From Megasphaera elsdenii DSM 20460 (GTDB lineage Bacteria > Bacillota > Negativicutes > Veillonellales > Megasphaeraceae): a stretch of DNA of 32,000 bases. The stretch's first letter is position 1, and every line of letters begins with the position of its first letter. The notes under the pieces are model-generated. The model worked only from the letters and a program-made list of their open reading frames with translations. It made no database searches and was not told where the DNA came from. Shown here piece by piece: positions 1 to 32,000 of this stretch. Location: NCBI RefSeq assembly GCF_003010495.1, contig NZ_CP027570.1, forward strand, positions 2,070,001 through 2,102,000. The letters are read 5' to 3'. Both the position numbers and the translations under genes were made by a program.

Positions 1-1
1 T

Positions 2-130
2 GGCACGTACAACTGTGTCGTCGGCCTCATCGATAACCGCGTCGTAGCGACGCCGTATTCGGAAGCCGAAGCCCTGCGCTATCCCATCGACGAAAATCTG
101 TTGAGCCTGGTCCATCTCTTAGGGAGATAA
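2..130 (+). CDS. 3' end of an unidentified protein-coding gene (partial; start lies upstream of window)
   Basis: Frame 2 is open from the window edge to TAA 128-130 (...VATPYSEAEALRYPIDENLLSLVHLLGR*). A GC hairpin (131-145) and a terminator (176-220) follow. It is absent from the ORF track because it has no in-window start. The product cannot be recognised from 42 aa. Confidence 0.35.
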   Translation, partial: GTYNCVVGLIDNRVVATPYSEAEALRYPIDENLLSLVHLLGR

Positions 131-175
131 GGCGCCTGCGGCGCCGTTTGGCGTGCAACGTGATTCGTTTGCCGT

Positions 176-220
176 GGCTGTGCATAAAGGAAATGCTCCT
201 TGTGCACAGCCTCTTTTTTT
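176..220 (+). terminator. Rho-independent terminator of the upstream partial gene
   Basis: Perfect 9-bp stem GGCTGTGCA (176-184) / TGCACAGCC (203-211), followed by TCTTTTTTT (212-220). Confidence 0.65.
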
Positions 221-268
221 GCGAAAGCTCTCACAAATACAGGTTTGGGACACCCACAGGATTCGCGC

Positions 269-297
269 GGGCCTCCGCTTATGGAGGCCCCTACACC
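269..297 (-). repeat. GC hairpin + CCCCTAC module (REP-like), variant copy
   Basis: GGGCCTCC-GCTTAT-GGAGGCCC followed by CTACACC. On the minus strand it reads GGTGTAGGGGCCTCC..., the same GTAGGGG-hairpin layout as 8994-9018, 17164-17189 and 17257-17283. Confidence 0.55.
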
Positions 298-372
298 GCG
301 GCCTGCGGCCAGCCGACTGCGTTTGTTTATTACGGCAAACGAACCACGACCCACGGTAAACGACGTGAAAAA

Positions 373-414
373 GGGGTTATGCATGACGACGGCAGCCTTC
401 GTGCGATAATCCCC
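373..414. repeat. CATGA...CCTTCRTG hairpin module, copy A
   Basis: GGGGTTATGCATGACGACGGCAGCCTTCGTGCGATAATCCCC, with imperfect outer stem GGGGTTAT/ATAATCCCC and inner GCATGA/TCGTGC. The core matches 9774-9799, 21987-22027 and 27821-27855. Confidence 0.5.
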
Positions 415-423
415 TTCAATGCG

Positions 424-452
424 TTGACATCTTATAAATATGCACGTATAAT
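424..452 (+). promoter_or_regulatory. sigma-70-type promoter for the ABC permease/ATPase operon
   Basis: Consensus TTGACA (424-429), 17-nt spacer, consensus TATAAT (447-452), 55 nt upstream of ATG 508. Confidence 0.6.
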
Positions 453-507
453 AGAGTAGCGTATATATTATCATATGTTACAGAGTGTCATTTAGAGGAG
501 TGTTATC

Positions 508-1173
508 ATGTCGTTTGATTTTAGTCTGATCTGGAACTCATTGCCCCTGCTGTTAGCCGGTGCCGGTGTTACCATTGAAATCACGGCGATTGCTGTCGGC
601 CTGGGTTTCATTTTCGGCCTGATTACCAGTGTCTGCCGTCTGTCAGGCGTCAAGGTCCTGCAGGTCATTGCCGTCTGCTACGTCAATATTATCCGTGGTA
701 CGCCTATGCTGGTCCAGATTTTCCTGATTTATTTTGCCCTGCCCATGGTTATCGGTGAACGTATCAATCCTTTCGTCGCTGCCGTCGCTGCCTGCTCGAT
801 CAATAGTGGGGCTTATGTTTCGGAAATTTTCCGCGCTGGGATCCAGTCTGTCGATAAAGGCCAGATGGAAGCCGGCCGGTCCCTGGGCTTATCGTGGATG
901 CAGACCATGCGCTACGTCATCTTGCCCCAGGCTTTCAAACACGTCATCCCGCCGTTAGGCAACGAATTTATTTCCATGACCAAGGAAACGTCCCTGGTTT
1001 CGGTCATCGGCTTTGAAGAATTGACCCGCCGCGGCCAGCTCATCATCGCCAAGACCTATGGTTCTTTTGAAATCTGGCTTACGGTTGCTGCCATTTACCT
1101 GGTCATGACCTTGACCATTGCCCGTCTTGTAAGCTATTTGGAACGGAGGTTCGCAACGGATGATAGAAATTAA
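508..1173 (+). CDS. Polar amino-acid ABC transporter permease (HisM/GlnP family)
   Basis: 221-aa multi-pass hydrophobic ORF with the EAA-type loop ...[23 protein letters not shown]... typical of His/Glu/Gln/Arg permeases. RBS AGAGGAG lies upstream. The ORF overlaps the ATPase gene by 14 nt. Confidence 0.9.
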
Positions 1174-1879
1174 AGGTTTGAAAAAAAGTTTTGGCAAGCA
1201 CGACGTCCTCAAGGGCATCGACTTGACCATTCAGGATAAAGAAGTCGTCGTCATCATCGGCCCGTCCGGTTCTGGTAAGAGTACGATTCTGCGCTGCATC
1301 AATTATCTGGAACAGCCGACGGCTGGGGAAATCATCGTCGACGGTATCAGCATGAGCGATGCCAAGAGCATCAACAATATCCGCAAGGAAGTCGGCATGG
1401 TCTTCCAGCGCTTCAATCTCTTCCCGCACATGACGGTCTTGCAGAACATCATCTTGTCGCCTATGAAGACCCGTGGTGAAAGCAAGGAAGAAGCGACGAA
1501 GACGGCTATCCAGCTGTTGGAAAAAGTCGGCTTGGCCGATAAGAAAGATGCCTATCCCGAAACCTTGTCCGGCGGCCAGCAGCAGCGTGTGGCCATTGCC
1601 CGCGCGTTGGCTATGAAGCCGAAGTTCATGCTTTTCGATGAACCGACATCGGCACTGGACCCGGAAATGGTCCGCGAAGTATTGGACGTCATCAAGGATT
1701 TGGCCAAAGACGGCATGTCCATGGCTATCGTTACCCATGAAATGGGCTTTGCCCGGGAAGTCGCCGATCGCGTCCTGTTCATCGATGAAGGGAAAATCCT
1801 CGAACAGGGCAAACCGGACGACATCTTCTTCCACCCGAAAGAAGAACGGACGAAACTCTTCCTGTCGAAGATATTGTAA
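1160..1879 (+). CDS. Polar amino-acid ABC transporter ATP-binding protein (GlnQ-like)
   Basis: Walker [13 protein letters not shown] signature [15 protein letters not shown], Walker [12 protein letters not shown], and the H-loop THEMGFA. Confidence 0.93.
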
Positions 1880-1886
1880 AAAGCGT

Positions 1887-1921
1887 AAAAAAAGCTGTCG
1901 CATAAGCGGCAGCTTTTTTTG
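1887..1921. terminator. Bidirectional Rho-independent terminator between convergent ABC operon and hem operon
   Basis: A-tract, stem AGCTGTCGC (1893-1901) / GCGGCAGCT (1906-1914) with one G-U position, then T7 (1915-1921). Confidence 0.65.
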
Positions 1922-2070
1922 TGGTTCGTTTGGCGTGATTCGTTTGCCGAAAATTCGTAGAAATGCAGGCTGAGGCTGTGCACAGGATTCGCTCGGGCGC
2001 CCCTACACCGAAAGGGTGTCTGCACAATCTCCAGCAATCCACGGTCTACGACTCACGAACCACGAACCAC
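1921..2070 (+). repeat. Composite intergenic repeat element, copy 2
   Basis: Plus-strand heptads GTGGTTC GTTTGGC GTGATTC GTTTGCC lie at 1921-1948. Minus-strand heptads GTGGTTC GTGGTTC GTGAGTC GTAGACC GTGGATT lie at 2070-2036. Internal GGCTGTGCACAGGATTCGCTCGGGCGCCCCTACACCG matches blocks of copy 1, with an internal deletion relative to it. Confidence 0.7.
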
Positions 2071-2083
2071 GGCCCGCAGGGCC

Positions 2084-3379
2084 TTATCCCCGGGCCGCCC
2101 GGAATGCTGTTTCCGCGGCTTTGACGGTGCGTGCGATATCCTCATCGCTGTGGGCGCCGGAGACGAAGTTGGTTTCAAATTGGGACGGTGCCAGGTAGAT
2201 GCCTTGTTCCAGCATGGACAGGAAGTAGCGGCGGAAGGCGTCCTGGTCGCTGGCTTCGGACGTGGCGTAGTTGGTGACCGGGACGGCGCTGAAGAAGACG
2301 CTGAACATGGTGCCGGCCCGATGGACCTGGACGGCAGCACCGGCCTGGGCAGCGGCGTCTTTGAGGCCGTCTGTCAGGATTTTCGTTTTGGCACAGGCTT
2401 TTTCGATGTAATCCGGGTCTTCTGTGATGAGGCGCAGCGTTTCCAGTCCGGCTGCCATGGCCAGGGGGTTGCCGCTGAGGGTACCGGCCTGGTAGACCTG
2501 GCCGGCCGGCGAGACGCAGTCCATGATGTCTTTACGGCCGCCATAGGCTGCGACGGGCAGGCCGCCGCCAATGATCTTGCCCAGGGTCGTCATGTCCGGG
2601 ACGATGTGATAGATACTCTGGGCGCCGTGCAGGGCCGTGCGGAAGCCGCACATGACTTCGTCGAAGATGAGGACCGTGCCATGCTTCTGTGTTTCGTCAC
2701 GCAAGAGCTGTAAATAGCCTTCTTCCGGCAGGACCAGGCCCATGTTGCCGGCAATGGGTTCGACGATGACGGCGGCAATGTCGTCGCCGCAGCGGTCCAT
2801 GAGTTCCCGGAAGGCGTCGGCATCATTATAGGCGACGGTCAGCGTGTCTTTGGCCGTGCCGGCTGTGACGCCTGGGCTGTCGGGCTGGCCGAAGGTGGCG
2901 GCACCGGAACCGGCTTTGACCAGCAGGCTGTCGCCGTGGCCGTGATAGCAGCCGATGAATTTCACGATTTTATCGCGTCCCGTATAGCCGCGGGCGGCGC
3001 GGATGGCGCTCATCGTCGCTTCCGTGCCGGAATTGACCATGCGCAGTTTTTCGATGGACGGGTAGATTTCTTTGACCAGTTTGGCCAGCTGCGATTCAAT
3101 CAGCGTCGGGGCGCCATAGCTCGTGCCGCGCGTGGCCGCTTCCTGCAGGGCCTTGACGACGCGGGGGTGGGCATGGCCGACGATTATGGGACCCCAGGAA
3201 CCGACGTAGTCGATGTACTGATTGCCGTCGATGTCACAGATGGTACTGCCTTTGGCCCAGGCGATGAACGGCGGCGGACAGCCGATACGGTTATACGAGC
3301 GGACCGGGCTGTTGACGCCGCCCGGCATGAGGGTCTGCGCTTCGGCAAAAGCCGCAGCTGATTTTTCTAAATGGAGCAT
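2084..3379 (-). CDS. hemL: Glutamate-1-semialdehyde 2,1-aminomutase
   Basis: 431-aa class-III aminotransferase fold. N-terminus ...AQTLMPGGVNSPVRSY... and PLP-lysine context TTLGKIIGGGLPVAAYGG are typical of HemL. It is the last gene of the hem operon. Confidence 0.95.
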   Translation of the reverse strand: MLHLEKSAAAFAEAQTLMPGGVNSPVRSYNRIGCPPPFIAWAKGSTICDIDGNQYIDYVGSWGPIIVGHAHPRVVKALQEAATRGTSYGAPTLIESQLAKLVKEIYPSIEKLRMVNSGTEATMSAIRAARGYTGRDKIVKFIGCYHGHGDSLLVKAGSGAATFGQPDSPGVTAGTAKDTLTVAYNDADAFRELMDRCGDDIAAVIVEPIAGNMGLVLPEEGYLQLLRDETQKHGTVLIFDEVMCGFRTALHGAQSIYHIVPDMTTLGKIIGGGLPVAAYGGRKDIMDCVSPAGQVYQAGTLSGNPLAMAAGLETLRLITEDPDYIEKACAKTKILTDGLKDAAAQAGAAVQVHRAGTMFSVFFSAVPVTNYATSEASDQDAFRRYFLSMLEQGIYLAPSQFETNFVSGAHSDEDIARTVKAAETAFRAARG

Positions 3380-3391
3380 GGGAAGGCCTCC

Positions 3392-4660
3392 TCATTCTTT
3401 GATGTCTAAGTTGAATACATTCCGCAGTTCACGGACGACCCGGTCTTCATCGGGCGTGTTGGCCGCTTCGACGGTGCGCCGCAGGGGAGCGCGCAGGATT
3501 TTGCGGACCAGGATGTGGGATAAGTTCTCGACGACGCGGAACTGGTCGTCTGTCAGTTCGGGCAGTTTGTTGCGCGCCCGCTTGACGAAATGGCGCCGCG
3601 TCCGTTCGGCCTGCTGGGACAGGCTAAGGACGACGGGGCGGACGGACAGGTATTGATAGCGTTCAATCATGGTGTCCACGGCTTCGTCGACGATATAGCT
3701 GGCGGCAATGGCTTCGCGCTGACGCGTCGCTTCGTTATCGTGGACGACTTCCTGCAGGTCGTCGATGTTATATAAGGTCACGCCGGGAATCTGGGTGATT
3801 GCCGGGTCGGCGTCGCGCGGGACGGCGATGTCGATGATCAGCAGGGGCCGCCCTTGGCGCAGTTCCTGGAAACGCTGCAGCCGCGGGACGGTGATGACAT
3901 AGTGCGGTGCGCCAGTCGAGGCGATGATGATGTCGACATCGGAAACGACGGACTGGACTTCTTTATAGTGGACGGCCTGGCCGCCGACGTCCGCCGCCAG
4001 TTCCTGGGCCCGATCCAGATGGCGGTTGACGATGTACAGTTTCCCGGCACCTTTGCCTAAGAAATTCTGGGCTGTCAGGCGGGCCATCTGGCCGGCGCCG
4101 TAGAGCAGGAGGTTCCGGCCAGAGAGGGAGCCCAGGCTTTTTTCGGCCATCTGGACAGCGGTATAGCTGACGGATACGGCATTGTAGGCAATGTGCGTTT
4201 CCGTCCGGACCCGTTTGCCTGTGGCGATGGCCTGCTGGAAGAGCATGTTGAGGATGGCACTGGTCGCACCGTTTTCATGGGCCATGACGTAGGCCTGTTT
4301 GACCTGACTGAGTATCTGACCTTCGCCGAGGACCAGTGAGTCCAGGCTGGCGGCGACGGTGAACAGGTGGTGGATGCAGGCTTTCCCCGTATAGCTGTAG
4401 AAATACGCCGGGTCATAAGCCGGGCGGCCGGCCAGGTCGAGGAAGAAGTCGCGCAGGGCCTGTTCGTTGTCCCGGATGTCGTCGACGACAGCGTAGACTT
4501 CGGACCGGTTACATGTCGACAGGACGACGGCTTCGCGCAGGCCGCCGTAATCGTCGAGGTGCTGCAGGCCCTGGTGGATGGCGTCCGGCGTCATAGTGAA
4601 GCGTTCCCGGATGGCGACGGGGACGGTCTTATGGTTGAGGCCAAGGATGACGAGGTCCAT
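3392..4660 (-). CDS. hemA: Glutamyl-tRNA reductase
   Basis: MDLVILGLNHKTVPVAIRE... and the catalytic-Cys motif LSTCNRSEVY. I prefer ATG 4660, 2 nt after the hemB stop, over the track start at 4693, which would overlap hemB. The start is uncertain by 33 nt. Confidence 0.92.
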   Translation of the reverse strand: MDLVILGLNHKTVPVAIRERFTMTPDAIHQGLQHLDDYGGLREAVVLSTCNRSEVYAVVDDIRDNEQALRDFFLDLAGRPAYDPAYFYSYTGKACIHHLFTVAASLDSLVLGEGQILSQVKQAYVMAHENGATSAILNMLFQQAIATGKRVRTETHIAYNAVSVSYTAVQMAEKSLGSLSGRNLLLYGAGQMARLTAQNFLGKGAGKLYIVNRHLDRAQELAADVGGQAVHYKEVQSVVSDVDIIIASTGAPHYVITVPRLQRFQELRQGRPLLIIDIAVPRDADPAITQIPGVTLYNIDDLQEVVHDNEATRQREAIAASYIVDEAVDTMIERYQYLSVRPVVLSLSQQAERTRRHFVKRARNKLPELTDDQFRVVENLSHILVRKILRAPLRRTVEAANTPDEDRVVRELRNVFNLDIKE

Positions 4661-4662
4661 CG

Positions 4663-5652
4663 TTAGGCCTCGACTTCGTCGTTCTTCAGCCACTTAGCGA
4701 CGTCGACGGCGTGGTAGGTGATGATGATGTCCGCACCGGCGCGCTTCATGCTGGTCAATTCTTCCATGACGATGCGCTTTTCGTCGATCCAGCCATTGCG
4801 GGCAGCCGCTTTGACCATGGCGTATTCGCCGCTGACGTTGTACGTGGCAATGGGCCGCTGGCAGCGCTGGCGGGCCTGGTAGACGATGTCCAGGTAGGAC
4901 AGGGCCGGCTTGACCATGATGATGTCGGCGCCTTCTTCCAGGTCGAGGTCGATTTCCTTCATGGCTTCGCGGCCGTTGGCCGGGTCCATCTGATACTGGC
5001 GGCGGTCGCCGAAGTGCGGTGCCGAATCGGCGGCGTCGCGGAAGGGACCGTAGAAGCCGGAGGCATATTTGGCGGCATAGGACATGATGATGGTGTTGAT
5101 GAAGCCTTCTTCATCCAAGGCCTGGCGGATGGAGGCGATGTGGCCGTCCATCATGTCCGACGGGGCGACGATGTCGGCACCGGCTTCGGCCTGACTGACG
5201 GCGACTTTGTTGAGCAGTTTCAGCGTGGCGTCGTTATCGACGTAGTGGTCTTTGATCTGGCCGCAGTGACCGTGGTCGGTGTACTGGCAGAGGCAGACGT
5301 CACCGACGATGACCATGTCCGGCAGGGCTTTCTTGATGGCCCGGATGGCGCACTGGACCGGGCTTTGCGGGTCCCAGGCGCTGGAACCGATTTCGTCTTT
5401 GTAAGCCGGCAGGCCGAAGACTTCGATGGCCCGCAGCCCTAAGGCATAGATGTCTTCGGCCAGGCGGACGGCGTTGTCTACGGACAGGTGATAACAGCCG
5501 GGCATGCTGGGGATTTCTTCTTTGACATTCGTGCCGGGGACGACGAAGATAGGGTAAATCAAATCGTTGAGGCATACATGGTTTTCCCGGACCATAGCGC
5601 GCAGGGGAGCGGAAAGGCGCAGGCGGCGGGGGCGTAAGGTATTCAATTTCAT
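4663..5652 (-). CDS. hemB: Porphobilinogen synthase (delta-aminolevulinate dehydratase), Zn-type
   Basis: Cys-rich metal site GDVCLCQYTDHGHCG and active-site lysine context IIMVKPAL. The likely start is MKLNTLRPRRLR at 5652, forming an ATGA overlap with the cobA/hemD stop. The track start at 5682 is an upstream extension. Confidence 0.94.
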   Translation of the reverse strand: MKLNTLRPRRLRLSAPLRAMVRENHVCLNDLIYPIFVVPGTNVKEEIPSMPGCYHLSVDNAVRLAEDIYALGLRAIEVFGLPAYKDEIGSSAWDPQSPVQCAIRAIKKALPDMVIVGDVCLCQYTDHGHCGQIKDHYVDNDATLKLLNKVAVSQAEAGADIVAPSDMMDGHIASIRQALDEEGFINTIIMSYAAKYASGFYGPFRDAADSAPHFGDRRQYQMDPANGREAMKEIDLDLEEGADIIMVKPALSYLDIVYQARQRCQRPIATYNVSGEYAMVKAAARNGWIDEKRIVMEELTSMKRAGADIIITYHAVDVAKWLKNDEVEA

Positions 5653-7169
5653 GACTGTTTGATTCTCCAATCTGTAATACATTCAGCCAGGCCGGCAATG
5701 GTGTAGGTCTGGGCTGTCACTATTTTTTTCAGGCCCGCTTCCTGACAGGTACGGGCCGTGATGGGGCCGATGCAGGCGAAGGTGATATCATCCAGGTCGC
5801 TGGCCTGGGCCTGGCTCAGGGAGAGGAAACTGCGGACGGCTGACGAGCTGGTGACGGTCACGACGTCGATGGTCTGGCGGGCCAGGAGGTCTTTCAGGAC
5901 GGCGCCGTTTTCGCTGGCTTCGACGGTGCAATAGGCCTGGCAGACATCGACGACGGCGCCCCAGCGGCGCAGTGTGTCGGGCAGGACCGACCGGGCTTCT
6001 TTGGCCCTGGGGATGAGGATGCGTTCTTTGCCGGAAAGGTGCGGCTCCAGGGCGGCGGCCAGGTCTTCGGCACAGTAGGCGCCGGGGACGACGTCAGCCT
6101 GGAGGCCGTAAGCTGTCAGGGCCTTGGCCGTGGCACTGCCGATAGCGGCCAGTTTGGCCCGGCCCAGGGCACGGCTGTCGCGGCCGTGATGCTGGAGACG
6201 GCGGAAAAAGGCATCGACGCCGTTGGTGCTGGTGAAGATGACCCAGTCGTAATGTTCCAGGTCCGCTATGGCAGTATCCAGCGCCTGGTAGCCGTCTGTC
6301 GGCGGCGTGATGCGGATGGTCGGCACTTCCAGGCAGCGGGCACCCAGTTCTTCCAGGCGATGTGTCAGGTCCGGCGCCTGGGCGTGGGTCCGGGTGACGG
6401 CGATGGTCAGGCCGAAGAGGGGCTTCGTGTCGAACCACTGCATGGACGGCCGCAGGGCGACGACGTCGCCGACGATGAAGACGGCCGGTGCCTTGAAATG
6501 GCAGGCCGCCGCTTTTTCGGCGATATCTCCGACCGTAGCCACCAGCGTTTCCTGGTCGGCCTTGGTGCCCCAGCGGACCAGGGCTGCCGGCGTCGTCGCA
6601 GGACGGCCGTGGGCGACGAGCTGCTGGGTGATGGATGGCAGGTTGTGGACGCCCATGAGGAAGACCAGCGTATCGACGGCCGTTGCCAGTTTGTCCCAGT
6701 GAATCGATGACTGGCCTTTGGTCGGGTCTTCGTGACCTGTGACGACGGCAAAGGACGAAGCCGCCGTCCGGTCGGTCACGGGGATACCGGCATAGGCCGG
6801 GGCGCCGATGGCCGACGTGACGCCTGGGATGATTTCAAAGGGCAGGCCCGCGTCGTGGAGCGCCCGGCTTTCTTCGCCGCCGCGGCCGAAGACGAAGGGG
6901 TCGCCGCCTTTGAGACGGACGACAATCTTGCCTTCTTTGGCTTTGGCAATGAGCAGGTCGATGATTTTGTCTTGGGACAAGGTGTGGTCGGCCGCTTTTT
7001 TGCCGACATATATTTTTTCCGCTGTTGGCGGAGCAAATTCTAGAAGGCGCGGATCGGCCAGATAGTCGTAGATGACGACATCGGCCCGTTCCAGGACCTC
7101 CCGGCCCCGCAGGGTGAGCAGGCGGTAGTCGCCGGGACCGGCGCCAGTGAGATAAACGATACCGTTCAT
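5649..7169 (-). CDS. cobA: Bifunctional uroporphyrinogen-III C-methyltransferase / uroporphyrinogen-III synthase
   Basis: The N-terminal half carries the SUMT motif VYLTGAGPGD...VVRLKGGDPFVFGRGGEE. The C-terminal roughly 250 aa is HemD-like. The same fusion architecture is known from Selenomonas and clostridial CobA/HemD. Confidence 0.9.
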   Translation of the reverse strand: MNGIVYLTGAGPGDYRLLTLRGREVLERADVVIYDYLADPRLLEFAPPTAEKIYVGKKAADHTLSQDKIIDLLIAKAKEGKIVVRLKGGDPFVFGRGGEESRALHDAGLPFEIIPGVTSAIGAPAYAGIPVTDRTAASSFAVVTGHEDPTKGQSSIHWDKLATAVDTLVFLMGVHNLPSITQQLVAHGRPATTPAALVRWGTKADQETLVATVGDIAEKAAACHFKAPAVFIVGDVVALRPSMQWFDTKPLFGLTIAVTRTHAQAPDLTHRLEELGARCLEVPTIRITPPTDGYQALDTAIADLEHYDWVIFTSTNGVDAFFRRLQHHGRDSRALGRAKLAAIGSATAKALTAYGLQADVVPGAYCAEDLAAALEPHLSGKERILIPRAKEARSVLPDTLRRWGAVVDVCQAYCTVEASENGAVLKDLLARQTIDVVTVTSSSAVRSFLSLSQAQASDLDDITFACIGPITARTCQEAGLKKIVTAQTYTIAGLAECITDWRIKQS

Positions 7170-7182
7170 AGAGAGAACCTCC

Positions 7183-8118
7183 TTAATAGGTCGGGATGAT
7201 GCCCAAATCAGTGAGGATGCGGCGGCCGCCGTCGTCGAGGAGTGTGCAGGCGGCCTCGTGGCCGATGGCGGCGCTGTCCGCCGCGGAGCCGCGTGTCGTC
7301 GTGCGGCAGACCTGGCTGCCGTCGGGAGCGGCGATGATGCTCTGCAGCGTCAGGATGCCGTCCTGGACGGTGCCGTAGACGCCGACCGGGACCTGGCAGC
7401 TGCCGTTGATGGCGGCCAGAAAGGTCCGTTCGGCCGTCGTCGCAGCGGCGGTGCCTTCGTCATTGAGGAAGGCCAGGGCCTGTTTCAACGATTCGTCGTC
7501 TGCGCGGGTTTCGATGGCCAGGGCGCCCTGGCCGACGGCGGGAATCATCGTATCGACGGGCAGGAGCTGTGTGATGCGGTCGGCCCGGCCCAGGCGCTGC
7601 AGACCGGCTTCGGCCAGGATGATGGCGTCGTATTGGCCGTCGTCGAGCTTCTTCAGGCGCGTGTCGACGTTGCCCCGCAGATCGGCGACGAACAGGTCAG
7701 GCCGGGTGTGGAGGAGCTGGGCCTTGCGGCGCAGGCTCGACGTGCCGATACGGGCACCGGCCGGCAGGGCTTCCAGGGACGCATAGGTATTGGAAACGAA
7801 GGCGTCGTGGACATGGTGGCGGGCCGTAATGGCTGCCAGGCAGAGGCCGTCCGGGACGTCCGCCGGCAGGTCCTTCAGACTGTGGACGGCCAGGTCGATG
7901 GTGCCGTCCAGGAGGCGTTGTTCCAGTTCTGTCGTGAACAGACCTTTGCCGCCGATGCGGGCCAAAGGGACATCGAGGATTTTGTCGCCTTGCGTGACGA
8001 TGTGCTGGAGCTGGACGGTCAGTTCCGGGTCGTGCCGGCGCAGGGCTTCGGCGACGTAGTTGGCCTGCCACAGGGCCAGCTGGCTGCGCCGCGTACCGAT
8101 AGTCAGATTACGTTTCAT
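7183..8118 (-). CDS. hemC: Hydroxymethylbilane synthase (porphobilinogen deaminase)
   Basis: LTIGTRRSQLALWQANYV... and ...GNVDTRLKKLDDGQYDAIILAEAGLQRLG... are canonical HemC motifs. Confidence 0.95.
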   Translation of the reverse strand: MKRNLTIGTRRSQLALWQANYVAEALRRHDPELTVQLQHIVTQGDKILDVPLARIGGKGLFTTELEQRLLDGTIDLAVHSLKDLPADVPDGLCLAAITARHHVHDAFVSNTYASLEALPAGARIGTSSLRRKAQLLHTRPDLFVADLRGNVDTRLKKLDDGQYDAIILAEAGLQRLGRADRITQLLPVDTMIPAVGQGALAIETRADDESLKQALAFLNDEGTAAATTAERTFLAAINGSCQVPVGVYGTVQDGILTLQSIIAAPDGSQVCRTTTRGSAADSAAIGHEAACTLLDDGGRRILTDLGIIPTY

Positions 8119-8755
8119 GGTTTTTCCTTTCCCAGGCGGCCAGCCGCTTCCGGAGGAGGGAGCTGGCGGCGTCGATTTCGTTGTTTTCTACCAGGTCCAT
8201 GACGTCATCGGTCAGGGCCTGGCGCCAGAAGGCCTGGCGGTCCCGGCTGGTCGCGAGGAGGGCCTGGCCCTCTTTGCGGATAGCGGCCAGTTCAGCCATC
8301 CAGCGGCCATAGCGTTCGTCGAAGTGCTGTTCCAAGTGCTTCCGGAGCCAGCGCGAAAAGGCCGGCGCCTTGCCGTTGGTGGAGATGGTGAGCTGCAGGT
8401 CGCCCTGGCGGACGATGGAGGGCAGGGTGAAGTTGCACAGGTCCGGGACGTCACAGACATTGAGCAGTTTCCCCTGGGCTTTGGCAGCAGCTGAAACGGC
8501 TTGGCTGACGGCCTCGTCATCGGTGGCGCAGATGATGAGGAAGAAGGTGGTTTCATCGCCAGGCTGATAGGTCCGCCTTTGCCAGGACAGTTGATGTTCT
8601 TCGGCCAGAATCTGCAAAGCTGGTGTCAAGGCCGGTGCAATGACCGTTACGACGGCCCCTTCATCGAGGAGACGCCGGACCTTGCGTTCGGCGACGCTGC
8701 CGCCGCCGAGGACCAGACAGGCCTGACCGGTAAGATCGAGGTTAATAGGATACAT
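8108..8755 (-). CDS. sirC: Precorrin-2 dehydrogenase / sirohydrochlorin ferrochelatase family protein (CysG N-terminal-domain like)
   Basis: 215 aa with N-terminal Rossmann motif LVLGGGSVAERKVRRLL, as in SirC/Met8p/CysG-N. First gene of the hem operon, overlapping hemC by 11 nt. Confidence 0.82.
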   Translation of the reverse strand: MYPINLDLTGQACLVLGGGSVAERKVRRLLDEGAVVTVIAPALTPALQILAEEHQLSWQRRTYQPGDETTFFLIICATDDEAVSQAVSAAAKAQGKLLNVCDVPDLCNFTLPSIVRQGDLQLTISTNGKAPAFSRWLRKHLEQHFDERYGRWMAELAAIRKEGQALLATSRDRQAFWRQALTDDVMDLVENNEIDAASSLLRKRLAAWERKNHET

Positions 8756-8843
8756 AAACGGAACTCCCTTTCAAAGTTGTACGCCTTCTATTATACCATT
8801 ATAAGAGGAAAAAGCTGTAGTAAATACAACAAATTTCTGAGTG

Positions 8844-8879
8844 AAAAAGAGGCTGTCTTTGTGTGACAGCCTCTTTTTC
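8844..8879. terminator. Bidirectional terminator-like hairpin (ends the flavodoxin-gene transcript upstream of the hem operon)
   Basis: AAAAAGAGGCTGTC-TTTGTGT-GACAGCCTCTTTTT: a perfect 10-bp stem with A- and T-tracts on either side. Confidence 0.6.
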
Positions 8880-8881
8880 GA

Positions 8882-8909
8882 GTATTAAGTTTGCAGTTTG
8901 TAGTAACTT
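8882..8909 (+). repeat. Heptad-phased array
   Basis: GTATTAA GTTTGCA GTTTGTA GTAACTT (four GT-phased heptamers). Confidence 0.5.
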
Positions 8910-8993
8910 CATGCCAACAACTATGAAAAGCAACCTCTCAGTCAGCATCGCTGACAGCTCTCCTATGAGGAGAGCCAGTGGGTTACGAGAGCA

Positions 8994-9018
8994 GGCCGCC
9001 CTTTGGGACGGCCCCTAC
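8994..9018 (-). repeat. GTAGGGG + GC hairpin module (REP-like)
   Basis: The plus strand reads GGCCGCCC-TTTG-GGACGGCC-CCTAC. The minus strand reads GTAGGGGCCGTCCCAAAGGGCGGCC, 22 nt downstream of the flavodoxin-gene stop. A second CCCTACGA lies at 9030-9037. Confidence 0.65.
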
Positions 9019-9040
9019 GATTTCTTATCCCTACGAGTCC

Positions 9041-9604
9041 TTAGCGGATGAAGTTGGTCATGATCTTCGCTTCTGTTGCCGGGGCTTCGATGCCTGCTTT
9101 TTTGCCGGCTTCGATGCATTTCAGGATCCAGGCCATGTTGCGGCCGAGGGTCCGCATGATCTGCAGGCCTTCTTCATCTTTCTTGACGTCCTCCGGCGTA
9201 TTGCCGTGGACCATGGGCCAGTAGTTGGAAGCGACGCTGACCATCTGATGGTAGGACAAGTATTTGTTGAGGACGTCCAGCGTGGCTGTCGTGCCGGCAC
9301 GGCGGGCCGAGGTGACGGTAGCGCCGACTTTATGGGTCAGGGCAGCACCGGCTTTACCAGCCAGTTTATCCATGAAGGAGATGATTTCACCAGACGGCGA
9401 AGCCCAGTAGACCGGCGAGCCGATGACCAGGCCGTCGGCGGTCTTCATTTTTTCGGCGACAGCGTCGACGATGGCGTCATCGGGAAGGGCATGGACGATT
9501 TCTGCATCGATGCCGTTTTCTTTGAGCGTATCGGCGACGACAGACAGTGCTGTATAGGTGCAGCCTTTTTCGCGGCGGCTGCCATTCAATAAGATAACTT
9601 TCAT
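9041..9604 (-). CDS. Flavodoxin-family / NAD(P)H-dependent FMN reductase-like protein
   Basis: MKVILLNGSRREKGCTY...DGLVIGSPVYWASPSGE... is typical of multimeric flavodoxin/FMN-reductase-fold proteins. ATG 9604 lies 6 nt downstream of the RBS GGAGGG; the track start at 9628 is an extension. Confidence 0.8.
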   Translation of the reverse strand: MKVILLNGSRREKGCTYTALSVVADTLKENGIDAEIVHALPDDAIVDAVAEKMKTADGLVIGSPVYWASPSGEIISFMDKLAGKAGAALTHKVGATVTSARRAGTTATLDVLNKYLSYHQMVSVASNYWPMVHGNTPEDVKKDEEGLQIMRTLGRNMAWILKCIEAGKKAGIEAPATEAKIMTNFIR

Positions 9605-9635
9605 GGGAATCCCTCCTGTAAATATCATGATTACA

Positions 9636-9674
9636 TGATAATAGTTGTCATAACTAATAAGACAGCTATTATCA
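9636..9674. promoter_or_regulatory. 14-bp inverted repeat (candidate operator or 5'-UTR hairpin) upstream of the flavodoxin gene
   Basis: TGATAATAGTTGTC (9636-9649), 11 nt, GACAGCTATTATCA (9661-9674). There is one mismatch, and the site begins about 30 nt upstream of the start codon at 9604. Confidence 0.35.
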
Positions 9675-9755
9675 GTTTGAAGTTAAAAGTTTGATGTTTG
9701 ATGTAGATGGAATTTAAAGGCCCTTACGTCAAACTTCATACGTCAAACTTCAAAC
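9675..9755. repeat. Inverted pair of heptad-phased arrays around an AT-rich core
   Basis: Plus-strand heptads GTTTGAA GTTAAAA GTTTGAT GTTTGAT GTAGATG lie at 9675-9709. The core GAATTTAAAGG lies at 9710-9720. Minus-strand heptads GTTTGAA GTTTGAC GTATGAA GTTTGAC GTAAGGG lie at 9755-9721. Confidence 0.75.
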
Positions 9756-9773
9756 ACTAAAAATAAAGAAAAA

Positions 9774-9799
9774 TGTATGATGACAGAAGCCTTCATACA
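9774..9799. repeat. CATGA...CCTTCRTG hairpin module, copy B
   Basis: TGTATGATGACAGAAGCCTTCATACA, flanked by an A-rich tract (9761-9773) and TCTTTTG (9804-9810). Confidence 0.5.
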
Positions 9800-9980
9800 A
9801 TAATCTTTTGCAAAAATACTATAGCACAGAAAGGGCAAAAAAGCAAATACGCAGGCTGCTGTTCGTGGTTCGCAAAACCAGCCGCTAACCGCTAACGGCT
9901 GATTTTTCCTTATACGCATAGCGCAGCCTATTTTTATGATATAAAAGTATCGAAGTATAAAATTTAAAATGATATTTTTA

Positions 9981-10009
9981 TTGCATATAGTCCATGGAAA
10001 TGGTATCAT
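9981..10009 (+). promoter_or_regulatory. Candidate promoter of the gluconate operon
   Basis: TTGCAT (9981-9986), 17 nt, TATCAT (10004-10009), with an extended -10 TGG. It lies about 50 nt upstream of gntK. Confidence 0.4.
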
Positions 10010-10060
10010 AAAGTCATCAAGAAGATTCCTTAGCCAAATACGTGAAAGGGAGTATGACTC

Positions 10061-11620
10061 ATGAATACCATTACGCCTATGGATTCGGCGAACCAGGAAG
10101 TGTGGATCGGCGTCGACGTCGGTACGACTGGCGTCCGGGCCATTGCTTATACGGAAGACGGGACCAATGTCTGCTCGTCGGAAGCTTTTTATCCTTTGTT
10201 GACACCCCATCCGGATTGGGCCGAAGAAAGCCCGCTCCAGATCCTGGAAGCCGTCCAGGAAGTCATCAGTAAGACGGCCGCTCAGCTTCGCTATAAGAAC
10301 AAGGAGCTGGCCGGCATCGCCCTGAGCACGGTCATGCACAGTTTCGCCGGCCTCGACGAAGGCAAAGAACCCCTCATGGACATGCAGACCTGGGCTGACA
10401 GCCGCAGCGCGTCTATTGTCCGGGAAATGAAGAAAGACGAAGGCTTGTGCCGGTCTTTCTATGAACGGACGGGCTGCCCCATCCACGCCTGCTATCCCCT
10501 GGCCAAAATCATCTGGCTGCGCCAGAACCAGCCGGAACTCTTCCGCCAGATGCGCTATGTCGGATCATTGAAAGATTATTTGTTCTATCACTTGACGGGC
10601 CAATGGGTCATCGACAAGTCCGCAGCCAGCACGAGCGGCATGTACAACGAACGGACCTTGGATTGGGATGATGAAATCCTGGCCTATGCCGGTGTCACTA
10701 AAGACCAGCTGCCGCCTGTCGTATCGACGACGTACAGCCAGGGTTTGTGTGAAGACGCTGCCAAGATTTTGCGCCTGCCGGCCGGCCTTCCCGTCGTCAT
10801 CGGCGCTACGGATGGCGTCCTGGTCAACGTCGGCATCGGTGCCGTCGAACCGGGCCAGCTCAGCGGGACCATCGGGACCAGCGGCGCCCTGCGCATGCTG
10901 ACCCGCCAGCCCAAGACGGACCCGCAGATGCGCACGTGGTGCTATAACCTGACCGACGACATGTGGGTCGCCGGCGGAGCCATCAACAACGGCGGCATGA
11001 TCCTGCGCTGGGTCCGCGACAAAATCTGCCATTACGGCGGCAGTGCCCTGGAAACGCTGGACATCGACCCCTATGACTTGATGACCATGAAGGCAGAACA
11101 CGTCGATGCCGGCGCCGACGGTCTCATCTGCCTGCCGTATTTTACGGGCGAACGGGCGCCATACTGGAACTCGGAACTGCGGGGCATGTTCTTCGGCTTT
11201 TCCCTCAATCACAGCCGGTCCCACATGATCCGCGCCGTCATGGAAGGCATCTGCTACAGCCTAAACAGCGTCATGGCAGCTCTCAAGGAATTTGGCGACA
11301 TCAAGGACATCCGCGTCAGCGGCAGCTTCACCAAGTCGAAACTGTGGCTCCAGATTTTATCGGACGTCCTCAATCAGCCCATCACCCTGCCGGACAACAG
11401 TGAAGGCGCTGCTTTCGGGGCGGCCGTGCTGGGATTCATTTCCAGCGGCAAATTGAAGAGCATCGCCGATACGGCCGACTTGGTCCACGCCAAGAAAATC
11501 TATACGCCTATCGAAGAAAACGTAGCCGTCTACCAGCAGCTCTACGACATCTTCGTCCAGCTCTACCATAACTTGCAGGGAGAATTTGCCGACATTACGG
11601 CATACCAGCAGAAATTATAA
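10061..11620 (+). CDS. gntK: Gluconokinase (FGGY carbohydrate kinase family)
   Basis: 519 aa. N-terminal FGGY phosphate-1 motif IGVDVGTTGVRAIAY, and C-terminal FGGY domain ...GGAINNGG... and ...YFTGERAPYWN.... It sits beside the gnd and GntP genes. RBS AAAGGGAG lies 8 nt upstream. Confidence 0.88.
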   Translation: MNTITPMDSANQEVWIGVDVGTTGVRAIAYTEDGTNVCSSEAFYPLLTPHPDWAEESPLQILEAVQEVISKTAAQLRYKNKELAGIALSTVMHSFAGLDEGKEPLMDMQTWADSRSASIVREMKKDEGLCRSFYERTGCPIHACYPLAKIIWLRQNQPELFRQMRYVGSLKDYLFYHLTGQWVIDKSAASTSGMYNERTLDWDDEILAYAGVTKDQLPPVVSTTYSQGLCEDAAKILRLPAGLPVVIGATDGVLVNVGIGAVEPGQLSGTIGTSGALRMLTRQPKTDPQMRTWCYNLTDDMWVAGGAINNGGMILRWVRDKICHYGGSALETLDIDPYDLMTMKAEHVDAGADGLICLPYFTGERAPYWNSELRGMFFGFSLNHSRSHMIRAVMEGICYSLNSVMAALKEFGDIKDIRVSGSFTKSKLWLQILSDVLNQPITLPDNSEGAAFGAAVLGFISSGKLKSIADTADLVHAKKIYTPIEENVAVYQQLYDIFVQLYHNLQGEFADITAYQQKL

Positions 11621-11645
11621 TTTCCAGTGAAAAGGAGAGATACCT

Positions 11646-13058
11646 ATGGCACTTCACGATATTGGCGTCGTCGGCATGGCCGTCATGGGCAGTAACCTGG
11701 CCCTGAACATGGCCGACCACGGCTACGACGTTTCGGTCTACAACTATACGCCGGATTTGACGGAACAGTTCCTCAAGGAACGGCCCCATGACAAGATTAC
11801 GGGCTACTTCGAGCTGAAGGATTTCCTGGCTTCCCTGAAGCGGCCGCGCAAAATCATGCTCATGATCATGGCCGGTGCGCCTGTGGACAGCATGCTCGAC
11901 CAGCTGCTGCCCCTCCTGGATACAGGTGACATCATCATCGACGGCGGCAACTCCTATTTCGGCGATACGCGCCGCCGCTACGACCGCTGCAAAGAAGACG
12001 GCATCCATTTCTATGGCATGGGCATTTCGGGCGGGGAAACGGGCGCCCGCCGCGGTCCGGCCATCATGCCGGGCGGCAATAAGGAAACGTATCCTGAAAT
12101 CCAGCCCATTTACGAAGCCATTGCGGCCAAAGCGGCTGATGGCAAGCCGTGCTGCACTTATATCGGCGAAGACGGCGCCGGCCATTACGTCAAGATGGTC
12201 CACAACGGCATCGAATACGCCGATATGCAGCTCATCGCCGAAGCTTATTTATTGCTCAAACACGTCGGCGGTTACGATAACGCCGCCATTTCTAAGATTT
12301 TCCATGAATGGAACCAGGGCGAACTGAAGAGCTTCCTCATCGGTATCGCCGCGGATATTTTTGCCGAAGACGACGAAGCAGGCGGACAGGTCCTGGATAA
12401 GATCGTAGACGCCGCCGGTCAGAAGGGGACCGGCCGCTGGACGAGCATCGAATCGATGAAACAGGGTGTCGATATTTCCATGATTACGGCAGCCTGCAAT
12501 GCCCGCGTCATGTCCAACGCACCAGGCCGTGCCAAAGCGCAGGATGTCATTGCCAAGCCGGCCCTGACGGCCCAGAGCGGCCCGGACTTCGTCGAAGCCG
12601 TCCGCCAGAGCCTGTATGCGGCCAAGATCGTCGCCTATGCCCAGGGCTTTTCCCTCTACAAGAGTGCTTCGGAAACGTATGACTGGCACCTCGATTACGG
12701 CGCCATCGCTTCCATTTTCCGGGCCGGCTGCATCATCCAGGCCGAATTTCTGACCAAGATCACCGAAGCCTATGACAAGAATCCGGAGCTGGATAATCTC
12801 TTGTTCGACGATTTCTTCCTGGCTAAAATCAATGCCAACCAGGGCGCCCTGCGGCAGATCATCGGCCTGGCCATTGCCAACGGCCTTCCCATTCCGGCCT
12901 TCTCGGCTTCGCTCCAATACCTCGACGCCTACAGCAGCCCTCAGGTCGGAGCCAACCTCATCCAGGCCCTGCGCGACTATTTCGGCGCCCATACGTTCCA
13001 GCGCGTCGATAAAGCCGGCACCTTCCATCACCATTGGCATGAACATTATACAAAATAA
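11646..13058 (+). CDS. gnd: 6-phosphogluconate dehydrogenase, decarboxylating
   Basis: IGVVGMAVMGSNLALNMADHGY (Rossmann motif), GISGGETGARRGPAIMPGG, and GAGHYVKMVHNGIEYADMQLIAEAY are canonical Gnd motifs. Confidence 0.95.
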   Translation: MALHDIGVVGMAVMGSNLALNMADHGYDVSVYNYTPDLTEQFLKERPHDKITGYFELKDFLASLKRPRKIMLMIMAGAPVDSMLDQLLPLLDTGDIIIDGGNSYFGDTRRRYDRCKEDGIHFYGMGISGGETGARRGPAIMPGGNKETYPEIQPIYEAIAAKAADGKPCCTYIGEDGAGHYVKMVHNGIEYADMQLIAEAYLLLKHVGGYDNAAISKIFHEWNQGELKSFLIGIAADIFAEDDEAGGQVLDKIVDAAGQKGTGRWTSIESMKQGVDISMITAACNARVMSNAPGRAKAQDVIAKPALTAQSGPDFVEAVRQSLYAAKIVAYAQGFSLYKSASETYDWHLDYGAIASIFRAGCIIQAEFLTKITEAYDKNPELDNLLFDDFFLAKINANQGALRQIIGLAIANGLPIPAFSASLQYLDAYSSPQVGANLIQALRDYFGAHTFQRVDKAGTFHHHWHEHYTK

Positions 13059-13073
13059 AGGAGGTTTCTCATT

Positions 13074-14393
13074 ATGCCACTCGTCATACTCGCTATTGGC
13101 ATTCTCGTCTTATTTTTCCTCATCGTCAAAGTCAAGCTCAACAGTTTCTTGGCTTTGCTCCTCGTCGCCGGCGCCGTCGGCCTGGCCGAAGGCATGCCTA
13201 TCGACAAGCTCATCCCGACCATTGAAAAAGGGCTGGGCGGGACCCTCGGCGGCCTGGCCATCGTCGTTTCCTTCGGCGCCATGCTGGGCAAGCTCATGGC
13301 TGAAAGCGGCGGTGCCCAGCGCATTGCGACGACACTGATCAACGTCTTCGGCCGGGAAAAGGTCAAATGGGCCGTCTGCCTGACGGGCTTCATCGTCGGT
13401 ATCGCCTTGTTCTATGAAATCGGCTTCGTCCTGCTCATCCCCTTGGTCTTCACCATTGCGGCGGAAGCCAAGATTCCCCTGCTGGAAGTCGGTATCCCTA
13501 TGGCTGCGGCCTTGTCGGTCACGCACGGCTTCCTGCCGCCTCATCCGGGCCCGACAGCGATTTCCATCATTTATAATGCCGATATCGGCACGACCCTGGT
13601 CTATGGTGCCATCATCGCCATCCCGACGGCCATCGTCGCCGGCCCGCTGTACTGCACGCTGACGCGGGACATCAATCCGGAAATCCCCAAGGGCATGTAC
13701 AACCCGAAAATCTTTAAGGACGACGAAATGCCTGGCTTTGGTATTTCCGTCTTCACGGCGCTGGTCCCGGTCATCCTCATGGCTGCTTCGGCTATTGCCA
13801 AATTGACCATGGGTGCCGATGTCCCGGCCCGCCATATCCTGACCTTCTTCGGTCAGCCGGACATTGCCCTGACCATTTCCGTCGCCATCGCTATCTATAC
13901 CTTCGGCCTGGGCCGGGGCAAATCCATGGAAGATGTCATGAAGACCGTCCAGGATGCCGTCCTGACCATTGCCATGATCTTGCTCATCGTCGGCGGTGGC
14001 GGTGCCTTGAAACAGGTCCTCATCGACAGCGGTGTCGGCACGTACATCGGTAATCTCGTCGCTGGTTCCGATTTATCGCCGCTGCTCCTGGCCTGGCTGG
14101 TCGCTGCCGTCATCCGCACGGCCTGCGGTTCGGCTACGGTAGCAGCCCTGACGGCTGGCGGTATTGCCGCCCCTATCTGCGCCGTCACCGGTGCCAATCC
14201 GGAACTGATGGTCCTGGCTACGGGCGCCGGTTCGCTCATCTTCAGCCCGCCGAATGACCCTGGTTTCTGGCTGTTCAAGGAATTTTTCGGCCTGACGGTC
14301 AAACAGACCGTCCGCACGTGGTGCGCCCTGGAAACAATCATTGCCGTCATGGGTTTAGCTGGTGTACTTGTTTTGAATCTCTTTGTAGGCTAA
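13074..14393 (+). CDS. Gluconate:H+ symporter (GntP family permease)
   Basis: 439-aa polytopic membrane protein. N-terminus MPLVILAIGILVLFFLIVKVKLNSFLALL... and overall pattern are typical of the GntP family. It lies within the gnt operon. Confidence 0.88.
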   Translation: MPLVILAIGILVLFFLIVKVKLNSFLALLLVAGAVGLAEGMPIDKLIPTIEKGLGGTLGGLAIVVSFGAMLGKLMAESGGAQRIATTLINVFGREKVKWAVCLTGFIVGIALFYEIGFVLLIPLVFTIAAEAKIPLLEVGIPMAAALSVTHGFLPPHPGPTAISIIYNADIGTTLVYGAIIAIPTAIVAGPLYCTLTRDINPEIPKGMYNPKIFKDDEMPGFGISVFTALVPVILMAASAIAKLTMGADVPARHILTFFGQPDIALTISVAIAIYTFGLGRGKSMEDVMKTVQDAVLTIAMILLIVGGGGALKQVLIDSGVGTYIGNLVAGSDLSPLLLAWLVAAVIRTACGSATVAALTAGGIAAPICAVTGANPELMVLATGAGSLIFSPPNDPGFWLFKEFFGLTVKQTVRTWCALETIIAVMGLAGVLVLNLFVG

Positions 14394-14427
14394 AATAAAA
14401 GTGAATATGAAAGTAGGAGGGAAGACG

Positions 14428-15285
14428 ATGGAAGAAATGAAGCTCCAGGTATTTCCTGTCCTGCGCAGTGCATACGGCGGTCTGACCAAGTCAGAGCGCC
14501 GTATTGCCGATTATATTGTCGATCATCCCGGCGAGGTCATGGAAGAGACCGTAGCGGACCTGGCCGTTCATGCGCAGAGTTCGGAAATCACCATTTCCCG
14601 GTTTTGCAAGAAATTGGGCTGCAGCGGGTTGAAGGAATTGAAGCTCATGCTGGCTGCCGATTTGTCGGCAGCGCCGCAGAAGGACTTCCACGATATCCAG
14701 GCCGGCGATACGGGCCGCCAGGTGGCGTCCAAGGTTTTTGCCAATATCGCCGAAGGTTTGCAGGATACGCTGAGCCTCCTCGATTATGATGCCGTCGATG
14801 AAGCGGCCCGGCTCATCTTGAAGGCCCGGCGGATTTATGTCTTTGGCTTCGGCAATTCGGCGACAGTCTGCATGGATATGGCCACGCGGTTCCTGCGCCT
14901 GGGCCTGGCCATCCGGGAATATGCCGATTCCCATATGCAGGTGACGGCAGCGGCGCTCATGACGCCAGCAGATGTCGTCCTGGCCGTGTCCCACAGCGGG
15001 GCGACGAAGGAACTGCTCCAGTCCGTCCGGGCTGCCAAGGCGGCCGGCGGCAAGGTCATCGTCATCACCAGCCACGGCCAGTCGCCTTTGGCCGGGGAAG
15101 CCGATGTCTGCCTGTGCGGCATGGGCCGTGAAGTCCAGTATACGTCGGAAGCCGGGGCATCGCGCCTGATTCACATGGCCATCGGCGACGTCCTCTATAC
15201 GCGGATCGCCATGCAGGAAGAAGGCCTTTTCCGGGACAATATAAAGAAGATGCGCCAGGAAATCGGCAAGAAGCGGCAGTTATAA
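14428..15285 (+). CDS. MurR/RpiR-family transcriptional regulator (HTH + SIS domain)
   Basis: N-terminal HTH_6 region ...LTKSERRIADYIVDHP...AQSSEITISRFCKKLGCSGLKELK and a C-terminal SIS domain (VFGFGNSA...SHSGATKE). I prefer ATG 14428, 7 nt after RBS AGGAGG, over the track's GTG 14401. Confidence 0.85.
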   Translation: MEEMKLQVFPVLRSAYGGLTKSERRIADYIVDHPGEVMEETVADLAVHAQSSEITISRFCKKLGCSGLKELKLMLAADLSAAPQKDFHDIQAGDTGRQVASKVFANIAEGLQDTLSLLDYDAVDEAARLILKARRIYVFGFGNSATVCMDMATRFLRLGLAIREYADSHMQVTAAALMTPADVVLAVSHSGATKELLQSVRAAKAAGGKVIVITSHGQSPLAGEADVCLCGMGREVQYTSEAGASRLIHMAIGDVLYTRIAMQEEGLFRDNIKKMRQEIGKKRQL

Positions 15286-15438
15286 TCGCGGCTACGAAAA
15301 TCGGCAGTTCTGTGGTACAATAAAGACGACTTATCCGGGACAATATAAAGAAGATGCGCCAGGAAATCGGCAAGAAGCGGCAGTTATAATCGCGGCTACG
15401 AAAATCGGCAGTTCTGTGGTACAATAAAGACGACTTAT
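15231..15438 (+). repeat. Perfect 104-bp tandem duplication (2 copies: 15231-15334 and 15335-15438)
   Basis: Base-by-base comparison shows two identical 104-nt units. Each contains the last 55 nt of the rpiR-family gene (including TAA) plus 49 nt of downstream spacer. The track's minus-strand ORFs repeat the peptide SRLYCTTELPIFVAAIITAASCRFPGASSLYCPG twice. Confidence 0.92.
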
Positions 15439-15465
15439 TGCAAACAGAGGAAGGATGATCAGAGG

Positions 15466-16230
15466 GTGAAAAAATTCTTGGAAATGGCGACTATCGTCGA
15501 GAATGAAGCCATTATTCCCGAAGTCTGGAAAATGGTATTCCATGCGCCGCAAATCGCAAGAGAAGCGCGGCCCGGTCAGTTTGTCAATGTCCACCGCGAT
15601 GGGGGACAGACCTTTTTACGCCGTCCTTTCGGCATCGTCGATGCCGATACGGAATCGGGCAATGTGACTATTATTTACCGCCTGGTCGGCGTCGGTACGG
15701 CCGAAATGAAGACCTTGCGCCAGGGCGATGCACTCAGCGTCGAAGGCCCGTTAGGGGAAGGCGTCTTTACGACGACACCGGGCAAGGTCCTGCTGGCTGG
15801 CGGCGGCGTCGGCCTGGCACCGCTCATCTTCTTGGCCAAGCGCCTGGACCATCCCGTCGTGCTCGTCGCCGGAAAGACGGCAGCCGAAACGTTCTGGACG
15901 AAGTTCTTTGAACCCTATGCCGGCCGGATCTACGTGACGACTGACGACGGCTCGCAGGGCATCAAAGGCTTTGCCGTCGATGCGCTGCCGCAGATTTTTG
16001 CCAATCAGCCCATCGACCGCGTATCGGTCTGCGGCCCGACGGTCATGATGAAGACCATTGCCCAGGCTTCGGCCAAGGCCGGCATCGCCTGTGAAGTATC
16101 TATGGAAAAACGGATGGCCTGCGGCATCGGCGTCTGCCTGGGCTGCACCTTTGAAAGCCAGCTCGACGGCAAGCGCTATAAAGTCTGTGCCGACGGTCCT
16201 GTTTTTGACGCGAAGGAGGTCTTTGCATGA
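15466..16230 (+). CDS. pyrK: Dihydroorotate dehydrogenase (class 1B) electron-transfer subunit
   Basis: FAD/NAD-binding ferredoxin-reductase fold ([23 protein letters not shown]) and a C-terminal 2Fe-2S motif [11 protein letters not shown]...CADGPVF. The start is GTG 15466 or ATG 15484. An ATGA overlap links it to pyrD. Confidence 0.9.
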
Positions 16231-17150
16231 TCAGCGAACGGATTGCCGTCCAATTCGCCGGGATTTCCATGAAGACACCGGTCATGGGAGCCTCGGGAAC
16301 CTTTGGGTTCGGCGTAGAATACAGTGATTTTCTCGACCTCGACCACGTCGGGGCCATCATTTCCAAAGGCATCACGCCGCTGCCGCGGCCGGGAAATCCC
16401 GGTGTCCGCGTCGCCGAAACGCCGGCAGGGATGCTCAACTGCATCGGCCTGGAAAATCCGGGCGTAGCAGTCTTTAAGCGGGACATCCTGCCCAAGGTCC
16501 GTAAGGCCTGCCAGACGCCGCTCATCGTCAATATTTCGGCCGGTACTGCCGAAGAGTACGGCGAATTGGCAGCCCAGCTCGACGTCGATGGTGTGGCCGC
16601 CCTGGAAGTCAATATTTCCTGCCCCAATGTCAAAGAAGGGGGCATCGTCTTCGGGACCCAGCCGGAAGCGGCCGCTGCAGTCACGCGCAGCGTCAAGGAC
16701 CATACGAAGAAACCGGTCATCGTCAAGTTGTCGCCGAACGTCACGGATATTACGGTCATGGCTAAAGCCGTCGAAGCGGCTGGTGCCGACGCCGTATCGC
16801 TCATCAATACCCTGACGGGCATGGCCATCGACATCAAGAGCCGCCGCCCCCTGTTGGGCAACATCACAGGCGGCCTGTCCGGCCCGGCTGTGAAACCCAT
16901 TGCCCTGCGCATGGTATGGCAGACGGCTCAGGCCGTATCCATCCCCATCCTCGGCCTGGGCGGTATCACGACTTGGCAGGACGCCGTCGAATTTATGCTG
17001 GCCGGTGCCAGCGCCGTCGCCGTCGGGGCCCATAACTTCGTGGACCCCAGAGCCGTAGAAACCATCGCCGAAGGCCTGGACCAGTATTGTAAGGACGAAG
17101 GCATCGAACACATCCAGGATATTGTAGGGGCATTGGAGATTCGTAGTTAG
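16227..17150 (+). CDS. pyrD: Dihydroorotate dehydrogenase (class 1B) catalytic subunit
   Basis: ...ASGTFGFG..., ...NCIGLENPG..., ...EVNISCPNV... and ...[16 protein letters not shown]... are canonical PyrD-1B motifs. Confidence 0.95.
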
Positions 17151-17189
17151 TGGTTCGTGGTTTGTAGGGGCCGTCCCAAGGGGCGCCCC
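17143..17189 (+). repeat. Heptad array running into a GTAGGGG + GC hairpin module
   Basis: GTAGTTA GTGGTTC GTGGTTT GTAGGGG (17143-17170) followed by CCGTCCC-AAG-GGGCGCCCC. The pyrD stop codon TAG (17148-17150) spans the boundary between the first and second heptads. Confidence 0.65.
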
Positions 17190-17256
17190 GTTGTGGGAAT
17201 CCCATTCACGAACCCGTCGGGTATATGTAAGACTCCCGTGACCCATTGTCATGAGC

Positions 17257-17283
17257 GGGCCGCCCTCCGGGACGGCCCCTACA
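17257..17283 (-). repeat. GTAGGGG + GC hairpin module (REP-like), inverted relative to 17164-17189
   Basis: The plus strand reads GGGCCGCCC-TCC-GGGACGGCCC-CTACA. The minus strand reads TGTAGGGGCCGTCCCGGAGGGCGGCCC. Confidence 0.65.
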
Positions 17284-17284
17284 G

Positions 17285-17321
17285 AAAAAGGGCTTGTCGC
17301 ATACGCGACAAGCCCTTTTTC
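17285..17321. terminator. Bidirectional Rho-independent terminator between convergent pyrD and metI
   Basis: AAAAAGGGCTTGTCGC-ATAC-GCGACAAGCCCTTTTT: a perfect 13-bp stem with A5 and T5 flanks. Confidence 0.75.
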
Positions 17322-17323
17322 TA

Positions 17324-17977
17324 TCATTTCTTATTCTTTTTTCTCGATGCGAAGTCGCCGCCGGCCTGGATGACGTTGACGACGACGATGAGGATGATGA
17401 TCGTCGCCAGCATGACGTCGGGACGGAATCGCTGGTAACCGTAGCGGATGGCGATATCCCCGAGGCCGCCACCGCCGATGGCGCCGGCCATGGCCGATGC
17501 CCCGATGAGGTTGACGATGAGGACGGTGATGTTATTGATGATCGTCGGCAGGGCTTCCGGGATAAGGACCTTGCGGATGATCTGGAAGGGCGTAGCCCCC
17601 ATGGATTCGGCCGCTTCGACGAGGCCGAAATCGACGTCGCGGATGGACGTTTCGACGAGACGGCTCAGGAAGGGGATGGCGACGATGGTCAAGGGGACGC
17701 AGGCTGCCGTCGTACCGATGGACGTGCCGGCAATGAGGCGCGTCAGCGGGATGATGGCGACCATGAGGATGATGAACGGAATGGAACGGATGATGTTGAC
17801 GATGGTTCCAAGAATCTGATTGATGAAGCGGTTTTCCAGGATATGGCCTTTGCTGGTCGTGACCAGGGTGATACCCAGGGGAATACCGATGATGCCGCCG
17901 ATGATCGTGGCGACAGCGACCATATAGAATGTTTCTTGAATGCCTTGGAGCATTAACTTAATTATTTCTTGGGACAT
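17324..17977 (-). CDS. metI: Methionine ABC transporter permease
   Basis: 217-aa polytopic permease of MetI type (...VEAAESMGATPFQIIRKVLIPEALP...). It overlaps metN by 20 nt. Confidence 0.9.
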   Translation of the reverse strand: MSQEIIKLMLQGIQETFYMVAVATIIGGIIGIPLGITLVTTSKGHILENRFINQILGTIVNIIRSIPFIILMVAIIPLTRLIAGTSIGTTAACVPLTIVAIPFLSRLVETSIRDVDFGLVEAAESMGATPFQIIRKVLIPEALPTIINNITVLIVNLIGASAMAGAIGGGGLGDIAIRYGYQRFRPDVMLATIIILIVVVNVIQAGGDFASRKKNKK

Positions 17978-19001
17978 AACCTAAAACCTCACTTCCAATC
18001 GGTAATGTTTTGATATACGAGAATGCCTTGGCCTGTGTTTCCATATCGCCCATGATGACGACGATGAGGTAGCCGAAGGGTTCATCCTGGATATAGTCGA
18101 TGTTGCCATAGAGGACGCTGACTTCGACGTTGAACTTGCGGACGACGTCGGCGACGACGGGATCGTTGGTGGCAGCGCCTTTGAAGCGCAGGCGGACGAG
18201 CATGTTGCGGTCCGGTGCAGGCTGATTGGTGACGCCCAGGTTCTTGATGCCTGCCGGCAGTTCCATGTTGATGATGGACGTGACGAAGTCTTTCATCGTC
18301 TGGGACTGAGGATTGGTGAAGATGTCGACGACGCGGCCCATTTCCTTGATGACGCCGCTTTCGATGACGGCGACGCGATGGCAGATTTCCTTGACGACGG
18401 CCATTTCATGGGTGATGACGACGATGGTGATGCCCAGGCGCTTGTTGATGTCCTGGAGCAGTTCCAGGATGGATTTCGTTGTCTGCGGGTCCAAGGCCGA
18501 TGTGGCTTCGTCGCAGAGCAGGATCTTCGGGTCGCTGGCCAGGGCGCGGGCAATGCCGACACGCTGTTTCTGGCCACCCGAGAGCTGGGACGGGTAATTG
18601 CCGGCCCGGTCGCTGAGGCCGACCAGGTCCAGAAGAGATGCGACTTTCTTTTCGATGACGTCTTTCGAGGCCCCAATCAGTTCCAGCGGGAAGGCAATGT
18701 TTTCGGCAACCGTACGGGATGATAACAGATTGAAATGCTGGAAAATCATGCCGATGTTCTTGCGTTCTGCCCGCAACTGGGATTCACTCATCTTGGTCAG
18801 GTCCTTGTCGTCGATGATGACCTGGCCGCTCGTCGGCTTCTCTAACATATTGATGCAGCGGACCAGCGTCGATTTGCCGGCGCCGCTCTTGCCGATGATA
18901 CCGAAGATTTCGCCGTCTTCGATGGTCAGGTTGATGCCTTTCAGGGCCTGGACCTGAGCCGAGCCGCCGTAGGTCTTGGTAATATTTTTCAGTGTAATCA
19001 C
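17958..19001 (-). CDS. metN: Methionine ABC transporter ATP-binding protein
   Basis: Walker A GKSGAGKST, signature LSGGQKQRVGIARAL, Walker B LLCDEATSALD, and a C-terminal NIL/ACT-like domain. GTG start at 19001 lies 8 nt after RBS AAGGAG. A SAM riboswitch lies upstream. Confidence 0.93.
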   Translation of the reverse strand: MITLKNITKTYGGSAQVQALKGINLTIEDGEIFGIIGKSGAGKSTLVRCINMLEKPTSGQVIIDDKDLTKMSESQLRAERKNIGMIFQHFNLLSSRTVAENIAFPLELIGASKDVIEKKVASLLDLVGLSDRAGNYPSQLSGGQKQRVGIARALASDPKILLCDEATSALDPQTTKSILELLQDINKRLGITIVVITHEMAVVKEICHRVAVIESGVIKEMGRVVDIFTNPQSQTMKDFVTSIINMELPAGIKNLGVTNQPAPDRNMLVRLRFKGAATNDPVVADVVRKFNVEVSVLYGNIDYIQDEPFGYLIVVIMGDMETQAKAFSYIKTLPIGSEVLGYVPRNN

Positions 19002-19043
19002 AATATCAACTCCTTAAAATAGGCGTAACTAGGGAAAAACAAC

Positions 19044-19074
19044 AACAAAAAAGGCCGTCATGCAGATGACGGCC
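19044..19074 (-). terminator. Riboswitch expression-platform terminator
   Basis: The minus strand reads GGCCGTCAT-CTGC-ATGACGGCC followed by TTTTTT. It lies between the SAM-I aptamer and the metN RBS. Confidence 0.75.
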
Positions 19075-19087
19075 GTATATACGGTTT

Positions 19088-19188
19088 CATTTCATCTGTC
19101 GGAATGTTCCGTTGGAATTGGCACCTTCCCGATAGGGGGTTGCCGCAGCGTCATCGGGCCAGTCCCTCAGCTGCTCTGGATGAAGGGT
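19088..19188 (-). promoter_or_regulatory. SAM-I (S-box) riboswitch aptamer
   Basis: The minus strand reads CTTCATCCAGAGCAGCTGAGGGACTGGCCCGATGACGCTGCGGCAACCCCCTATCGGGAAGGTGCCAATTCCAACGGAACATTCCGACAGATGAA. It contains the S-box hallmarks AGAG, GAGGGACTGGCCCGATGA, GGCAACC and GGTGCCAATTCC, plus a closing P1 helix TTCATC/GATGAA. Confidence 0.88.
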
Positions 19189-19206
19189 ATATGGTTGTTG
19201 CGTCTT

Positions 19207-19235
19207 ATAATAGCACGGATGGCCGGGCTTGTCAA
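19207..19235 (-). promoter_or_regulatory. sigma-70-type promoter driving the S-box-metNI transcript
   Basis: On the minus strand: TTGACA (19235-19230), 17 nt, TATTAT (19212-19207), immediately upstream of the riboswitch. Confidence 0.55.
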
Positions 19236-19245
19236 TGGAAAATCG

Positions 19246-20478
19246 TTATTGTGCCCAGTCGCCATGGGTAAAGACCGGCACCGTCGTGCCGTCTGCCTTG
19301 GTCCCGGTGATGGTCAGGTCCGGCGAACCGACCATGAAATCGACGTGGATCATGGAATCGTTGAGACCGGCTGCGGCGATGGCGTCTTTGTCCATATCGG
19401 CGCCGCCAGCCAGGCAGGTCGGATACGATGCGCCCAGGGCCAGGTGGCACGAGGCGTTTTCGTCGAAGAGCGTTTCATAGAAGAGGATGCCCGACAGGGA
19501 AATGGGGGAATGGTAAGGGATGAGGGCCACTTCGCCGAGGCGGCAGGCGCCTTCGTCGATGGCGATGAGTTTCTTCAGGACGTCTTCACCCGTTTCGGCG
19601 GCTGCGGCGACGACTTTGCCGTCTTTGAAGGTCAGGTGGAACTTGTCGATGAGGTTGCCGTTATAGACCAGGGGCTTGGTGCTGTAGACCGTGCCGTTGA
19701 CGGCGTCGGCCTTAGGCGCGGAATAGATTTCTTCCGTCGGGATGTTGGCGTTGAACAGCAGGTGGTCTGCCGTCTCTTCCATTCCGCCCTGCCAGATATG
19801 GCCGTCCGGCAGGCCGAGGGTCAGGTCCGTCCCCAGGCTGTTGGTATAATGGAGGCTGGTGAAGTGCTGATCCGTCATCCAGGTCCGGCGTTTCTTCAGC
19901 TCTGCCAGATGGGAGTCCCAGTCGGCCAGGGCATCGGCACCGTCGGCGCGGGATGACTGGAGGATTTGCTTCCACAAGGCTTCATAAGCGGCGTCGGCGT
20001 CGAGGTCCGGATAGAGGAGCTTGGCCCAGATGGCACTGGGGACAGCGGCGACGAGCCACGTCGTCTTCGAGGCCATCATGCCGTCGATGTATTCCTTGAG
20101 GGCTTCGTTCTGGGCCTTCTGCTGGGCGAAGATCTTCTTAGTGTCGATGCCGTCCATGAGATACGGGTTGGCCGAGATGAGGCTGAGGAAGGCCGCTTTC
20201 TTATGGTAGTAATAGAGACTGAAGTCGCGGCGCCAGTCCGGCAGGGACTCGAAGTACTGCTGGTCTTCGTGTTCGTAGCGCAGGCGGGCCATGGCGTCAG
20301 ATCGCCAGTTGCAGACGACCTGGGCGGCGCCGGCCGTATAGGCCTCTTTTGTCAAGAGGGCGACGAAGTCGTGCGATTCGACAGGGGCGTTGATGACCAG
20401 GGTCTGGCCTTGCTGCAGGTTCAGGCCCTTCTGTAAGAGGACGCGGGCATAAGCCGTTAATTGCTGAGTAGTTGGCAT
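19246..20478 (-). CDS. Aminopeptidase, M29 family (AmpS/PepS-like)
   Basis: 410 aa. The N-terminus ...YARVLLQKGLNLQQGQTLVINAPVE... and the C-terminus ...HLALGASYP...GLNDSMIHVDFM... match the thermophilic metalloprotease M29 pattern. Confidence 0.88.
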   Translation of the reverse strand: MPTTQQLTAYARVLLQKGLNLQQGQTLVINAPVESHDFVALLTKEAYTAGAAQVVCNWRSDAMARLRYEHEDQQYFESLPDWRRDFSLYYYHKKAAFLSLISANPYLMDGIDTKKIFAQQKAQNEALKEYIDGMMASKTTWLVAAVPSAIWAKLLYPDLDADAAYEALWKQILQSSRADGADALADWDSHLAELKKRRTWMTDQHFTSLHYTNSLGTDLTLGLPDGHIWQGGMEETADHLLFNANIPTEEIYSAPKADAVNGTVYSTKPLVYNGNLIDKFHLTFKDGKVVAAAAETGEDVLKKLIAIDEGACRLGEVALIPYHSPISLSGILFYETLFDENASCHLALGASYPTCLAGGADMDKDAIAAAGLNDSMIHVDFMVGSPDLTITGTKADGTTVPVFTHGDWAQ

Positions 20479-20482
20479 AAAA

Positions 20483-21844
20483 TCACTCCTTAGTAGATGG
20501 GTATGAGATGGGAACTTTCCAGGCCGTATGTTTCCACAGGCGCCAGTTCAGGGCGCTGGCATTGATGGCCAGGCCGATGATGAGGCTGATCCAGTAGCCA
20601 TAGGGGCCGTAAGACGTGGCGTGGGCCATGGCATAGCCCATGGGGATGCTGATGAGCCAGTACGTCACGAAGGCGACATAAGTGATGATCTTGACGTCCT
20701 TATAGCCGCGCAGGATGCCCTGGACCGGCGTACCGGCGGCATCGAAGAAGGAAAAGGCGACGGCATAGAAGATGAACATGCGGATGGCCCAGAACGTCTC
20801 GGCATCGCTGGTAAAGACCCTGGCGATGGGGTCGATGAAATGATAGGTCATGGCGATGAGCCCGAGGGCGATGACAAAAGCCGTCATCTGGCTGAGCACG
20901 GCGTATTGCCGGGCTGCGGCGTAATTGCGGGCGCCGACTTCATAGCCGATGACGATGGTCGCCGTCAGGCTGATGCTCCAGGGCAGGGTGTACGTCAGGG
21001 TCGAATAACTGATGGCGGCCTGGTTGGCGGCCAGGTACAGCGTGCCGAACTCGGCCATGAACAGGCCGACGATGGAGAACAGGCTCGTTTCGCAGAAGAC
21101 GGCGATAAAGATGGGAATGCCCAATTCCAGCTGGTGATGGATGTGATGCCAGCTGACGGGCCGCAGGCGGCTCCACAGGTGATAGGACCGGAACGGTTCC
21201 ATCCACTGCAGGACAGCTGCAAAGAGCAGGAAAGACAGCCACGACGCGATGGTGATGGCATAGCCCGTGCCGATGCCGCCCATGGCCGGAATGGGACCAG
21301 CGCCGAAGATGAGCAGGCGGAAGAGGAGAATCGTCAGGACCAGGTTGATGACTAAGATCGTCATGGAAACGTGGGTCTTGCCGTGGGCGTCGACGATATA
21401 GCGCATCGTCGCCTGCAGGCAGATGGGGACCAGCCCCAGGGCCAGAGCCTTGAGGTATTCCCAGGCGATGTAGCGGACCGGCGCGTCGAGGCCCATGAAG
21501 TCGAGGAAGGGCGGCATGAGAACGGCACCGGCCAGGAAAATGACGACTGTAAAGCCCAGGCTCAGGTACAGGCTCTGCATGATGTACGGCGGGATTTCTT
21601 CGGTCCTTTTCGCACCCCGGAGCTGGGCGATGATCGGCGAGATGCCGAAGAAAATACCGCACAGGCCGGCAAAGACGGGATACCAGATATTGACGGCCAC
21701 GGCGACGCCGGCCAGGTCGATCGTCCCGGCGCGGCCGCTGAAAATCGAACTGAAAACGGCCGTCCCGACCTGGGCCATCTGCGTCAGGAGCAGGGGAAAG
21801 AACAGGACCAAGAAATGGCGCAATTGAAATAAATGGGGGGACAT
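20483..21844 (-). CDS. MATE-family efflux transporter
   Basis: 453-aa protein with about 12 TM segments and the N-terminal MATE signature ...LFFPLLLTQMAQVGTAVFSSIFSGRAG.... RBS AAGGAGG lies upstream. It sits 4 nt upstream of the aminopeptidase gene. Confidence 0.9.
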   Translation of the reverse strand: MSPHLFQLRHFLVLFFPLLLTQMAQVGTAVFSSIFSGRAGTIDLAGVAVAVNIWYPVFAGLCGIFFGISPIIAQLRGAKRTEEIPPYIMQSLYLSLGFTVVIFLAGAVLMPPFLDFMGLDAPVRYIAWEYLKALALGLVPICLQATMRYIVDAHGKTHVSMTILVINLVLTILLFRLLIFGAGPIPAMGGIGTGYAITIASWLSFLLFAAVLQWMEPFRSYHLWSRLRPVSWHHIHHQLELGIPIFIAVFCETSLFSIVGLFMAEFGTLYLAANQAAISYSTLTYTLPWSISLTATIVIGYEVGARNYAAARQYAVLSQMTAFVIALGLIAMTYHFIDPIARVFTSDAETFWAIRMFIFYAVAFSFFDAAGTPVQGILRGYKDVKIITYVAFVTYWLISIPMGYAMAHATSYGPYGYWISLIIGLAINASALNWRLWKHTAWKVPISYPSTKE

Positions 21845-21861
21845 AGCATCCTCCTTGTATG

Positions 21862-21893
21862 AAAAAGGGCTTGTCGCACAACGACAAGCCCTT
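21862..21893 (-). terminator. Terminator-like hairpin 17 nt upstream of the MATE start codon
   Basis: AAGGGCTTGTCG-CACAA-CGACAAGCCCTT, a 12-bp stem. On the minus strand it is followed by TTTTT. The stem sequence is the same as in the 17285-17321 terminator. Confidence 0.55.
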
Positions 21894-21900
21894 TAAAGTT

Positions 21901-21981
21901 GTTAGTGGCTAGCAGTTAGTTGTTAGCGGATGGCTTTAAATTTAAAGGCCTTCTTCAAGCTTCAAACCTCAAACATAAACG
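21901..21981. repeat. Heptad arrays flanking a TTTAAATTTAAA core
   Basis: Plus-strand heptads GTTAGTG GCTAGCA GTTAGTT GTTAGCG GATGGCT lie at 21901-21935. The core TTAAATTTAAAGG follows. Minus-strand heptads GTTTGAG GTTTGAA GCTTGAA GAAGGCC lie at 21974-21947. The two arms use different heptamer types and are not complementary. Confidence 0.7.
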
Positions 21982-22034
21982 AAAAAGGGACCGTGCATGA
22001 TGGTCGAAACCTTCATGCGCCAGTCCCCCTTTTC
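21982..22034 (-). terminator. rpsT terminator (= CATGA...CCTTCRTG hairpin module, copy C)
   Basis: GGGACCGTGCATGATGGTCGAAACCTTCATGCGCCAGTCCC (21987-22027), with A5 on the left (T5 on the minus strand) and CCTTTTC on the right. It begins about 10 nt after the rpsT stop. Confidence 0.6.
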
Positions 22035-22042
22035 AGTCAAGC

Positions 22043-22309
22043 TTATTTACCCATAGCATTGACTTTGGAAGCCAAACGGGATTTTTTACGAGCTGCAGTG
22101 TTTTTATGGAGAACGCCTTTCTGTGCGGCGCTGTCGATTACGCTGCTAGCTTTATCGAATGCTTTTTTAACAGCTTCAGCGTCACCAGCGGCGATAGCTT
22201 CGGTCGTACGGCGGATAGCAGTATGAACAGAAGATTTAACCTGAGAGTTAGCTGCGTGACGAGCTGCGTCTTTTTCCATCGTTTTGATATTGGATTTAAT
22301 CTGCGGCAA
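22043..22309 (-). CDS. rpsT: 30S ribosomal protein S20
   Basis: PQIKSNIKTMEKDAARHAANSQVKSSV...KGVLHKNTAARKKSRL is a typical S20. I prefer the TTG start at 22309, 8 nt after GGGAGG. The track's GTG 22318 lies immediately 3' of that RBS. Confidence 0.9.
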   Translation of the reverse strand: MPQIKSNIKTMEKDAARHAANSQVKSSVHTAIRRTTEAIAAGDAEAVKKAFDKASSVIDSAAQKGVLHKNTAARKKSRLASKVNAMGK

Positions 22310-22347
22310 TGGATTCACCTCCCTAATTTACAAGAACACTAGAAGAA

Positions 22348-22376
22348 ATTTTACCATATGGCGCAGAAAAAATCAA
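22348..22376 (-). promoter_or_regulatory. Candidate rpsT promoter
   Basis: On the minus strand: TTGATT (22376-22371), 17 nt, TAAAAT (22353-22348), with an extended -10 TGG. Confidence 0.5.
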
Positions 22377-22399
22377 TACCTTTTTTACAAGACATACGA

Positions 22400-23365
22400 T
22401 TAAGCTTTGCCTTCCGAGCCGAGGACGCATTTAATCTTGTGAGCGACGATGTCATGGACGAACTGACGGCCGTCGGCGAGGTACTGGCGCGGGTCGAAAT
22501 GTTCCGGGTGCTGTGCCATGTGCTGACGGATGCCGGCAGTCAGGCCGAGACGGAGGTCGGAGTCGATATTGATCTTGCAGACAGCCATGGAAGCCGCTTT
22601 GCGGAGCTGGTCTTCCGGGATGCCGATAGCGTCGGCCAGGTTGCCGCCGTTTTCATTGATGATCTTGACATATTCCGGTACGACCGAAGATGCGCCGTGG
22701 AGGACGATCGGGAAGCCCGGCAGGCGTTTGGAGACTTCTTCGAGGATGTCGAAGCGAAGTGTCGGCGGTACGAGGACGCCGTCTGCGTTGCGCGTGCACT
22801 GTTCCGGTGTGAATTTGAATGCGCCGTGGCTGGTGCCGATAGCGATGGCCAGGGAATCGACGCCCGTGCGGGATACAAATTCTTCGACTTCTTCCGGACG
22901 GGTATAGTGAGCTTCATGAGCAGCAACTTTGACATCATCTTCGATGCCGGCCAGCTGGCCCAGTTCGCCTTCGACGACGACGCCGTGAGCGTGTGCATAT
23001 TCAACGACTTTTTTCGTGAGGGCGATATTGTCTTCGAAAGAATGTTTCGAGCCGTCGATCATGACGGAAGTGAAACCGCCGTCGATGCAGTCTTTGCAGG
23101 TTTCAAAGTCAGCGCCGTGGTCGAGGTGAAGGGCGATGGGGAGATCATGATCTTCCAAAGCTGCTTCTACGAGATGTTTCAAATACGGCGGTTTAGCGTA
23201 TTTGCGGGCACCGGCCGAAGCCTGAAGGATGATCGGGGAATTCAATTCAGCAGCGGCCTGGGTGACGCCCTGGACGATTTCCATGTTGTTGATGTTGAAT
23301 GCGCCGATAGCATAGTGGCCTTCATAGGCTTTTTTAAACATTTCTGTAGTTCCAATTAATGGCAT
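22400..23365 (-). CDS. fba: Class II fructose-1,6-bisphosphate aldolase
   Basis: ...YAIGAFNINNMEIVQG..., ...ALHLDHGADF..., ...AIAIGTSHGAFKF... and ...IVLHGASSVP... are canonical class-II FBA motifs. Confidence 0.95.
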   Translation of the reverse strand: MPLIGTTEMFKKAYEGHYAIGAFNINNMEIVQGVTQAAAELNSPIILQASAGARKYAKPPYLKHLVEAALEDHDLPIALHLDHGADFETCKDCIDGGFTSVMIDGSKHSFEDNIALTKKVVEYAHAHGVVVEGELGQLAGIEDDVKVAAHEAHYTRPEEVEEFVSRTGVDSLAIAIGTSHGAFKFTPEQCTRNADGVLVPPTLRFDILEEVSKRLPGFPIVLHGASSVVPEYVKIINENGGNLADAIGIPEDQLRKAASMAVCKINIDSDLRLGLTAGIRQHMAQHPEHFDPRQYLADGRQFVHDIVAHKIKCVLGSEGKA

Positions 23366-23400
23366 GTTTACATTCCTCCTACATAATACGTAAAGATGTT

Positions 23401-24282
23401 TTAGTATATATAATTCCAGCCGGCCCGTTGGACGAGAGCGTCCATATCTTCAGGCAGCCGGGAATTAACGGTGATGAAGCGATGGCTCATGGGGTGGGTG
23501 AACTGGAGGCAGTAGGCGTGCAGGGCCTGGCGGCCGATGAAGCGGCGCGAACCGCCGTAGAGGTCGTCGCCGGCCAGGGGATAGCCCAGGTAACTGCTGT
23601 GGACCCGGATCTGATGGGTCCGTCCCGTGTGCAGGACGACCTGGAGCAGGCTGTAGTCCCTACCAGCTGCGAGGCAGGTGAAATCGGACCAGGCCGGCTT
23701 TCCGTCGAGGCGGACACAGCGGGTAATGATGCTATCGGGACATCTTCCGATGGGGGCGTGTACAGTTGTGACCCGCGATGGGTATCGTCCCTCACAGATG
23801 GCTAAGTACAAACGCTTATACCCCAGGTCCTGCTTATCGAAAGCATATTGGATCTGCGGCTCCTTGGCGACCATACAGAGGCCGGACGTATTCTTGTCCA
23901 GGCGGTGCATTGGGTGGTACGAACAGTGCTGGCCCGTCTTTTCATAGTGATAGGCGACGGCATTGGCCAGGGTCCCGTCCCGGACGGCGGATGTCGGGTG
24001 CATCAGGATGCCTGCCGGCTTGTCGATGACCATGAGGTAGTCGTCTTCGTAGACGATGCCAATGGGTATATCCTCTGGCGGAAAGGAATTCTTTTCCGGA
24101 AGGGTGACACAGATTTCATCCCCTTCCTGGACGAAGTCGCGCGTCGACGCCGCCTGTCCATTGATGGTGCAGATGCCGTTGTGTTTGATCCGGCGCCGCA
24201 GCGTCGATGAGACGCCGAAGTGTTTCAAGGCGCCGCCTAAGGATGTGGGCCGGGTAATCGTCCCGACGGTAAAATGAATCAT
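23401..24282 (-). CDS. RluA-family pseudouridine synthase (RluD-like, with N-terminal S4 domain)
   Basis: S4-like N-terminus (LKHFGVSSTLRRRIKHNGICTINGQ) and the catalytic motif HRLDKNTSGLCMVAK. The start is ATG 24282 (7 nt after AGGGGA) or ATG 24288. The track start at 24363 is an unlikely extension. Confidence 0.88.
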   Translation of the reverse strand: MIHFTVGTITRPTSLGGALKHFGVSSTLRRRIKHNGICTINGQAASTRDFVQEGDEICVTLPEKNSFPPEDIPIGIVYEDDYLMVIDKPAGILMHPTSAVRDGTLANAVAYHYEKTGQHCSYHPMHRLDKNTSGLCMVAKEPQIQYAFDKQDLGYKRLYLAICEGRYPSRVTTVHAPIGRCPDSIITRCVRLDGKPAWSDFTCLAAGRDYSLLQVVLHTGRTHQIRVHSSYLGYPLAGDDLYGGSRRFIGRQALHAYCLQFTHPMSHRFITVNSRLPEDMDALVQRAGWNYIY

Positions 24283-24437
24283 ATGCATTTCCCCTATATT
24301 GGCTTTGTCTACATCTATTATACAAAATGAAAATAAATAAATCCATACATTTCGTGAAATCATGTGGGCTATATTTTAGCCCGCAAGGGCCTGAGCGTGC
24401 GGTTTTTCAGAAAAAATCATCTTCTGGAAAAGGAAAC

Positions 24438-24467
24438 TTGACGCTCCGCGTCGAAATAGTATATCAT
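24438..24467 (+). promoter_or_regulatory. Candidate dnaG-rpoD promoter
   Basis: TTGACG (24438-24443), 18 nt, TATCAT (24462-24467). Confidence 0.35.
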
Positions 24468-24591
24468 AGGAATGTTATGTATCCATTTTTTATGATTTGC
24501 GAGAAAAGAGTGTTCCCTAAAGAAGGAATTTCACAGGTGGGTAGAGAATAATATATACGTCAGCGTTATTGAAATGAAACAGGTGATATGA

Positions 24592-26385
24592 GTGAAACGG
24601 TTTTCCAGCGAATTTATCGAACAGGTCCGACAGGCCAATGACATTGTCAGCGTCATCTCCGATTACGTGTCGCTGAAACGGCAGGGCCGGAACTTTTGGG
24701 CCTGCTGCCCTTTCCATAATGAAAAGACCGCCTCCTTCAGCGTCGCTGCCGACAAAGGCTTTTTCTATTGTTTCGGCTGCCATGCTCATGGCGATGTCTT
24801 CCAATTCATTATGAAAAAAGAAAACCTTTCCTTTTCCGATGCCGTCGAACGACTGGCCGAACGGGCACACCTCGCCCTGCCTGTCGTCGAACGGTCGGCC
24901 GAAGAAATCGCCCGCGATAAACAGCGGGACCGCTTGTATCAGATCAACGAAATGGCAGGTAACTTTTTCCATAACTGCCTGACCCGGACCCATTACGGCC
25001 AGCCCGGGCTGGCTTATTTTCACAAACGCCACGTATCGGACGATACCATCGAAGCTTTCAAACTGGGCTTTGCCCCGGAAAGCTGGGATAAGCTGACGAC
25101 AGCCTTTATGAAAAAAGGCGTCACCGGCAGGGAATTAGTCCTCCTGGGGCTGGCCAAGGAAAAGAACGGCCACTTTTACGATGCCTTCCGCGGGCGGGTC
25201 ATGTTTCCCATCCGCGATGGCCGCAGCCGCATCGTCGGTTTCGGCGGCCGCGTCCTCGACGACAGCAAGCCGAAGTACCTCAATTCGCCGGAAACGCCGA
25301 TTTTCAATAAGCGACGCCTTCTCTTCGCCATGGACCTGGCCCATAAAGCGATTTATGAGCAGGGCAAGGCTATCCTGGTCGAAGGCTATATGGATGTCGT
25401 ATCCGCTCATAACCGGGGCATCCGTAATGTCGTCGCGTCCCTGGGGACGTCTTTTACGCCGGAACAGGCGCGGCTCTTGCAGCGCCAGGCCAAAGAACTC
25501 GTCCTGGGGTACGATATGGACGGCGCCGGCCGGCAGGCGACACGGCGGGCCATGGAAATCGTCCGCGGCCTGGGCATGCGCATCCGCGTCTTGTCCCTGC
25601 CGCAGGGGAAGGATCCTGATGAATACATCAACGCCGCCGGACCGGAAAAATTCCGCCAGGCTGTCGATGAAGCGCCGAATGTGCTCGATTACATGCTCAT
25701 GCGGGCGCTGCAGCAGTTCGATGTGACGACCCTCGAAGGGAAATCGGCCATTACGGCCATGGTCCTTCCCGTCGTCGCCGCCGTCGATAACCGGGTCCTC
25801 CTGGAAGCCTTCCTGAAGAAACTGGCAGGCCAGCTCCAAATCGGGGAAAACGCCGTGCGCAGCGAGTTCAATAAATACGTCGCTGCCCACCCGGAAGCGG
25901 GCCAGCAGCAGGTCGTTATCTCCCAGTCCGTATCCCAGGAAAATGCCGCAGCCCGCGGGAACGGCTCCATGGCCGTGGCTGAAGAGAATATCCTGCGTTT
26001 TCTCCTGGAAAAACCGGCTGCCTGCGGGCGGGTCCAGGCCAAAGTCTCGCCGGACCTCTTTGCCGATGGGCGGCGGCGCCATATTTACCAGCTCATTTTG
26101 GATACGTATGCACACCAAGGGATGTACACACCACATGACATCCAGCAAAAATTAACTCCTGAGGAGGCCGAAGAAGTAGCACGAATTATGGTTCTACAAG
26201 ATGTCCCAATGGACGAAAATGTACTGATGGATTATGTCAAGCGCTTTCGCCTGGCCGATTTACAAAAGCAGTACCTGGCGCACAGCCGCCTGGCTGCTAC
26301 TTATAGCCGGAATGGCGATGCAAGGTTGGCTGAAGAGCTTGCAGCCTGTAAAAAAATTAACGATGAAATGAAACAATGGTCTTGA
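24592..26385 (+). CDS. dnaG: DNA primase
   Basis: Zinc-ribbon CCPFHNEKTASFSV...CFGCHAHGD and TOPRIM motifs ILVEGYMDV and YDMDGAGRQAT. GTG start after RBS AGGTGA. Confidence 0.95.
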   Translation: MKRFSSEFIEQVRQANDIVSVISDYVSLKRQGRNFWACCPFHNEKTASFSVAADKGFFYCFGCHAHGDVFQFIMKKENLSFSDAVERLAERAHLALPVVERSAEEIARDKQRDRLYQINEMAGNFFHNCLTRTHYGQPGLAYFHKRHVSDDTIEAFKLGFAPESWDKLTTAFMKKGVTGRELVLLGLAKEKNGHFYDAFRGRVMFPIRDGRSRIVGFGGRVLDDSKPKYLNSPETPIFNKRRLLFAMDLAHKAIYEQGKAILVEGYMDVVSAHNRGIRNVVASLGTSFTPEQARLLQRQAKELVLGYDMDGAGRQATRRAMEIVRGLGMRIRVLSLPQGKDPDEYINAAGPEKFRQAVDEAPNVLDYMLMRALQQFDVTTLEGKSAITAMVLPVVAAVDNRVLLEAFLKKLAGQLQIGENAVRSEFNKYVAAHPEAGQQQVVISQSVSQENAAARGNGSMAVAEENILRFLLEKPAACGRVQAKVSPDLFADGRRRHIYQLILDTYAHQGMYTPHDIQQKLTPEEAEEVARIMVLQDVPMDENVLMDYVKRFRLADLQKQYLAHSRLAATYSRNGDARLAEELAACKKINDEMKQWS

Positions 26386-26409
26386 GGAGCAGAAAGGAGC
26401 CTGTACACC

Positions 26410-27660
26410 ATGGTGAATAAAACGACAGATGATACGAAAGTAACGAAAAAAACGACGAAGAAAACGACGCGCCGTAAGACGTCCAAGAAAAAGGATGCAG
26501 CCGTAAAGAAACCGTTGAGTGAAAAAGAACGCCAGGCCCTGGCCCTGCAGCACATCAAGCAGCTCTTGCAAATGGGGCAGAAGAAAGGCAGCCTGACCTA
26601 TACAGAAATCATGAACCTCATGGAAGAAGACGAACTGACGCCGGACCAGATCGATAAGATGTACGAAGTCTTTGCCGACAAGGGCATCGACATCATCGGC
26701 GAAGATGATTCCATGAATGAACACGATGATATAGATGATGAAGATGCAGAAAAAGTGCCGGATCTGCACAATGTCGACCTCAGCGTACCGGAAGGCATCA
26801 ATATCGATGACCCGGTCCGCATGTACCTGAAAGAAATCGGCCGCGTCCCCCTGCTGTCGGCGACAGAAGAAATTACCCTGGCCAAGGCCATTGAAAAGGG
26901 CAATGCTCCCGATGCGACAGAAGAAGACATCAAAGCCGGCACGATTGCCAAGAAGAAACTGACCGATGCCAACCTGCGCCTCGTCGTCAGCATCGCCAAA
27001 CGCTATGTCGGCCGGGGCATGTTGTTCCTGGACCTCATCCAGGAAGGGAACCTGGGCCTGTTGAAAGCCGTCGACAAGTTCGACTACAGCAAAGGCTATA
27101 AATTCAGTACCTATGCGACATGGTGGATCCGCCAGGCCATTACCCGCGCCATTGCCGACCAGGCCCGGACCATCCGCATCCCGGTCCATATGGTCGAAAC
27201 CATCAACAAGCTGATCCGCATTTCCCGTCAGCTCCTGCAGGATAAAGGCCGCGAACCGTTGCCGGAAGAAATCGCCGAAAAGATGGACATTCCCGTAGAA
27301 CGTGTCCGGGAAATCATGAAGATTGCCCAGGAACCGGTATCCCTGGAAACGCCGATCGGCGAAGAAGAAGATTCCCACCTCGGCGACTTCATCGAAGACT
27401 CGGAAGCCGTCGCCCCTGACGACGCTGCCTCCTTCATCTTGCTGAAAGAACAGATCGAAGACGTCTTTTCCTGTCTGACTGACCGGGAACGCAAGGTCCT
27501 CTACCTGCGCTTCGGCCTCAAAGACGGCCGTCCGCGTACTTTGGAAGAAGTCGGCCAGCACTTCAACGTCACCCGTGAACGTATCCGCCAGATCGAAGGC
27601 AAAGCCCTGAGCAAACTCCGAAACTGGGGCAAACGGGAAAAAATCAAAGATTTCCTTTAA
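26410..27660 (+). CDS. rpoD: RNA polymerase primary sigma factor (sigma-70/SigA)
   Basis: Region 2 ([60 protein letters not shown]), plus regions 3 and 4.2 ([24 protein letters not shown]). An acidic, lysine-rich N-terminal extension is present. Confidence 0.96.
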
Positions 27661-27674
27661 GCCGAAATCCATCC

Positions 27675-27703
27675 TTGACGTCATATGTCAATTAGCGTAT
27701 AAT
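27675..27703 (+). promoter_or_regulatory. sigma-70-type promoter for the tRNA gene
   Basis: TTGACG (27675-27680), 17 nt, TATAAT (27698-27703), 30 nt upstream of the tRNA 5' end. Confidence 0.55.
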
Positions 27704-27733
27704 GATTTGGTAAGGCCTTGTGCCTTATCCTTT

Positions 27734-27808
27734 GGGCCTATAGCTCAGTGGTAGAGCCACCGGCTCATAACCGGTTGGTCCTTGGTTCGAACCCAAGTGG
27801 GCCCACCA
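27734..27808 (+). tRNA. tRNA with anticodon CAT (elongator Met or lysidine-modified Ile2; not initiator)
   Basis: GGGCCTATAGCTCAGTGGTAGAGCCACCGGCTCATAACCGGTTGGTCCTTGGTTCGAACCCAAGTGGGCCCACCA forms a cloverleaf: acceptor GGGCCTA/TGGGCCC, anticodon loop CTCATAA, T-arm GGTTCGAACC, and an encoded CCA. The paired 1-72 position argues against fMet. The TTGGTC variable region resembles Ile2(CAU) tRNAs, but identity cannot be settled by eye. Confidence 0.9.
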
Positions 27809-27814
27809 TCAATG

Positions 27815-27864
27815 AAAAAGAGACCGTACATGATAAAAATCTTCATGTGCGGTCTTTTTGTTTT
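27815..27864 (+). terminator. tRNA terminator (= CATGA...CCTTCRTG hairpin module, copy D)
   Basis: AAAAAG-AGACCGTACATGA-TAAAAATC-TTCATGTGCGGTCT-TTTTGTTTT. The stem contains one G-U position. Confidence 0.65.
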
Positions 27865-28015
27865 GCCTCTCTTTATAGGAGAGGTGCCCCAGCAGGGCGG
27901 AGAGGTTGAACTATGATTGGGCATGTCAAAGAAATCTTCTACCTTTTGTATTTATGTCTACGCAAAATTGCTATTAGAAGATACTGATGAAACTGCTTAT
28001 ATTTCGCCCAATTTG

Positions 28016-28037
28016 ACAACTAACTGCTAGCCACTAA
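28016..28037 (-). repeat. 22-nt exact inverted copy of part of the 21901-21935 heptad array
   Basis: The reverse complement of 28016-28037 is TTAGTGGCTAGCAGTTAGTTGT, identical to 21902-21923. Confidence 0.85.
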
Positions 28038-28092
28038 TGGCTTGAAAGGGATTGTTGCGCGTGTGACCATCCCTTTTTTTATTAAGATTGTG

Positions 28093-28122
28093 TTGCCACG
28101 AGACGCCTTGAGGTTATATAAT
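28093..28122 (+). promoter_or_regulatory. Candidate promoter of the RACo-like/metH operon
   Basis: TTGCCA (28093-28098), 18 nt, TATAAT (28117-28122), about 36 nt upstream of ATG 28159. Confidence 0.4.
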
Positions 28123-28158
28123 TTATGTATTATGGATAATCTTTTTAGGAGGAAGTAT

Positions 28159-30285
28159 ATGGCAGATATTCGTATCATCCGGGGGCAGCGGATTGTTCCC
28201 GATATAGAGCAGGCCTTGCGCTTTGCCGGCTATGGCTCGAAAGGGGAGGCCTGGGAACGGGCTGAAGGGATGTGCCGGGATATGGCACCGCTCCTGCGGC
28301 GGTCTTTGCAGGCCAAGGCGGCTCTGGCTTTTGCCGGGGAACGGCTCTATGTCATCCTGACGTTAGGCGCGGCTGTGAGTCGTCAGCTGGACCGCTATCG
28401 CGATGACGGCGACGACGTAGGGGCTCTGCTGTTCGATGCCATGGCGGATACGTGTCTGTTTGCTTTGGAACAGCAGGTTCTCCAGCAGCTCCGACTCATT
28501 TGCCGGCAAAAGGGCTGCGGCATCGTCTGCCGGCACGAGCCGGGAAGCGACCTGCCTTTATCGGTCCAGGCCGATGTCATCCGTGAGACTTCTGCCGGCC
28601 GGACGGTCGGCGTGACGGTCAATGCCTCGATGGCTTTGTCGCCGGTGAAGTCCATGAGCCTGGTCTTTGACTTAGGCGACGACCCGGCTGTGTTCCAAGT
28701 GAATCACGATTGTACATCCTGCCCGAAGACGGATTGCACCCAGCGCCAGGCTGGAACGTCTCAGGAAGTGCATATTACCTGCCCCGGAGGCTGCCGGGTC
28801 CATGACTATATCCAGGCTCAGGGAACGGCTCTGGCCCTGCCTTGCGGCGGTAAGGGCATGTGCGGCAAGTGCCGCGTCCGCGTCGTCCAGGGGACATTGC
28901 CGGTCACGCCCGAAGACCGGCGCATCTTTTCTGATGAACAACTGGCCCAGGGCTGGCGCCTGGCCTGTAAGGCCGTGACCTGCGATGCCGTAGAGCTCGT
29001 CGTCCCGGTCCAGGAGCAGCAGGGCTTTTCGGCCGTCGCAGCCGACTCGACGGACCCGGCTGCTGTGGTAACGGAAGGTCATGACTACGGGCTGGCTGTC
29101 GATATCGGGACGACGACGTTAGCCGCAGCCCTCGTCGACTGCACCGATGGCCAGATCCTGGCGACGGCGACGGCCGTCAACAGCCAGCGTTCCTTTGGGG
29201 CCGACGTCATCAGTCGTATCGGCGCTGCCTGCCATGGCAAGGGAAAGGCCTTGCAGAAAGCCGTCCGTCGCGATTTGACGCGCCTTGTGCAACAACTCTT
29301 CCAGGACCATCCCGGCGTTGCCGGCCATTGTCACCGCATGGCTATCGCGGCCAACACGACGATGCTCCATCTGCTCATGGGCTGGTCTTGTGAGGGCTTG
29401 GGGAACTGGCCCTTCCATCCCGTCTCGCTAGGTGGCGGGACCTATGAAGTACAGGCCGTTCTGGGACGGCAGGGCGTACTTACGGACTGCACGGTGACTT
29501 TGCTGCCTGGCATGAGTACCTACGTCGGTGCCGATATTACGGCCGGCATCTGGCAGTGCGGCGTCGCTTCGTCGGACGACCTCAGCTTGTTCGTCGATTT
29601 GGGGACCAATGGGGAGATGGCCCTGGGGAACAAAGAGAAACGCTTCATCGCTTCGGCACCGGCCGGGCCGGCCCTGGAAGGGGGCAAGCTGACCTGGGGA
29701 ACAGGCAGTGTGCCCGGGGCCATCTGCGGGGTCCGCATCGAGCGGGGCCGGGCCAAGGTGCGGACCATCGACCATGGGGTCCCTGTCGGCATCTGCGGGA
29801 CGGGCATCCTGGAAGCCATGGCCAGCCTCGTCCGGGAAGGCCTGGTCGACGAAACGGGGAAACTCGTCGAACCTTATTTCCATAAAGGCTTCCCGCTGGC
29901 ATCGACGCTGGATTATCAGCGCATCATCCTGAGCCAGCAGGATATCCGGGAAATCCAGATGGCCAAGAGCGCCATCCGGGCCGGTATCGAATCGCTCATC
30001 GAACGGAGCGGCCTTTCCCGCCAGCATATCCGGCAGGTCTGGCTGGCCGGCGGCTTCGGCTATTATCTGGATCCGCAGAAAGCGGCTGTCATCGGCCTGC
30101 TGCCGCCGGATTTGGCTGAACGGACGACGGCCGTGGGCAATACGTCCCTGAAAGGGGCCATCGGCCTTTTGACAGGCACCGTGACTTTAGACACGTTACA
30201 GGCCATCGCCGACGGGGCGGAAGAAATCGTCCTCGGCAACGATGAAGCCTTTCAGCGTTTATATATCGACTATCTGAATTTTTAG
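28159..30285 (+). CDS. Fusion protein: MetH-activation-domain-like N-terminus + plant-type 2Fe-2S ferredoxin + RACo-like ASKHA ATPase (DUF4445-type corrinoid reductive activase)
   Basis: ATG 28159 follows RBS AGGAGG; the track's TTG 28042 is an extension. The N-terminal roughly 220 aa resembles stand-alone B12-methionine-synthase activation domains (...EPGSDLPLSVQADVIRETSAGRTVGVTVNASMALSPVKSMSLVFDLG... then CTSCPKTDCTQR). The ferredoxin motif is CGGKGMCGKCRV...LACKA. ASKHA phosphate motifs are AVDIGTTTLAAALVD and DLGTNGEMALG, and a later ICGTGILEA segment is also RACo-like. Confidence 0.85.
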   Translation: MADIRIIRGQRIVPDIEQALRFAGYGSKGEAWERAEGMCRDMAPLLRRSLQAKAALAFAGERLYVILTLGAAVSRQLDRYRDDGDDVGALLFDAMADTCLFALEQQVLQQLRLICRQKGCGIVCRHEPGSDLPLSVQADVIRETSAGRTVGVTVNASMALSPVKSMSLVFDLGDDPAVFQVNHDCTSCPKTDCTQRQAGTSQEVHITCPGGCRVHDYIQAQGTALALPCGGKGMCGKCRVRVVQGTLPVTPEDRRIFSDEQLAQGWRLACKAVTCDAVELVVPVQEQQGFSAVAADSTDPAAVVTEGHDYGLAVDIGTTTLAAALVDCTDGQILATATAVNSQRSFGADVISRIGAACHGKGKALQKAVRRDLTRLVQQLFQDHPGVAGHCHRMAIAANTTMLHLLMGWSCEGLGNWPFHPVSLGGGTYEVQAVLGRQGVLTDCTVTLLPGMSTYVGADITAGIWQCGVASSDDLSLFVDLGTNGEMALGNKEKRFIASAPAGPALEGGKLTWGTGSVPGAICGVRIERGRAKVRTIDHGVPVGICGTGILEAMASLVREGLVDETGKLVEPYFHKGFPLASTLDYQRIILSQQDIREIQMAKSAIRAGIESLIERSGLSRQHIRQVWLAGGFGYYLDPQKAAVIGLLPPDLAERTTAVGNTSLKGAIGLLTGTVTLDTLQAIADGAEEIVLGNDEAFQRLYIDYLNF

Positions 30286-30297
30286 GGGGAACTTAGA

Positions 30298-32000
30298 TTG
30301 ACTAACGAAGAATTCCAGCACTTGCTCAGCCGCGGCGTCGTCATGCTCGACGGTGCGACCGGGACGAATCTGCAACAGGCGGGCATGCCTATCGGCGTCT
30401 GCCCGGAAAAATGGATCTTGGAGAACCGCCAGGTCATGATCGACTTGCAGCGCCACTTCGTCGAAGCGGGCAGCCAAATCTTGTATGCACCGACCTTTAC
30501 GGGGAACCGCATCAAACTGGCCGAATACGGTCTGGACGACCAGCTGGCCGCCATCAACCAGGGCTTGGTCGCCATTTCCAAGGAAGCCGCCCAGGGGAAG
30601 GCCCTGGTCGCCGGCGATATGACCATGACGGGCCAGCAGCTCTATCCCATGGGCGACTTGACCTTTGAGGAACTGGTCGATGTTTATCGCCAACAGGCAA
30701 AGGTCTTGTATGATGCCGGCGTCGACCTGTTCATTGTCGAAACCATGATGAGCCTCCAGGAAACGCGAGCCTGCGTCCTGGCCATCAAAGAAGTCTGCGA
30801 CCTGCCCATCATGGCGACGCTGACTTTTGAAAAAGACGGCCGTACCCTCTATGGGACGCCGCCGGAAGCGGCTGTCGTCGTCCTGCAGCATCTCGGCGTC
30901 GCCGCTGTCGGCCTGAACTGCTCGACCGGGCCGGCCGATATGGTGGAAACGGTCCAGAAGATGTATGAATATGCAACGGTTCCCCTCATTGCCAAGCCCA
31001 ATGCGGGCCTGCCGGAATGGGATGGCGACAAGACGGTCTACAAGACGACGCCGGAAGAATTTGCTCAGGACGGTAAACTGCTCATCGAAGCCGGTGCCCA
31101 TATCGTCGGCGGCTGCTGCGGGACGACGCCGGACCATATCCGGGCCCTCCACGATGCGGTCTGCCAGATGACGCCGAAAGCGCCTCATGCCAGCCATCAC
31201 CGCGTCCTGGCTTCGGAACGGCAGGTCGTGGAAATCCAGCTCGACGGCTCTTTCCAGGTCATTGGTGAACGCATCAACCCGACGGGCAAGAAGAAGCTCC
31301 AGGCTGAACTGCGGGCGGGAAAGCTAGACCTGGTACGCGCCATGGCCCGCGAACAGGAACGCAACGGCGCGGCCATCCTCGATGTCAACATGGGGACCAA
31401 CGGCATTGATGAAAAGGAAATGATGCTCAAAGCCATTTACGAAGTGACGGGCGTATCGGGCCTGCCCCTCAGCATCGATACGAGTTCGCCGGAAATCATG
31501 GAAGCGGCCCTGCGCATCTATCCCGGCCGGGCCTTGGTCAATTCCATTTCCTGTGAAACGGAAAAGCGCAAACAGCTCCTGCCGGTCGTCAAGAAGTACG
31601 GCGCCATGTTCATTGCCCTGCCCGTATCCGACGCCGGTATCCCTAAGACGCTGGAAGAAAAGCACGCCGTCCTCGACGAACTCCTGACCGATGCCTATGA
31701 CCATGGCTTTACGCCGGAAGACGTCGTCGTCGATGCCCTGGTGGCTACGGTCGGGGCGGCACCGACGTCGGCCCTGGACTGCATGGCGACTTTCTCGCAC
31801 TGCAAACGCGACCTGGGCCTGGCGACGGTCTGCGGGTTGTCCAATATCTCCTTCGGCCTGCCCGACCGGATGTATGTCAATGCCACCTTCTTGGGCATGG
31901 CCATCGCCAGCGGCCTGACCATGGCTATTGCCAATCCGTCCCAGGACCTGCTCATGAATACGGCAGCGGCTGCCAACATGCTCATGAATAAGGAAGGCAG
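30298..32000 (+). CDS. metH: Cobalamin-dependent methionine synthase core (homocysteine S-methyltransferase + pterin-binding domains; 3' end beyond window)
   Basis: Not in the ORF track because there is no in-window stop. Frame 1 is open from TTG 30298 (7 nt after AGGGGGA) to the window end. My translation gives MTNEEFQHLLSRGVVMLDGATGTNLQQAGMP..., the Zn-site motifs GLNCSTGP and VGGCCGTTPDHIRAL, then the pterin-domain start [16 protein letters not shown]...ILDVNMG...SIDTS...NSIS. Confidence 0.9.
   Translation, partial: MTNEEFQHLLSRGVVMLDGATGTNLQQAGMPIGVCPEKWILENRQVMIDLQRHFVEAGSQILYAPTFTGNRIKLAEYGLDDQLAAINQGLVAISKEAAQGKALVAGDMTMTGQQLYPMGDLTFEELVDVYRQQAKVLYDAGVDLFIVETMMSLQETRACVLAIKEVCDLPIMATLTFEKDGRTLYGTPPEAAVVVLQHLGVAAVGLNCSTGPADMVETVQKMYEYATVPLIAKPNAGLPEWDGDKTVYKTTPEEFAQDGKLLIEAGAHIVGGCCGTTPDHIRALHDAVCQMTPKAPHASHHRVLASERQVVEIQLDGSFQVIGERINPTGKKKLQAELRAGKLDLVRAMAREQERNGAAILDVNMGTNGIDEKEMMLKAIYEVTGVSGLPLSIDTSSPEIMEAALRIYPGRALVNSISCETEKRKQLLPVVKKYGAMFIALPVSDAGIPKTLEEKHAVLDELLTDAYDHGFTPEDVVVDALVATVGAAPTSALDCMATFSHCKRDLGLATVCGLSNISFGLPDRMYVNATFLGMAIASGLTMAIANPSQDLLMNTAAAANMLMNKEG

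Follow-up and report, generated by a model that had tools for sequence, protein, structure and literature searches.

The heptad arrays in the intergenic spacers of Megasphaera elsdenii are the two arms of small, modular, palindromic non-coding elements. The usual order within an element is an outer hairpin or intrinsic terminator, a GT array, a core, the inverted array, and a second hairpin. These elements were analysed in a continuous stretch of 32,000 nt (the window), and in other Megasphaera DNA. The heptads are probably heptanucleotide tracts with degenerate units, which serve as the arms of elements specific to the M. elsdenii clade, have evolved by slippage, and have spread non-autonomously.

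Period-7 signal in the intergenic DNA

The ten heptad arrays quoted in the sequence-only reading were exact in letters, coordinates and strands, and the degenerate run at 9858-9899 was also present. Both strands of the window together contained eight strict runs of at least four GT at period 7, located at 146, 1921, 8882, 9675 and 17143 (plus strand), and at 361, 2070 and 9755 (minus strand). All of the strict runs (8/8) were in intergenic DNA; the other periods within 3-12 gave only 0-2 runs each. The claimed period-7 GT phasing was confirmed by 300 dinucleotide-preserving shuffles, in which the mean was 0.33 runs and the maximum was 3. Autocorrelation analysis of the 2546 nt of intergenic sequence also supported the period, with same-base z values of 4.8, 5.0 and 4.5 at lags 7, 14 and 21, and |z| < 2.4 at all remaining lags above 3. 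The arrays at 21901 and 21974 fail the strict GT rule, with GC and GA units; they are genuine family members, since the segment 21884-21923 has an 88% inverted copy at 28016-28055. Direct reading also showed that the arrays at 146 and 1921 do differ by one heptamer (GTGCAAC), as had been claimed.

Copies of the arrays were found beyond the window. An out-of-sample set of 860 kb of Megasphaera-type metagenomic DNA, located more than 600 nt from any match of the search pattern, contained 154 GT period-7 runs (17.9 per 100 kb); periods 5, 6, 8, 9 and 10 gave 0.7-4.3 runs per 100 kb in the same set. TRF analysis of 1.12 Mb of Megasphaera DNA detected 367 arrays at period 7, compared with 49 at period 5 and 43 at period 8. 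The density of 18-35 arrays per 100 kb can be extrapolated, very roughly, to several hundred per genome. The explanation that chance or a compositional artefact of GT-rich spacers produces the phasing can be virtually dismissed, because its sole point is that the first reading was made post hoc, and it is contradicted by the shuffles, by the restriction of the excess to period 7, and by the recurrence of the signal in 860 kb that was not chosen for it.

The heptamer unit

The consensus of the heptads was G-T-K-K-K-T-C, in which G1, T2 and C7 are preferred and positions 3-6 vary; CGT is preferred at the unit junctions. The suggestion that each locus uses its own heptamer type was too strong, as there are three families, each common to several loci. 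The GTGGTTC/GTTTGCC family includes the loci 146, 361, 1921, 2070 and 17143; the GTTTGAN family includes 8882, 9675, 9755 and 21974; and the GTTAGNN family includes 21901, 28016 and 9882. The leading GT was confirmed as the commonest conserved dinucleotide, but only as a plurality (16 of the 53 imperfect period-7 TRF arrays, which were found without reference to GT).

The arrays are 4 to 15 units long, and the heptads are head-to-tail tandem copies of 7 nt, as in a heptanucleotide SSR or VNTR. The near-identical units of such repeats were not found in the window, where the units differ at positions 3-7 within an array. The mean identity of neighbouring units at positions 3-7 was 0.58, compared with 0.385 for random unit pairs (window). 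Perfect microsatellite-like tracts also exist, such as (GTTTGAT)8 and (GTGGCTA)7. Per-position substitution counts in the arrays were discarded, as they are biased by the array definition.

Architecture and polarity of the elements

The analysis of neighbouring array pairs showed that 101 of 116 were convergent and none was divergent. The inverted-pair habit is therefore stricter than first claimed, with 55 unique convergent pairs and 0 divergent pairs; when the arms carrying the search pattern were removed, the ratio was 26 to 0. The convergent pairs of the window are 146/361, 1921/2070, 9675/9755 and 21901/21974. Their arms close long stems, with fold z values from -5.5 to -7. A 14-nt super-period was also detected, both in the autocorrelation (lag-14 z of 5.0) and as a TRF period of 14 at 9725-9752. 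The outer hairpin is most often a bidirectional intrinsic terminator, and a strong hairpin with a T-run lies directly before the array start in 39% of 196 context-unique arrays. The core of the element often holds a REP-like GTAG followed by a GC hairpin.

Elements of the window

Element A is bounded on its outer side by the short GC hairpin GGCGCCTGCGGCGCC (131-145, folding at -10.4 kcal/mol), which sits directly after the pfk stop codon; this GGCGCC-TGC-GGCGCC hairpin type also bounds arrays at other loci. The left arm on the plus strand (146-180, GTTTGGC GTGCAAC GTGATTC GTTTGCC GTGGCTG), an exact string and strict run, pairs with 327-361 (fold z = -5.5). The latter is the right arm on the minus strand, also a strict run (GTTTACC GTGGGTC GTGGTTC GTTTGCC GTAATAA). 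The core contains the REP-like module GGATTCGCGC-GGGCCTCC-loop-GGAGGCCC-CTAC (259-296, minus strand; hairpin of -18.3 kcal/mol), which has its GTAG on the minus strand and belongs to a repeat family common to 8985-9020. The right closure is a GCATGAYGGCAGAAGCCTTCRTGC-type hairpin (366-420, -19.5 kcal/mol), and this type also terminates a multicopy element of 213 bp.

Element B is preceded by a bidirectional intrinsic terminator (1884-1923; 18 pairs, -21.9 kcal/mol), composed of an A-run, GCTGTCGC...GCGGCAGC, and a T-run. The left arm is a strict run on the plus strand (1921-1948, GTGGTTC GTTTGGC GTGATTC GTTTGCC) and contains a 23-nt motif that was found in at least 37 distinct genomic contexts. 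In the core is a truncated REP-like module on the minus strand (CACAGGATTCGCTCGGGCGCCCCTAC, 1978-2010), matching 255-272 at 94%; the core hairpin is full-length in orthologues such as L156. The right arm, a strict run on the minus strand (2036-2070, GTGGTTC GTGGTTC GTGAGTC GTAGACC GTGGATT), has 5 to 7 units across strains (L156, L162, L197 and L257). The boundary near the hemL stop is the short GC hairpin GGCCCGCAGGGCC (2071-2085, -9.1 kcal/mol).

Array C is unpaired. It follows a bidirectional terminator hairpin (8843-8879, -24.2 kcal/mol, found as a self-complementary match) and is a strict run on the plus strand (8882-8909, GTATTAA GTTTGCA GTTTGTA GTAACTT). A REP-like hairpin on the minus strand ending in CCCCTAC (8985-9020) was identified by its repeat family, an inverted-repeat match and its fold. 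The entire C cassette is absent from the orthologous spacer of the relative L270.

The focal element D lies in a polymorphic segment (9637-9802), which was delimited by alignment and a BLAST break at 9636/9803. The segment consists of an AT-rich hairpin, the heptad palindrome and a weak terminator hairpin, with a three-hairpin DNA fold (z = -7.05). The left arm on the plus strand (9675-9709, GTTTGAA GTTAAAA GTTTGAT GTTTGAT GTAGATG) is a strict run with an inverted-repeat match. The right arm on the minus strand (9721-9755, GTTTGAA GTTTGAC GTATGAA GTTTGAC GTAAGGG; fold z = -5.65) is shorter by two heptads (14 nt) in L276 and L233. Folding identified a degenerate member of the GCATGATG...CTTCATGC hairpin family at 9774-9800 (TGTATGATGACAGAAGCCTTCATACA), with a minus-strand T-run after it; D-type paralogues retain a full terminator at the equivalent position. 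The degenerate heptad run at 9858-9899 contains CCGCTAA twice (the minus-strand GTTAGCG type; TRF 9882-9900, period 7), and is kept in L276 and L277 and absent in L270.

Array E is a strict run on the plus strand (17143-17170, GTAGTTA GTGGTTC GTGGTTT GTAGGGG), and the final unit provides the GTAG with which a REP-like hairpin begins. Two such hairpins (17163-17192 and 17253-17283) form an inverted, REPIN-like doublet at 17163-17283, found by inverted repeat and fold, with 28-nt arms that are 86% complementary and 65 nt apart. The element is closed by a bidirectional terminator hairpin (17283-17322; 18 pairs, -31.1 kcal/mol). At the E locus of L004, a longer array of different heptads is found instead of array E.

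Before array F is a terminator-type hairpin (GGGCTTGTCGC..., 21861-21896), supported by a repeat match and its fold. The GTTAGNN-type arm on the plus strand (21901-21935, GTTAGTG GCTAGCA GTTAGTT GTTAGCG GATGGCT) was found as an exact string with an inverted copy, and the opposite GTTTGAN-type arm on the minus strand (21947-21974, GTTTGAG GTTTGAA GCTTGAA GAAGGCC) as an exact string. The terminator of the S20 gene follows on the minus strand (21980-22036, -26.8 kcal/mol); it belongs to the GCATGATGG...CTTCATGC hairpin family and matches 27814-27834. The GTTAGNN arm recurs as a second, inverted copy at 28016-28055 on the minus strand (40 nt, 88%), with a terminator-like hairpin after it. For the 313-aa ORF at 30259-31200, no entry was on record.

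Dispersal and variation between strains

The elements are dispersed to many intergenic sites. In addition to the 23-nt arm motif, the element of about 213 bp, with the hairpins at its two ends, recurs almost unchanged in at least six contexts, and the D-type element occurs at about nine paralogous loci. Like MITE copies, these are short non-coding sequences with inverted-repeat arms at many unrelated sites. No target-site duplication was found at the ends of the aligned 213-bp copies, whose flanks share only an A-run and a T-run, both parts of the end terminators. A transposase or RAYT partner was not detected in 1.12 Mb of Megasphaera DNA (tblastn, approximate query sequences of IS200 TnpA and E. 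coli RAYT). As for an autonomous parent, the ORFs of L155, one of three arm pairs that are 600-2900 nt apart, were unlike a transposase. The 213-bp element had no match in the plasmid and phage collections. A 16-mer motif, which proved too short, was found in the genome collection at no fewer than nine Megasphaera loci, and the matches listed were mostly single ones due to chance. The same 16-mer gave 20 single matches in viral contigs, presumably by chance.

The distribution of the elements appears to be narrow. No GT period-7 runs were found in three relatives (about 22 kb of unique sequence), and the orthologous D and C spacers of a relative with an 84%-identical FMN reductase are without the elements. 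The element is also absent from M. cerevisiae, which was compared at the D spacer only. A conserved operator of the divergent FMN-reductase/FGGY promoter region was rejected as an explanation of element D, which is missing in the relatives and in L277; the true conserved blocks, ACTATAGCACAG and an AT-rich box before the FGGY promoter, are kept where element D is missing.

Between strains, the elements vary by presence/absence or by wholesale replacement. The proposed polymorphism between strains does exist: both the window and L276 have the 166-nt D segment, and L277 lacks it, with 25 nt in its place between flanks about 99% identical to those of the window. The change is a replacement (166 nt versus 25 nt) rather than a clean insertion, and mobility is therefore inferred only. 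The B locus of L276 and L277 is a different mosaic from that of the window, and also contains the GTTAGNN arm of 21901-21935.

Heptads are also gained and lost as whole units in the arms. Within the arrays, the length differences between orthologous copies are 7, 14 or 21 nt, which bears out the idea that the arrays evolve in 7-nt units. For example, L082 and L096 differ by 21 nt, and strains may differ in the number of units at a single locus (5, 6 and 7, or 12 and 14). The copy number thus changes in whole units, as in SSR and VNTR loci. The arrays are invariant among 7-10 very close M. elsdenii strains (all at least 99% identical), and therefore hypermutable contingency loci are excluded at this short range.

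Origin of the arrays and alternative explanations

The convergent polarity, the multiple copies, the missing D segment and the differences of 7, 14 or 21 nt suggest that the elements are probably non-autonomous dispersed repeats with slipping arms. The unit changes might arise by slipped-strand mispairing, as tandem-heptad arms could pair in several registers, and heptamers may be the bacterial repeat size most prone to expansion. The elements would spread as non-autonomous units, either by a mobilising activity or by recombination between the common hairpins. The conserved phase would then come from the repeat unit and not from a dedicated 7-nt reader. Termination or insulation of transcription by stem-loops has been proposed for REP/BIME elements and MITEs. 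Any physiological effect of the Megasphaera elements might likewise be a by-product of extra stem-loops beside terminators, which could terminate or insulate transcription. Slippage alone leaves the strict GT-first polarity and the CGT preference at the junctions unexplained.

The sequence-only reading offered either slippage in 7-nt units or recognition of a 7-nt register by a partner, protein or RNA. The former agrees with the whole-heptad indels; no evidence was found for the latter, as the unit sequences turn over freely, perfect tracts occur, and the arms show no covariation. It is rather unlikely that the elements act as RNA, namely as stem-loops for termination or 3'-end protection, as small RNAs, or through C-rich, G-poor arms that load Rho. 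The arms do fold into stable stems, and the arrays adjoin intrinsic terminators. Moreover, an internal promoter-like TTAACA-16-TATCAT of the 213-bp element points through the AC-rich arm into the left terminator, and a promoter-like TTGTCA-16-TATTAT ends 3 nt before the D array. However, the latter is missing from the D-type paralogues, and the element is dispensable in L277. Most arrays lie past the terminator of the neighbouring gene, and poor transcription is therefore expected. A known RNA family was excluded, since the Rfam search of the window gave no match at any array, either at the gathering threshold or at E ≤1; the only matches at E ≤1 were a SAM riboswitch, tRNA, and a sub-threshold antisense match at a tRNA locus. 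The alignment fold of nine D-type paralogues showed no compensatory covariation in the arms. RNA structure under selection was also considered and set aside, as this fold consists almost only of invariant pairs with a register-shifted consensus and is uninformative.

The omega repressor of plasmid pSM19035, a ribbon-helix-helix protein, binds runs of the 7-bp heptad WATCACW in direct and inverted orientation. In a similar manner, the arrays might be platforms for a DNA-binding protein with one heptad per subunit, which might organise or insulate the intergenic DNA; this is quite unlikely. The strict convergent polarity (55 to 0) and the preference for G1, T2 and C7 beside variable positions 3-6 are consistent with such a protein, and so are the predominance of GT among arrays detected without reference to it and the 14-nt super-period, which fits two-heptad units. 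Against this, the families diverge widely (GTTTGAT, GTGGCTC, GCAGTCC, TTTGTAG and GTTAGNN), and the arrays of 4-15 units are freely lost or replaced between strains that are about 99% identical and are lacking in close relatives. WATCACW itself is not fitted; even the nearest unit, GTGATTC, which is AATCACG on the opposite strand, deviates at position 7. The arrays have no linked candidate gene.

A REP/RAYT-type system, in which a Y1 (HUH) transposase reads GTAG and the GC hairpins, is a very unlikely explanation. Repeated rounds of cutting and joining at the hairpin's 5' edge would then generate the heptads, either as by-products or as recognition repeats. The final unit of an array is often an in-phase GTAGGGG or GTAAGGG that leads into a GC hairpin; the hairpins form inverted doublets (17163-17283) and also clusters of five, and their stems differ between copies with pairing retained. 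However, a GC hairpin is missing from many arrays, such as those of the 213-bp element and of element D, and no Y1 transposase was found in the 1.12 Mb, although tblastn with approximate queries is a weak test. We know of no described REP system that has heptad arrays.

There is also a slim chance that a dedicated factor, either an enzyme such as an HUH/RAYT-like nuclease or a protein that binds heptads as a multimer, measures 7 nt from the hairpin, builds the arrays and spreads the elements. The GT-first convergent polarity, the in-phase junction with the GTAG hairpin, and the position just past the hairpins are the reasons for considering it. If true, it would be a new mechanism that generates and mobilises repeats, and a molecular answer to the dominance of heptamers among long bacterial repeats.

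Significance

In bacterial genomes, heptamers have been recognised since 2007 as the long simple repeat with the greatest over-representation. Pairs of heptamer arrays in convergent orientation were reported from Xanthomonas in 2015 (PMC4692102). M. elsdenii is a culturable rumen and gut organism with abundant and strictly polarised arrays, which are physically tied to terminators and REP-like hairpins and polymorphic between strains of about 99% identity; therefore slippage rates, effects on termination, and possible binding partners are directly testable. Owing to the elements, the intergenic spacers are hypervariable, with consequences for strain typing, pan-genome analysis and assembly. 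The elements could also change the expression of their neighbours, such as the FMN reductase and the gluconate and hem operons.

Comparison with known systems

Known readers of a 7-nt register include the omega repressor (WATCACW) and HutP (three UAGNNNN units). Both share contiguous 7-nt units with the Megasphaera arrays, and the array at 21901 can be read as (TAGNNNN)x4. The unit census and direct reading did not fit WATCACW. The HutP arrangement was not found either, as the plus-strand TAG of 21901 is antisense to the minus-strand genes on either side, the TAG at 28016 and the gene downstream of it lie on opposite strands, and a hut context is absent. The similarity concerns a possible mode of action, and does not amount to membership.

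Like MITEs and modular repeats (Correia/CREE, BOX, RUP and ERIC), the Megasphaera elements are small and non-coding, exist in multiple copies, and have an AT-rich core between inverted-repeat arms. They also resemble these repeats in their variable presence between strains and BOX-like modularity, and may also carry terminators or promoters; whereas no target-site duplication or parent insertion sequence was found, and the arms are tandem heptamers instead of a unique TIR.

REP, BIME and REPIN elements reportedly occur with RAYT transposases, in work attributed to Nunvar in 2010, Bertels and Rainey in 2011, and Ton-Hoang in 2012. REP/BIME had been dismissed along with every other named family; for REP/BIME this does not hold, because the extragenic, multicopy GC hairpins carry the REP signature, an imperfect GC-rich palindrome with GTAG immediately on its 5' side. 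These hairpins also occur as inverted doublets (17163-17283), clusters, and mosaics with other short motifs. Palindromes of 20-40 nt with GTAG at the 5' edge were found only in the GC modules (262-294, 8989-9018, 17163-17192 and 17253-17283), and not in the heptad arrays. L199 has five copies of the REP-like hairpin within 460 nt, but inside the mutL reading frame. The differences from REP are that the heptad arrays are not palindromic, that many elements are without a GC hairpin, and that no RAYT was found in the 1.12 Mb.

A literature search with the heptad strings gave only unrelated eukaryotic primer or sequence matches. The arrays are not a new kind of signal, because the heptamer excess and convergent pairs are already published (PMC4692102, PMC4679880, PMC2700814). 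Fixed heptamers include the TAACTGA repeats of Beggiatoaceae (PMC4679880), the elements of four GGGACCG or five MTYCTGA heptanucleotides in Geobacter metallireducens (PMC2700814), and the heptamers near promoters in Nostoc (bioRxiv 10.1101/2022.06.06.494920). The MTYCTGA elements are among the putative regulator binding sites and were described as mostly in pairs (PMC2700814). These systems share with Megasphaera short runs of 2-6 tandem heptamers at many intergenic sites; whereas each of them uses one fixed heptamer, and the Megasphaera units are degenerate. TAACTGA lies just upstream of start codons in one orientation, and the Megasphaera arrays lie beside terminators in convergent pairs.

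The closest known parallels are the general heptamer excess of bacteria and, in Xanthomonas, the GGGAATC pairs in convergent orientation. As relayed in PMC4679880 and PMC4692102, long heptanucleotide SSRs are over-represented in prokaryotes (Mrazek et al. 2007), a pattern for which polymerase slippage is the proposed cause. So far as these sources relay them, such SSRs share the unit of 7, the intergenic location and the whole-unit changes with the Megasphaera arrays; they are near-perfect repeats, whereas the latter mostly have 4-6 degenerate units in inverted pairs inside larger elements. The intergenic heptameric repeats GGGAATC of Xanthomonas and GGGGAYT of Nostoc were reported by Rehm et al. 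2015 (PMC4692102), and 70-75 cases per Xanthomonas genome consist of two convergent arrays on opposite strands. In both Xanthomonas and Megasphaera, the tandem heptamers are almost only intergenic and near the end of a neighbouring ORF, and vary in length and sequence between close relatives while the locus is kept. Xanthomonas uses one G-rich unit capable of forming a G-quadruplex; whereas the mixed units of Megasphaera are mostly incapable of this, as most lack GGG, and the unit census contained no GGGNATC. The Megasphaera arrays also belong to a different phylum, are framed by terminator and REP-like hairpins, and include at least one complete composite element that is multicopy. The convergent polarity rule, however, is identical in the two systems.

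Heptad phasing and gene context

All heptad strings quoted in the sequence-only reading are present exactly in the window. Strict runs of at least four GT at 7-nt spacing occur eight times on both strands, and all eight are intergenic; whereas the other periods from 3 to 12 gave 0-2 such runs each. The comparison with shuffled sequence that the reading had proposed as a check favours the observation in the window: 300 dinucleotide-preserving shuffles gave a mean of 0.33 runs (maximum 3). Same-base autocorrelation in 2546 nt of clear intergenic DNA was raised only at lags 7, 14 and 21 (z 4.8, 5.0 and 4.5). Tandem Repeats Finder (TRF) also reported short period-7 arrays at 2054, 9689, 9729, 9882 and 17140, plus one of period 14 at 9725. 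The heptad phasing is real and far past chance.

The window starts with the end of pfk, followed by an ABC transporter (508-1879, plus), the hem operon including hemL (2084-8755, minus), FMN reductase (9041-9604, minus), the FGGY kinase/6PGD/GntP/RpiR operon (10061-15285, plus) and pyrK-pyrD (15466-17150, plus). The methionine ABC transporter (17324-19001, minus) lies downstream of a SAM riboswitch (19089-19186, minus, 86 bits), which comes with a strong promoter-like site (19235-19207); both are ordinary and have no bearing on the arrays. The M29 peptidase, the MatE pump and then S20 (22043-22318, minus) follow, and tRNA-Met is at 27734. The stretch from RpiR to pyrK carries a 104-bp unit as two tandem copies with 99% identity (15226-15438). 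Overlapping BLAST blocks indicate two copies in DSM 20460 (L002) and one in the matched loci L001, L003 and L005-L009; the duplication thus appears to be strain-specific and lies in a promoter region.

Architecture of the elements

Reading of the window spacers and their pairwise comparison showed the arrays to be modules of larger mosaic elements, here named A (146/361), B (1921/2070), C (8882), D (9675/9755, the focal element), E (17143) and F (21901/21974). The recurring order is an outer hairpin, a GT-phased array, a core, an inverted array and a second hairpin. One type of outer hairpin is a bidirectional intrinsic terminator (A-run, GGGCTGTCGC-loop-GCGACAGCCC, T-run) at 1884-1923, 8843-8879, 17283-17322 and 21861-21896; the other is a short GGCGCC-TGC-GGCGCC hairpin abutting a stop codon (131-145 and 2071-2085). 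The second hairpin, in many cases of the GCATGAYGGCAGAAGCCTTCRTGC type, is at 366-420, 9774-9800 and 21980-22036. A REP-like module, GGATTCGCGC with a GC stem-loop ending in CCCCTAC, is found in the cores of both A and B; a further copy lies downstream of array C, and element E has two REP-like hairpins as an inverted doublet (17163-17283). By mutual pairing the two arms close long stems, with fold z-scores of -5.65 in D, -6.0 in B and -5.5 in A; the whole D segment folded as DNA gave z = -7.05.

The arrangement is strictly polar. Among the matches listed, neighbouring arrays less than 400 nt apart were convergent (GT strand first, toward the centre) in 101 cases and divergent in none; after duplicate removal the counts were 55 vs 0, and without the arms bearing the search motif 26 vs 0. 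Half of the 196 context-unique arrays among these matches start within 6 nt of a T-run, and a strong hairpin with T-run precedes 39% of them. These frequencies indicate that the arrays usually sit just past an intrinsic terminator, which, given the symmetrical arrangement, applies to transcription from either side.

Some hairpins also share sequence. Four terminator-type hairpins (372-418, 9774-9800, 21985-22030 and 27815-27862) have a loop-proximal GCATGAYG...GAARCCTTCATGC in common, and several others in the window share GCTGTCGC...GCGACAGC. The terminators of this genome therefore seem to belong to a small number of sequence families, which look as if they had spread as parts of repeat elements. 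REP-like copies were also found within a gene: at L199:6350-6810, five GC hairpin copies (TGCGGGCCGCCCTTTGGGACGGCCCCTAC) with companion modules lie in frame in a 783-aa MutL (minus strand, 5481-7832). They occupy the linker between the DNA_mis_repair and MutL_C domains and encode a repeated 'GAVPKGGPQ'; the intergenic repeat has colonised this flexible linker with the reading frame intact.

Copies beyond the window

Further copies outside the window, as the sequence-only reading had anticipated, are carried by Megasphaera genomes and metagenomic loci. A 16-nt arm motif was scanned against one genome per species, and the matches listed were mostly single and due to chance; they included at least seven loci in Megasphaera sp. 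UMGS1114 and at least two in M. elsdenii MSK.21.52. Among the matches listed, GT period-7 runs numbered 33 per 100 kb in these Megasphaera loci vs 3.5 per 100 kb in other genomes. A more specific 23-nt arm motif was present in at least 116 metagenomic loci (0.99 Mb), of which several are the same contigs as UMGS1114 and at least eight are orthologues of the window B locus. Among these listed matches, 343 GT runs had period 7 vs 6-42 at any other period from 4 to 12, and TRF found 367 period-7 arrays vs 49 of period 5 and 43 of period 8. More than 600 nt from the motif matches listed, in 860 kb unselected for arrays, the density was still 17.9 per 100 kb vs 0.7-4.3 for neighbouring periods. Among the matches listed, the position weight matrix gives the unit as G, T, K (0.89), K (0.79), K (0.73), T (0.57), C (0.63); the longest arrays there have 15 units, and some tracts are perfect, for instance (GTTTGAT)8.

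Full flanks are available for 91 motif copies, which represent at least 37 distinct genomic contexts. An element of about 213 bp is near-identical in at least six unrelated contexts, and the similarity stops at the hairpins. Between a left and a right terminator it carries GTGGTTC GTTTGGC GTGGTTC GTTTGCC, then an AT-rich core and the arm in inverted orientation. No target-site duplication is visible at the ends of its copies, and a search in known plasmids and phages gave no match. Element D has about nine paralogous loci with 74-82% identity. No Y1 transposase was found in 1.12 Mb, a weak test with IS200 TnpA and E. coli RAYT queries, and the ORFs enclosed by one widely spaced arm pair were unlike a transposase.

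Variation among strains and relatives

The arrays are invariant among 7-10 strains or MAGs at least 99% identical to the window. Presence/absence polymorphism, which the sequence-only reading proposed to look for, was found in strain L277, where 25 unrelated nucleotides replace the 166-nt segment 9637-9802 between flanks about 99% identical; in L276 and L233 element D is present with its right arm exactly two heptads shorter. The B spacer of L276 and L277 is another mosaic: GCAGTTC/GCGGTTC heptads are combined there with a GTTAGNN-type arm, REP-like hairpins and long CACGAGT arrays, and the two strains differ in it by 21 nt. This ABC transporter-hemL spacer is 352-385 nt long there (L276:11373-11724, L277:11373-11757) vs 204 nt in the window (1880-2083); such a wholly different mosaic between about 99% identical genes marks it as an intergenic replacement hotspot. 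The E spacer in L004 has a longer array with other heptads. In the more distant L270 (FMN reductase 84% identical) and in M. cerevisiae (L272/L273), the D spacer keeps the conserved promoter/operator blocks but lacks the heptad palindrome; the C cassette is also absent in L270. GT period-7 runs were missing altogether from about 22 kb of unique sequence (Caecibacter, M. cerevisiae and L270).

Evolution in 7-nt steps, as proposed earlier, agrees with the orthologous clusters, in which indels of at least 5 nt inside arrays measure 7, 14 or 21 nt. For example, the number of units is 5, 6 or 7 in the hemL-proximal arm and 12 vs 14 at another locus, and M. elsdenii MSK.21.52 and UMGS1114 share an element whose two versions are exactly three heptads apart.

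Origin and possible roles

The arrays are heptanucleotide repeat tracts whose length changes by whole units; they make up the arms of intergenic elements that are bounded by hairpins, present in many copies and variable between strains. Units would be gained or lost by slipped-strand mispairing, since tandem-heptad arms can pair in several registers; in the alignment fold of the nine D paralogues a shifted register was chosen, with covariation absent. The elements may have spread as non-autonomous units, and their effect on the cell is likely incidental, with extra stem-loops reinforcing or insulating terminators. Dispersed non-autonomous elements with slippage-evolved arms and an incidental effect are thus the probable overall reading, the descriptive part being much firmer than the functional part.

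RNA-level roles are unlikely, although two promoter-like sites speak for them. A promoter-like TTGTCA-16-TATTAT (10/12) at 9645-9672 (plus), inside the AT-rich hairpin 9637-9674 and ending 3 nt before the D array, gives the polymorphic 166-nt segment the look of a cassette with promoter, hairpin and weak terminator. A TTAACA-16-TATCAT (10/12) in the 213-bp element reads through the AC-rich arm toward the left terminator (L163:2358-2385, minus; the scan covered L163 only, and the site is also readable in the L082 copy of M. elsdenii MSK.21.52, ~3275-3340). The RNA predicted from this site, about 95 nt long, would combine an unstructured, C/A-rich 5' part with an intrinsic terminator and might be a small RNA carried by the element. 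However, most arrays lie past terminators, the Rfam search gave no family match at the arrays, and element D is dispensable in L277.

A protein of which each subunit reads one heptad, modelled on the omega repressor, whose heptad is WATCACW, would account for the strict polarity and for the preference for G1, T2 and C7; but the units do not match WATCACW, are too varied to fit well, are freely lost and replaced, and are absent from relatives. Such a protein is improbable, and the dedicated 7-nt reader suggested earlier is left unsupported. Origin of the heptads at the GTAG edge of hairpins in a REP/RAYT system would suit the in-phase GTAGGGG array endings, but is very doubtful as many heptad elements lack the GC hairpin. 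HutP-type binding, considered since 21901-21928 reads (TAGNNNN)x4, was rejected, as TAG lies on the strand antisense to the flanking genes.

Comparison with known heptamer systems

Neither the heptad strings nor the Megasphaera repeats turned up in the literature that could be searched; the unfamiliarity first claimed for the arrays nevertheless overlooked their REP-like features and published heptamers. The closest described system is the Xanthomonas GGGAATC repeat, which is intergenic near the end of the neighbouring ORF, forms two convergent arrays on opposite strands in 70-75 cases per genome, differs in length between relatives and has no known function (PMC4692102). Other systems include the Nostoc heptamers, the Calothrix heptanucleotides (cited in PMC4692102), the TAACTGA repeats (PMC4679880) and the Geobacter elements, which have four or five heptanucleotides in tandem (PMC2700814). 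According to two of these papers, heptamers are the most over-represented repeat size in bacteria, and polymerase slippage is the proposed cause (PMC4679880; PMC4692102). Arrays in other phyla among the listed matches of the motif scan fit this general excess: (AGTGCGA)x8 in an Acidimicrobiia MAG (L032:1241), (GTTCAGA)x4 in a Blastocatellia MAG (L036:5379) and, in a Phycisphaerae MAG, several (AAGTCGA)n arrays (L095:3010-3140 and 4700-4830). Orthologous mixed arrays of about 12 units (GAGGTTC, GTGGTCC, GCACTTC) in one continuous 7-nt phase directly adjoin a ribosome-binding site in Desulfosporosinus spp. (L060:4240-4330, L090:740-830), so the phase is kept despite unit change also in another Firmicutes lineage.

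The phenomenon is robust and tidy, yet not categorically new; its host is culturable, and the arrays bear on the old unanswered question of why the unit is seven. Four features set the Megasphaera case apart from the known systems: degenerate and mixed units, a coupling of the arrays to terminator and REP-like hairpins, the multicopy state of at least one complete composite element, and a host from a different phylum.

Follow-up and report, generated by a model that had tools for sequence, protein, structure and literature searches.

Two solutions to the repair of methionine synthase (MetH) are recognised, a built-in or split AdoMet/flavodoxin domain and a RamA/RACo-type ATPase, and the locus described here raises the question of what function is served by a protein in which a relative of the AdoMet/flavodoxin domain is covalently joined to a RACo-type ATPase and encoded beside its presumed substrate. 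The B12-dependent enzyme is inactivated about once per 2,000 turnovers and needs repair (PMC10293825). The fusion is encoded in a stretch of 32,000 nucleotides from Megasphaera elsdenii DSM 20460, herein termed the window. We propose that the 708-aa protein probably acts specifically as the reductive activase of the truncated MetH encoded next to it, given its domain identities and intact motifs, the operon arrangement, the presence of a single partner in this genome, and its distribution among genomes. The features of the locus, in window coordinates, are as follows.

28093..28122, + strand: sigma-70-type promoter (TTGCCA-18-TATAAT) of the two-gene operon, by consensus match only
28148..28153, + strand: AGGAGG, ribosome-binding site for the fusion ORF, 5 nt 5' of ATG 28159 by inspection of the sequence
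28159..30285, + strand: fusion gene, ORF from ATG 28159 to TAG 30285, 708 aa
28159..28698, + strand: MetH reactivation-domain fold of the TM0269 type, residues 1-180 (profile, Foldseek, VIA-align)
28705..28746, + strand: H-D-C-x2-C-x4-C-x2-R motif, residues 183-196, a probable metal (likely Fe-S) site by conservation
28762..28974, + strand: plant-type [2Fe-2S] ferredoxin domain, residues 202-272 (Pfam Fer2, E 9e-10)
29086..29565, + strand: RACo middle domain, residues 310-469, with the phosphate-1 motif D315-I-G-T-T-T (PF17651, E 4e-43)
29581..30276, + strand: RACo C-terminal ASKHA domain, residues 475-706 (PF14574, RACo_C_ter, E 3e-64)
30298..32000, + strand: metH of the truncated type, 823 aa, ending beyond the window at the equivalent of position 32769, with a TTG start at 30298 after a GGGGGA ribosome-binding site

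The fusion gene and metH lie on the same strand under one promoter, which matches 11 of the 12 consensus positions, and are separated by 12 nt rather than the 13 nt given in the initial annotation, which had correctly placed the 708-aa protein immediately upstream of the MetH core. No riboswitch was found between the promoter and the start codon of the fusion gene, and no terminator-like site on the + strand within 27700-30400. The protein is built from four modules, the reactivation-domain fold, an H-x-C-x2-C-x4-C motif, the [2Fe-2S] ferredoxin, and the RACo middle with the ASKHA core, and close relatives are 708-709 aa long. The full-length AF2 model has a pLDDT of 92.7 and a pTM of 0.76 and is weaker in the linkers at residues 181-201 and 281-300.

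The N-terminus had been described as activation-like, and this holds at the level of profile and fold but not for Pfam Met_synt_B12 (PF02965) alone. A Pfam scan of the fusion gave no match within residues 1-200, even at E≤1, and the N-domain by itself reaches 7.7 bits against PF02965 (E 2.15), under the gathering cut-off of 25. In contrast, a family profile built from the query and 53 stand-alone relatives matches TM0269 of Thermotoga maritima (1J6R) over nearly the full length with E 1.5e-11, and 16 of the 54 members of this alignment reach PF02965 individually. With the AF2 model of the domain (pLDDT 95.3), the best 19 Foldseek matches are all MetH reactivation domains, and VIA-align superimposes it on 1J6R with Z 17.8 and an rmsd of 2.4 Å over 167 residues (model residues 2-173 aligned) and on E. 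coli, Thermus, and human MetH with Z 13-14.5 over ~182 residues, all else scoring ≤4.6. These structure comparisons point to a C-shaped reactivation-domain fold in the modeled N-domain.

TM0269, a stand-alone reactivation protein of a split MetH, has the same fold as the N-domain, and its gene likewise sits beside that of a MetH without a reactivation domain, downstream of metH according to the title of Huang et al. (2007), whereas the fusion gene is upstream. TM0269 keeps the RxxxGY motif (RISPGY), has no Cys tail, and is fused to nothing, whereas the fusion N-domain lacks the Tyr and carries a Cys tail; TM0269-like proteins are single domains of ~200-220 aa, in contrast to the 708 aa of the fusion with its Fer2 and RACo parts. 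The C-terminal reactivation domain of E. coli, Thermus, and human MetH (PF02965; 1MSK, 8SSC, 9SSV) shares the fold core and the expected partner, the B12-binding domain of MetH, but the fusion N-domain is ~130 residues smaller, only 12-18% identical to it and below the Pfam threshold, lacks the Gly-Tyr of the motif, and resides on a separate polypeptide from MetH.

Class II methyltransferases bind AdoMet through RxxxGY (PMC7982431). The altered form of this motif, RHEPGSD, as read in the initial annotation, occupies residues 125-131 and aligns with RISPGYGD of TM0269, such that Arg125 is kept and the Tyr is lost through a one-residue deletion. The missing Tyr fits a mechanism, essentially that implied by the initial annotation, in which the N-domain is only a docking and uncapping scaffold that has lost AdoMet binding, the thermodynamic pull of methylation is supplied instead by ATP hydrolysis, and Co(I)-MetH re-enters the catalytic cycle directly, to be methylated by methyl-tetrahydrofolate; RACE-type activators of other corrinoid proteins similarly need no AdoMet (PMC7317905). 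We nevertheless consider an AdoMet-free route rather unlikely. The family consensus at this position is R-L-E-A-P-x-D and, as judged from the alignments, the missing Tyr is a property of the whole N-domain family, equally absent in stand-alone members from genomes without RACo, so that its loss is not tied to the gain of the ATPase and cannot be read as a sign that AdoMet became dispensable through the ATPase. Moreover, 60 of the 67 fused and 48 of the 54 stand-alone forms conserve the Arg, and both sets show little or no variation at P162 and K164, which argues that a ligand pocket is under selection. Glu127 is conserved somewhat less well in the fused than in the stand-alone forms.

The other parts of the fusion, assigned in the initial annotation to a plant-type 2Fe-2S ferredoxin and a RACo/DUF4445-type ASKHA ATPase, are confirmed as such. 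The ferredoxin domain aligns to the [2Fe-2S] domain of RACo (3ZYY) and has a complete ligand set (Cys 229, 235, 238, and 270) that is conserved among the fused family, while PF17651 and PF14574 score 147.2 and 217.2 bits against cut-offs of 26.8 and 27, respectively. The phosphate-1 motif and, in the C-terminal domain, the phosphate-2 (D480-L-G-T-N-G-E) and adenosine (G631-G-F-G) motifs are near-invariant across 67 fused relatives; D315 is invariant, G317, T319, and T320 are each found in 66 and T318 in 61 of these sequences. The protein is predicted to use ATP to reduce the Co(II) form of a corrinoid bound to its partner protein. The same order of [2Fe-2S], RACo middle, and ASKHA domains is found in RACo of Carboxydothermus hydrogenoformans (3ZYY, 4C1N; E 1e-69) and in RACE/RamA (COG3894, DUF4445), and the fusion, like RACo, keeps all of the nucleotide motifs and adjoins the gene of a presumed corrinoid substrate. 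Unlike RACo, it has an extra 200-residue MetH-reactivation-like domain and the His/Cys3 motif in front, it gives no Pfam match to RACo_linker, and its presumed substrate is MetH, whereas those of RACE/RACo are CoFeSP or a methylotrophic corrinoid protein. RACo Ser398, a ligand of the partner Co(II) (PMC4934906), aligns with Pro501 of the fusion and with Ala in 64 of the 67 fused relatives, so the RACo core cannot contact cobalt as in CoFeSP. The lack of a RACo-like contact, as read from the alignment, would count against our activase proposal, as would the geometric constraint that one corrin face cannot be covered by the RACo core and the docking domain at once, and the Co-ligating serine may be a trait of CoFeSP activators rather than family-defining.

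The initial annotation regarded ATP-driven reactivation of MetH as biochemically new. Repair of MetH by a RamA/RACo-type ATPase does rest so far on genetics only, but the principle is already known from genetic inference, which showed that RamA-like Fer2+DUF4445 proteins are needed for methionine synthesis in Phaeobacter inhibens and Desulfovibrio, are paired with MetH lacking PF02965, and have the inferred job of converting Co(II) to Co(I) (Price et al., 2018; PMC5764234), and it is encoded in GapMind. These proteins resemble the fusion as RACo/RamA-type partners of such a MetH with the same inferred job and are set apart from it by their description as ferredoxin and DUF4445 only, with no reactivation-like domain reported; the Phaeobacter system has a DUF1638 protein as co-factor. 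GapMind treats PF02965 and PF14574 as alternatives, whereas relatives of both are present here in one chain. A single protein combining two repair systems earlier treated as alternatives should be straightforward to test. No description of the fusion or of the Cys-tailed domain was found in the literature searched.

Read past the window, the neighboring MetH is indeed of the split type. Its 823 residues contain the S-methyl_trans, Pterin_bind, B12-binding_2, and B12-binding domains of Pfam, with DxHxxG (residues 714-719) and the Zn cysteines (208, 273, and 274) intact, but no reactivation domain was found by Pfam and the protein stops right after the B12 domain. In the 99.99%-complete genome it is the only protein with B12-binding_2, the methyltransferase-type B12 cap, and the fusion is the only RACo_C_ter protein; apart from MetH, only a radical SAM enzyme gives a strong B12-binding match. 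That MetH is the sole methyltransferase-type corrinoid protein and the fusion the sole RACo further supports the functional prediction, as does the way in which fused and stand-alone forms swap across genomes with a short MetH. The two forms are interleaved on the domain tree, with 36 switches by parsimony, at least 12 of which are required by well-supported branches alone. Of 14 loci with a stand-alone homologue, 13 have it immediately 5' of a short metH. The five non-Megasphaera genomes with the fusion all encode a MetH of the short type (811-844 aa), and none of them has a further reactivation-like domain.

Within the order Veillonellales, the fusion is found only in Megasphaera, where 21 of 22 genomes have the fused ORF, and its arrangement with metH recurs at G156, the single locus from the same genus that was examined. 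In one genome (G054) the protein is split, with the two genes overlapping by 4 nt, which counts in favor of the activase proposal. This split pair comes after a URO-D-type methyltransferase gene, however, and in genomes other than those of Megasphaera the fused gene does not adjoin metH. These two positions speak against the activase reading, and the former means that corrinoid proteins other than MetH may be the targets of the module in some lineages. Together with the prevalence of RACo in the phylum (162 of 301 genomes, mostly without the N-domain), they would suit a role for the fusion on a corrinoid protein other than MetH or in general cobalamin reduction (e.g., cob(I)alamin for cofactor processing), the adjacency to metH being incidental. 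For the present genome we judge such a role highly improbable, given its single methyltransferase-type B12 cap protein, the homology of the N-domain to a domain whose known partner is the B12 domain of MetH, the tie of the stand-alone homologue to metH, and the arrangement within Megasphaera. A further point against the activase reading is that stand-alone N-domain genes often occur in genomes without any RACo (63 of the 115 with the N-domain). The stand-alone relatives thus do not need the ATPase, and with AdoMet and a reductant the docking domain may suffice by itself. A second, Cys-less paralogue of the N-domain is also present elsewhere in the M. elsdenii genome, which counts on the same side.

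Neither this paralogue nor the invariant His/Cys3 motif was mentioned in the initial annotation. The motif lies beyond the TM0269-aligned part and exactly between the docking and ferredoxin domains. C185, C188, and C193 are invariant in all 54 stand-alone relatives and present in 65-67 of the 67 fused ones, and H183 is found in 53 and 62 of them, respectively. Such conservation suggests that the His183/Cys185/Cys188/Cys193 loop probably holds a metal site, likely Fe-S. Three Cys and one His inside 11 residues are also typical of a zinc knuckle, and a structural rather than redox site, with electrons passing directly from [2Fe-2S] to cobalt as in RACo, is a possibility to which we give some weight, more so as the loop resembles the PrpR cluster loop only weakly (E 0.018) and is modeled by AF2 with a confidence of just 61-82. 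The C-x2-C-x4-C spacing, on the other hand, is that of the [4Fe-4S] loop of MtPrpR (PMC6765138), stand-alone members in strict anaerobes without RACo require some electron entry point, and the position of the motif between the two domains likewise speaks against a zinc site. We tentatively put forward, as a rather speculative extension, that the Cys-tailed relatives are Fe-S proteins in which a [4Fe-4S] cluster in this loop would give electrons directly to MetH-bound cob(II)alamin, and that the fused form is an ATP-gated wire from [2Fe-2S] via [4Fe-4S] to cobalt, with the partner-specific docking domain standing in for the cobalt-contacting serine of RACo. If true, this would be a third, flavodoxin-independent route to MetH reactivation, widespread in anaerobic Bacillota.

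Returning to the activase proposal, the hypothetical mechanism begins with oxidation of the MetH cobalamin to inactive cob(II)alamin, upon which the N-domain would capture the uncapped, His-off B12-binding domain of MetH, as do its homologues in E. coli MetH and TM0269. In E. coli it is the reactivation domain that engages the Cob(II) B12 domain in its His-off state, and docking of the reductant depends on it (PMC10293825). An electron from a cellular low-potential donor would enter via the plant-type [2Fe-2S] domain and would probably be relayed by the His/Cys3 loop, as a second metal center where the docking domain ends. By binding and hydrolyzing ATP, the ASKHA core would then make the uphill step from Co(II) to Co(I) possible and one-directional, and the Co(I) would be re-methylated. 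In this last and least certain step we are inclined to see AdoMet retained as the methyl donor, since the Arg125 and Pro162/Lys164 columns are equally conserved in fused and stand-alone forms. TM0269 itself reportedly requires AdoMet.

The fusion and MetH form a compact two-protein system in a culturable rumen and gut genus, which bears on whether RACE ATPases reactivate MetH, on how they recognize their partner, and on whether ATP acts instead of AdoMet or in addition to it. The invariant His/Cys3 motif further suggests a metalloprotein nature for the stand-alone reactivation proteins common in anaerobic Bacillota, a property of which no description was found in the literature searched. With respect to annotation, Pfam misses the N-domain, and public records name these proteins only 'ASKHA domain-containing protein', 'ferredoxin' or 'DUF4445'. 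The early B12 pathway reported in the initial annotation is also present in the window, as a hem/cobA cluster at 2084-8755 on the - strand.

The gene for the 708-residue fusion lies directly upstream of metH on the same strand, as the initial annotation had it, and the two genes are served by one candidate promoter; the spacing of 13 nt assigned to them is corrected here to a measured gap of 12 nt.

Features of the fusion-metH operon (window positions) and of the RACo half of the fusion protein (residues)
28093-28122, + strand: near-consensus promoter TTGCCA-18-TATAAT, from a consensus match, common to the fusion gene and metH
28148-28153, + strand: ribosome-binding site AGGAGG of the fusion gene, read from the sequence
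28159 (ATG) to 30285 (TAG), + strand: fusion open reading frame, 708 aa
30298, + strand: TTG start of metH, with a GGGGGA ribosome-binding site, 12 nt past the fusion stop
Residues 202-272: Fer2, Pfam E 9e-10
Residues 310-469: RACo_middle, Pfam E 4e-43
Residues 475-706: RACo_C_ter, Pfam E 3e-64

A longer, TTG-initiated reading of the fusion from 28042 is unlikely, because the promoter would fall within it and because close relatives are 708-709 aa long. No terminator-like site was found on the + strand of 27700-30400, and upstream of the operon no riboswitch or leader was detected, Rfam returning no more than chance-level matches under gathering as well as E-value thresholds. A SAM-I riboswitch (19089-19186, - strand, 86.4 bits) precedes the genes of a methionine ABC transporter pair (an ATPase with a NIL domain and a permease), and since there is none at the metH operon, methionine uptake and methionine synthesis appear to be regulated differently. 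The operon follows a dnaG-rpoD pair, an arrangement kept in the one same-genus locus examined (L036, from genome G156), and a tRNA gene (27734-27805, + strand) sits between rpoD and the operon. The hem/cobA cluster noted earlier is indeed in the window, where hemL, hemA, hemB, a cobA-hemD fusion, hemC, and a CysG-N-type dehydrogenase gene occupy 2084-8755 on the - strand. Two genes downstream of metH, a 588-aa open reading frame encodes an ammonium transporter (Amt) fused to a P-II nitrogen regulatory domain (6729-8495, + strand, in the fetched locus L001, equivalent to approximately 33728-35494 of the window); this gene was not found in the same-genus locus L036, in which the flanking GFO and Metallophos genes are approximately 130 nt apart.

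The identity of the N-terminal domain is not evident from standard searches, and public annotations of fusion relatives pass over it. Neither Pfam, applied to the whole fusion, nor NCBIfam gives a match in residues 1-200, and a single-sequence phmmer search of the domain against the PDB places 1J6R, the structure of TM0269, the stand-alone reactivation protein of the split MetH of Thermotoga maritima, at E 0.11, level with chance proteasome matches. With residues 1-200 as the query, an exhaustive search across 1.84 billion representatives retrieved 888 relatives at E<=1e-3, which form two length classes of approximately 200-225 aa and 700-810 aa. The resemblance to activation domains proposed initially is borne out at the profile and fold levels, even though the domain alone scores only 7.7 bits against PF02965, the Pfam MetH reactivation domain. 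Specifically, the profile of an alignment of the domain with 53 short relatives matches 1J6R over nearly its full length (E 1.5e-11), and 16 of the 54 aligned members individually reach PF02965. The AlphaFold2 model built from this alignment (pLDDT 95.3) has MetH reactivation domains as all of its top 19 Foldseek matches, and it superimposes in VIA-align on 1J6R with Z 17.8 (rmsd 2.4 Å, 167 residues) and on the Thermus, E. coli, and human MetH with Z 13-14.5, the next best being 4.6. The ESM Atlas neighbors fall in clusters of approximately 200-212 aa, and two of the three clusters bear automatic names that refer to methionine synthase or to the activation domain of that enzyme. Based on these profile, model, and database matches, we consider the N-domain to be a remote but secure homologue of MetH reactivation domains, belonging with the small, TM0269-type ones.

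The remainder of the protein had been assigned to a plant-type ferredoxin and a RACo-type ASKHA ATPase, and the three Pfam matches listed agree with this. Residues 201-708 align with Carboxydothermus RACo (3ZYY, 4C1N) at E 1e-69 across both the [2Fe-2S] domain and the ATPase core, and the partial AcsV and RamA-type matches from NCBIfam stay below the cut-offs. In an alignment of 67 long, fused relatives, both RACo domains are found in 66 and a Fer2 call in 57, and the four ferredoxin cysteines together with the ASKHA phosphate-1, phosphate-2, and adenosine motifs are present and near-invariant. One difference concerns Ser398 of RACo, the Co(II) ligand in its complex with CoFeSP (PMC4934906), a position that is Pro501 in the fusion and Ala in 64 of the 67 relatives. 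The full-length model (pLDDT 92.7, pTM 0.76) is confident except in linkers at residues 181-201 and 281-300, and thus the predicted structure reads as folded modules on tethers.

Followed beyond the window, the metH product is an 823-aa protein with homocysteine S-methyltransferase, pterin-binding, B12 cap, and B12-binding domains and with its DxHxxG motif and zinc cysteines intact. It ends right after the B12-binding domain, as expected from the earlier view of a MetH core that lacks its own activation domain, and no canonical PF02965 domain was found anywhere in the genome (2.48 Mb, single contig). Genome-wide searches identified the fusion as the sole RACo_C_ter protein and MetH as the sole protein with a B12-binding_2 cap, the only other strong B12-binding match being a class-B radical SAM enzyme. 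In E. coli MetH the B12 domain in its uncapped, His-off Cob(II) state is bound by the reactivation domain, without which the reductant cannot act (PMC10293825). RACE ATPases rely on ATP and on a [2Fe-2S] domain held by a flexible tether to drive an electron uphill to Co(II) (PMC7317905). In the simplest reading, the reactivation-like domain of the fusion would provide partner recognition and its RACo half would provide the energized electron, a split of roles that fits the loss of the cobalt-contacting serine of RACo. The principle of RamA-like reactivation of MetH is already known, since fitness genetics showed that methionine synthesis depends on 'RamA-like' proteins composed of Fer2 and DUF4445 when MetH is without PF02965 (Price et al. 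2018; PMC5764234) and since GapMind assigns two families, PF02965 and PF14574, to the MetH reactivation step. The literature searched contained no biochemical demonstration of RACo-type reactivation for MetH, in line with the initial annotation, and it described neither a reactivation-like domain joined to RACo nor the Cys-tailed family.

The proposed mechanism raises the question of AdoMet, which is bound through an RxxxGY motif in the MetH-reactivation type of methyltransferase (PMC7982431). Where TM0269 has R-I-S-P-G-Y-G-D, the Cys-tailed family has the consensus R-L-E-A-P-x-D and the fusion has R-H-E-P-G-S-D, confirming the altered site that had been read there. The Tyr of TM0269 is an insertion relative to the profile of the family and is gone from all of its members, not from the fusions alone. 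The Arg is kept in 48 of 54 stand-alone and 60 of 67 fused sequences, and because it and the invariant Pro162 and Lys164 are equally conserved in both forms, we lean towards a ligand pocket that would be retained across the family. Huang and colleagues reportedly found in 2007 that TM0269 needs AdoMet.

Every member of the N-domain family closes with an H-D-C-x2-C-x4-C-x2-R motif, which falls past the part aligned with TM0269. All 54 stand-alone sequences carry C185, C188, and C193, which also occur in 65-67 of the 67 fused ones; H183 is found in 53 and 62, respectively. A 46-residue segment around the motif weakly matches the C-terminal part of ScfRs in Pfam (E 0.018), as does one fused relative at E 1e-3, and the structural prototype of that family, MtPrpR, carries a C-x2-C-x4-C loop around a cubane [4Fe-4S] cluster whose fourth ligand comes from outside the loop (PMC6765138). 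The same four residues may instead hold zinc; the likeness to the MtPrpR loop is a lead, not proof, for a [4Fe-4S]-type site. The site is placed between the docking and ferredoxin domains, and as a cluster it would be the natural candidate for an electron relay in the fusion and for the point of electron entry in the stand-alone forms.

In a sample of 301 genomes of the phylum, the N-domain is present in 115, nearly always as a stand-alone open reading frame of approximately 210-280 aa, and fused in 7. The domain and RACo occur together in 52 genomes, the domain only in 63, RACo only in 110, and neither in 76, so that no genome-wide association is apparent in this sample (RACo in 45% of genomes with the domain versus 59% without). 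Of 14 stand-alone loci fetched, 13 place the gene immediately before a short metH in the same orientation and have no RACo gene within 8 kb; 4 of 5 such genomes have no RACo whatsoever. In each of the five fusion genomes outside Megasphaera, a short MetH (811-844 aa) is encoded elsewhere and the domain occurs only in the fusion. Their fused genes lie in unrelated neighborhoods; corrinoid methyltransferase neighbors were looked for there, and none was found. In one further genome (G054; 6926-10427, + strand, of locus L046) the form is split, a 234-aa Cys-tailed domain gene overlapping a 582-aa Fer2-RACo gene by 4 nt, preceded by a URO-D-family (MtaA-like) methyltransferase gene, and MetH is encoded elsewhere as separate Hcy-methyltransferase and B12-binding pieces. 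Fused and stand-alone forms are interleaved in a maximum-likelihood tree built from 128 domain sequences, with 36 switches by parsimony and at least 12 forced by well-supported branches, although some of the rows counted as 'stand-alone' may stem from metagenomic gene calls that were cut short. A homologous-locus search with the single fusion protein recovered Megasphaera only, and a search of relatives limited to longer proteins was dominated by the genus.

The fused form (703-782 aa) is found in 21 of 22 Megasphaera genomes. The sister genus and three other families of the order have the stand-alone form only, RACo is found in 0 of 7 genomes sampled from other families of the order and class, and the Megasphaera sequence clusters with other fused forms in the domain tree; hence Megasphaera would either have gained the RACo part or have replaced its stand-alone gene. 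When the chromosomal positions of the fusion and of the stand-alone gene of its relatives were compared, flanking genes were in common only within the genus.

The sole sampled Megasphaera without a fused form (G361, 1.8 Mb) has two stand-alone-sized matches (C3:95217-95627 and C34:858956-859540), which may reflect secondary fission or loss. In another genome, G092, the fused activase gene (6762-7947, - strand, of locus L037) is divergently adjacent to genes for a NikR-type regulator and CbiM cobalt uptake, making a link to cobalt supply possible. Beyond the window, the M. elsdenii genome itself encodes another relative of the reactivation domain, a stand-alone protein of 220 aa (C1:893025-893513, - strand; 6957-7619, - strand, of locus L034) that matches the domain profile at E 1.8e-11 and is 25% identical to the fusion N-domain. 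This protein lacks the Cys tail and also both the Arg and the Tyr of RxxxGY, and its gene lies alone between purA and parB. Such a second, weaker match to the domain profile is present in all 22 sampled Megasphaera genomes, in 21 of them in addition to the fused form.
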